Source of the DNA: Candidatus Electrothrix yaqonensis
Lineage (GTDB): Bacteria; Desulfobacterota; Desulfobulbia; Desulfobulbales; Desulfobulbaceae
Direction: 5' to 3'
Length of the DNA: 32,000 nucleotides
Assembly: GCA_047651235.1 (NCBI GenBank)
Contig: CP178758.1
Coordinates: 1,560,001-1,592,000 of the forward strand
In this document: positions 1-32,000 of the stretch, piece by piece
Numbering within the stretch: position 1 is the first letter of the stretch
Layout: each line of letters begins with the position of its first letter
The notes under the pieces: model-generated
The model's database searches: none
What the model saw: the letters and a program-made list of their open reading frames with translations, nothing else
What the model was told of the DNA's origin: nothing
Position numbers and translations under genes: made by a program

Positions 1-2367
1 GATATTGATCAGTTCGTCAAAAGGTTTGTCATGCAGTTTGCCCATGTTTTCCCGGATTCTGTCAAACACCACCACCGAGTCGTTGAGCGAGTAGCCAGCC
101 AGGGTGAGCAGGGCCGTGACCAGGAGCAGATTCACCTCAACATCGATCAGCCAGCAGATGCCGAGTACAACTAGGACATCGTGGAAGGTGGCAGCGGCCG
201 CAGCCAGTCCGAAGCTGAAATCAAAACGGAGGGCAAGATAGAAAAGGACACCAAGCAGGGAGATGGCAATGGCCTCAATCGCCTTGTTGCGCAGCACCTC
301 AGAAATTGAAGAGCCGATCTCCGACTGGCTCTCCAGGACAAAGCTGTTGCCCTGCTGCCCGGCCAGCAGAGCAGTAATCTCGTCGCCGAAATGCCCGACC
401 GTATCTTCAGATTTTTTGATTTTGACGATCAGGCGATTTTCCCCGGTCACTTCCTGCAGATCAATATCGCCGAACCCCTTCTCTTTCAGCAGGGAACGGA
501 CCTCATCCAGCGGAAAGGATTTCTCCGCCTTATACTGGAGCATGGAACCGCCGGAAAAGTCAACCCCGAGATTGGCCTTGCCGAGCAGGATCTCAACAAA
601 GGACACTGTGCCGAAGATCACCAGAAGGGCTGATACAGTGAAGGCGATTTTTCTGATGCCCATGAAGTTAAAATTCGGTTTTTTGACAAAACGCATGAAC
701 CGCAGCTCACGTAGTTTGCGGCCGCTGAACAGCCAGTCGTACATGAGCCGGCTGCAGAAGAGTACGGCAAAGAGATTGAAGATAATCCCCAGGGACAGGG
801 TAATGGCAAAGCCCTTGATCGGCCCGGTACCGAAGAGAAACAGGGCCAGCGCCGTGATCAGCGTGGTGACCTGGGAATCGACAATGGACCAGAACGCCTT
901 GTCAAAACCTGTATCCACTCCAGACCGCACGGATTTCCCCAAGGCGAACTCCTCCCGCATCCGCTCGAAGATCAGAACATTGGCATCAACCGCCATACCG
1001 ATGGACAGGATGATACCGGCAATACCGGGCAGGGTCAGGGTGGCCCCGAGCATAGCCAGTCCGGCAAAGAGGAACAGGATGTTCAGAGCCAGAGAAAGAT
1101 CAGCAAACACCCCGGAAAGCCGGTAGTAGATAATCATGAAGACCAGGACCATCAGGGCACCGAACAGACCGGATGTCAGGCCCTTGCTGATGGAGTCGTG
1201 GCCCAGGCTGGCACCCACGGTCAGGTTCTGGATAATTTCCACCGGAGCGGGCAGAGCACCGACCCGGAGAACAATAGCCAGATCGCTGGCCTCTTCGTGG
1301 GTGAAGCTCCCGGAAATCTGGGCGGAACCCCCGATAATCCGTTCCCGGATCACCGGGGCTGAACGCACGACCCCATCCAGGACAATGGCCAGCCGCCTCT
1401 GGACATTTTTTTCCGTAATGTTGCCAAAAATTTTGCCGCCCCGACCGGTGAGATCAAGACTGACATAAGGTTCGTTGAACTGGCCGCCGATCCTGGGCTG
1501 GGCATTTTTGACCATGTCTCCGGTCATCAGGATCGGGCTTTCCAGGAGCATGGGAACCTTGCTCTCTTTTTTGGTCTGCGGATCAACGAGCCGCTGAAAG
1601 GAGATTTCTGTTCCCTTGGGCAGGCTTCCCTGCAGGGCAAGGTTGAGCTGTTTCGGCTCATCGTCTTCTTTCCATTGGCCGCCAGCAATGGCCTGGGCAA
1701 CAAGACCCTTCAGATCCAGGCCGCTGTCCTCGGCAACGATCTTGAATTCCAGCTGGGCAGTCTGGCCGATCAGATCCAGAGCCCGGTCGGGATCTTTGAC
1801 ACCGGGCAGCTGGACCACGATTTCATCTTCACCCTGGCGGATGATCACCGGCTCGGCCACACCGAACTGATCAATCCGGTTCCGGATGATCTCCAGCGAC
1901 TGGGCTACAGCATTTTTGCGGATAAATTGTATTTCATCATCCGTGAGTTTCAGGGTGATCCGAGGGAAACTCCCTTCTTCCGCCTCTACGTCAATATCCA
2001 AATTAGGGAAATCTTCTTTGATGATCTCGTTGACCGTACCTACTGCGCCGGTATTGGGCAGGGTAAAGGTGACCTGGGAGGGATCGGGAGAATCCAGCTG
2101 CACGGCTGAAATATTTTTTTCCGCAAGCCCTTCCTTCAAATCCGAAGCAGCAAGCTCAAGCGAGTTTTCAACCGCCTTGTCCAGATCAACCCGCAACACC
2201 AGATGCATACCGCCCTGCAGATCAAGCCCCAGTTTCAGACCCTCCGGGGCCAGATATTTTTTCCACCAGTCCGGCGCCCCCTTGTAAAAGGAAGGGATGA
2301 TGGTCATAGCGGAAAAGAGGATAAGGGTAAAAAGCAGCCCGATCTTGAGTTTCAGGTTGGTATTCAT
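1..2367 (-). CDS. secDF: Fused SecD-SecF protein-export membrane protein; C-terminus runs off the left window edge
   Basis: The reverse-strand ATG at 2367 opens a frame of 789 codons with no stop down to position 1. It is absent from the ORF track because it is open-ended. My translation starts MNTNLKLKIGLLFTLILFSAMTIIPSFYKGAPDWWKKYLAPEGLKLGLDLQGGMHLVLRVD, a SecD-type N-terminus. A SecF-type N-terminus, MRFVKKPNFNFMGIRKIAFTVSALLVIFG, begins in the same frame at 696 with no stop before it. The distal part reads LTLAGYSLNDSVVVFDRIRENMGK, a SecF signature. Confidence 0.85.
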   Translation of the reverse strand, partial: MNTNLKLKIGLLFTLILFSAMTIIPSFYKGAPDWWKKYLAPEGLKLGLDLQGGMHLVLRVDLDKAVENSLELAASDLKEGLAEKNISAVQLDSPDPSQVTFTLPNTGAVGTVNEIIKEDFPNLDIDVEAEEGSFPRITLKLTDDEIQFIRKNAVAQSLEIIRNRIDQFGVAEPVIIRQGEDEIVVQLPGVKDPDRALDLIGQTAQLEFKIVAEDSGLDLKGLVAQAIAGGQWKEDDEPKQLNLALQGSLPKGTEISFQRLVDPQTKKESKVPMLLESPILMTGDMVKNAQPRIGGQFNEPYVSLDLTGRGGKIFGNITEKNVQRRLAIVLDGVVRSAPVIRERIIGGSAQISGSFTHEEASDLAIVLRVGALPAPVEIIQNLTVGASLGHDSISKGLTSGLFGALMVLVFMIIYYRLSGVFADLSLALNILFLFAGLAMLGATLTLPGIAGIILSIGMAVDANVLIFERMREEFALGKSVRSGVDTGFDKAFWSIVDSQVTTLITALALFLFGTGPIKGFAITLSLGIIFNLFAVLFCSRLMYDWLFSGRKLRELRFMRFVKKPNFNFMGIRKIAFTVSALLVIFGTVSFVEILLGKANLGVDFSGGSMLQYKAEKSFPLDEVRSLLKEKGFGDIDLQEVTGENRLIVKIKKSEDTVGHFGDEITALLAGQQGNSFVLESQSEIGSSISEVLRNKAIEAIAISLLGVLFYLALRFDFSFGLAAAAATFHDVLVVLGICWLIDVEVNLLLVTALLTLAGYSLNDSVVVFDRIRENMGKLHDKPFDELINI

Positions 2368-2587
2368 GGATGTTTTCCCTATTAAACGATTTTGATGCAG
2401 CTGAATGTCCTGACGTTCTGTAAACGTACAAACGGGACAACTGTACGCAGTACGAAAAAAATATTGAGGAATATACGACAGAGAGGAGTATCTTGCAATG
2501 GTGGGAAGCGTTTTTTTGCCTTTATTCCGCCAGAAATGTGGGAGCAGGGACGGCGAGCAGGCAGGACTGCTGCTCCGCAGCATCCCG

Positions 2588-3367
2588 TTATGCTTCCTCC
2601 TGTACGTCCTGTGGATTTTTTCTGTTGATCGCTGCAGCCATGCAGGCGGCGCCGAATCCGTTGTCAATATTCACCACAGCCATGCCGGGGGCGCAGCTGT
2701 TGAGCATACCGAGCAGGGCCGAGAAACCGCCTGCTCCGGTGCCGTAACCCACCGAACTGGGAACGGCAATGACCGGTGCCGGGGTCATGCCTGCCACCAC
2801 CGAGGGAAGGGCGCCCTCCATTCCGGCAACCACAATCAGGACCGCAGCCTGCTGCAGCATTGCGCAGTGGTTCAGGATTCTGTGCAGCCCGGCAACTCCG
2901 GCGTCATAGAGCGTTTCAACCCGGTGCCCGAAATACTCCAGACAAATCCGGACTTCCTCGGCAACAGGGATATCCGAGGTTCCGGCAGTCACCACCACCA
3001 CCGTCCCCCTGCCGGTATTTTTTGGGATGTACTGCTCATTGCCGGTGAGCAGTCGGGGTGCTGCGTGATAAGTCAGACCGTCAACTTGTGCGCAGACCTG
3101 TTCCGCCTTGTCCGGCTCAACTCTGGTGGCCAGGACAACCGTCTGCCGCTGCAGCATGGCTGGCAGGATCTCGACCAGCTGGGCAACAGTCTTGTTCTCT
3201 CCGAACACCGCTTCCGGCAGGCCGGTACGCAGCATCCGATGATGGTCCAGCCGGGCGGAATCCAGCACCTCAACCGGCAGCAGACGTAATGCGTTCAGCG
3301 CCTCCTCCGGAGTTGTTCCGCCGATTTTTACCTGCTGCAGTAAGGTCAGAATCTGCTGTTCATTCAT
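2588..3367 (-). CDS. larB: LarB-type nickel-pincer cofactor biosynthesis protein (AIR-carboxylase-like; pyridinium-3,5-biscarboxylic acid mononucleotide synthase)
   Basis: The ORF 2588..3433 translation contains LPEAVFGENKT...VLATRV...VVVVTAGTSDIPVAEE...VVAGMEGALPSVVAGMTPAPVIAVPSSVGYGTGAGGFSALLGMLNSCAPGMAVVNIDNGFGAA, which is typical of LarB/PurE-like proteins. The track start at 3433 is a TTG. The internal ATG at 3367 (MNEQQILTLL) is the more plausible start. Confidence 0.8.
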   Translation of the reverse strand: MNEQQILTLLQQVKIGGTTPEEALNALRLLPVEVLDSARLDHHRMLRTGLPEAVFGENKTVAQLVEILPAMLQRQTVVLATRVEPDKAEQVCAQVDGLTYHAAPRLLTGNEQYIPKNTGRGTVVVVTAGTSDIPVAEEVRICLEYFGHRVETLYDAGVAGLHRILNHCAMLQQAAVLIVVAGMEGALPSVVAGMTPAPVIAVPSSVGYGTGAGGFSALLGMLNSCAPGMAVVNIDNGFGAACMAAAINRKNPQDVQEEA

Positions 3368-3564
3368 TCTGTCACGGAGTGGTATAGTGAAAGTAGTGGG
3401 CACTGCGTAAAAATTCAAGTCGCCATGAGGCAAAAGAGCAGCCCTGCTGTTCTCTGCTCAGCAGAAAAATCCATCAGGTCCGCCGGGATTATCCTTGTAT
3501 TGTATCCGCCTGTGCGTGTACATATATAAGAGTATATAAATAATCATTCTTTATCTGTCTGACC

Positions 3565-6500
3565 ATGAAAATATTCAGCGAAAAAAATATCGGTAAACTG
3601 ATTATCCTCAATTCAAGCCTGGTTGCTCTGCTGATGTGGCTCGGCGTTGTTACGCATACCTTCTGGGAGTCTGAAATAAATCTCAAGATGGAACTGCTGC
3701 AGATGGAGGATGAATATATAAAAAATAAAAAAATCAGCGTGCGTGACTCGGTACTGGATTTTATCAACAGCATGGATATGCGCCATAAAACAGCTACTGA
3801 GGTTCTAAAGCAGACACTGAAGGAACAGGTGGATCAAATTCATTCCATTGCCATGCATCTGTACCGGCAGAACGCAACAACTATGGACAAGGAAAAGCTG
3901 GAAGGACTGATCATTGAAGCAATCCGTCCGATCACCTTCAACAACGGTCGCAACTCTTTCTTTATCCGCTCCATGTCCGGAATTACCAGACTCTGGCCTC
4001 CTGATCCGCAGCAGGAAGGGAAAAGTATTTATCACAACAGCAATGAAAACAGGCTGCAGGTTTTCAACAGCATGTTTGTCACAGCACGCTATCACGGGAG
4101 CGGGTTCAACGAGTATCTCTGGCCCAAGCCGGGTGAGAAGGATGATAAACTGTATCAAAAAATAGCCTATATAAAACATTTTGCTCCGTTTGACTGGTAC
4201 ATCGGGGCCGGGGACTATCTGGTGGAAATCGAACGGGATGTGCAGCAGCATGTCACAAACATTGTCCATCAGCATGCAAGCCGTACGGACAACGAATTCA
4301 TGTTTATCCTTGACCTGCGCAGTATGAAGGGAGGGGATAAAATTGCCACCATGCTGGTTTCTCCTGATCAGCCCGATCCGCTGAACGACCTGCTGAGAGA
4401 CGATTATGAGGATCCGCAGGGTGAAAAATTCCGGGAGAAATTTCTCAGTGGCCTCAAAGAAAATGGCGAGGTGTTTGTCAAATATCGGGATCAGAAACCG
4501 GGGACCAAGGAGATCCGTCCCAAGATGGCCTATTTCAAGCTCTATCCGAAATGGAGCTGGATCATTGCCCGGGGGTTTTATTTTGACGACCTGATTGCCC
4601 GGATAGAGCATATCAAGAAGGAGCACCGAAATCTTTTCCGGGAAAAAATAAAAATATCACTTGCTATTTTCTGTTTTATCCTTCTCGGTTCTTTATGTCT
4701 TTCGCTGCTGTTTTCGCATAGGGTACGCACGCTTTTTCTTTCCTACCGGCAACGGCTGGAAAAATCGAACAGAGAGCTGGTCAAGGCTATGGACAGGGCC
4801 CATGCCGCGACGGTTGCCAAGTCTGAGTTTCTTGCCAATATGAGCCATGAAATTAGAACGCCGCTGAACGGAGTCATCAATCTCTCCGAACTGGTGCTGG
4901 AAACGGAATTGGATGACAGGCAGCAGGACTATATGGAGAAAATTCTTCTTTCTTCCAGGAGCCTTCTGGAGATCATCAACGATATTCTTGATTTCTCGAA
5001 AATCGAAGCAGGAATGCTCAATATTGAAAAGGTCTGTTTTGATCTGCCGGAACTGTTTGACAAATTAATGCTGATGTTTACGGAACAGTGCCTGCAGAAA
5101 AATATCCAGCTCAGACTTTCGCTTGCCCCGGATCTGCCGCAGAATGTTGTCGGCGACCCCATGCGTTTGTATCAGGTACTGTCCAATCTTATCGGCAATG
5201 CCATTAAATTTACCGAACAGGGGGAGATTCTTCTTTCCGCTGGCGTGCTGCAGCAGAAACCGGAGCGGGCGGTGATCCAGTTTACCGTGTCTGATACCGG
5301 GATCGGTATTGCTGAAGAAAAAGTAGCCCTTCTGTTTGAATCATTCACCCAGGCGGACAGCTCCACAGCACGGAAATACGGGGGAACCGGGCTCGGCCTG
5401 ACCATCTGCAAGCGACTTGTTGCCCTGATGGGCGGCAAGCTGGCCGTGGAAAGTGAGATCGACCGGGGGAGTACTTTTTATTTTTCCCTGAATTTCGCCC
5501 TGAAAGGGCAACAGAAATCTCCTGAAGGAGGAGGCAGCACCAGCGAAACAGCAGCAGCAATGGCAAGCATCCGCTATGCATATATTCTGCTGGTTGAAGA
5601 CAATATTATCAATCAGCAGGTGGCTCAGGAAATTCTTGCCAAGGCAAATCTACACGTTGAAACGGTGAACAACGGACAGGAAGCAGTTGATGCCGCAGCT
5701 GCCAGGAATTTCGATGCGGTGCTGATGGATATCCAGATGCCGGTTATGGACGGGTATGAGGCAACCAGAGTGATCCGTCAGGAACTGAAAAAAACAGACC
5801 TGCCGATTATCGCCATGACTGCTCATGCAGTGAATGAAGAGCGGGATAAATGTTTCCACATGGGAATGAACGACCACATTCCCAAGCCCATCAACCGGAA
5901 CGCGCTGTTTATGACCTTAAGCAAATGGATCATCGAGCAGCCTGACCAGCTGAGCACTCCATCAAGTGCATCAAAGGCGGAAGAAAATACTGAGCAATGC
6001 GGAGCAGTCGGAAACAGTCAGTGCGTCCGTAAATCCCCCTGCCTCAGAGAGCTTCTTACCGAAGTGGCAAACGGCCGGGCCCCGGGCGGCCTGAATCTTG
6101 TCGAAGGCCTGCAGCGTGTGGAAGGAAATGAACAGCTGTATCGGAAGCTGCTCAGGAGTTTCTGCCGGGAACAGAGAGATTCTGCAGCCAGGATATCCGC
6201 GCTTCTCCAGGAGAATGACCGGGAGGGAATCAGATTTTTTGCCCACGGCCTGAAAGGAGTTGCCGGAAATATCGGCCTGACCACCCTGCACAGCTTGTCT
6301 GCTGAGATAAACCGGAAAGCAGAGACGGCGGATTCTGAAGAACTGGAGGGGCTGGTTCTTCGGCTTGCCAAGCAGGTGGAAACGGTTGTGGAGTATCTTT
6401 CCCCACGTGTTGATGAGGATTATGATGCAGAGGACGACGATGCGGATAATACGGAGGAATATCCGCCGGAACAGTGGAATACCCCGGAGGCGTTATCAGC

Positions 6501-6690
6501 CCTGCGGGAGCTTGCAGCTCTGCTGGAGCAGTCGGATTTTTCCTCTCTCCAGTTTCTGGAGAAAAATAAAGGAACTCTGAAACCGTTGATGGACAGGCGG
6601 TCTTTTGCCCAGCTCCTGGAATATACAGAAGGGTTCAGCTTTGACAGGGCATTAGAAGTAATCAGCAGTACTGCAGAGGGTTACCGATAG
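3565..6690 (+). CDS. Hybrid sensor histidine kinase: TM, two tandem Cache-like modules, TM, HisKA, HATPase_c, REC, Hpt
   Basis: 1041 aa. There is an N-terminal hydrophobic helix. Cache-type motifs are [35 protein letters not shown] and [38 protein letters not shown] second TM is [20 protein letters not shown]. The H-box is [15 protein letters not shown], and the N/G boxes are [10 protein letters not shown] and DTGIGI...GGTGLGL. The receiver reads [11 protein letters not shown]...[14 protein letters not shown]...PIIAMTAH...KP. The Hpt motif is [11 protein letters not shown]. Confidence 0.9.
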
Positions 6691-6715
6691 TCGGGGCGGA
6701 GAGGAGGGACCGGGA

Positions 6716-7342
6716 TCAGAGCTGCCGGTTCCGCAGCCTGAGGCGGATCAGGGCCAGTTTTTCCGCCACCTGTCTGTACTCCAGAAGATGAACATACGGT
6801 TCCAGCTCATTCACCTCTTCTTCCAGAGCAGTATCGGTAACATACCTCTGCAGAGCAGCATAGCTCTGCAGGGCCTTGAAGTCTCCGGCCCTGAGGTCAT
6901 GATCAAGTTCCTCCAGCAGAGAACAAAGAACATCGCTGTCCAGTTTTCCTTCCAATGAGCGCGGGAGATCTTCCTGGTGCTGGTCATGGAGAAGAGCTGC
7001 TATGGAATGCAGCACCGTCTCCACTGTGCGGGAGAAATCCTGCAGGGCAGGACGATAATCGCCCTGTGTAACAGCTGCTTCAAGCGCTGCCGAGGCCATA
7101 TACAGTTCCGTTGCCCCGATGCTTCCGGCAACGCCTTTTGTGGAGTGTGCCAGTCTTCGGGCTGCGTTCCAGTTGTTTTCCTCCAGATTTCCTTCCATTC
7201 TGGCCATCAGATCACGATTGCATTCTGCAAATTTCTGCAGCAGGCTGATGTACAGCTTTGTGTTTCCTTCAAGCTGCCTGATTCCGGCCCGGATGTCAAG
7301 GCAGGGCAGACTGTGCGGCAGTGACAGTAGTTCTTCAGTCAT
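6716..7342 (-). CDS. Stand-alone histidine phosphotransfer (Hpt) domain protein
   Basis: 208 aa. The Hpt signature is AHSTKGVAGSIGATELYMASAALE, preceded by the LEGNTKLYISLLQKF helix typical of Hpt domains. The gene is convergent with the hybrid kinase, with 25 bp between the two stop codons. Confidence 0.75.
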   Translation of the reverse strand: MTEELLSLPHSLPCLDIRAGIRQLEGNTKLYISLLQKFAECNRDLMARMEGNLEENNWNAARRLAHSTKGVAGSIGATELYMASAALEAAVTQGDYRPALQDFSRTVETVLHSIAALLHDQHQEDLPRSLEGKLDSDVLCSLLEELDHDLRAGDFKALQSYAALQRYVTDTALEEEVNELEPYVHLLEYRQVAEKLALIRLRLRNRQL

Positions 7343-7479
7343 TGTTCAGATGTATTTTCCGGTATGTTTGTAAGGTCAGGCCCGGATAGCATGAGCATGA
7401 CTTTTTCCGGAAAACAGCATATCAGAAATCCCTCATTACCTCAATACACAAGAAACAAGAACTGCTTTGTTCAGAAATA

Positions 7480-7498
7480 CCCGGAGTATCACTCCGGG
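7480..7498 (-). terminator. Hairpin downstream of the 7531..8139 gene; possible intrinsic terminator
   Basis: A perfect 8-bp inverted repeat, cccggagt / actccggg, has a 3-nt loop and lies 33 nt past the stop codon. The minus-strand tail TATTTCT is only moderately U-rich. Confidence 0.4.
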
Positions 7499-7530
7499 CT
7501 GAGATTAAGTGGCAGATAAGTTCTGGTACT

Positions 7531-8139
7531 TCAGGAAAAGTCCCGCTGATGCAGCAACGTATAGCTGAATTTATTCCCAAAAGCCGTTCTTCCGGCCTTG
7601 CATTTCAGGAGAAAGTCGTCGAACTGGCGCTGATCCTGAAAGACCTGACAACCGGCAGAAAATTTCTGCTTTTCTATATACTCATCTGTGGTGCGGTGAA
7701 TATTGATGCCGAATTTGCCGGTTTGGGTGTTGGAGGCGATAAGGTTCAGTTTGTCGTCCCGGTTGTTGTCCCGGTACACCGTAACATGCCCAAGGCGTTG
7801 GCAGAGGGCTAGATGCCCTCCCTGCAGGCCCCGGTTGTGGATATCCAGCTTATATGCTCCCCGATACTGGCCTTCCTTTAGGATTGCGGTGCCGCGCCAG
7901 TTGACCGGTTGCCGTAAATAGCGGATGCTGGGGTCGGTGGTGATGTGGTAATAATAGATTTCCCAGATGCCGTGAAACTGATGAAATACTGTCAGGGTGT
8001 CATTAAAGGTTCCCGGCTCAGGATCAAGGGAGCGGATGCCGACGATGTTGAGATTCCAGTCGATTTCCGGGGTATTGTAGACCCGATATCCCTTGCCCTT
8101 CATCACGTCGATAATCTGTTCTACCGGTGGTCTGAACAT
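7531..8139 (-). CDS. YkuD / L,D-transpeptidase-fold-like protein; putative peptidoglycan-acting enzyme with no signal peptide
   Basis: 202 aa. The motif GINIHRTTDEYIEKQKFSAGCQVF has His, then 15 residues, then Cys within S-x-G-C. This matches the H-x(14-17)-[S/T]-x-G-C pattern of L,D-transpeptidase-type catalytic domains. The protein also has NIVGIRS and ITTDPS blocks. The fold assignment is a motif-based inference. Confidence 0.45.
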   Translation of the reverse strand: MFRPPVEQIIDVMKGKGYRVYNTPEIDWNLNIVGIRSLDPEPGTFNDTLTVFHQFHGIWEIYYYHITTDPSIRYLRQPVNWRGTAILKEGQYRGAYKLDIHNRGLQGGHLALCQRLGHVTVYRDNNRDDKLNLIASNTQTGKFGINIHRTTDEYIEKQKFSAGCQVFQDQRQFDDFLLKCKAGRTAFGNKFSYTLLHQRDFS

Positions 8140-8338
8140 AATTGCCTCCTCCTTTGTTTTGTCTGCTTATCTTATTTCAGGTATACTCTCCCTTTCCCCC
8201 CTCCGGCGACCAGCCCTAGGCCATTGTCCAGATCGTCCAAGGGCCTGAACAACGGTCTGTCCCATCAGCCGGGTAGAGCAGGTAATAGGTGCAGCCCCTG
8301 TACCGAAAATGGTGCATGGTATGCACCCTACAGGGCTG

Positions 8339-8373
8339 AAAAAACCGGGTCATGCGCCAAGCACACACCCGGT
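8339..8373 (-). terminator. Candidate rho-independent terminator (minus strand)
   Basis: On the minus strand, the stem ACCGGGT / ACCCGGT (7 bp, 16-nt loop) is followed by TTTTTT, seen as the A-run 8339-8344 on the plus strand. It lies about 120 nt downstream of the 8492..8830 ORF. Confidence 0.45.
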
Positions 8374-8391
8374 GGGCAGAATACAGAAAGA

Positions 8392-8421
8392 GCCGCAAGC
8401 ATAAGCTGGCGGCCTTTTTTT
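8392..8421 (+). terminator. Candidate rho-independent terminator (plus strand) with no annotated plus-strand gene upstream
   Basis: The stem is GCCGC-A-AGC [ATAA] GCT-G-GCGGC, 8 bp with one A/G mismatch and a tetraloop. It is followed by C and then TTTTTTT at 8415-8421. Confidence 0.4.
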
Positions 8422-8491
8422 ATATTTTGCTAACGTCGCAAATCAGCCGCGCAGCTTTTTGGCGTCGGCTGAATTTGCCTTGTTATGCGAT

Positions 8492-8830
8492 TCATGACGC
8501 AATGAACCTTCTCAGATAATAATCTTCCTGCTTTTGTGACTTGCATTGATAGGTGTCGCTAATCATTTTCCTCAGTGTTTCACCATTAGGCCCGACTTTT
8601 TCTTCTGCTTCCGCCATATTAACTGAATCCAATTCTTCCTGAGTAAATCCGTTTTGAGGCATTGGATTAATAGTCCAGATGTCTTTTATACTAACGCTGT
8701 CACCATTGGATAATTTTATATTTTCAAGTATTTCTTTCAGCTTTATTGCTCCAGCACCATACATTAAAGCAATATTTATTTTTTGATCTATTTTTACATT
8801 GATTGCTGGAGAACGGTTAAATAATGTCAC
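8492..8830 (-). CDS. Hypothetical protein in an AT-rich cassette
   Basis: 112-aa ORF with a GTG start. I recognised no motif. The local composition is visibly AT-richer than the flanking DNA. The start overlaps the stop of a 38-codon upstream ORF in a GTGA arrangement. Confidence 0.45.
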   Translation of the reverse strand: MTLFNRSPAINVKIDQKINIALMYGAGAIKLKEILENIKLSNGDSVSIKDIWTINPMPQNGFTQEELDSVNMAEAEEKVGPNGETLRKMISDTYQCKSQKQEDYYLRRFIAS

Positions 8831-8943
8831 ATCACATCACATGGCTGGCCTGTCATTGACAGCATAATTAACTGATGACTCAGAAATCCAGATCTGGAAC
8901 CGAATTCCTGCTGTATTTTCTCAATTGCTTCTTTAGTTTCCAT
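8827..8943 (-). CDS. Possible 38-aa small protein, translationally coupled to the 8492..8830 ORF
   Basis: My translation is METKEAIEKIQQEFGSRSGFLSHQLIMLSMTGQPCDVM. A good RBS, AAAGGGGA, lies 5 nt upstream of the ATG at 8943. The stop TGA overlaps the downstream GTG start. The ORF is too short for the ORF track. Confidence 0.25.
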   Translation of the reverse strand: METKEAIEKIQQEFGSRSGFLSHQLIMLSMTGQPCDVM

Positions 8944-9036
8944 TGTATCCCCTTTCTTGCAACGCATAACGTCCTGAATCACTTTCAAAATTGGCGCGTT
9001 CAATTTTGTAAAGTGGATTCATTTGTTGGACGATTC

Positions 9037-9504
9037 CTATTCTCTTCCTTCTGGTTTGGGTCTCAGTGTTTTGTTTTCAGTCCAGCCGTTGCTGGCTGAG
9101 TCTACGCGATCGAATCTTGGAATGTATGGTTTCACGTCAATCAGTGGGGTTCCGTCGAGAACGTCTATGCCGCACACATGGAGAATGTTGCCATCCCGAC
9201 TCTCAAGTGCGACGATTGACAGCCCAATGCCGTTAGGACGACAGGGATGCCGTGATGCGAACACGCCGTGAGGTGTGTCGTCAAGAAAGGTCGGTCTGAC
9301 CAGTTCAACATCTCTTGCTCTGTCAAATTGGTAAAGCAGAATGATGTGCGAGAAGGTCTCAACGTCCTTCAGTCCTGCGGCGTACTCGGGGAAGACTTCA
9401 ACCCTTGCCTTTCCGTCCGGCTTCACGTTGCCTTGAATCGGACAACTCTCCTTCGTTCCGTAGGGTGAATGGATAACGCCAATCTGTTCGATCTCGTGTT
9501 TCAT
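9037..9504 (-). CDS. tsaA: TsaA/TrmO (YaeB) family tRNA (t6A37-N6)-methyltransferase-like protein
   Basis: The translation IGVIHSPY...CPIQG...FSHIILLYQFD...HGVFASRHPCRPNGIGLSIVALESRDGNILHVCGIDVLDGTPLIDVKPYIPRFD matches the conserved TsaA-like domain blocks. The likely start is MKHEIEQ at 9504. Confidence 0.8.
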   Translation of the reverse strand: MKHEIEQIGVIHSPYGTKESCPIQGNVKPDGKARVEVFPEYAAGLKDVETFSHIILLYQFDRARDVELVRPTFLDDTPHGVFASRHPCRPNGIGLSIVALESRDGNILHVCGIDVLDGTPLIDVKPYIPRFDRVDSASNGWTENKTLRPKPEGRE

Positions 9505-9931
9505 CTTCTCTCGTCCAACCATTGATTATCAGGCAGCCTTCCCTGATAACAGCTGATATTGACAATCTCAGGAGTATTCCCGTAATAATCCGTTATCAGG
9601 CAGGGCCGTTTTTCAAAAAAACATAACCACGCTGAATCTGAAAAGTAAATAAAAAAACGGCCGTCGAGAGGATAAAAGTACCCCGCCGGTATCACACAAT
9701 TTTCACGGAGTGCGCACTGACGGGGGCCGGAGAGGGGGCTTACAGGGGGGAATCCTGATTACCTACTCAAACTACCAGTTCCCCTGAACACAAAACCACG
9801 CATTCGTGACATACAACTGCATGCATTTGATCGGATCGAAACCATGCATTTCGTCAGTCGGACATATTGATAAATCCCCCGTCCTACACTGCACGACAGG
9901 TTCCTCGGAATACCCTGCCGTGCAGCCTGCT

Positions 9932-11899
9932 TCAGGTATACTCCCGCTTCAGCCGCTCCAGCAGATGACCGATATGAATATCCGGCGTATTCACCGGCCC
10001 CCAGTCCAGGGTGGTATGGGCCTGATTATCTTTGTCAATGGCGTTGCGCAGGCGTTGTTCCTGATCATACCACCACCTCTTGCTTGAGCCGTCCGGGCAG
10101 GAAGTGGCCTCAGTGTCGCCCCAGCGCAGTTCCGGGCAATGGTAGGGATCAAAGGAGAGCTTGAACAAGCGATCCATAATCTCCCCCAGCGTCAGGGTGA
10201 CCGTCCCTCCGCCGGAGTCGCTGTAGCGCACCTGAACACCTGATGCGTTTGCCTGCCAGAGAGCATCGTATTCCCGCACCAGCTCTTCCGCGCTGCCGCT
10301 GAACTCGTATGGATGATTGCCCGAAGCCACAGCGCTCACGCTCTGTTTGATCAGGTTGAACGTCTCCCGAATCTGGGCCTTGAGGCGGGCGTCCCTGCCC
10401 GGTGAGGAGTAGGATTCCCATTCACCCTCGGTGCCGTAGATATTATAGGGCAGGCTGGACGGATGGGCCTTTTGGTGAATGCCCTGTGCGACCGCTGCCT
10501 GCACGGATTCCACCCGCTCCTGCAGGGCTTGGTCCAAGGCGGCCAGCTGCTGCCTGATCTCTCTGACCGGATCGATTCTGCCGCTGCCCGTGGTCAGCAT
10601 CCGCTTGACCCATTGATGATAATTGAGGTCAACCCCGTCAACCCGGTAGCTGTCCTGGCATTGACTTTTACCGGAATCGAAAAACCGGGAGTTCGCATTG
10701 GAAGTCAGGACAAAGCTGCCGCTGCTGCTCACCTTCTGCTCCCGCCAGAGCCGGAAGCCTCCTCCCTGTTTGCAATAGCCCCGTGCGAAATGCGACCCGA
10801 ACCGTTTGCCGGTCAGGCTGTTGTCCGGGTGGGCATCCACGAACAAGACTGTACCGTCGTCCTCCACCTTGGAAACCACCAGCAGATGGCCGTTGGCATC
10901 GTAGTAGACCGTGCCCGGCACAATGCTGTCGCGATTCACTTGGCAGAGGTAGGTATCGGTCTTTTCCGTGGTCCAGAAAAAACGGAAAAAGCCGCTGTGT
11001 ACACTGTTGGAAATCGCTCTGGCCATTCTGGCAAAGCTGGAATAACTAAGAAAGGAACGGCGTCCTCCCGGCTTGTTGTTATTCGTATATCTGCCGCCGG
11101 AAATACTTGAATTGAAAGAAAAAGGTAGTCTTTTCTTGTAGCTAAAATAGGCACGCAGCAGATAGGGCAGGTCGGCGCAGTCGCAGTAGATGGAATTATT
11201 GCGGTCTTCCTCTGAATACAGGCTGTTCCCGGCTGGATTGCGCAGGCAGGCGGCCAGCGAGCCTTTTCTGTCGGCAAAGAGCTGTTCCACCCAGCGGGAA
11301 TACTCGGCTTCGTAGCGGTCGCTCCACTGATGCCGGGCTGTCCAGGCTGCACCTGCGCCGCCGACATTGATCTCCCCGCCCGGTTCAACAGGATCTTCAG
11401 ACCCTCCGCCGGGATTTGCTGCTGCCGCAGTGAGTTCCCGCCATGTTCTGCCGCCCACATCAATTCTGCCGTCCGGGCGGGACAGGAATCCCTGCTGAAA
11501 ATTCTGGATCGCCTGAATCAGCTCCTCTGAAACCTGATCGCTGACCGCCAGCGGGCTGGGCAATATTTTATTGAACAGGTCGTAGACGATGCGCACATCG
11601 CGGGGACGATTCTGCCCGCCCGAATCGCCCACGGAACCGCTCAGTTCACTTTCCGAGGCATCCGTCGCCGCAATGAGTTCCCGCCACGTTCTGCCGCCCA
11701 CATCAATTCTGCCGTCAGGCCGGGACAGAAAGGCCGCCTGAAAATCCCGGATCGCCGCAATCAGTTGTTCTGAAACCTGATCGCTGATTGGCAGCGGCGT
11801 CGGTAAAATTTTGTTGAACAGAGTATACACGGTACGCACATCTTCAGGACGATTCTGTCCTCCTGAATCACCCACTGAACCACTGATAGAAGCTGGCAT
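9932..11899 (-). CDS. Two N-terminal peptidoglycan-binding-like modules plus a papain/NlpC-P60-like putative cysteine peptidase domain and a long C-terminal region of unknown function; no signal peptide
   Basis: 655 aa. Two 81-aa repeats read SGSVGDSGGQNRPxDVRxVYxLFNKILPxPLxxSDQVSEELIxAIxxFQxxFLSRPDGRIDVGGRTWRELxAA. These resemble PG_binding_1 (DV..V..L...L......T..AI..FQ......DG.V...T...L). Downstream lie a Cys motif (IYCDCADLPYLLRAYF) and His motifs (YYDANGHLLVVSKV, VLFVDAHPDNS) in the order expected for an NlpC/P60-type Cys-His-His/Asp fold. Confidence 0.6.
   Translation of the reverse strand: MPASISGSVGDSGGQNRPEDVRTVYTLFNKILPTPLPISDQVSEQLIAAIRDFQAAFLSRPDGRIDVGGRTWRELIAATDASESELSGSVGDSGGQNRPRDVRIVYDLFNKILPSPLAVSDQVSEELIQAIQNFQQGFLSRPDGRIDVGGRTWRELTAAAANPGGGSEDPVEPGGEINVGGAGAAWTARHQWSDRYEAEYSRWVEQLFADRKGSLAACLRNPAGNSLYSEEDRNNSIYCDCADLPYLLRAYFSYKKRLPFSFNSSISGGRYTNNNKPGGRRSFLSYSSFARMARAISNSVHSGFFRFFWTTEKTDTYLCQVNRDSIVPGTVYYDANGHLLVVSKVEDDGTVLFVDAHPDNSLTGKRFGSHFARGYCKQGGGFRLWREQKVSSSGSFVLTSNANSRFFDSGKSQCQDSYRVDGVDLNYHQWVKRMLTTGSGRIDPVREIRQQLAALDQALQERVESVQAAVAQGIHQKAHPSSLPYNIYGTEGEWESYSSPGRDARLKAQIRETFNLIKQSVSAVASGNHPYEFSGSAEELVREYDALWQANASGVQVRYSDSGGGTVTLTLGEIMDRLFKLSFDPYHCPELRWGDTEATSCPDGSSKRWWYDQEQRLRNAIDKDNQAHTTLDWGPVNTPDIHIGHLLERLKREYT
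11420..11887 (-). repeat. Intragenic tandem duplication (2 x 243 nt) encoding the PG-binding-like module; paralogous to 12997..13449
   Basis: The SGSVG motif recurs at aa 6 and aa 87. The 42-nt core ccacgttctgccgcccacatcaattctgccgtcaggccggga at 11684-11725 is identical to 13249-13290. Near-identical copies occur around 11441-11480 and 13010-13050. Confidence 0.85.
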
Positions 11900-12002
11900 T
11901 GTTGCTCCTCCTTTTCTGGTTTACTTGTTCCGTTAATATCCCGCCAATATCCGCAACTCTTCACAAATGGCGTAGATTCATCCACCCTTTATTTACTTGC
12001 CT

Positions 12003-12398
12003 TCATTCACCAATACGACTCAGCCGAAACGTCTGCAGCTGCCCGGTCAGCTTTCCCTGCTCATCCCGGTAATCCACAACCAGTCCGACCGGCACCGACA
12101 TATTGACCTGTTCTTTTCCGCTGCCTGCTGCTTCTCTGCGGTCCGAGGAATAATACTCTTGGCCCTCGATGGGTGAGTAATCTGCTTTGCCGAGCAGTTC
12201 TTCCACCTCGCTGCGGGTCATGCCTTTGCGCAGCTGCCCGGACAGTATCTCAAGGCTGACATAATCCTTTTCCGCCTTGTAGCTGCGACTCGCCTGTTCC
12301 AGTTCATCAGCCCCGCTCTTGCAGCCGGTGAGCAGCAGCATAAAAATAAAAATGAAAAAAAGAACGCCAGGAAGCACATGCAGGTGCAGCCTGAACAA
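12003..12398 (-). CDS. Small lipoprotein with a BamE/SmpA-OmlA-like segment; candidate immunity or partner protein
   Basis: The lipobox LLLTGC is preceded by a hydrophobic h-region (VLPGVLFFIFIFMLLLTGC). The mature part contains GMTRSEVEELLGKADY, which resembles the BamE/SmpA_OmlA motif. The TTG at 12398 lies one nucleotide (G at 12399) after the upstream TAA stop (12402-12400). The start codon is uncertain, because the track ORF extends to 12455 and overlaps the upstream gene. Confidence 0.6.
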   Translation of the reverse strand: MFRLHLHVLPGVLFFIFIFMLLLTGCKSGADELEQASRSYKAEKDYVSLEILSGQLRKGMTRSEVEELLGKADYSPIEGQEYYSSDRREAAGSGKEQVNMSVPVGLVVDYRDEQGKLTGQLQTFRLSRIGE

Positions 12399-12399
12399 C

Positions 12400-13461
12400 T
12401 TAGGGTCGGGCAAAAGCAAACCCCCATCTTTTGAGATACTCAATAAAATTATCAAGATCTTCAGCCGTATCTTTGAGTACGTGCATGAGCACGTTGAACT
12501 CGCTCTGGTGCTGCTTTCGTTGAAACTGCCGCTGAATCATGGCCCGTTTGCCCGGACCGATGCCTTTGGGAGATTTCCAGTCTTCGGTGTCAATGTCCCA
12601 GTTCTGAATGGCAAGGGAAAGTTCCTTTGCCACAGCGGCAAGCTCACGGTCATAAGGGGGCCAGCCGCCTGCACCGTAGGGCGGGCGAATCCTGGTCGGC
12701 GTGACTCCGGCAGCCCTTTTGATGCTCTTCTGGGTTTTCTCCAGCTCCTTCTGCACAAAACTCCTGCTGCCTTTGGCCAGATTCGGATGGGTGTAGGAAT
12801 GATTCTGCACCGCGTGTCCTTTGTCGGCAATTTCTTTCACCGCTGCCGGATAGCTGTCCACTTCCCGGCCAAGAACGTAAAATTCTGCCTTGATGCCGTG
12901 ATGGTCCAAGGTGTCCAGAATGGAATGCAGGGCACCTGTCGGGGCCGGACCATCGTCAAAGGAGAGCAGCACCGATTTGCCGGTTCCTCCGGCCGGAGTT
13001 GTGAGCTGTCTCCACGTTCTGCCGCCCACGTCAATCCTGCCGTCAGGCCGGGACATAAACATCTTCTGCAGGTCGCGGATCGCCTGAATCAGCTCGTCGG
13101 AGCACTGGTCGCTCACTGCCAGCGGTCGTGACAAGGTTTTGTTGAACAGCGCATAGATAATACGCACATCCCGCGCTTGATTCTGTCCGCCTTCACCCAC
13201 AGAACCGGTGATTTCTTCCGGCTTTTCCACCGCTGCAGTCAGCTCGCGCCACGTTCTGCCGCCCACATCAATTCTGCCGTCAGGCCGGGAGAGAAAGCCT
13301 TCCTGGAAGTCCCTGATCGCCCGAATAAGTTCTGTTGAACATACATCGCTTACTTCCAAAGGGGCCGGAAGGATTTTGTTGAACAGGGCGTAAACTGTCC
13401 GTACATCATCGGCACGGTTCTGGCCGCCCTGACCTACTGAACCACTGAGAGAAATCGACAT
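12400..13461 (-). CDS. Two N-terminal PG-binding-like modules plus a CE4 (NodB-homology) polysaccharide/peptidoglycan deacetylase; no signal peptide
   Basis: 353 aa. It has the same duplicated N-terminal module as the 9932..11899 product. All five CE4 motifs are present: SFDDGP (TFDDG), HSYTH (H-S/T-x-x-H), RPPYG (RxPY), DTEDW (DxxDW) and VLMHVL (LxH). Confidence 0.85.
   Translation of the reverse strand: MSISLSGSVGQGGQNRADDVRTVYALFNKILPAPLEVSDVCSTELIRAIRDFQEGFLSRPDGRIDVGGRTWRELTAAVEKPEEITGSVGEGGQNQARDVRIIYALFNKTLSRPLAVSDQCSDELIQAIRDLQKMFMSRPDGRIDVGGRTWRQLTTPAGGTGKSVLLSFDDGPAPTGALHSILDTLDHHGIKAEFYVLGREVDSYPAAVKEIADKGHAVQNHSYTHPNLAKGSRSFVQKELEKTQKSIKRAAGVTPTRIRPPYGAGGWPPYDRELAAVAKELSLAIQNWDIDTEDWKSPKGIGPGKRAMIQRQFQRKQHQSEFNVLMHVLKDTAEDLDNFIEYLKRWGFAFARP
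12997..13449 (-). repeat. Intragenic tandem duplication encoding the PG-binding-like module; paralogous to 11420..11887
   Basis: The GSVG motif recurs at aa 7 and aa 86. The DNA core is shared with the neighbouring gene, as described for 11420..11887. Confidence 0.85.
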
Positions 13462-13855
13462 GGCACACCTCGCTGGTTAAAGGAGTAAAGTATTTGCGCT
13501 GCCCAAAAAACACAATATACGCCGTCAGTTTATCCGACAACTCTTTTTTCCGTGCCATCCGTTTTTTGACAGCTCAGACAGATAGACAAGAATTGTTTGT
13601 CCGACAGAGATGCTTATGGGGCTTGACAGCTACCGCTTTTGTCAAGGAAAAAGGGCGGGGAAGACGGACACGCAAATATTTGCGTCGATATGAGACAAGT
13701 GGCTGCGAAAGGAGGGTACCACCGGGAAGCCCATATGCAGTGCAGCGGATGAAAGCCCGGATTCCGTATTGGCCGAAGATGTTGAGAAAGCTCTTAATTT
13801 CTGCTGCGTAACATCAAATTTCTAAATCTCTGTTACGTTCCACAACCGGTCAATC

Positions 13856-14377
13856 TTATTTCTGCTCAATCTGCTTTTCCTCCTCTGCCCCGATCCCGAC
13901 CAGTTGTTTGATATCAACAAAGTTCATTTCATCAAGAACTGCAGGGTTGGACGTGTTCCATACTTTAATGCCGATTTTCTTGAGAGAAACGATCTTGAAT
14001 GCCGGAACAGTCTCCTTCAATGCCTTCAGTTTCTCTTCATCAGCTTCGACTGTAAGCCACAGGGCATATTCATTGTCAGCCTTTGTCTCAATTTTCAAAT
14101 AAGCCTGTTTCAGGATCAACTTGTATGTCTTAAGAAAATCGTTACCCTTCTCGTCCTTCATCTCAGGTAAGGTTATTTCTCCACCGGCAAGCGCCTTAAT
14201 ATCCTTCTGTAAGTCTGCCAGTGAGATTGGCCGGGCATTTTCTCCGGCGTTCATCTGTTTTACAACAAAAACGGTGTTGTCACCGACAGTCTGATAGGCT
14301 CCCTGCAGCACTGCACCCAGAAATTCTACTTCTGCGCCAAGCTGTACATTTGTTTTTTTTGCGTTATCGTTACTCAT
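13856..14377 (-). CDS. Hypothetical 173-aa protein; last gene of the candidate conflict operon
   Basis: The ORF track gives 13856..14431. The ATG at 14377 (MSNDNAKK) is preceded by a strong RBS, GGAAGGGAGGAAGACC. I recognised no motif, TM helix or signal peptide. The composition is AT-richer than the surrounding DNA. Confidence 0.55.
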   Translation of the reverse strand: MSNDNAKKTNVQLGAEVEFLGAVLQGAYQTVGDNTVFVVKQMNAGENARPISLADLQKDIKALAGGEITLPEMKDEKGNDFLKTYKLILKQAYLKIETKADNEYALWLTVEADEEKLKALKETVPAFKIVSLKKIGIKVWNTSNPAVLDEMNFVDIKQLVGIGAEEEKQIEQK

Positions 14378-14455
14378 GGTCTTCCTCCCTTCCTGTCCGG
14401 TTGTATGCAATTCTACCTGCTTTAGTACCAATACGTTGACATTGAACGTATCATA

Positions 14456-16162
14456 CTACAATTTCATAATAAAAAACAGCGCATAATACGGCGGCCTGTT
14501 TTCATGGGGCCTGCCAGCTCCTGCGGGCCTGCATTCTGCCGTATGCGCATGTTCTCCGGTCTCAGATGTTGCCGATGAACAAGTCTGATCGCGGTTATCC
14601 TGCTGCTGATTTTTCAGCGGACAGTCATCACCTCCTCCCCCCAAAAAACTCCGGTAATGCCTGACCAGCTCGGTGCTGTGCCGATGGCTGCCGTCTTTGC
14701 TGACTGTTATTTCATGCCTGTGCTGCGGCATATTGTCTTCTGTCAGAGCGACCGCCTCTTCCCCTCCTGTTGCCTGAACAGGATATGCTCCTCCGGCTCC
14801 GACAATGAAGCGATCCCGTAAATCAGGGGTTCCGTTGCGTCCGTTGCACAACGCCCAGCCCGGCGGGATGGCATCGGCAGCGCCGGACCACATAATAATG
14901 CCTCCTTTGGGCATAATCGGGCCTTTATCATCCTCTATTCCCCTGGTAACTTTTACATTACCGACAACATGCAGTGCCGCCTCCGGTTCATCCGTCCGGA
15001 TCCCTACTCTTTTGTCCCGCATCAGCAGCGGACTTTTCATGATGTTGCAGATAAACCGGCCGTCCCAGTAGCCGGGGATATTCTGGTACTGCAGGTATAA
15101 GTTCGCCCGTCCGGTTTTCAGCGAGGTTGTTATGTGCGTCAGGTAAAAGTCTATATGTTCTCCCGGTTCCAGGACTTTTCTGTTTTGGAAAGAAGCCGTC
15201 CATTTGGGCTTATCGCCCATGTCATCTTTTTCAATCTCATAATCGCTGTGTTCAATCTCATAGTCGCTGACATCTGTCGGGTCAATGACGTTCTCCGTGT
15301 CTTTATCGCCTAATGTCTTGTAGTAGCCTTTGGCATCTGTCAGCTCAATGGCTTTTACTTTATCTTTATTGGCCAGCGCCCATGCTTCCGCAGAATCTCC
15401 CTCTTCCTTGATATCAAACCAGAGAGCAAACCTGGAGGTCGGGGCGGAGTTGCTTTCTCCGTTGAGAATAATATCTTTGTTGTTCAGGGTGTTGGTAACG
15501 CGCAGGATAAGTTCGTTCTCTGTTTTTCCGTCGTTCAGTATGGTATTGGAACCCACAAAGCCGACGTGCAGGGGGAGCTGCCGTGCCCCTTTTCGGTACT
15601 GGATATTCAGCGTTTTTTCTCTGGCCTCCTGGCAGATGCTCAGGTTCCTGCATTTGAACAGCACCCGCGTTTTCCGGTTGCCGGTCCCTTCCCGTGCAGA
15701 CATGTTGGGCAGGGTGATGTGCAGCTCTTCGCCCGGCTCGATGACCTCTTTCTCTTTTTCTTTATGGGTTGCAAGCACATACAGAGAAACCGTGTCGCCG
15801 TCCTGTTCCGCATCCAGTTTGATATTCCAGCGGGCTTTGCCTTTCTGATCAAGGCGTAACTGATTTGCATCCCCGATAATGCGGTCTTTGGCTGCATCTC
15901 TGATTTTGTCCGCCCGTTTTTCTGCAAGCAGGGTGCCCTTTCTGAAAACAATCTCAAAATGATGGTGTTCTTTGTCGGCCCATTGATTTTTGAGGTCAAA
16001 TTGCTTCAGCGTAACCGGTTTTTGGGAATTATTTCTCACCGAAAAGCAGACCGCTGTGTCCACAGGATTGTCGGTAATATACAGCACACTGTTGTGGTCC
16101 TGATCATACAGCCTGAAATCAAGGGGGAACTGCTCTGTAAATGTATCAGCAGTGCTGCTCAT
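14456..16162 (-). CDS. Phage tail-collar (tail-fibre-like) domain protein with an N-terminal beta-rich region
   Basis: 568 aa. The C-terminus reads GGIIMWSGAADAIPPGWALCNGRNGTPDLRDRFIVGAG...MPQHRHEI...GSHRH...GEHAH...ENRPPYYALFFIMKL. This matches the tail-collar pattern of G.I..W......P.GW..C.G, His-rich inserts and N.PPY.al.fi.K. It is preceded by VGIRTDEPEAALHVVGNVKV, a motif common just before tail-fibre tip domains. The RBS AAAGGAGA lies upstream of the ATG at 16162. Confidence 0.75.
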   Translation of the reverse strand: MSSTADTFTEQFPLDFRLYDQDHNSVLYITDNPVDTAVCFSVRNNSQKPVTLKQFDLKNQWADKEHHHFEIVFRKGTLLAEKRADKIRDAAKDRIIGDANQLRLDQKGKARWNIKLDAEQDGDTVSLYVLATHKEKEKEVIEPGEELHITLPNMSAREGTGNRKTRVLFKCRNLSICQEAREKTLNIQYRKGARQLPLHVGFVGSNTILNDGKTENELILRVTNTLNNKDIILNGESNSAPTSRFALWFDIKEEGDSAEAWALANKDKVKAIELTDAKGYYKTLGDKDTENVIDPTDVSDYEIEHSDYEIEKDDMGDKPKWTASFQNRKVLEPGEHIDFYLTHITTSLKTGRANLYLQYQNIPGYWDGRFICNIMKSPLLMRDKRVGIRTDEPEAALHVVGNVKVTRGIEDDKGPIMPKGGIIMWSGAADAIPPGWALCNGRNGTPDLRDRFIVGAGGAYPVQATGGEEAVALTEDNMPQHRHEITVSKDGSHRHSTELVRHYRSFLGGGGDDCPLKNQQQDNRDQTCSSATSETGEHAHTAECRPAGAGRPHENRPPYYALFFIMKL

Positions 16163-16226
16163 GATTGATTCTCCTTTGTATTTTTGCAGTCCTGTCTTGA
16201 GATGATGCTGGCATTTTCAGCAGAGT

Positions 16227-19200
16227 TCAACGGGCTGCCGCTGTCTCCGCATCCTCTGCAAATTTCTCCGTCAGCCGCTTAATGGTCCATTCCAGGCGTT
16301 CCTCGATGGCCCCTTCCTGGCCGGGTTTGAGCTTATCGCGGATATCTTTCAGCGTGGCAATGTCTTCCTTTGTGCCGGTGTATTCCAGGTTCCACAGGGC
16401 AAGGTCGATGGCTTGGAAGGCCGCGTAGGGGAAGGGGGATGGGAGATCGTCGGGGTCGAAGGCCTGATGGGCCTGGATGATTTCGCCGATGAGAGAGGCA
16501 TTGGCTGCTCCGTCGGCTATTCTGCTTGCTAAGGCTCGGATGGCCCCTTGACGGACTTGATAGAGGGGATGGTCGAGCAGCTCAATGCCTTCCTCTGCCG
16601 GAGCAATACGGGCCAAGGCATTGCCCAGCATGTATTCCCAGTGCTCTTTTTTCCAGGTTTTATCCTGCCGGTCTACTTCAACTTCGCTGTCTGAAGCTGT
16701 TTTTTCCGGCTCTTCGATGGCCCGCTCTTTGCGCCAGTCCGCTTTTTCCTGCTCTAATTCCTCCAGCTTATTTTCCATGTAATCGTAAGCAGGAGCATAT
16801 GCCATTTGGCTAAGCCAGTGTAGAATGCGGTAGCGCAGTGAGTTGTCTTTCTCCAACTTTACGAGTAACTCATATAGTACTTCTGCATACTTCTCACGAT
16901 CAGTCGCCCCAAAGGCATTAAGAGCACGCAAACGCAAGGATTTCTCTTGCGCCGAATCAAAAAGAACAGCTTGAAGCTTTGCCCGAATTTTTCTCTCCAT
17001 CTCAGAAAAAGTTGCCGCTCTTTCCTGCCCTCTGAAAGCAAGGAAGCGGCCAAGTGCGGTAATGGTCGATTCGCGTAATCTCAAATCGGCATGGTCGCTC
17101 AAAACCAGCAGGTTCGGAACTTGTTCCTGTACCAGTTCAGGGCGATATTCACTGATAGTACCGATAGATTCAACGGCAACCTTGATCACTTTCTTATTAG
17201 AATCCTGCAAAAGCCTTTTGAGGAATTTGACTGATTGCTCTGTAAAAATGTATCCAAGTACAGTCGCAGCTTCTTTCCGTTGTTCGCCTGTTAAAGAAAT
17301 TTTTTCCTGCGCTGTCTTAAACTGCTCTTCCTGCCATTTCTGAAGTTCAGGAGAGGATTGATTCATGCTGAGCAGGGCCTTGGCTGCCACATCCCGCAGG
17401 TCCGGTTTTTTTAAATACCTACGGAGCATTGGCGCAGCTGCATCTGCCTTCACTCTGCCCAGGGCGTACGCCGCAGAACTCCGCACGGACGCATCCTCAT
17501 CCTCCAGGAGCTTGAGCAGCGCCGGCGCAACCGAGATGTCGCCCACTCTGCCCAGGGCTTCCGCCGCAGACCTCCGCACGTACTCAGACTCATCCTCCAG
17601 GAGCTTGAGCAGCGCCGGCGCAACCGAGATGTCGCCCACTCTGCCCAGGGCTTCCGCCGCAGAACTCCGCACGGACGCATCCGCAGACTCCAGGAGCTTG
17701 AGCAGCGCAGATTTGTCGCCCAATAATTGCGCAATGGCCAAGGCAGCCTCTGCGTTCTGCCGGCCCTCAGCTATCTGCAGCAGGAGCTCCGTACTCCTCG
17801 CTGTTCTTACAGATGCAAGCTGGGCAGGAAGGGGGCTGATCAGATCTTTCTCACCTGTTTTCAGGAGAGTTTCGACCAGTTTGTCTTCCTTGTCATCCTT
17901 GTTCTTATACATCCTTCTGTACAGCCCGTTTTCAGCATAACGCGGCAGGCGCTCCAGAATCGGCAGCCTGCCCACCAGATTTGCCCGGGTGTTTTCCCTG
18001 TCCTCAACAATCCTGCGGTCAACACGTTTGTCCGCCTCAAGATCCTGGCGGCGAAAAACACCTTCATAGCAGAATCCACGTACACTGAACAAATCCAACC
18101 CGTTCTCTGTTCCCTGATGGACTTCGATGCGGTCAAAAACACCTTCTTTTGAAGCAAGATAGCGGCCATAATAATTCGCCCGCCAGTCATTTGCCGCAAA
18201 GAGCATGCCGCAAGCAATCAGCACGGCAACTCCTCCCAGCGTCAGCCGCTTCACCCGCTGCCGCTGCTTGAACTCCCGGTTCCACTTATCAATGGATTCA
18301 GAAAAAATGTCGTGATACAGCTCGTACCAGAACTCTTCGCCCCGTTTCTGCCGCCGCAGGATGAACTCCTCCTGCAGTTTTTCCAGCACCGGCTTCAGCT
18401 CGTCTTCCTGAAATCTGGTCAGATCAGCCAGCCGTGCCAAAGAATGCGCAATCTTGGTGGCCCGTTGCCCGATCAGATGATCAAAGGCGGCTGAGGCGAC
18501 TTTCTGCTCCTTCTCGTTGAATGCGCTGATCTTGCGGAGGAAATAACTGTTGAGAATACCTGCGGTCCGGCCTGCCCGCTCATACGCCGCATGCGTGATC
18601 TGTTTCTGCTTGGCCTCATCATCCCGATGGTGCTGCCACAGCTCCTGGCAGACAATCTGCAGATGCGGCGGCTCCACCAGCAGAGGCAGCTCTTTCAGTT
18701 TGAGCAGTTCCTGCACCCCGAACTGCCGTTCCTGCTCCCGCTTAGCCAGATCATCCAGTACCTGATCCAGCAATGCCTCCTGCGTTCCCGTCTGCGGCGC
18801 AAAACTGTAGCAGGTCTTTTCCAGCGGTTTTTCAATAGCCAGCCGGGCCTGCTCGCGGGTCAGTTTTTCCAACCTGAAATAATTGTCAAACACGCCGGGC
18901 AGGAATTCCTTAAACGCATTGAGTTCCAGGGCAAAATCTTCCCGCATGGAAAAAACAAAGGAGACAGGCAGGCTGCGGTCAAGAATGGCCGCGCTCAGTT
19001 CCTCGATAAAGGGCCGGAACTCCGGCTTGAAACGATGGTAGTTGAACAACTCCTCAAACTGATCAAGCAAAAGGACAAGCTGGCCGCTGCTGAAAAGCGT
19101 GCAGGACCGGAGTATACTTTTGAGATAAACCTCCTTATACGGCTCGCCATAATGCTCACTCACCGACTGTTTAAAGGCCTGTGGAGAAGCCGACCAGACA

Positions 19201-19460
19201 TTATAATAGATCAGCTCGATATTGCTGTCAGTCCGCAGCGCAGGCATGATGCCCGCCTGAAGCAGGGAGCTTTTGCCCACACCGCTGGCCGCCAGCAACA
19301 GAGTCAGCCGGTTGGCCCGGATTTTATCCAGGAGAATGCTGCTTTCGCGGCTGCGGCCGAAGAAACGATCCTTTTCCTGTTCCGTAAAAGGCCGCAGCCC
19401 AATATAGGGCTGAAAACCGGAACCGGCATGATGCCGGGATGCTGTCTGAGAAGAACTCAT
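16227..19460 (-). CDS. STAND-class P-loop NTPase (nSTAND-like) with a central hydrophobic helix and C-terminal HEAT (PBS-lyase-type) repeats
   Basis: 1077 aa. The N-terminus PYIGLRPFTEQEKDRFFGRSRESSILLDKIRANRLTLLLAASGVGKSSLLQAG contains the PYxGLxxF...FFGR lead-in and Walker A. Walker B is LVLLLDQFEELF. A hydrophobic stretch, LTLGGVAVLIACGMLFAA, follows KQRQRVKR. The repeats are of the form VRSSAAEALGRVGDISVAPALLKLLEDE. The start overlaps the upstream stop in an ATGA arrangement. Confidence 0.85.
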   Translation of the reverse strand: MSSSQTASRHHAGSGFQPYIGLRPFTEQEKDRFFGRSRESSILLDKIRANRLTLLLAASGVGKSSLLQAGIMPALRTDSNIELIYYNVWSASPQAFKQSVSEHYGEPYKEVYLKSILRSCTLFSSGQLVLLLDQFEELFNYHRFKPEFRPFIEELSAAILDRSLPVSFVFSMREDFALELNAFKEFLPGVFDNYFRLEKLTREQARLAIEKPLEKTCYSFAPQTGTQEALLDQVLDDLAKREQERQFGVQELLKLKELPLLVEPPHLQIVCQELWQHHRDDEAKQKQITHAAYERAGRTAGILNSYFLRKISAFNEKEQKVASAAFDHLIGQRATKIAHSLARLADLTRFQEDELKPVLEKLQEEFILRRQKRGEEFWYELYHDIFSESIDKWNREFKQRQRVKRLTLGGVAVLIACGMLFAANDWRANYYGRYLASKEGVFDRIEVHQGTENGLDLFSVRGFCYEGVFRRQDLEADKRVDRRIVEDRENTRANLVGRLPILERLPRYAENGLYRRMYKNKDDKEDKLVETLLKTGEKDLISPLPAQLASVRTARSTELLLQIAEGRQNAEAALAIAQLLGDKSALLKLLESADASVRSSAAEALGRVGDISVAPALLKLLEDESEYVRRSAAEALGRVGDISVAPALLKLLEDEDASVRSSAAYALGRVKADAAAPMLRRYLKKPDLRDVAAKALLSMNQSSPELQKWQEEQFKTAQEKISLTGEQRKEAATVLGYIFTEQSVKFLKRLLQDSNKKVIKVAVESIGTISEYRPELVQEQVPNLLVLSDHADLRLRESTITALGRFLAFRGQERAATFSEMERKIRAKLQAVLFDSAQEKSLRLRALNAFGATDREKYAEVLYELLVKLEKDNSLRYRILHWLSQMAYAPAYDYMENKLEELEQEKADWRKERAIEEPEKTASDSEVEVDRQDKTWKKEHWEYMLGNALARIAPAEEGIELLDHPLYQVRQGAIRALASRIADGAANASLIGEIIQAHQAFDPDDLPSPFPYAAFQAIDLALWNLEYTGTKEDIATLKDIRDKLKPGQEGAIEERLEWTIKRLTEKFAEDAETAAAR
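17440..17720 (-). repeat. Near-identical 93-bp tandem repeats (at least 3 units) encoding 31-aa HEAT repeats
   Basis: The string cctccaggagcttgagcagcgccggcgcaaccgagatgtcgcccactctgcccagggcttccgccgcaga occurs at 17501-17570 and again from 17594, giving a period of 93 bp. The string ctgcccaggg..ccgcagaactccgcacggacgcatcc recurs 186 bp apart, at 17455 and 17641. Confidence 0.85.
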
Positions 19461-21154
19461 AAGGCCGCCTCCAATTCCCGGACAAAATCCGCAAGGGCAA
19501 GGTCATGGACCTTCACGCCCTTGTATTGCCAGAAGTCGTGATTAAAAGGAGGCGCATTTTCCTGCACAGCCAAGGAGGAGGCATCCTTATGCTGCTGTTC
19601 TTTGAGAAATCCGACCAGCAGCCGCTCCTCCCAGCTCTGGGGATGATGGCCTATGAACCAGAGCGAACAGAGAGAGCTTTTCATCCTGCTGCTGATATAG
19701 TTGGGAAACTGCTGCTCCATAACCTTGTTGAAGGCGAAATAATCCCGTTCAGCCAGCAGTAGATGTTCCTGTCCGCTGACAATGCCGCCGCGCAGCCGAT
19801 AAATAACAATATGCCCATTTTCCAGCAGTTCCTGCGACGACACGTCATCCGGGGTGCAGGAAGTTTCCCTCCCGTCTGAAAAAATCAGCAGGCATTTTCC
19901 CTCCTCCAGGTTCGGATAGATTTCCACAAAATCGCACCGCTTGGCCCGAAGGCTCTCTTGGAGCAGATTGTCATAGGCGGCGGAAATAACGATGAACGGC
20001 TTTTCCAGCCCGACCAGCAGATCATACAGGGCGACAGAGGAATTTTCTTTATCCAGGAGTCGGCGGAGTTCATTGACCAAATCAGTCCGGTTGCCAGCGA
20101 TCAGCTTCTGCTCGCACAGCTCGGACAGAGGGCCGAGGAATTCTTCTTCACAGAGATATTTCTTGATCTCAGCTGTTGAAGGAGCAGATGCGCCAAAAAG
20201 ATGCGATATTTCCTGGCCAAGACAAAGAATGACCTCGCCCCGCGCAAGCTGTGTGGCCAGCCGAGGATAATCAGGCCCGGCAGCTGTGTTTTTGACGTTT
20301 TTGTCCAAGGTTTCTAAAAAACTGACTAAAGCCTGCCAGTCATCAGGCTCATCATACGCATTTCCTATTTTTTCCAGCAGCTCTTCATCACCGGAATCGA
20401 TTCCTTGCTCCTCCATCTGTTTGAACTCATTGCGGGCCACATCGCACAGGCTGTCATCAAGATCAAAATCCATGAGCAGACCCCGCAGCTGTTTTTTCGC
20501 CCGCGCAACTTGGTCAGCAGAAGATGCAGCAGGACGCGGCGCAGCAAAGGAAGGAATCAGCTGCTCAATCCCCGGGTAAATGGTTTTCAGGTTGGCAACC
20601 GCGACCGCATGGCCCCGCTGGCCTGCATCCACTTTGTGACTGACCACCGCAATCAGCCTTCCTTGTTCATCGCAGAGCGGCGAGCCGCTGTAGCCGCCCT
20701 GCAGCCGGGAAAAATCATCATCTTCAACATGCAGATCCCATGCCTCAACGCGGCCGCTGCCCGGGGATTCAAAGGTGATGGATTTACCCAGCCTGCCCTC
20801 AATATGCCGGAGGACATAGTTGTTCTTTGCTCCGGAAAAAGGGCCGTACCCGCAGATATGAAACCCCTTTTCCGCTTTTCCCTTTGCAGTGCGGTTCAGC
20901 AGCGGAGGCGGGTCTTCGCAGGGAATGCGCAGCAGGGCCAGATCAATTCCGTCAGCTGCACCCTTGGCCACGACTATCGCTTCCGCTTCATGCCCGCTCA
21001 CCCTGATTCTGTCGTCGAGCTGGTCCACCACATGGGCGCAGGTGAGCAGGTAAAGCTGCCCGTCTTGATAAGCCACAGCAAAACCGGTGCCGAAGGCCTT
21101 TTTGCCGCCCTCGGCACTGGTCAGGAGAAAGACTACCTCTTTTTCAATTGCCAT
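19457..21154 (-). CDS. Trypsin-like serine protease fused to a C-terminal SIR2-like (SIR2_2-type) domain
   Basis: 565 aa. The N-terminal catalytic triad context is LLTCAHVV (His41), GIDLALLRI (Asp71) and GGYSGSPL (Ser156). The C-terminal 265 aa or so follow the SIR2_2 layout: ILCLGQEISHLFG (glycine-rich loop position), FIVISAAYDNLLQESL (TTNYD position), IYRLRGGI...LLLAERDYFAF (K-x-HG...T..DY position) and SLWFIGHHPQSWEERLL (lFiGyS..D position). Confidence 0.75.
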   Translation of the reverse strand: MAIEKEVVFLLTSAEGGKKAFGTGFAVAYQDGQLYLLTCAHVVDQLDDRIRVSGHEAEAIVVAKGAADGIDLALLRIPCEDPPPLLNRTAKGKAEKGFHICGYGPFSGAKNNYVLRHIEGRLGKSITFESPGSGRVEAWDLHVEDDDFSRLQGGYSGSPLCDEQGRLIAVVSHKVDAGQRGHAVAVANLKTIYPGIEQLIPSFAAPRPAASSADQVARAKKQLRGLLMDFDLDDSLCDVARNEFKQMEEQGIDSGDEELLEKIGNAYDEPDDWQALVSFLETLDKNVKNTAAGPDYPRLATQLARGEVILCLGQEISHLFGASAPSTAEIKKYLCEEEFLGPLSELCEQKLIAGNRTDLVNELRRLLDKENSSVALYDLLVGLEKPFIVISAAYDNLLQESLRAKRCDFVEIYPNLEEGKCLLIFSDGRETSCTPDDVSSQELLENGHIVIYRLRGGIVSGQEHLLLAERDYFAFNKVMEQQFPNYISSRMKSSLCSLWFIGHHPQSWEERLLVGFLKEQQHKDASSLAVQENAPPFNHDFWQYKGVKVHDLALADFVRELEAAL

Positions 21155-21163
21155 AATGAGAAA

Positions 21164-21571
21164 TCAGCTCCTGTTCTCCTGATGCAGCAAAACGGGAAGA
21201 ACTTTGCTGTACTGCTGAAAATCTTGGTCCCGTGTATAAATGGCGGCCTGCAGACGGAACGCACAGGAACAGATCAGAAAATCAATGTGCGATCCCTGTA
21301 TCCCTCTGCGCCTGCAGAGGTTGTGGTACTGTGCTGCTCGGATATAGTCCTCATCCAGGACAGGTTCATTGTCAAAGCAGCTCAGGTGCTTCCGCAGCCG
21401 CTCAAACCTGCTCTCTTCCGAATACCCGGAAAGAATCTCCTGACGGATCGGTCCAGGCAGAAGAACCCGCTGCTCTTCAATCAGCCGGGCCAGCTCCTGG
21501 CAGACATGTTCATCCGGCTCGGTCCGCCGTAATGCCAAAGACCAGATCACTGTATCAATAACAACTTTCAC
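21164..21571 (-). CDS. vapC: PIN-domain ribonuclease toxin, VapC-like
   Basis: 135 aa. The start MKVVIDTVIW carries the PIN N-terminal acidic residue. The protein has the typical length, and its GTG start overlaps the antitoxin stop in a GTGA arrangement. It ends 9 bp upstream of the trypsin-SIR2 start. Confidence 0.75.
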   Translation of the reverse strand: MKVVIDTVIWSLALRRTEPDEHVCQELARLIEEQRVLLPGPIRQEILSGYSEESRFERLRKHLSCFDNEPVLDEDYIRAAQYHNLCRRRGIQGSHIDFLICSCAFRLQAAIYTRDQDFQQYSKVLPVLLHQENRS

Positions 21572-21765
21572 CGGGAGCGCGCCTTTTTATAGTCATAATC
21601 CGGGTCAGGGTCCATTGTTCCGAAAAGCTTCGTGATCTCAAGCTGTCTGCGCCGGTTCACAAACTCTTTCAACGCAAGATTAACCGTATCCTTTTTTGTC
21701 CGCAGCCTCGCGAGTTCACGTGCCTCTTCAAGCAGCCGCATGTCTATTGCAAGATTTGTAGCCAT
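21568..21765 (-). CDS. vapB: Type II antitoxin, VapB-like (small RHH/DUF2191-like)
   Basis: 65 aa. The sequence MATNLAIDMRLLEEARELARLRTKKDTVNLALKEFVNRRRQLEI is typical of short VapB-type antitoxins. The gene has a 4-bp overlap with the PIN gene. Confidence 0.7.
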   Translation of the reverse strand: MATNLAIDMRLLEEARELARLRTKKDTVNLALKEFVNRRRQLEITKLFGTMDPDPDYDYKKARSR

Positions 21766-21867
21766 ATAGATCCTCTCTGAAATTCGACATCAAAGTATTT
21801 TACACACACTCTTACACGTTATCATGCGTGAACGCTGACTGTCAAACAAAGGGGTGCAGAAAAAAAA

Positions 21868-22173
21868 TCATTCCTCCTCCGCCTTAGGTGAGATGGACAG
21901 CTTGATCTTGAGGTTGGCATTGCCTTTGGCCTTGGCCAGAAAAACAGACCCCTCAGCGGAAAATCCGAGCTGGAGTTCCACCTCCACGTTGTCAATACAC
22001 ATCTCCTTGTTCAGTTCGTCCCACACCGAAACCACAGGCCGACACGCTTTGAGCAGAATCGGACGTACCGTGTCAATGGCTGTGTCCACATGATCTGCCA
22101 CGCCGCCGGAAATCTGATTTACCTGATCCTGGGGCACCTCAACCTCAACCTCAACCAACAGGCCGTCTTCCAT
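21868..22173 (-). CDS. Small Trypco-like (trypsin-co-occurring, CU044_2847-type) protein
   Basis: 101 aa. The layout is LLVEVEVEV..., a central helix region, then VEVELQLGFSAEGSVFLAKAKGNANLKIKLSISP. From memory, this matches small proteins found next to trypsin/STAND conflict genes (evEFGvkls.e.g..iak...ean.kv.l.w). The assignment is by recollection only. Confidence 0.5.
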   Translation of the reverse strand: MEDGLLVEVEVEVPQDQVNQISGGVADHVDTAIDTVRPILLKACRPVVSVWDELNKEMCIDNVEVELQLGFSAEGSVFLAKAKGNANLKIKLSISPKAEEE

Positions 22174-22345
22174 TTCAATAAGCTTTGTTGCTATCCTTAT
22201 CTCCTTTGCGCTGCGTTAAAACAACATGTTGGAAATATACTGTCAATCACCTGTCCCCTCTGTTCTTCCGGTTTACCCGGATCAGGAAAACCATTGCCTG
22301 CCATATCGCAGCCAGCTCTTCCATCCCCTCCTCAGCCTGTGCAGA

Positions 22346-22489
22346 TCAGAGATATTTCTGATTTTTCCGGCTGTACTCCGCAGCCCGGCCGATAATGAAC
22401 TCCTTCCAGGAGGGATCATCAAAGGCATGGGCAATGGTGAAGATATCCTTGTCGCCCCGGCCAGACATATTGATAATAATAGCCTGGTC
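22346..22489 (-). pseudogene. trpB: 3'-terminal fragment of tryptophan synthase beta chain (trpB remnant)
   Basis: The NMSGRGDKDIFT block is essentially the invariant NLSGRGDKDIFT motif near the TrpB C-terminus. No other part of trpB is present upstream, because the lepA stop lies at 22704. Confidence 0.6.
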
Positions 22490-22648
22490 GCAGGACATGG
22501 CCGGAGGCGGAATCACACGAACACCTGCGGCCTCAAGTTCCGCCTCTCCCTGCTTGATCGCTGCGAAAAGCGAACGAAGATCATAGTTATGCTGCGCAGC
22601 AAGCGCATCTTTGACAGCCCGTACCTCGGCAATAATCTCATCACTCAT
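22346..22648 (-). CDS. Chimeric small ORF: an about 50-aa helical N-terminal part fused in frame to a trpB 3' remnant
   Basis: The RBS GGAGGA lies 7 nt upstream of the ATG at 22648 (MSDEIIAEVRAVKDALAAQHNYDLRSLFAAIKQGEAELEAAGVRVIPPP). The remainder, DQAIIINMSGRGDKDIFTIAHAF, is the conserved C-terminal block of tryptophan synthase beta. Confidence 0.5.
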   Translation of the reverse strand: MSDEIIAEVRAVKDALAAQHNYDLRSLFAAIKQGEAELEAAGVRVIPPPAMSCDQAIIINMSGRGDKDIFTIAHAFDDPSWKEFIIGRAAEYSRKNQKYL

Positions 22649-22703
22649 CGTCCATTCCTCCAAGGAGTTCTTCAGGTGTGCAGATAATCGGCAGGAACCG
22701 ACC

Positions 22704-24497
<1,794 letters not shown>

Positions 24498-24655
24498 CTG
24501 TATTAGTTGTTGATTGAGAAGAAGCTCGGTACCCGACTCCCTGTTTGTGCTTGGGCACAGAAAATTATTTCACTGGCGGGCTGGTACGATTTCCAGAGAC
24601 CCGGATAAAACCGGTAAAACTTACGGACTGAACCGTGCAGTTTGATGATGAAGGG

Positions 24656-25012
24656 TTATTTCAGCTGAAGAGGTTGTGCATTCAGCTCCTCTATATTGAG
24701 AAGTTGCCGATCATTGGTCAGTAGGGTCGCATTGTTGACAAGAGCGGTGGCACATATAATGGCGTCAGGTGTTTTGAGTTTACGTTTCCTCTTCAACGCG
24801 ATAGTCTCCTGCTTGACGTTTTCATCCAGCGGATGAATCAGAATATCATGAAAGAATCTTTTCAGCAGCTCTTCATGCTCACCGGAGAGGCCCGGAAATG
24901 AGAGCAGTTCAATTTCAGTAATGATTGAGATGCAGTATTCATCTTCGGCAAGCGGAGCTGCCAGCTGATTATTGTGCAGATAGATAACGGCATTGGTGTC
25001 CAGAATCAGCAT
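24656..25012 (-). CDS. PIN-domain toxin, VapC-like
   Basis: The ATG at 25012 gives MLILDTNAVIYLHNN...ITEIELLS...TPDAIICATAL...LLTNDRQL, with the PIN acidic residues in the expected contexts. The start lies 1 nt after the upstream antitoxin stop. The track ORF start at 25084 is probably too long. Confidence 0.75.
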   Translation of the reverse strand: MLILDTNAVIYLHNNQLAAPLAEDEYCISIITEIELLSFPGLSGEHEELLKRFFHDILIHPLDENVKQETIALKRKRKLKTPDAIICATALVNNATLLTNDRQLLNIEELNAQPLQLK

Positions 25013-25013
25013 G

Positions 25014-25238
25014 TCACCATTCCTCATCCCGGATTTTTCTCTGATATTCCACCCCATCGACAGGCCATTCAATCTTACCTGCATACTGCATGAGATCAGC
25101 GGCGGGAGGTTTATTTTTTTCGTCTTCTATAATTTTTATTTTATTTCCCGGCAACCCTCTCAGCATAGATACCACGATCTCATAGAGACTGTTATCAATT
25201 TGTAAGTAGAGTGTTTTCATGGTTTCCTTTTTGTTCAA
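25014..25238 (-). CDS. Putative antitoxin partner of the PIN toxin
   Basis: The 74-aa ORF lies immediately upstream of, and abuts, the PIN gene. Its C-terminal tail AGKIEWPVDGVEYQRKIRDEEW resembles the toxin-binding tails of small antitoxins. The start may be MKTLYLQ at 25220. Confidence 0.5.
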   Translation of the reverse strand: MNKKETMKTLYLQIDNSLYEIVVSMLRGLPGNKIKIIEDEKNKPPAADLMQYAGKIEWPVDGVEYQRKIRDEEW

Positions 25239-25524
25239 AAGTTAAGAAGAGCCGCCGGTAAGCCGGTAATTCTGATCAGTGAACGCCAGTTTCCCGGCAG
25301 AAACAGCCTGCAAGGGAACGTAGCATAAACAGGAAGAAATTTAAACTCCTTCGCACAGGGCAGGGCTGCTTTCCTGCTGTTCAGATATTTTTTCCCTTAT
25401 TGCCGTGAACTTTTACAAAAAATGGAGTAGACTGTCTGGTAATTTGTCTGCCTGCGGAATGGATAATTGCTCGGTAAAATTTTCGGCGCCTGCCCTGCAG
25501 GTACCCTGTATGTACTATGCTACG

Positions 25525-26487
25525 ATGAGTGAGGAAAAGATAGAAAATCAACAGGGTCAGCAGTATCCTCTGGTGACAGTCTCCACTGACGAGAACCTGC
25601 CAGCGGTCAGCAATCCCGCTCTGCATCGGTATCTGCAGGAGATCAGTCAGTATGAGCTGCTCAGCCGGGAAGAGACCGAAGAGTTAGCTATTCGGTTCAA
25701 GGAAAACGGCGATCCTGATGCAGCCTACCGGCTGGTTTCGTCCAACCTGCGGCTGGTGGTCAAGGTGGCGATGGACTTCCAGAAATACTGGATGCAGAAT
25801 TTTATGGACCTGATCCAGGAGGGCAATGTCGGTCTGGTCCAGGCAACCAAGAAGTTTGATCCCTACCGGGGGGTCAAGTTTTCCTATTATGCTGCCTACT
25901 GGATCCGTGCCTATATTCTTAAATTCATTATGGATAACTGGCGTTTGGTCAAGATCGGCACCACTCAGGCCCAGCGCAAACTCTTTTTCAGCCTGAATAA
26001 GGAGAAGAAACTGCTTGAGGCCCAGGGGTTCAAGCCGGATGTCAAGCTGCTGGCGGAACGGCTCAATGTCAAGGAGAGTGAAGTCGTTGAAATGGGCCAG
26101 CGTATGGACGGCTGGGATCTTTCCCTGGAGGCCCCGGTGCGCAATGATTCTGAAGATGAGCAGAAGAGCTTCCTTCCCCACGGCGGCCCGACTATTGAGG
26201 ATATCGTTGCCGGGGAGGAAGTACGGGACCGGATTGCCGGAATTCTGACCGGGATCGACGGTACTCTGAATGACAAGGAGAAATTTATTTTGACCTACCG
26301 CCTGCTCAATGACGAGCCTGAGACTCTGCAGGCTATCGCCGATCATTTCGGCATCTCGCGGGAGCGGGTCAGGCAGATCGAGGCGAACCTACTCAAGAAG
26401 CTGAGAGGTGTGTTTGAAAAGGAACTGCCGGATATTCAGGATGTGATCGGTTCGGAGCGGATCGTGCCTGCGACCAGGGTCGAGTAG
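25525..26487 (+). CDS. rpoH: RNA polymerase sigma factor, RpoH (sigma-32)-like
   Basis: Region 2 reads NLRLVVKVAMDF...DLIQEGNVGLVQATKKFDPYRGVKFSYYAAYWIRAYI. An RpoH-box-like sequence is TTQAQRKLFFSLNKEKK. The region 4 HTH is LQAIADHFGISRERVRQIE. The start is set at MSEEKIEN (25525), and the track start at 25405 is less plausible. Confidence 0.8.
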   Translation: MSEEKIENQQGQQYPLVTVSTDENLPAVSNPALHRYLQEISQYELLSREETEELAIRFKENGDPDAAYRLVSSNLRLVVKVAMDFQKYWMQNFMDLIQEGNVGLVQATKKFDPYRGVKFSYYAAYWIRAYILKFIMDNWRLVKIGTTQAQRKLFFSLNKEKKLLEAQGFKPDVKLLAERLNVKESEVVEMGQRMDGWDLSLEAPVRNDSEDEQKSFLPHGGPTIEDIVAGEEVRDRIAGILTGIDGTLNDKEKFILTYRLLNDEPETLQAIADHFGISRERVRQIEANLLKKLRGVFEKELPDIQDVIGSERIVPATRVE

Positions 26488-26553
26488 AACGTAATAACAG
26501 AAAGTAAAAACTGCTGCACAGGAGATTGCTCTTGCAGCCTGGAGTTTTGCAAA

Positions 26554-27750
26554 ATGAACGTACCTCTTCTGGATCTGCAGCCGCAGACCGTATTTTTTCG
26601 AGAACAGATCATCAGGGAAATAACCGGAGTTGTTGACTCAGCCCGGTATATCCTCGGTCCCAAGGTAACCAAGCTGGAACAGGAGATTGCCGAGTACAGT
26701 GGCGCAGCAGCGGCCATCGGGGTCTCCAGCGGCACGGATGCCCTGCTCGCCTCTCTGATGGCCTTGGAACTGCAGCCCGGTGATCAGGTGCTGACCACGC
26801 CGTACACCTTTTTCGCCACAATGGGTTCAATTATCCGGGCTGGGGCCATGCCGGTTTTTGCTGATGTGGATGAGCGTACTCTGAACCTCGACCCGGAAAA
26901 AGCGGCTGAAGCCCTGGAGGATGATGCGGCAGGGGAGCGGAAAATTAAAGCGATTATGCCCGTGCACCTCTTCGGCCAGTGCGCTGATATGTCGAGCATC
27001 ATGGAGCTTGCCGGGCAGTACGGCATCCCGGTGATTGAAGATGCAGCCCAGGCAATCGGGACGGAATACCCCTTTGTTGAACAGGACGGAGCTGTGATCT
27101 GGAAAAAGGCTGGAACAATGGGGCTTACCGGTTGTTTTTCCTTTTTTCCGTCCAAGAATCTCGGCGGCATGGGCGACGGCGGCATGATCACCACCTGTGA
27201 TGCCGAGTTTGCCGAAACCCTGCGTTGCTTTCGCAATCACGGAGCCAAACCGAAATACTATCACGCCAAAATAGGGGGCAACTTCCGGCTTGATCCGATC
27301 CAGGCGGCTGTGCTCAGTATCAAATTGCCCTATCTTGAACAGTGGCATGCGCAGCGGCGAGAGAACAGTGAGCAATACCGCAAACTTTTTGCCCAGGCCG
27401 GGCTGACCGGGGAGCAGATTGCCCTGCCGGAAGCCGTATACAGTGACGCTCCTGATGCGGACAAACACAATATTCATATCTACAACCAGTTTGTTATCCG
27501 CACCGCACGCCGTGACGCCCTGCGTACATATCTGCAGGAAAAATCCATCGGCTGCGAGGTCTATTACCCTGTCTGTCTGCATAAGCAGGAATGCCTGCAG
27601 CGGTACGAGGAGTACGGGTATACTGCCCAGTCCTTTCCCGTGGCGGAGCAGGCAAGCAGAGATTCTCTGGCCCTGCCGGTCTACCCGGAGCTGAGCGTTG
27701 AACAGCAGGAGTATGTGGTGGAGACCATAGCGGCGTTTTTCCGTTCATGA
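26554..27750 (+). CDS. DegT/DnrJ/EryC1/StrS family PLP-dependent aminotransferase
   Basis: 398 aa. It contains ILGPKVTKLEQEIAEYSGAAAAIGVSSGTDALLASLMAL and a PLP-lysine context, FSFFPSKNLGGMGDGG. Confidence 0.85.
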   Translation: MNVPLLDLQPQTVFFREQIIREITGVVDSARYILGPKVTKLEQEIAEYSGAAAAIGVSSGTDALLASLMALELQPGDQVLTTPYTFFATMGSIIRAGAMPVFADVDERTLNLDPEKAAEALEDDAAGERKIKAIMPVHLFGQCADMSSIMELAGQYGIPVIEDAAQAIGTEYPFVEQDGAVIWKKAGTMGLTGCFSFFPSKNLGGMGDGGMITTCDAEFAETLRCFRNHGAKPKYYHAKIGGNFRLDPIQAAVLSIKLPYLEQWHAQRRENSEQYRKLFAQAGLTGEQIALPEAVYSDAPDADKHNIHIYNQFVIRTARRDALRTYLQEKSIGCEVYYPVCLHKQECLQRYEEYGYTAQSFPVAEQASRDSLALPVYPELSVEQQEYVVETIAAFFRS

Positions 27751-27930
27751 ACGGTTGAAAACGGTTGAAAATCTGCAGGTTCTGCGCCTGCAGTGTGTCC
27801 CGGCTCTCAACACCGGGTGATTTCGATGGTTACCGTATTTTCTGAATACAATCCTCCGTCTTCCGGGGCGGGGGATTTCGTTATTTTTATCGAGTGTACT
27901 TTTTAGCTTAGTTGTTACAGAGGAAAAAAA

Positions 27931-28416
27931 ATGGTTGAACGTATTCCTATGTCCAAAACCGGACATGCGCAATTGAAAGGGGAGCTTGAGCATCTGGAAA
28001 AAGTGGAGCGGCACGAAGTGGTCAACGCCATTGAGACCGCCCGTGCTCACGGCGATCTGAAAGAAAATGCCGAGTACCATGCGGCCAAGGAACGGCAAGG
28101 TATGATTGAAGGCCGGATCATGGAGCTGAAAGACAAGCTGGGCCGGGCCGAGGTGATTGACTGCACAGCGGTTAGCACGGAGCGGGCCGTCTTCGGCACA
28201 GTGGTCACCCTGATGGACATGGACACGGATGAAGAGGTCACCTATCAGCTGCTCGGTCCTGAAGAGGCGAATGTGGACAACGGCTCCATTTCCGTGCTTG
28301 CTCCTCTGGGCCGCTCCATTCTCGGTAAAGAAGTCGGTGATGAGGTAGTGACTAAGACTCCCGGCGGGGTCAGGGAGTTTGAGGTGGTGGATATCCGGCC
28401 GGGCGCCGGGCGCTGA
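27931..28416 (+). CDS. greA: Transcription elongation factor GreA
   Basis: 161 aa. It contains IPMSKTGHAQLKGELEHL...ARAHGDLKENAEYHAAKERQGMIEGRI and a C-terminal FKBP-like domain. Confidence 0.9.
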   Translation: MVERIPMSKTGHAQLKGELEHLEKVERHEVVNAIETARAHGDLKENAEYHAAKERQGMIEGRIMELKDKLGRAEVIDCTAVSTERAVFGTVVTLMDMDTDEEVTYQLLGPEEANVDNGSISVLAPLGRSILGKEVGDEVVTKTPGGVREFEVVDIRPGAGR

Positions 28417-28451
28417 ATACTGAACTCTGAGCGGAACGCGGCGTATTTCTG

Positions 28452-28483
28452 TTGACATCAGCACGGACCTGGTGGTATATAAT
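28452..28483 (+). promoter_or_regulatory. Sigma-70-type promoter upstream of rpsF
   Basis: The -35 element TTGACA lies at 28452-28457. An 18-bp spacer ending in TGg (extended -10) follows. The -10 element is TATATA at 28476-28481, overlapping TATAAT at 28478-28483. This would give a leader of about 70 nt before the rpsF ATG at 28558. Confidence 0.55.
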
Positions 28484-28557
28484 GGGGCTTTACTTATTTC
28501 ACCTTCCCGCTCTCTCTGCACTGTCAGCGAGGGCCATTATGACCGCGAGGAGGAATC

Positions 28558-29079
28558 ATGCGTCATTACGAAACCACGTACATACTCCGTCCGAATCTGG
28601 GCGAAGAGCAGTTTACAGAGATTATTGACCGGACCAATGCGATTGTTCAGGACGCCGGAGGCTCGATCATTGCTGTTGACCGCTGGGGCCTGAAGCGGCT
28701 GGCCTATGAGATCAAGAAGGAGACGCAGGGCTACTATATTTATATGAACTATGCCGCTCCCGGAAGCATTATTCAGGAAATGGAACGCATTTTCCGGATT
28801 GATGACCGGGTGCTCCGCTATCTGACCGTCAAGCTGGCCAAAGAAATAGATGCTGCGGGAGTTGATCAGGAGAAGGAGAAAATTGCTGCCAGAGCAGCAG
28901 CTGCAGAGGCGGAAGAAGCTGCCCGCCGGGCCGAGGAGGACGGAGAAGAGCCGAAGGCCGAGGTTGAGGCTGATACTGCAGACTCCGGTGAGCAGTCTGC
29001 ATCGGAGGATGACTCCGGAAAATCCGAAGATAAATCTGAGGAAACTGGGGCAGAACAACAGACCAGCCCGGATGAATAG
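28558..29079 (+). CDS. rpsF: 30S ribosomal protein S6 with a long acidic C-terminal extension
   Basis: The start is MRHYETTYILRPNLGEEQ...DRWGLKRLAYEIKK. The C-terminal 70 aa or so are rich in Ala, Glu and Asp. Confidence 0.9.
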   Translation: MRHYETTYILRPNLGEEQFTEIIDRTNAIVQDAGGSIIAVDRWGLKRLAYEIKKETQGYYIYMNYAAPGSIIQEMERIFRIDDRVLRYLTVKLAKEIDAAGVDQEKEKIAARAAAAEAEEAARRAEEDGEEPKAEVEADTADSGEQSASEDDSGKSEDKSEETGAEQQTSPDE

Positions 29080-29168
29080 TTTCAATTTTTTCTCCCCGTA
29101 CTCCGTCCGTATATTCCGTATCTTGATCAATAAGGTTAACAACGAACAACCGCATAAGGAGAGAGCAT

Positions 29169-29408
29169 ATGCCCCCCCGCAGAAAAGTATTTTACCGCAG
29201 GAAAGTGTGCAGATTCTGCACGGATAAAGAAATAGTGATCGATTATAAGGATGCCGGGACGCTGAAAAATTTTGTGACCGAGCGCGGCAAGATTATTCCC
29301 AAGAGGATTTACGGCACCTGTGCTCCGCATCAGCGCCAGTTGACCGAGGCGATCAAACGGGCACGACATCTTGCCCTGATCCCCTATACCGGGAATATCC
29401 AGTCCTGA
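29169..29408 (+). CDS. rpsR: 30S ribosomal protein S18
   Basis: The translation contains [64 protein letters not shown]. Confidence 0.92.
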
Positions 29409-29509
29409 TTCTGCCCGGTGCTGCGGTGTCCTATCTGCTCAGAACGGACAGGGAGACTGTTATATGTCTCCGGGATCATTCAGCTGCCTTAATGCGGAAA
29501 TAATCCGGT

Positions 29510-30493
29510 ATGGTACGGCATGACAGCGGTCCGCAGCAGACAGCTTTTTTTTCCGCCCAATCTCTGTTTCTGGCAGTGTGTTTTTTTCTGCCTGTTGCTC
29601 TGCCGGCTCTGATCGGATGGCTGAACGGCCTGCTGGCTGTTCCGGTTTTTCTTCTTTTCCGGACAGCCGGAGATGAGCAGAAAGCTGCCCGACAGATACG
29701 GAACGGTCTGCTGGCGGCTGCTGGCGGTGCCCTGCTGCTGCAACGTTTTCCGTTTTTTGTGTTTTCCCTGACGATGCTGCCCCTGGGATACAGTCTGCAT
29801 CGCAGTACTGCGCAACGGCAGATGCCTTCCGAGGCCGGTGCGGCAGGATGTGCTGTATTGACAGGCACCTGGCTGGTCTTCTGGTCAATCTACGGCATTA
29901 TTGCCGGAATGAATCCCTATACCGGACTGCTTGCAGCAATGGACGGTTTTCTGGAGCAGATTATTCTGGTGTATCGGGAACGTGCAGAACTGCCTGCAGA
30001 CCTCCTGTATAATTTTGAGCAGATTATCCGGGCAATGCGTGAACTGCTGCCCAAGGTGCTGCCCGGACTTCTGGGCGGGACAGTCCTGCTCACGGTTTTT
30101 CTGAATATGCTTATCTGCGGCGGTCTGCTGCGCAGATTGGCACCGGAAAAGGTCTGCTGGCCGCCATACAGGAGTTGGCGGCTGCCGGATAAGGCAATCT
30201 GGCTGCTTATTTTTGCCTTTGCCTTGGCCCTTCTCGGTCCGGGCAGGCTGCGGGAAGCAGGCTACTGTCTGGTCATTATTGCCGTGCTGCTGTATTTTTT
30301 TCAGGGAGCCGCTGTTTTTGTTCATCTCCTGCACCGCTGGAATATACCGCGTTTTTTCCGTTTTCTGCTCTATGGTATTGTTGCCCTGCAGAGCTACGGG
30401 ATGCTTCTGCTTGCTGTTGCCGGAGTCGCTGATGTCTGGGCTGATTTCCGCAAACTGGATCGGGAAACTCAGGAAGAAGATCATTCAGATTAA
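29510..30493 (+). CDS. DUF2232 (YybS-like) polytopic membrane protein
   Basis: The 327-aa protein has multiple hydrophobic helices. It sits between rpsR and rplI, the conserved position of yybS-like genes. Confidence 0.6.
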   Translation: MVRHDSGPQQTAFFSAQSLFLAVCFFLPVALPALIGWLNGLLAVPVFLLFRTAGDEQKAARQIRNGLLAAAGGALLLQRFPFFVFSLTMLPLGYSLHRSTAQRQMPSEAGAAGCAVLTGTWLVFWSIYGIIAGMNPYTGLLAAMDGFLEQIILVYRERAELPADLLYNFEQIIRAMRELLPKVLPGLLGGTVLLTVFLNMLICGGLLRRLAPEKVCWPPYRSWRLPDKAIWLLIFAFALALLGPGRLREAGYCLVIIAVLLYFFQGAAVFVHLLHRWNIPRFFRFLLYGIVALQSYGMLLLAVAGVADVWADFRKLDRETQEEDHSD

Positions 30494-30528
30494 TTCTGTA
30501 TTATTTTTTATAAAATTGGTGAGGATCA

Positions 30529-30990
30529 ATGGAAGTTATACTGAAAAGAACGATCGACACGCTCGGACGTGAAGGTGAGATTGTCAATGTAAAGCCGGGA
30601 TATGCCCGCAACTACCTTATTCCGCAGAACATGGCTTCTTCTGTGAACAAGGCCAGTCTGGCCCGTCTGCAGAGAGAGCAGGAAACCATTGCCAAGCGCC
30701 GGGAAGAGGAGAAAAAGAGCGCGGAAAAACTTGCAGCGCAGCTTGAGAACGCGACTGTGGTGATTCCCCGGAAAGTGGGCCGGGAAGGACGGCTCTTCGG
30801 CTCTGTGAACAGTTCGGATATCGCTGACCGGCTGGCGGAACAGGGCGTAACGCTTGACCGGCGGGCTATCATGCTGGCCGACCCCATCAAGACAATCGGA
30901 GAATCCAGGGTAACGATCAAGGTCGGCTACCAGATGACCACAGAGATTACTGTTCAGGTCGCTCCGGAAACAGTGACTGAAGAGCAGTAA
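30529..30990 (+). CDS. rplI: 50S ribosomal protein L9
   Basis: The start is MEVILKRTIDTLGREGEIVNVKPGYARNYLIPQNMA. Confidence 0.92.
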   Translation: MEVILKRTIDTLGREGEIVNVKPGYARNYLIPQNMASSVNKASLARLQREQETIAKRREEEKKSAEKLAAQLENATVVIPRKVGREGRLFGSVNSSDIADRLAEQGVTLDRRAIMLADPIKTIGESRVTIKVGYQMTTEITVQVAPETVTEEQ

Positions 30991-31035
30991 GCTTTTTTGT
31001 CCGGCTTCGCGGTCGGTTCTGCCGCCCGCCCGCAT

Positions 31036-31066
31036 CATGCTGCTGCTCTTTCCTGACAGCAGCATG
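31036..31066 (+). terminator. Hairpin between rplI and dnaB; possible terminator or attenuator
   Basis: A perfect 10-bp inverted repeat, catgctgctg / cagcagcatg, has an 11-nt loop. The tail ACCTTTACGTCTGTT is only partly U-rich. Confidence 0.35.
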
Positions 31067-31139
31067 ACCTTTACGTCTGTTCGTCACCGTCTGCCTTTCA
31101 GCCTTCGCAGGTATTCTTTTCTTATGGCAGCGTTCCGGC

Positions 31140-32000
31140 ATGTCTGATCGTACGTTCCCCCCTCCGTCCGGAGACAGCTCATTCCCTGCCACTGCTCATG
31201 CACATCAGATGCTTCCGCCGCAGAATGTGGAAGCGGAACAGGCTCTTCTCGGCACTATCCTGATTCAGGACAAGTCGCTGCTGAGCGTTGTTGAGCTGCT
31301 CTCCCCTGAGGATTTTTATCGCGATGCCCACAAGGTTATCTTTGAAGCCCTGGTTTCTCTGTTTGACCGGCGAGAGCCTCATGACCTGATCACGGTGACC
31401 AGCCTGCTGCGCGACCGGAACAAGCTGGAACAGGTCGGCGGAGCAGCCTATCTGACCTCGCTCACCGATGTGATTCCGTTTACCGGGATGCTGGTCCATC
31501 ACGCGAGGATTATCCGCGAAAAGGCCATCCTGCGCAAACTGATTCAGACCAGTAACGAGGTGGCAGCCCGTTGCTACGATGCCCAAGATGATCTTGAGAG
31601 CCTGGTGGACAGGGCAGAGCAGACGATTTTTGAAATCGCGCAGGCCCGGAAAAAGCAGGGCTTTGAACCCATGTCCCGCATTATTCCCAAAGCCTTTGAC
31701 CGGGTGACCCGGCTTGCTGAACGGAAAGAGCATATCACCGGGATTTCCACAGGATACGACGAGCTGGATCGGATGACCGCTGGCCTGCAGCCGTCTGATC
31801 TTATTATACTTGCCGGAAGACCCTCAATGGGAAAGACCGCACTGGGAATGAATATGGTCCAGCACGCTGCGCTGATCAATAAAGTGCCGGTGGCGGTGTT
31901 CAGTCTGGAGATGTCTATGGAACAGCTCGCCCTGCGTATGCTTTGTTCTGTGGGCCGGGTTGATTCCCAGCGTATCCGCACCGGGCATCTGCAGGAAAAT
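31140..32000 (+). CDS. dnaB: Replicative DNA helicase DnaB; N-terminal 287 codons, continuing past the window end
   Basis: From the ATG at 31140, my translation is MSDRTFPPPSGD...MLPPQNVEAEQALLGTILIQDKSLL...GISTGYDELDRMTAGLQPSDLIILAGRPSMGKTALGMN. This covers the DnaB N-terminal domain and Walker A. The frame stays open to position 32000. Confidence 0.9.
   Translation, partial: MSDRTFPPPSGDSSFPATAHAHQMLPPQNVEAEQALLGTILIQDKSLLSVVELLSPEDFYRDAHKVIFEALVSLFDRREPHDLITVTSLLRDRNKLEQVGGAAYLTSLTDVIPFTGMLVHHARIIREKAILRKLIQTSNEVAARCYDAQDDLESLVDRAEQTIFEIAQARKKQGFEPMSRIIPKAFDRVTRLAERKEHITGISTGYDELDRMTAGLQPSDLIILAGRPSMGKTALGMNMVQHAALINKVPVAVFSLEMSMEQLALRMLCSVGRVDSQRIRTGHLQEN

Follow-up and report, generated by a model that had tools for sequence, protein, structure and literature searches.

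Leaderless, peptidoglycan-directed enzymes in a conserved cassette of cable bacteria: possible antibacterial effectors with a lipoprotein partner

How two enzymes seemingly directed at peptidoglycan could reach it without a signal peptide, and whose peptidoglycan that would be, is the question raised by a locus of Candidatus Electrothrix yaqonensis, contained in the 32,000-nt window analysed here (GCA_047651235.1, CP178758.1, 1,560,001-1,592,000). Two maximal ORFs lie on the minus strand of this window, 12400-13461 (353 aa, protein start MSISLSGSVGQGGQNR) and 9932-11899 (655 aa, protein start MPASISGSVGDSGGQNR), and both products begin with two tandem modules that are followed by a different enzymatic domain in each. 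Together with a lipoprotein and a 202-aa YkuD-like enzyme, these CE4 and CHAP-like enzymes form an extended cassette, whose features are as follows.

12400..13461, minus strand: CE4 gene (353 aa); two modules, then a CE4 (NodB-type) domain at residues ~160-353 (DNA 12403-12984)
13225..13452, minus strand: module copy 1 of the CE4 gene, residues 4-79 (repeat family D1, four-copy alignment, module HMM)
12988..13215, minus strand: module copy 2 of the CE4 gene, residues 83-158 (repeat family, alignment, module HMM)
12003..12398, minus strand: small lipoprotein (~131 aa; lipobox LLTGC), mature part BamE/SmpA-like
9932..11899, minus strand: 655-aa gene; two modules, a CHAP-like Cys/His core at residues ~190-400 and a mostly helical C-terminal extension of ~255 aa
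11660..11890, minus strand: module copy 1 of the 655-aa gene, residues 4-80 (repeats, module HMM, alignment, AF2, Foldseek)
11417..11647, minus strand: module copy 2 of the 655-aa gene, residues 85-161 (repeats, module HMM, alignment)
9795..9810, minus strand: terminator-like hairpin (consensus scan only), ~120 nt past the stop of the 655-aa gene
7531..8139, minus strand: leaderless 202-aa protein with a YkuD-like H-x15-C motif (INIHR...SAGC)

We consider it about an even call that the region encodes leaderless enzymes directed at peptidoglycan, with the build of antibacterial effectors, in a conserved cassette that includes a lipoprotein immunity protein. A three-gene transcription unit might possibly end at the hairpin. 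DNA similarity to other cable bacteria stops at ~9927, near the end of the 655-aa gene, and conservation of the cassette at the DNA level ceases exactly at gene boundaries. In this window, a gene whose C-terminus resembles a tail fibre is located 1 kb upstream of the cassette; no linkage between the two was seen in the other genomes compared.

The original prediction held that neither enzyme has a signal peptide, while allowing that true starts further upstream might encode one. Both proteins do lack a signal peptide. Each ORF opens at the earliest start codon available downstream of an in-frame stop, a Shine-Dalgarno sequence precedes each ATG (AAGGAGG for the 655-aa gene, GAGGTG for the CE4 gene), and orthologues from more than 15 cable-bacterium loci have the same kind of start, which together exclude hidden upstream signal peptides. 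A hydrophobic N-terminus is likewise found in 0 of 34 cable orthologues and effectively in 0 of 85 module proteins from outside the cable bacteria.

The predicted duplication of the N-terminal module is real in both proteins: each has two tandem copies of ~77 aa, and the four DNA copies (~218-230 nt) show pairwise identities of 68-78%. The identical 42-nt core ascribed to all four, in contrast, is exact in two only. A 44-nt stretch is identical solely between copy 1 of the CE4 gene and copy 1 of the 655-aa gene, the other two copies have three mismatches each to it, and the longest run common to all four is 14 nt. An AF2 model of copy 1 from the 655-aa gene (pLDDT 95.6) agrees with the suspected resemblance to PG_binding_1, with Foldseek returning such domains at a probability of 0.9-1.0 and TM of 0.6-0.77, among them those of 1lbu, SleB-N, CtpB and SleC and the binding domains of phage endolysins. 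The module has the PG_binding_1 fold, a three-helix bundle, extended by an N-terminal SGSVGxxGxN cap. Pfam PG_binding_1 scores of this subtype reach just 17-24 bits (cutoff 23), and the first DG..G..T motif is degenerate in the cable-bacterium copies. Orthologous modules are under purifying selection and carry no signal of diversification.

The CE4 domain of the 353-aa protein, predicted to be intact, is recognized by Pfam Polysacc_deac_1 at E=5.6e-32, and all five CE4 motifs can be read in the translation (FDDGP, HSYTHP, RPPYG, DIDTEDW, LMHV); the N-deacetylase appears active. The PDB chains closest to it are peptidoglycan GlcNAc deacetylases (5o6y, E=1.3e-26). For the 655-aa protein, AF2 gave a pLDDT above 90 across residues 180-655, and C241, H338, D355 and H357 are invariant. 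The CHAP match stays below threshold in 44 of the 83 CHAP-like family members, and Pfam, NCBIfam and PDB sequences yielded no other match. The papain/NlpC-P60-like domain of the original prediction is read here as a putative divergent CHAP-like (papain-like) cysteine amidase or peptidase. Members of this family occur in Halobacteriovorax and Bdellovibrionota, and distant homologues of the domain are ordinary Sec-exported proteins, with a hydrophobic N-terminus in 68 of 86. The CHAP-like gene has no adjoining exported gene and no obvious immunity candidate; its conserved neighbour is another leaderless enzyme, the 202-aa protein, encoded directly downstream in five loci of other cable bacteria and separated from it by trmO and a 112-aa ORF in the Ca. 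E. yaqonensis window. This protein has no match in Pfam or NCBIfam, and judging from its motif alone it is probably L,D-transpeptidase (YkuD)-like.

The CE4 gene, on the other hand, is strictly paired with the lipoprotein gene, which follows it in every locus with a CE4 orthologue, including that of a Thiolinea MAG, and whose start (putatively TTG 12398 or nearby) adjoins or overlaps the CE4 stop codon. The lipoprotein matches Pfam BamE weakly (E=0.0027), and its homologues have a hydrophobic N-terminus in 51 of 57 cases and a lipobox in 30 of 57. One protein of the nearest CE4 clade consists of a module-less CE4 domain fused to a homologue of the lipoprotein (47% identity in that part, E=1e-30). 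Between cable-bacterium loci the lipoprotein is 46-65% identical, as against 74-81% for the flanking enzymes, and so diverges faster. We propose it as a candidate periplasmic immunity or inhibitor protein against the CE4 deacetylase.

Could these genes descend from a lysis cassette left behind by a prophage, tailocin or gene-transfer agent, with holin-released endolysins and a spanin-like lipoprotein? Modular endolysins of Gram-negative phages indeed have this layout, an N-terminal binding domain before a C-terminal catalytic one and no signal peptide, and the module fold matches their binding domains; the 202-aa protein matches phrog_3000 (E=6e-25) and phrog_33083, annotated as endolysin (E=1.5e-9); and there is the nearby tail-fibre-like gene. 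However, that gene is unlinked to the cassette elsewhere, holin, terminase, capsid and tail genes do not accompany the cassette in any locus, and the module subtype has 0 matches in 50,697 phage genomes and 1 in 2.9 million viral contigs. Moreover, a deacetylase is not a lytic enzyme, and the lipoprotein is BamE-like and far larger than an o-spanin. We regard this origin as very improbable.

The idea that a constant module is combined with swapped enzymatic domains turned out to apply far more widely than in the two proteins for which it was conceived, with about ten polymorphic, peptidoglycan-active partners across many phyla. These include Tae4, Tlde1/DUF2778, M23, M15_4, M74 and CHAP/TIGR02594 as well as glucosaminidase, muramidase, SLT and lysozyme-like domains, in Desulfobacterota, Myxococcota, Planctomycetota, Acidobacteriota, Verrucomicrobiota, Alpha- and Gammaproteobacteria. 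Outside the cable bacteria, the fusion proteins are leaderless and 230-290 aa long, the module always sits at one protein end, and the genes are mostly orphans, several of them in housekeeping regions with no immunity-like neighbour. Others are found next to secretion or toxin genes: directly after tagH-tssABC-hcp-tssEFGH in Sagittula, adjoining ppkA-tssHGFE-tagJ in Pantoea, and within an Rhs/polymorphic-toxin island in Pseudoalteromonas CF6-2, all three scoring 72-78 bits with the module HMM versus ~25 for canonical PG_binding_1. Usually, a gene for an exported protein or lipoprotein lies downstream of the relatives, as in Pantoea, Sphingomonas, Pseudoalteromonas (two paralogues), Microbulbifer and Minicystis; the product of the downstream gene in Sagittula has hydrophobic stretches that apparently span the membrane. 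Most proteins of the nearest CE4 clade are likewise leaderless, with variable N-termini, and the clade holds a genuine Rhs toxin tip, the C-terminal CE4 domain of an 1822-aa RHS-repeat protein (42% identity), and an Rhs-tip-like fragment (orphan tip, NLYxYV...DPxGL junction). As the module is C-terminal in Tae4 fusions and is missing from the CHAP-like orthologue of Electronema aureum, leaderless all the same, it is not a position-dependent N-terminal signal; it may serve either to traffic the protein or to anchor it to peptidoglycan.

These partners also bear on a purely cytoplasmic function, in which the enzymes would stay inside and act on soluble substrates (recycled muropeptides, GlcNAc-containing precursors or oligosaccharides, for example), with muropeptides bound by the modules. 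All three enzymes of the extended cassette lack a signal peptide, and recycling is known to employ cytoplasmic amidases and L,D-carboxypeptidases. Nevertheless, the strictly co-inherited partner is a lipoprotein and hence extracytoplasmic, PG_binding_1 domains typically belong to enzymes that work on polymeric wall material, toxin tips and peptidoglycan deacetylases are nearest to the CE4 domain, and the module partners Tae4, Tlde1 and M23 act on the sacculus. Such a function thus seems improbable to us.

If the enzymes are effectors, the following sequence of events can be envisaged. The CE4 and CHAP-like enzymes would be made in the cytoplasm, where they would have no substrate, and would exit independently of Sec, most likely through a type VI-like contractile apparatus with its genes elsewhere, by analogy with the relatives located in T6SS clusters. 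Upon arrival in the periplasm of a neighbouring cell, they would bind its sacculus via the modules and deacetylate or cleave it, while the lipoprotein would shield producer cells and their kin. That peptidoglycan N-deacetylation should be toxic is not obvious, and caution is also called for by the CHAP-like enzyme lacking an obvious immunity gene, by the conservation of the cassette and by an apparatus not being found nearby. The 32-kb window contains no genes of a T6SS, an eCIS or any other secretion system, nor do the surroundings of the cassette (about 20 kb, reaching 8-10 kb from it) in E. scaldis, E. laxa, Electronema aureum and an Electronema-like metagenome contig. In the literature searched, no report described a T6SS from cable bacteria.

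Across Electrothrix and Electronema, the cassette occurs as a single copy, in synteny and with 74-81% conservation, and it was found in every cable-bacterium genome recovered and in Thiolinea, another filamentous sulfur oxidiser. It looks like a core gene set more than a variable arsenal, and as a core feature of the whole clade it fits housekeeping as well as an effector. The enzymes may instead act on the sacculus of the cable bacterium itself, which we find a good deal less probable, though worth serious attention. They could possibly remodel cell-cell junctions or the shared periplasm, or bring about programmed lysis of sacrificial cells that fragments filaments, reaching the wall by a non-classical route or once membrane integrity is lost, with the lipoprotein as a periplasmic regulator or safety inhibitor. 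Leaderless wall hydrolases that come into action only once the membrane is damaged are an established principle, exemplified by endolysins, and the undiversified modules, the ordinary export of CHAP-like homologues in other bacteria and the lack of a secretion apparatus found nearby are all consistent with a self-directed role. However, no conserved holin-like or other small membrane gene lies in or beside the cassette, the module is essentially missing from phages, and the ties of module subtype and CE4 clade to T6SS clusters, Rhs toxins and downstream exported proteins elsewhere make a housekeeping explanation difficult.

How does the cassette compare with known systems? The PG_binding_1 domains (PF01471) of wall hydrolases, of modular endolysins from Gram-negative phages (phiKZ gp144, AP3, LysT84), and of SleB, CtpB and the Streptomyces Zn DD-peptidase share with the module a three-helix fold, the DV..VQ..L, AI..FQ, PDG.(I/V)...T...L signature and a position at the end of a catalytic protein; the module differs in its extra conserved cap, which forms a short strand, in its lower Pfam scores and in being confined to leaderless, essentially non-phage proteins. 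The proposed use of a peptidoglycan deacetylase on another cell's wall, together with hydrolases, resembles that in Bdellovibrio, whose Bd0468 and Bd3279 reportedly deacetylate the prey wall before a deacetylation-specific lysozyme acts. Those enzymes are Sec-exported, and cable bacteria are not known to be predators.

In vgrG loci, PG_binding_1 is one of six domains fused to VgrG C-termini or toxin N-termini, a "discrimination" domain proposed to load effectors onto VgrG (Commun Biol 2023, PMC10673891). Like the module, it is fused N-terminally to diverse toxins or enzymes, but that survey (PMC10673891) found it in no more than a few gammaproteobacterial families, always inside vgrG loci, whereas the module subtype is broader. 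Rhs polymorphic toxins are represented in the nearest CE4 clade, yet the Ca. E. yaqonensis proteins have no Rhs, PAAR or VgrG part, and the 2012 polymorphic-toxin survey makes no mention of a deacetylase toxin domain.

From the T6SS effector-immunity pairs (Tae/Tai, Tge/Tgi, Tlde1/Tldi1) the cassette differs in having no T6SS gene nearby, in being a clade-wide core feature, in a CHAP-like enzyme without an immunity candidate, and in that neither a CE4 deacetylase nor a long 655-aa CHAP-like protein is an established effector type. What it has in common with them is a leaderless peptidoglycan enzyme encoded beside a periplasmic or lipoprotein partner. The T6SS effector AmpDh3 is likewise leaderless and carries a PG_binding_1 domain, and proteins with the very same module bear the Tae4 and Tlde1 domains of T6SS effectors, some of them at T6SS clusters.

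The genes of the 353-aa protein, a small lipoprotein and the 655-aa protein form a tightly packed trio on the minus strand of the window, and a fourth gene, taken up below, lies beyond them:

13461-12400, minus strand: ORF of the 353-aa protein
about 12398-12003, minus strand: ORF of the small lipoprotein
11899-9932, minus strand: ORF of the 655-aa protein
7531-8139, minus strand: gene of a leaderless 202-aa protein with the YkuD-like motif INIHR...SAGC (H-x15-C)

The source organism is a cable bacterium (Candidatus Electrothrix), and the best homologues of its 655-aa protein (74-82% identical) belong to E. scaldis, E. gigas, E. laxa and E. aarhusensis. Both large ORFs are maximal, beginning at the first start codon past the in-frame upstream stop; each ATG is preceded by a Shine-Dalgarno sequence (GAGGTG for the 353-aa gene, AAGGAGG for the 655-aa gene), and the N-terminus M-x-x-S-[IL]-SGSVG is common to orthologues from more than 15 other loci. 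Taken together, these observations rule out a signal peptide hidden upstream, the scenario that the original prediction had set against itself. Its claim that neither protein has a Sec or Tat signal is therefore upheld, and in this respect both proteins resemble effectors.

As had also been predicted, ORF and repeat alignments show that each protein opens with two tandem modules of ~77 aa, giving four DNA copies with a pairwise identity of 68-78%. The accompanying claim of an identical 42-nt core in all four copies survives only in part, because the first copies of both genes are identical over 44 nt but the second copies carry three mismatches each, and the longest stretch identical across all four is 14 nt. 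Across species, modules at orthologous positions are more alike in amino-acid sequence (72-83% identity) than those at paralogous positions (64-73%), which shows the four positions to be old and not subject to homogenisation; together with the DNA identity of only 68-78%, this rules out recent gene conversion among them.

Scores of the modules with Pfam PG_binding_1 (PF01471; gathering threshold 23 bits) are borderline, the 655-aa protein reaching 23.7 bits and the 353-aa protein 17.4. Module relatives score 17-24 bits, and a precomputed PF01471 match exists for many of them. The full-length AlphaFold2 model of the 655-aa protein, whose alignment is poor in module sequences, gives the modules low confidence; a model of module copy 1 built from 46 diverse module sequences reaches a pLDDT of 95.6, with a short N-terminal strand and helices at residues 15-28, 41-51 and 67-76. 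Foldseek matches this model to PG_binding_1-type domains with a probability of 0.9-1.0 and TM scores of 0.6-0.77 (PDB entries 1lbu, 6tci, 4c2g, 9h68, 5tv7 and 7rum), including those of the Streptomyces Zn DD-peptidase (1lbu), the SleB N-terminal domain, CtpB, SleC, a Clostridioides peptidoglycan-binding protein and the phage endolysins LysT84, AP3 and phiKZ gp144. These matches identify the fold of the module as PG_binding_1, a predicted three-helix bundle with putative peptidoglycan-binding capacity, so that the resemblance first noticed in the sequence now extends to the modelled fold. The hallmark of the module is a conserved cap, [LI]-S-G-S-V-G-x-x-G-x-N-x3-D-V-x2-V-Q, accompanied by the C-terminal motif P-D-G-R-[IV]-D-x-G-G-R-T-W, and members of this subtype score 72-110 bits against its profile, compared with only ~25 bits for canonical PG_binding_1 domains.

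With the double module as query, 110 proteins were retrieved, of which those from outside the cable bacteria are 230-290 aa long and have no signal peptide. The module begins at residues 3-5 or else occupies the extreme C-terminus, as in roughly 40 Tae4 fusions; besides Tae4, its partners comprise Tlde1/DUF2778, M23, M15_4, M74, CHAP/TIGR02594, glucosaminidase, PF11860 muramidase, SLT and lysozyme-like domains, several domains without family assignment and a few that are unlike wall enzymes. One module protein from Acidobacteriota weakly matches the Ssp4 family of T6SS effectors. Other hosts are Myxococcota, Planctomycetota, Verrucomicrobiota and Alpha-, Beta- and Gammaproteobacteria. In a Verrucomicrobiaceae MAG (L026, 9161-11431), the longest ORF is ~756 aa long, though its start is uncertain, and has the module in mid-protein, after an N-terminal region of no family and before a Peptidase_M23 domain and a C-terminal region in which a Cys/His motif accompanies a weak match to DUF5675; this multi-enzyme layout is reminiscent of double-toxin effectors.

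Linkage to a T6SS or to polymorphic toxins was seen only in relatives that carry the module. In Sagittula sp. P11 the module gene lies directly 3' of tagH-tssA-tssB-tssC-hcp-tssE-tssF-tssG-tssH on the same strand, and the gene after it encodes a protein whose hydrophobic stretches appear to span the membrane. In Pantoea piersonii a module-lysozyme gene and a gene for a 128-aa protein with a signal peptide abut ppkA-tssH-tssG-tssF-tssE-tagJ, and in Pseudoalteromonas CF6-2 the island that holds a module-TIGR02594 gene also encodes an RHS core protein, a lipase and a "polymorphic toxin type 15" protein. The other module genes are orphans in housekeeping regions, usually with an exported-protein or lipoprotein gene next 3' (Microbulbifer, Minicystis, Sphingomonas and, with two tandem paralogues, Pseudoalteromonas THAF3), though some have no such follower. 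A published survey names PG_binding_1 as one of six domains of vgrG loci that are fused to VgrG C-termini or toxin N-termini, and proposes for it a role in effector discrimination (PMC10673891).

Turning to the enzymes, the CE4 deacetylase of the 353-aa protein (Pfam E=5.6e-32) is intact, as originally stated: all five motifs, defined as DD for metal and base, H(S/T)xxH, RxPY, DxxDW and LxH, are present in the translation (FDDGP, HSYTHP, RPPYG, DIDTEDW, LMHV) and align to 5o6y. In the PDB, its best matches come from peptidoglycan GlcNAc deacetylases (E=1e-26 to 1e-23), the closest solved structures being 5o6y and 4l1g (both Bacillus), SpPgdA 2c1g and PdaC. Since every NCBIfam equivalog score fell below its cutoff, no specific orthology can be assigned, and it is from these solved relatives and the fused binding modules only that we infer peptidoglycan as the probable substrate. 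When the CE4 domain by itself was searched exhaustively with HMMER, 39 representatives were recovered at E<=1e-30; the nearest, at 48-61% identity, are mostly leaderless and variable at their N-termini, which in some cases are domains of no recognised family and in others are as follows:

P0293 and P0298, nearest relatives: nothing N-terminal to CE4
P0291, near relative: canonical PG_binding_1 at the N-terminus (E=7.7e-15)
P0299, near relative: SGSVG module at the N-terminus
P0305 (326 aa), near relative: Rhs-tip junction NLYEYV...DPTGL, then a PGB-like stretch and CE4

Moreover, the 1822-aa protein P0323 combines RHS repeats (E=1e-83) with a C-terminal CE4 domain 42% identical to that of the window, an architecture in which this CE4 lineage forms the toxic tip of a classical polymorphic toxin. 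Deacetylases and deacetylase toxin tips go unmentioned in the 2012 survey of such toxins.

Wherever a CE4 orthologue occurs (cable bacteria, a few unassigned MAG contigs and one Thiolinea MAG), the lipoprotein gene lies directly 3' and overlaps the CE4 stop codon, and in P0297, from the 50% representative library, a single polypeptide joins a module-less CE4 to a lipoprotein homologue (47% identity, E=1e-30). The lipoprotein, which bears the lipobox LLTGC and a weak signature of BamE/SmpA, is confined to cable bacteria and close relatives and diverges faster than the flanking enzymes (46-65% versus 74-81% identity across cable-bacterium loci). Its invariable place beside the CE4 gene is what suggests a putative immunity role. 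A purely cytoplasmic role of the enzymes, with which their leaderless state would agree, is at odds with such a partner, and we regard it as highly improbable.

The Thiolinea sp. MAG (L021, 9956-11459, on a 210-kb contig) holds a two-module CE4 gene and a lipoprotein gene, about 70% and 46% identical to those of the window. As Thiolinea is a filamentous gammaproteobacterial sulfur oxidiser, this suggests that the pair moved horizontally between filamentous sulfur bacteria, unless the contig is mis-binned. In Candidatus Electronema aureum (L022, 9992-11248), the gene directly upstream of a single-module CE4 gene and its lipoprotein gene encodes a third cable-bacterium module protein, 418 aa long, in which one module precedes a C-terminal region of ~340 aa that matches nothing in Pfam, NCBIfam, PHROG or the PDB.

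Residues 180-655 of the 655-aa protein match nothing in Pfam, NCBIfam or, by phmmer and profile search, the PDB, despite which they are modelled by AlphaFold2 with a pLDDT above 90. Invariant in the 83 family members are C241 (within DCADLPY, at the start of helix 243-255), H338 (which starts strand 338-345) and D355/H357 on the next strand, a layout that corresponds to the NlpC/P60-CHAP arrangement of a Cys at a helix N-terminus followed by a His on a strand. Pfam CHAP matches are sub-threshold in 44 of the 83 members (best E=0.0036) and are absent, at E<=1, from the 655-aa protein itself. Foldseek of the whole model against the PDB gave nothing at E<0.3, its only wall-related matches being weak ones (E 2-3, 53-69 columns) to the S. 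aureus amidase entry 5t1q, which presumably includes a CHAP domain; hhalign against a Tae4 alignment was negative, and tblastn of the 480-aa C-terminal region against plasmids found no match. The recurrent sub-threshold CHAP matches are thus the sole informative clue to this region. Of the papain/NlpC-P60-like domain originally proposed, the invariant Cys/His pattern stands, whereas no family model matches significantly, and we use "divergent CHAP-like" as a tentative working assignment. A helical extension of ~255 aa with the conserved motifs NIYGTEGEWE..STP.RDARLK and SFDPYHC.E.RWG follows the core.

Distant homologues of the CHAP-like domain (32-45% identity) with clear Sec or lipoprotein signals occur in Halobacteriovorax, Bdellovibrionota, Alphaproteobacteria and other groups; a simple hydrophobicity test finds a signal peptide in 68 of 86, most of the remainder being truncated gene calls. 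None of the 34 cable-bacterium orthologues has one. The Electronema protein, whose gene has just 60 nt of intergenic DNA upstream, carries a single module (P0024) or no module at all (P0026) and is leaderless regardless. The clade thus lost the signal peptide and gained the module in addition, and the leaderless state does not depend on the module.

The cassette itself is sharply bounded, in that DNA conservation with other cable bacteria spans 9927-13486 of the window and ends there. In five other loci an orthologue of the 202-aa gene follows the CHAP-like gene directly, and the ancestral cassette thus comprised CE4, lipoprotein, CHAP-like enzyme and YkuD-like enzyme. In the window, trmO and a 112-aa ORF (8492-9522) separate the 655-aa and 202-aa genes and appear to have been inserted. 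Orthologues of the 202-aa protein with 79-89% identity occur in Electrothrix marina, an uncultured Electrothrix MAG and Electronema halotolerans, in each case encoded directly 3' of the CHAP-like gene, and the copies in E. aureum and at the cable-bacterium locus L039 show ~70% DNA identity. We call it YkuD-like as a motif-level inference only; BLASTP against the Tlde1-like C-termini of module proteins was not significant.

Because phrog_3000 (6e-25) and an endolysin-annotated PHROG (1.5e-9) both match the 202-aa protein, descent of the cassette from a phage lysis cassette has to be weighed. Conservation stops at the gene borders and takes in no holin-like or small membrane gene, and neither an adjacent holin nor a phage context was found at the cassette. 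Likewise, tblastn with two module versions found the module in none of 50,697 phage genomes, and a reading of the ORFs at its single match in 2.9 million IMG/VR viral contigs showed none that stood out as a phage gene, which rules out a phage origin of the module. Given the module's absence from phages and the want of a holin, we consider phage descent barely conceivable.

Further features were noted around these genes. In Electrothrix marina (L009, 12611-12784), the 202-aa gene is closely followed by a 54-aa fragment that shares 74% identity with the C-terminal end of the 655-aa protein and was left behind when the cassette was partially duplicated or rearranged. Around a terminator-like hairpin 3' of the 655-aa gene, positions 9779-9851 match an unrelated Electronema aureum site (L028, 1733-1827) in two overlapping registers (80-94% identity) and may be a small dispersed repeat. 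On the other side of the cassette, at 13856-16162 (minus), lie a gene for a 191-aa protein without any match and then, 395 nt upstream of the CE4 gene, that of a 568-aa protein, of which the final ~150 residues match phage tail-fibre/tail-collar PHROGs (E down to 4.5e-29), with no other phage genes around it. Just before lepA, a conflict-system-like set with only weak PADLOC matches occupies 16227-22173 (minus):

within 16227-22173, minus strand: 1077-aa nSTAND1 NTPase with HEAT repeats (Pfam E=3e-48)
within 16227-22173, minus strand: 565-aa Trypsin_2 and SIR2_2 fusion, its stop overlapping the NTPase start
within 16227-22173, minus strand: a PIN protein and a Trypco1 (trypsin-co-occurring domain 1) protein

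Neither this set nor the tail-fibre-like gene is found near the cassette in other genomes, which rules out a link to it, and PADLOC defence models match neither the 353-aa nor the 655-aa protein.

We favour an effector-immunity design on the grounds of leaderless, peptidoglycan-aimed enzymes, a terminal module shared with T6SS-linked proteins, an obligatory lipoprotein partner of the deacetylase and CE4 relatives that are toxin tips, and give it an even chance of being right, with export, apparatus, target cell, toxicity and inhibition by the lipoprotein as its presumed elements. Against it, neither the 32-kb window nor the flanks of the cassette in four other cable-bacterium genomes hold secretion genes (T6SS core, VgrG, Hcp, PAAR and adaptor genes included), the searchable literature yielded no report of a T6SS in cable bacteria, the cassette behaves as a core gene set of the clade, and the CHAP-like enzyme is without an immunity candidate, no exported neighbour adjoining its gene in the window or in the other cable-bacterium loci compared. 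The searchable literature also yielded nothing on deacetylases or PGB proteins of cable bacteria.

The main rival, self-directed wall editing or programmed lysis within the filament, accounts for the conservation of the cassette and leaves the T6SS and Rhs links of the relatives unexplained; we judge it rather unlikely. A bolder form, which we hold to be doubtful, supposes that cable bacteria have no contractile secretion system at all and that the cassette is a leaderless wall-editing kit. Peptidoglycan marked by the deacetylase would then be cut by the CHAP-like and YkuD-like enzymes, with the lipoprotein as a restraint on the deacetylase. Released into the filament's shared periplasm, the kit would carry out programmed cell sacrifice, filament fragmentation or junction remodelling. 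Generalised, the SGSVG-capped module would mark a class of widespread wall enzymes that cross the inner membrane by an undiscovered Sec-independent route.

Were the effector-immunity design correct, cable bacteria, which have been studied almost only for electron conduction, would practise contact-dependent antagonism or kin protection; were the self-directed one correct, the cassette would offer a genetic handle on how the filament wall is remodelled or broken beneath the shared outer membrane. Either way, it is a defined, testable unit of three to four genes that includes an uncharacterised, confidently modelled 480-aa enzyme family.

As to known systems, leaderless effectors that target peptidoglycan and come with immunity proteins have been described before, as have T6SS toxins that carry PG_binding_1 domains. 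What appears to be new is the SGSVG-capped, widely distributed subtype as a hallmark of leaderless wall enzymes, a candidate toxin-immunity type made up of a CE4 deacetylase and a BamE-like lipoprotein, the uncharacterised CHAP-like family of 480 aa, and the union of all three in one conserved cable-bacterium cassette. Under the effector-immunity design, the CE4-lipoprotein pair would add a type unlisted in polymorphic toxin surveys, and the cap, which canonical PG_binding_1 domains lack, would make the module a simple sequence marker for leaderless peptidoglycan-targeting effectors in at least seven phyla, joining MIX, FIX and similar markers.

Follow-up and report, generated by a model that had tools for sequence, protein, structure and literature searches.

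A conserved Trypco1, trypsin/SIR2-like and STAND gene core in Candidatus Electrothrix yaqonensis, predicted to act as a protease-licensed cell-suicide module

Introduction

Seven genes lie close together in a 32,000-nucleotide stretch of the genome of the cable bacterium Candidatus Electrothrix yaqonensis (the window), and they raise the question of which of them form a functional unit and which product would serve as its effector. An earlier note had read the cluster as one multi-gene conflict operon of unusual composition, with a NAD-targeting SIR2 domain as part of its effector logic. Trypco1 and Trypco2 were named as trypsin-co-occurring genes (PMC7159879), and together they constitute Pepco, a beta-barrel pore that is experimentally sufficient as a toxic effector and is activated when a neighboring protease cuts off its C-terminal tail after a conserved Ile (bioRxiv 10.1101/2025.11.14.688446). 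Kaur et al. described conflict systems, found preferentially in multicellular bacteria, that bring together a peptidase, an NTPase and repeats, with Trypco occurring there mainly in vWA-MoxR (VMAP) ternary systems (PMC7159879; PMC8195603); nSTAND1 has been defined as a conflict-system NTPase (PMC8195603).

Results

All seven genes are on the minus strand, and their positions, spacings and tight packing are exactly those of the earlier note, which announced eight genes but itself listed seven. In the direction of transcription they are Trypco1 (21868-22173, 101 aa), vapB (21568-21765, 65 aa), vapC (21164-21571, 135 aa), the trypsin/SIR2-like gene (19457-21154, 565 aa), the STAND gene (16227-19460, 1077 aa), the tail-collar gene (14456-16162, 568 aa) and a gene (13856-14377) for a protein of 173 aa from its ATG or 191 aa from an upstream TTG. 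Trypco1 is separated from vapB by 102 bp, vapB and vapC overlap by 4 bp, 9 bp lie between vapC and the start codon of the protease gene, and the protease stop and STAND start share a 4 bp overlap (ATGA), with gaps of 64 bp from STAND to tail-collar and 78 bp from tail-collar to the 173-aa gene. Scanning the intergenic gaps of the locus revealed no convincing intrinsic terminator, in agreement with that note, and no convincing promoter was found in the 64- and 78-bp gaps either. Its domain calls were borne out by profile searches (Pfam, NCBIfam, PHROG), and lepA is indeed encoded in the window (TIGR01393, E = 9e-290), while the trpB scar is weakly recognizable, through its last ~26-30 residues. 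The claim of AT-richer DNA applies to the 173-aa gene (GC 0.439) and mildly to the tail-collar gene (0.508), but not to Trypco1, the trypsin/SIR2-like gene and the STAND gene (0.539 in each, against a window mean of 0.525).

Gene-neighborhood comparison with 14 other loci encoding a trypsin-SIR2 protein splits the proposed operon. Only Trypco1, the trypsin/SIR2-like gene and the STAND gene co-occur across these loci, and they constitute a conserved three-gene core; vapBC, the tail-collar gene and the 173-aa gene do not share in this linkage. The order Trypco1, trypsin-SIR2, STAND is kept, contig permitting, in loci from Electrothrix, Electronema, Desulfobulbaceae, Methylococcales, Methylomonas and Chromatiaceae, and recurs amid different housekeeping flanks in two further loci (L057 and L058). 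Of the 27 genome loci that matched best in the scan, 26 have Trypco1 as the gene immediately upstream of the protease gene, as do the three loci retrieved by exact protein look-up; in most cable-bacterial loci the two genes overlap or abut within a few nucleotides. On every contig of sufficient length a STAND homolog directly follows the protease gene downstream, and in the window, L057 and L058 the stop of the protease gene and the start of the STAND gene overlap. Members of the trypsin-SIR2 family come mainly from filamentous cable bacteria and from other taxa that are multicellular or aggregate. The earlier note had recognized a conflict system of the Kaur/Aravind type in this combination, and its trypsin, Trypco and STAND ATPase with repeats are all present; PADLOC, run on the locus, names no system, as that note had supposed.

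VapB (PF09957, E = 1e-14, above the curated cut-off) and VapC (NCBIfam NF047959, 2.2e-25, 89.2 bits against a cut-off of 80; Pfam PIN, 5.7e-9) match VapBC type II systems in pairing an antitoxin with an overlapping PIN-domain toxin, the only oddity being their location inside another conflict operon. None of the 14 other trypsin-SIR2 loci carries an intact vapBC, and vapB was absent from the 14 related loci when searched by tblastn. Electronema sp. TJ (L002, 323-394) has, at the same junction, the only trace of the pair elsewhere, a 3' remnant of vapC of 24 codons that is 83% identical. In this genome 713 bp that include vapBC part Trypco1 from the protease gene, a promoter-like site precedes vapB (21825-21797), and the E. 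gigas and Methylococcaceae loci show other insertions or deletions at the Trypco1-protease junction. The pair is an autonomous type II toxin-antitoxin system, inserted later at this junction, and its insertion may have altered stoichiometry or expression.

The two genes at the downstream end are missing from all 14 other trypsin-SIR2 loci. In the tail-collar protein, three domains predicted to be beta-sandwiches are joined by a phage tail-fibre/tail-collar domain at the C-terminus (aa 416-568) that matches PHROG tail-fibre and tail-collar families (4.5e-29 to 1e-26; Pfam sub-threshold); it has 1010 homologs, of which the nearest non-self sequence is 43% identical over 33% of the query, and full-length homologs in Bacteroidota adjoin DUF6603 giant proteins. 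The 173-aa protein retrieved only itself in a word-based search and 31 proteins, a small family, by exhaustive phmmer. A homolog of it is followed by a protein of 1471-1753 aa in three of the four metagenome loci with enough sequence, one of these giants carrying DUF6603, and the giants beside relatives of either gene carry that domain or are homologous to one that does. Because their relatives adjoin giant DUF6603-type proteins, both genes belong to something else; they are unrelated neighbors outside the conserved module, possibly read through from the same transcript, and not the system parts that had been proposed.

Within the core, the 565-aa protein begins with a domain of the trypsin-like kind of serine protease (20567-21142, minus strand, aa 5-196; Trypsin_2, 3.9e-12, above cut-off) whose catalytic triad H41/D71/S156, including the Ser156 that the earlier note had singled out, is invariant among 19 aligned homologs. 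This domain matches HtrA and MarP proteases at 4e-12 in a PDB profile search, and its AF2 model (pLDDT 84.7) matches Rv3671c, Deg and HtrA proteases in Foldseek. Relatives of this protease domain, up to 73-77% identical, can be joined to an FGE-sulfatase, and one of these proteins shares a two-gene locus with Trypco1 that lacks a STAND gene; in another two-gene locus a more distant protease (49% identical) forms a direct fusion with an nSTAND4 NTPase. Since such fusions occur, the C-terminal slot of the protease is a predicted sensor or adaptor slot.

Here that slot follows a four-helix linker (aa ~212-291) and is filled by a SIR2-like domain (19460-20269, minus strand, aa ~296-565; SIR2_2 PF13289, 2.8e-7, above cut-off). 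In Foldseek the domain matches the defense SIR2 domains of ThsA, DSR2 and KomC with target-normalized TM-scores of 0.62-0.70 (0.69 for KomC). In a profile alignment with KomC (8zsf), GAGvS of the NAD-binding loop is replaced by LGQEl, TTNYD by SAAYD, and KFHGD, containing the catalytic H146, by RLRGG. Across 19 sequences only E or D stands at position 315, which corresponds to the second Gly of the GAG loop; position 393, the Asn of TTNYD, is never N but A, C or G; and R455, at the catalytic His position, is invariant. In PDB entry 9xvc (H146N), KomC H146 has been mutated on purpose. Both ThsA (N112/H152) and DSR2 (N133/H171) require their Asn and His. The domain is as conserved as the protease domain, with many invariant polar residues: E345, C347, E348, R356, D395, R455, E469, D471 and Y472. 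Judged by its sequence it is a pseudo-enzyme, as degenerate as the earlier note had suspected, and the loss of the catalytic residues contradicts an effector logic in which SIR2 depletes NAD. From its position and linkage, it is most likely an adaptor or regulatory part through which the protease is coupled to STAND.

The STAND protein (nSTAND1 PF20703, 3.1e-48, aa 18-388; HEAT_2, 6e-33) consists of an NTPase with the expected Walker A motif (GVGKSS), a single hydrophobic helix, a HEAT-repeat array and a conserved C-terminal region, and is predicted to be both sensor and switch. The helix (aa 406-424, LTLGGVAVLIACGMLFAAN, 18189-18245, minus strand) is the only segment in the protein with a 19-residue Kyte-Doolittle mean above 1.6 (1.95) and follows the basic stretch KQRQRVKR. 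All eight homologs examined, including those from Methylococcales and Chromatiaceae, likewise have a hydrophobic helix just after the NTPase, flanked on its N-terminal side by K/R-rich sequence. The helix of the earlier note is borne out, and hydropathy and the positive-inside rule predict a single-pass topology. Identity to homologs from cable bacteria and Desulfobulbaceae is 71-85% in the NTPase and 33-49% in the HEAT array, its most divergent part, with 53-66% in the C-terminal region. The window protein is ~330-370 aa shorter than its cable-bacterial homologs (1077 aa against 1400-1450 aa in relatives), the difference falling within the repeat region, where three tandem 93-nt (31-aa) HEAT units, 92% and 75% identical in DNA, were located by repeat search (17451-17729, minus strand). 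These units reflect recent repeat turnover inside the sensor array.

Trypco1 is identified by PF19493 (E = 1.6e-10) and the NCBIfam CU044_2847 family (2.6e-9). Its strands are alternately hydrophobic and charged, and the C-terminal strand, with alternating hydrophobic residues (NLKIKLSI), is followed by the short tail SPKAEEE; a hydrophobic-x-P-K motif at the C-terminus is kept in nearly all aligned copies. The protein is predicted to be a latent pore-forming effector, and I94 (...KLSI|SPKAEEE) is probably the residue after which it is cleaved, a candidate counterpart of the published Ile97.

Discussion

We consider it reasonably probable that Trypco1, the trypsin/dead-SIR2 protein and a membrane-anchored nSTAND1 protein with HEAT repeats together make up the functional unit, a cell-suicide module of three genes licensed by the protease, into which vapBC has been inserted and beside which the other two genes are unrelated. 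At this locus, we infer, one helix would anchor STAND in the inner membrane with its NTPase in the cytoplasm, while the variable HEAT array would recognize an invader- or damage-derived signal. Ligand binding would lead to NTP-dependent oligomerization, as in other STAND/NLR proteins, and the oligomer would recruit and activate the separate protease via its C-terminal pseudo-SIR2, which, its NAD chemistry lost, may act as a docking or oligomerization module. The protease would then remove the short Trypco1 tail, probably after I94, converting a pre-assembled beta-barrel into an active membrane pore that kills the infected cell. Pore formation and cleavage have been shown for one Streptomyces Pepco-Avs4 pair (bioRxiv 10.1101/2025.11.14.688446).

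The readings that compete with this module differ in gene content, effector, trigger and present state. It is most improbable that all seven or eight genes, including vapBC, tail-collar and the 173-aa gene, make up one composite defense system of a new kind: their shared strand and the short gaps that lack a convincing terminator or promoter would allow co-transcription, but the neighborhood analysis largely refutes this reading, with the two downstream genes in 0 of 14 other loci and next to DUF6603-type giants elsewhere, vapBC represented elsewhere by a vapC remnant in one locus, and the GC of both downstream genes below that of the core. SIR2 NADases are common defense effectors, and the defense-type fold and conservation of the SIR2-like domain would suit a protease-released or protease-activated NADase, or another NAD- or nucleotide-processing enzyme, with Trypco1 a mere regulator or adaptor; this is highly unlikely given the replacement, in 19 of 19 members, of catalytic His by Arg, Asn by Ala, Cys or Gly and the second GAG Gly by Glu or Asp, given that ThsA and DSR2 depend on their Asn and His, and given that Trypco/Pepco suffices experimentally as the toxic effector.

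As to the trigger, the same machinery might instead of an anti-phage system be a programmed-cell-death, damage-sensing or kin-control device of multicellular filaments whose extracytoplasmic HEAT array senses an envelope or periplasmic cue. The taxonomic distribution of the family fits such a role, as does the enrichment of the Kaur et al. systems in multicellular prokaryotes (PMC7159879), and a single pass with a positive N-terminal flank would place the HEAT array outside the cytoplasm. That topology is itself a prediction, however, all Pepco, MBL or EACC1 protease modules tested by experiment respond to phage proteins, and an arms race would suit the HEAT array, which is variable and shows repeat turnover; we regard a non-phage role as unlikely. 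Decay of the module into a non-functional relic is quite unlikely: vapBC does occupy the very junction at which most cable-bacterial loci show an overlap or a gap of only a few nucleotides and might have uncoupled Trypco1 from the protease, the STAND protein, shorter than its relatives, might have lost about a third of its sensor, and the truncated trpB next door indicates local rearrangement, yet all reading frames are intact, the catalytic triad, Walker A motif and conserved STAND C-terminal region are kept, no terminator has been introduced, and the length difference lies inside a tandem-repeat array of a kind that naturally expands and contracts.

The three-gene module shares with Pepco-protease modules a Trypco-family gene directly upstream of a trypsin-like serine protease with intact triad, a linked STAND ATPase with a repeat sensor and a C-terminal tail after a conserved hydrophobic residue. 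Transmembrane STAND ATPases are among the sensors fused to Pepco-associated proteases, and the tested example is SsPepco-SsAvs4 of Streptomyces subrutilus (bioRxiv 10.1101/2025.11.14.688446). Whereas that only tested Pepco is paired with a cytosolic Avs4, the STAND protein here is separate, predicted to be transmembrane and of the nSTAND1 clade, and the Trypco1 tail is ~7 aa instead of about 20 aa. The present protease is a polypeptide of its own with a dead SIR2, unfused to STAND; the stop and start codons of the two genes overlap, and vapBC sits between effector and protease. In contrast to the Kaur vWA-MoxR systems, the locus encodes no vWA, MoxR or effector-associated adaptor domain, and the trypsin/pseudo-SIR2 fusion is not described in the 2020 paper, since its main text does not mention SIR2 (PMC7159879). 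The domain shares its fold and SIR2_2 match with ThsA of Thoeris, DSR2 and KomC of Kongming, but with catalytic Asn, catalytic His and GAG loop substituted family-wide it cannot be filed as an NADase, and would be at most a scaffold derived from one.

The Pepco-protease-transmembrane-STAND logic has thus already been described in published work, which makes the locus less exotic than the earlier note had it; new in this case are a pseudo-SIR2 adaptor, a transmembrane STAND encoded by a gene of its own and the inserted toxin-antitoxin pair. Because cable bacteria are filamentous, the locus fits the conflict systems that Kaur et al. described in multicellular prokaryotes.

Conservation of a three-gene unit

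The window belongs to the cable bacterium Candidatus Electrothrix sp. YB6. Three minus-strand genes, encoding a Trypco1-family protein (21868-22173, 101 aa), a trypsin-like protease with a C-terminal SIR2-like domain (19457-21154, 565 aa) and a STAND NTPase with HEAT repeats (16227-19460, 1077 aa), recur together in other genomes. An alignment of 19 full-length homologues of the 565-aa protein (A1) was used to fetch loci, one genome per species, and all fetched loci were searched with the window proteins. Twelve loci (L001-L012; Electrothrix, Electronema, other Desulfobulbaceae, Methylococcales, Methylomonas and Chromatiaceae) matched the trypsin-SIR2 protein beyond its protease domain, and exact-protein look-up gave two further ones, an 80% identical relative (L057) and E. 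communis (L058). Gene order is uniform throughout these loci, with Trypco1 upstream of the protease gene. Across the wider scan the protease gene has a Trypco1 gene as its immediate upstream neighbour in 26 of the 27 best-matching genome loci, and likewise in 3 of 3 exact-look-up loci; most cable-bacterial loci have either an overlap or only a few nucleotides between the two. Wherever the contig reaches far enough, the next gene downstream of the protease encodes an nSTAND1-HEAT protein. The flanks of related loci are housekeeping genes that differ between genomes, which argues that the cassette is mobile as a three-gene unit.

The earlier note had proposed 13856-22173 as a candidate defence operon of eight genes, consistent with an acquired island. 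Seven were listed and seven were found, all on the minus strand at the positions it gave and with spacings exactly as described: vapB (21568-21765) and vapC (21164-21571) overlap by 4 bp, vapC ends 9 bp short of the protease gene, whose stop codon overlaps the STAND start in an ATGA, and gaps of 64 and 78 bp lead to a tail-collar gene (14456-16162, 568 aa) and a 173-aa gene (13856-14377). Each of its domain calls was recovered in profile searches, and the short gaps contain no intrinsic terminator, in agreement with its reading, and no strong promoter either. Co-occurrence outside this genome holds for three of the seven genes and fails for the other four: intact vapBC, the tail-collar gene and the 173-aa gene were present in none of the 14 other loci. 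The GC content of the Trypco1, protease and STAND genes is identical (0.539), and the GC profile does not mark them as foreign; the whole 8.3 kb as one acquired island was rejected. The scan found no tRNA and hence no tRNA-linked integration site, and a repeat search over 12-24 kb found no flanking direct repeats marking island ends, yielding only the tandem HEAT units of the STAND gene and a duplicated N-terminal module in a deacetylase gene. No Rfam family matched anywhere in the window at the gathering threshold.

Conservation between cassettes is mosaic. Compared with window positions 16227-22173, the E. gigas locus (L001 9615-12384) is 92% identical in Trypco1, 58% in the trypsin-SIR2 protein and 71% in the STAND N-terminus, and in L005 the protease protein is 48% and the STAND N-terminus 74% identical, suggesting recombination between cassettes.

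As for the surroundings, lepA adjoins the locus as reported, and the trpB scar finds weak support as a fragment: the C-terminal part of a 105-aa reading frame (22346-22663, minus strand) matches the last ~30 residues of tryptophan synthase beta (IIINMSGRGDKDIFT). Lying between lepA and Trypco1, the truncated gene suggests past rearrangement at the site. On the far side of lepA lies a second PIN-domain protein (24656-25084, minus strand, 142 aa) with a weak VapC-like match. At the other end adjoin a 655-aa protein of unknown function (9932-11899, minus strand) and a 353-aa polysaccharide deacetylase (12400-13461, minus strand), both of which start with two copies of a ~95-aa module (SGSVG..GGQNR..DVR.VY.LFNKILP.PL.VSD...GRIDVGGRTWRELTAA) that bears a weak likeness to a peptidoglycan-binding domain; in the deacetylase gene the duplication forms repeat D1 (13001-13448).

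The protease and its SIR2-like domain

The 565-aa protein matches Trypsin_2 and SIR2_2 profiles (PF13289, 31.1 bits against a cut-off of 24.5). The triad H41, D71 and S156 is invariant in the 19-sequence alignment, and the protease is on this basis predicted to be catalytically competent. An AlphaFold (AF2) model built on alignment A1 (pLDDT 84.7) comprises a chymotrypsin-fold domain, a four-helix linker (aa ~212-291) and an alpha/beta domain. In Foldseek the N-terminal domain retrieves MarP, HtrA and Deg proteases, and the C-terminal domain (aa ~296-565) retrieves the SIR2 domains of KomC, DSR2 and ThsA with target-normalised TM-scores of 0.62-0.70 (KomC 8zsf, 0.69). A PDB profile search with the full-length alignment gave proteases only, and the SIR2 part was searched alone. 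PADLOC gave only domain-level matches for the protease domain (RT-Protease_XI and LmuA).

While the C-terminal domain shares its Rossmann-like fold with the SIR2 NADase effectors ThsA, DSR2 and KomC, it differs from them in the catalytic asparagine (TTNYD), the histidine (K-x-HG) and the GAG loop. In the profile alignment to KomC (8zsf), TTNYD is replaced by SAAYD, KFHGD by RLRGG and the GAGvS NAD-binding loop by LGQEl. The KFHGD histidine is H146 of KomC, the residue mutated in PDB entry 9xvc (H146N); the equivalent position is arginine (R455) in 19 of 19 homologues. The asparagine position (393) is Ala, Cys or Gly and never Asn, and the second glycine of the GAG loop (position 315) is Glu or Asp in all 19. 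The asparagine and histidine at these positions are essential in ThsA (N112/H152) and DSR2 (N133/H171). The SIR2-like domain is about as conserved as the protease domain, with many invariant residues. Family-wide replacement of the motifs combined with this retained conservation points to a conserved pseudo-enzyme, not a decaying one, and such, judged by its sequence, the domain is. It may yet bind an NAD-derived or other nucleotide ligand, serving as a second input.

That the SIR2-like domain is itself the active effector draws on its fold, on its conservation with many invariant polar residues and on the frequency of SIR2 NADases among defence effectors; we hold it to be highly unlikely, and an active NADase was rejected, the catalytic Asn, His and GAG loop being replaced in 19 of 19 sequences.

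Closely related protease domains, mostly cable-bacterial where a source is named, bear other domains at the C-terminus, including an FGE-sulfatase domain (protease domains 73-77% identical) and, in other proteins, vWA, HEAT, TIR or a fused nSTAND4. Two-gene units also occur, consisting of Trypco1 and trypsin-FGE with no STAND gene (L068 5376-7404) or of Trypco1 and a trypsin-nSTAND4 fusion (L069 5652-8793). The module is thus coupled to a fused or linked sensor (STAND, FGE or others), and the swapped domains and two-gene units together identify the protease C-terminus as a sensor or coupling slot. When the pseudo-SIR2 occupies this slot a separate STAND gene always follows, stop and start codons overlapping (overlap seen in the window, L057 and L058). 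The nSTAND1 domain of the window protein begins at residue 18, leaving the STAND protein without an N-terminal adaptor domain. Most simply, the pseudo-SIR2 would serve to dock the protease on the oligomerised STAND protein or to aid oligomerisation; the titles of ThsA and KomC structure entries describe active SIR2 relatives as assembling into helical filaments or higher oligomers.

Paralogous Trypco1-trypsin modules are many in cable bacteria and relatives (P0027-P0058), with prenyltransferase-like domains also among their C-terminal partners. The varied fusions, to protease domains up to 77% identical, point to domain shuffling within the lineage.

The STAND protein

The 1077-aa protein matches nSTAND1 (PF20703, E = 3.1e-48, aa 18-388), a clade defined by Kaur et al. 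2021 (PMC8195603), with an intact Walker A motif (GVGKSS) followed by a repeat sensor (HEAT_2, 6e-33). PADLOC contains no Avs profile that matches it, returning only HEAT-ARM_XIII, WGR_XIII, HEAT_CxxC_PD-DEXK and a weak mad8. The Kyte-Doolittle membrane threshold is exceeded only once in the protein, by a hydrophobic helix (aa 406-424). A comparable helix stands just after the NTPase domain in 8 of 8 homologues examined, distant gammaproteobacterial ones included, always preceded by a Lys/Arg-rich stretch. The helix and preceding basic stretch together predict a single-pass protein with a cytoplasmic NTPase, and by the positive-inside rule the HEAT region (~650 aa) is predicted to lie outside the cytoplasm.

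Compared with homologues from cable bacteria and Desulfobulbaceae, the window STAND protein is 71-85% identical in the NTPase, 33-49% in the HEAT array and 53-66% in the C-terminal region. Three tandem 93-nt units (17451-17729), each a 31-aa HEAT repeat, share 92% and 75% nucleotide identity, and the protein is ~330-370 aa shorter than its cable-bacterial homologues, the difference falling within the array. The length difference and tandem units indicate ongoing repeat expansion and contraction, and together with the divergence fit a rapidly changing specificity domain.

Trypco1 and a proposed activation mechanism

Kaur et al. (2020, PMC7159879) gave the names Trypco1 and Trypco2 to genes that co-occur with those of trypsin-like peptidases. 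A 2025 preprint (10.1101/2025.11.14.688446) renames them Pepco and examines a Streptomyces Pepco-Avs4 pair, in which Pepco pre-assembles as a 9-10-mer beta-barrel, the neighbouring protease cuts off the Pepco C-terminal tail behind a conserved Ile, and E. coli is killed by the truncated form, which fits a membrane pore. The window protein belongs to this family (PF19493, E = 1.6e-10, above cut-off), and its gene stands beside that of a trypsin-like protease, separated in the window by vapBC. Hydrophobic and charged residues alternate in strands of the protein (LLVEVEVEV, VEVELQLGF, NLKIKLSI). Its C-terminus has a conserved hydrophobic position (I94 here; I, L, M or F in homologues), then x-P-K and then a tail of 3-10 residues, which in the window protein is short and charged, and we propose I94-S95 as the candidate cleavage site.

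In the proposed mechanism the sensor would bind its ligand and the STAND protein would then oligomerise in an NTP-dependent manner, the protease would be recruited and activated via the pseudo-SIR2, and it would cut the Trypco1 tail to give an active pore and cell death. We consider this whole chain, from ligand to death, fairly probable.

vapBC at the Trypco1-protease junction

VapB (PF09957, E = 1e-14) and VapC (NF047959, 89.2 bits against a cut-off of 80) are encoded by adjacent genes overlapping by those 4 bp and form a canonical VapBC type II toxin-antitoxin pair with a PIN-domain toxin. The pair occupies 713 bp between Trypco1 and the protease gene (21155-21867), with a promoter-like site upstream of vapB. 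At the equivalent junction Electronema sp. TJ has a 143-bp spacer (L002 261-406) that retains the last 24 vapC codons (83% identical) and whose sequence leading into the protease start codon matches that of the window. The remnant argues that the insertion is old or recurrent and was mostly deleted in Electronema sp. TJ. In E. gigas a different ~90-bp spacer (L001 ~9909-10000) carries a terminator-like hairpin, and in a Methylococcaceae locus the spacer is ~137 bp (L010 ~980-1115). These varied spacers and the remnant mark the effector-protease junction as prone to insertions and deletions. We read vapBC as a hitch-hiker outside the mechanism.

Tail-collar and 173-aa genes

The C-terminal domain of the 568-aa protein (aa 416-568) is a tail-collar/tail-fibre domain, matching PHROG tail-fibre/tail-collar families at 4.5e-29 to 1e-26; the protein falls below the cut-offs of Pfam Collar and Gp10_C, and many of its homologues have precomputed matches to PF07484 or PF21939. 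Its family (~1000 matches) is often labelled microcystin-dependent protein or LamG-containing, and the nearest non-self relative is distant. The model, of poor confidence (pLDDT 60.7), shows three beta-sandwiches, the trimer-type C-terminus being badly modelled, and its Foldseek matches to integrin legs and Gram-positive adhesins (TM-score < 0.3) reflect generic tandem beta-sandwiches only. In a conserved cluster present in Cytophagales, Saprospiraceae and one metagenome contig, full-length homologues are flanked by a protein of 1488-1832 aa on one side and a DUF6603 protein of 1303-1413 aa on the other.

For the 173-aa protein a word-based search found only itself, and exhaustive phmmer a family of 31. 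Scans with back-translated alignments gave no confirmed locus for one alignment (A6) and five for another (A7). In three metagenome loci a protein of 1471-1753 aa, from one homologous family, is encoded no more than ~200 bp after the 173-aa homologue; one member of that family carries DUF6603 and is there 35-39% identical to the Bacteroidota DUF6603 proteins. The loci with tail-collar or 173-aa homologues beside such giant proteins are L060 (8001-13620), L061 (8001-13969), L062 (8001-13623), L063 (6950-12120), L065 (6971-13017) and L067 (2076-7756). An HMM of the 173-aa family, run against all fetched loci, found no copy beside any trypsin-SIR2 or tail-collar homologue. The window contains no giant DUF6603-type gene, and a literature search found no mention of DUF6603. 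The GC contents of the tail-collar (0.51) and 173-aa (0.44) genes differ from that of the core genes. Taken with the giant neighbours of their relatives, which carry or are homologous to DUF6603, this argues that the two are neighbours derived from another, undescribed system. They do not belong to the three-gene module, although readthrough from the STAND transcript may reach them. The data suggest an undescribed multi-gene system around giant (1300-1750 aa) DUF6603-type proteins, of which the window holds two small pieces, and the two families offer a separate lead to this gene cluster. A role for the tail-collar protein as decoy or sensor of the Trypco1-protease-STAND system was rejected.

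Discussion

A single composite system made of all seven genes would account for their close packing and the lack of terminators in the short gaps; four of the seven fail to recur with the others, and we judge it very improbable. Decay of the locus in this particular genome, to which the insertion at the effector-protease junction and the shortened HEAT array might be put down, is likewise improbable, the protease triad and the Walker A motif being intact. Somewhat less so, and still unlikely, is that the same machinery serves non-phage cell death or envelope sensing in the filaments: the predicted exposure of the HEAT region outside the cytoplasm would suit such a role, whereas the divergence of the array and its repeat turnover fit an arms race.

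We favour the ligand-triggered cascade from STAND protein to pore, and its Pepco/Trypco1, protease and STAND logic is already described, with one member tested. As the earlier note had judged, no named defence system is recognisable: the PADLOC check names none, and PADLOC has no model for the trypsin/pseudo-SIR2 and STAND architecture. Profile searches of the seven proteins and the other scanned window genes found no vWA, MoxR ATPase or VMAP domain, distinguishing the locus from the vWA-MoxR (VMAP) ternary conflict systems, which combine all three. What is new is the family-wide pseudo-SIR2 in the coupling slot, the conserved single-pass nSTAND1-HEAT partner encoded by a gene of its own, the family's concentration in cable bacteria and the toxin-antitoxin pair inserted at the effector-protease junction. 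A literature search found no paper on SIR2 with trypsin-like, STAND and HEAT-repeat components and, judged by titles and abstracts, none on cable-bacterial defence systems.

The apparent eight-gene operon is reduced to a three-gene unit that can be cloned and tested in a heterologous host. For the annotation of islands it carries a warning: a toxin-antitoxin pair or tail-fibre-like genes found within or next to a defence operon can be passengers, and conservation of the neighbourhood tells them apart from the true system. A SIR2 NADase fold kept family-wide as a non-catalytic part represents a repurposed immune enzyme, and it informs how separately encoded proteases couple to STAND sensors that have no known adaptor domain.

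The predicted topology raises the more tentative idea, which we judge unlikely, that the HEAT array is periplasmic and the STAND protein an outside-in transmembrane NLR-like immune receptor, a layout that the literature searched does not document for bacterial STAND/NLR systems. If so, a signal read by repeats outside the cell interior would be passed through the membrane to a cytoplasmic NTPase, which would use a domesticated, dead SIR2 as a dedicated adaptor to fire protease and pore. Such a receptor would be especially interesting in cable bacteria, which are described as sharing a continuous periplasm along the filament. With its conserved, predicted membrane helix, the family raises the possibility that some bacterial NLR-like sensors read extracytoplasmic signals.
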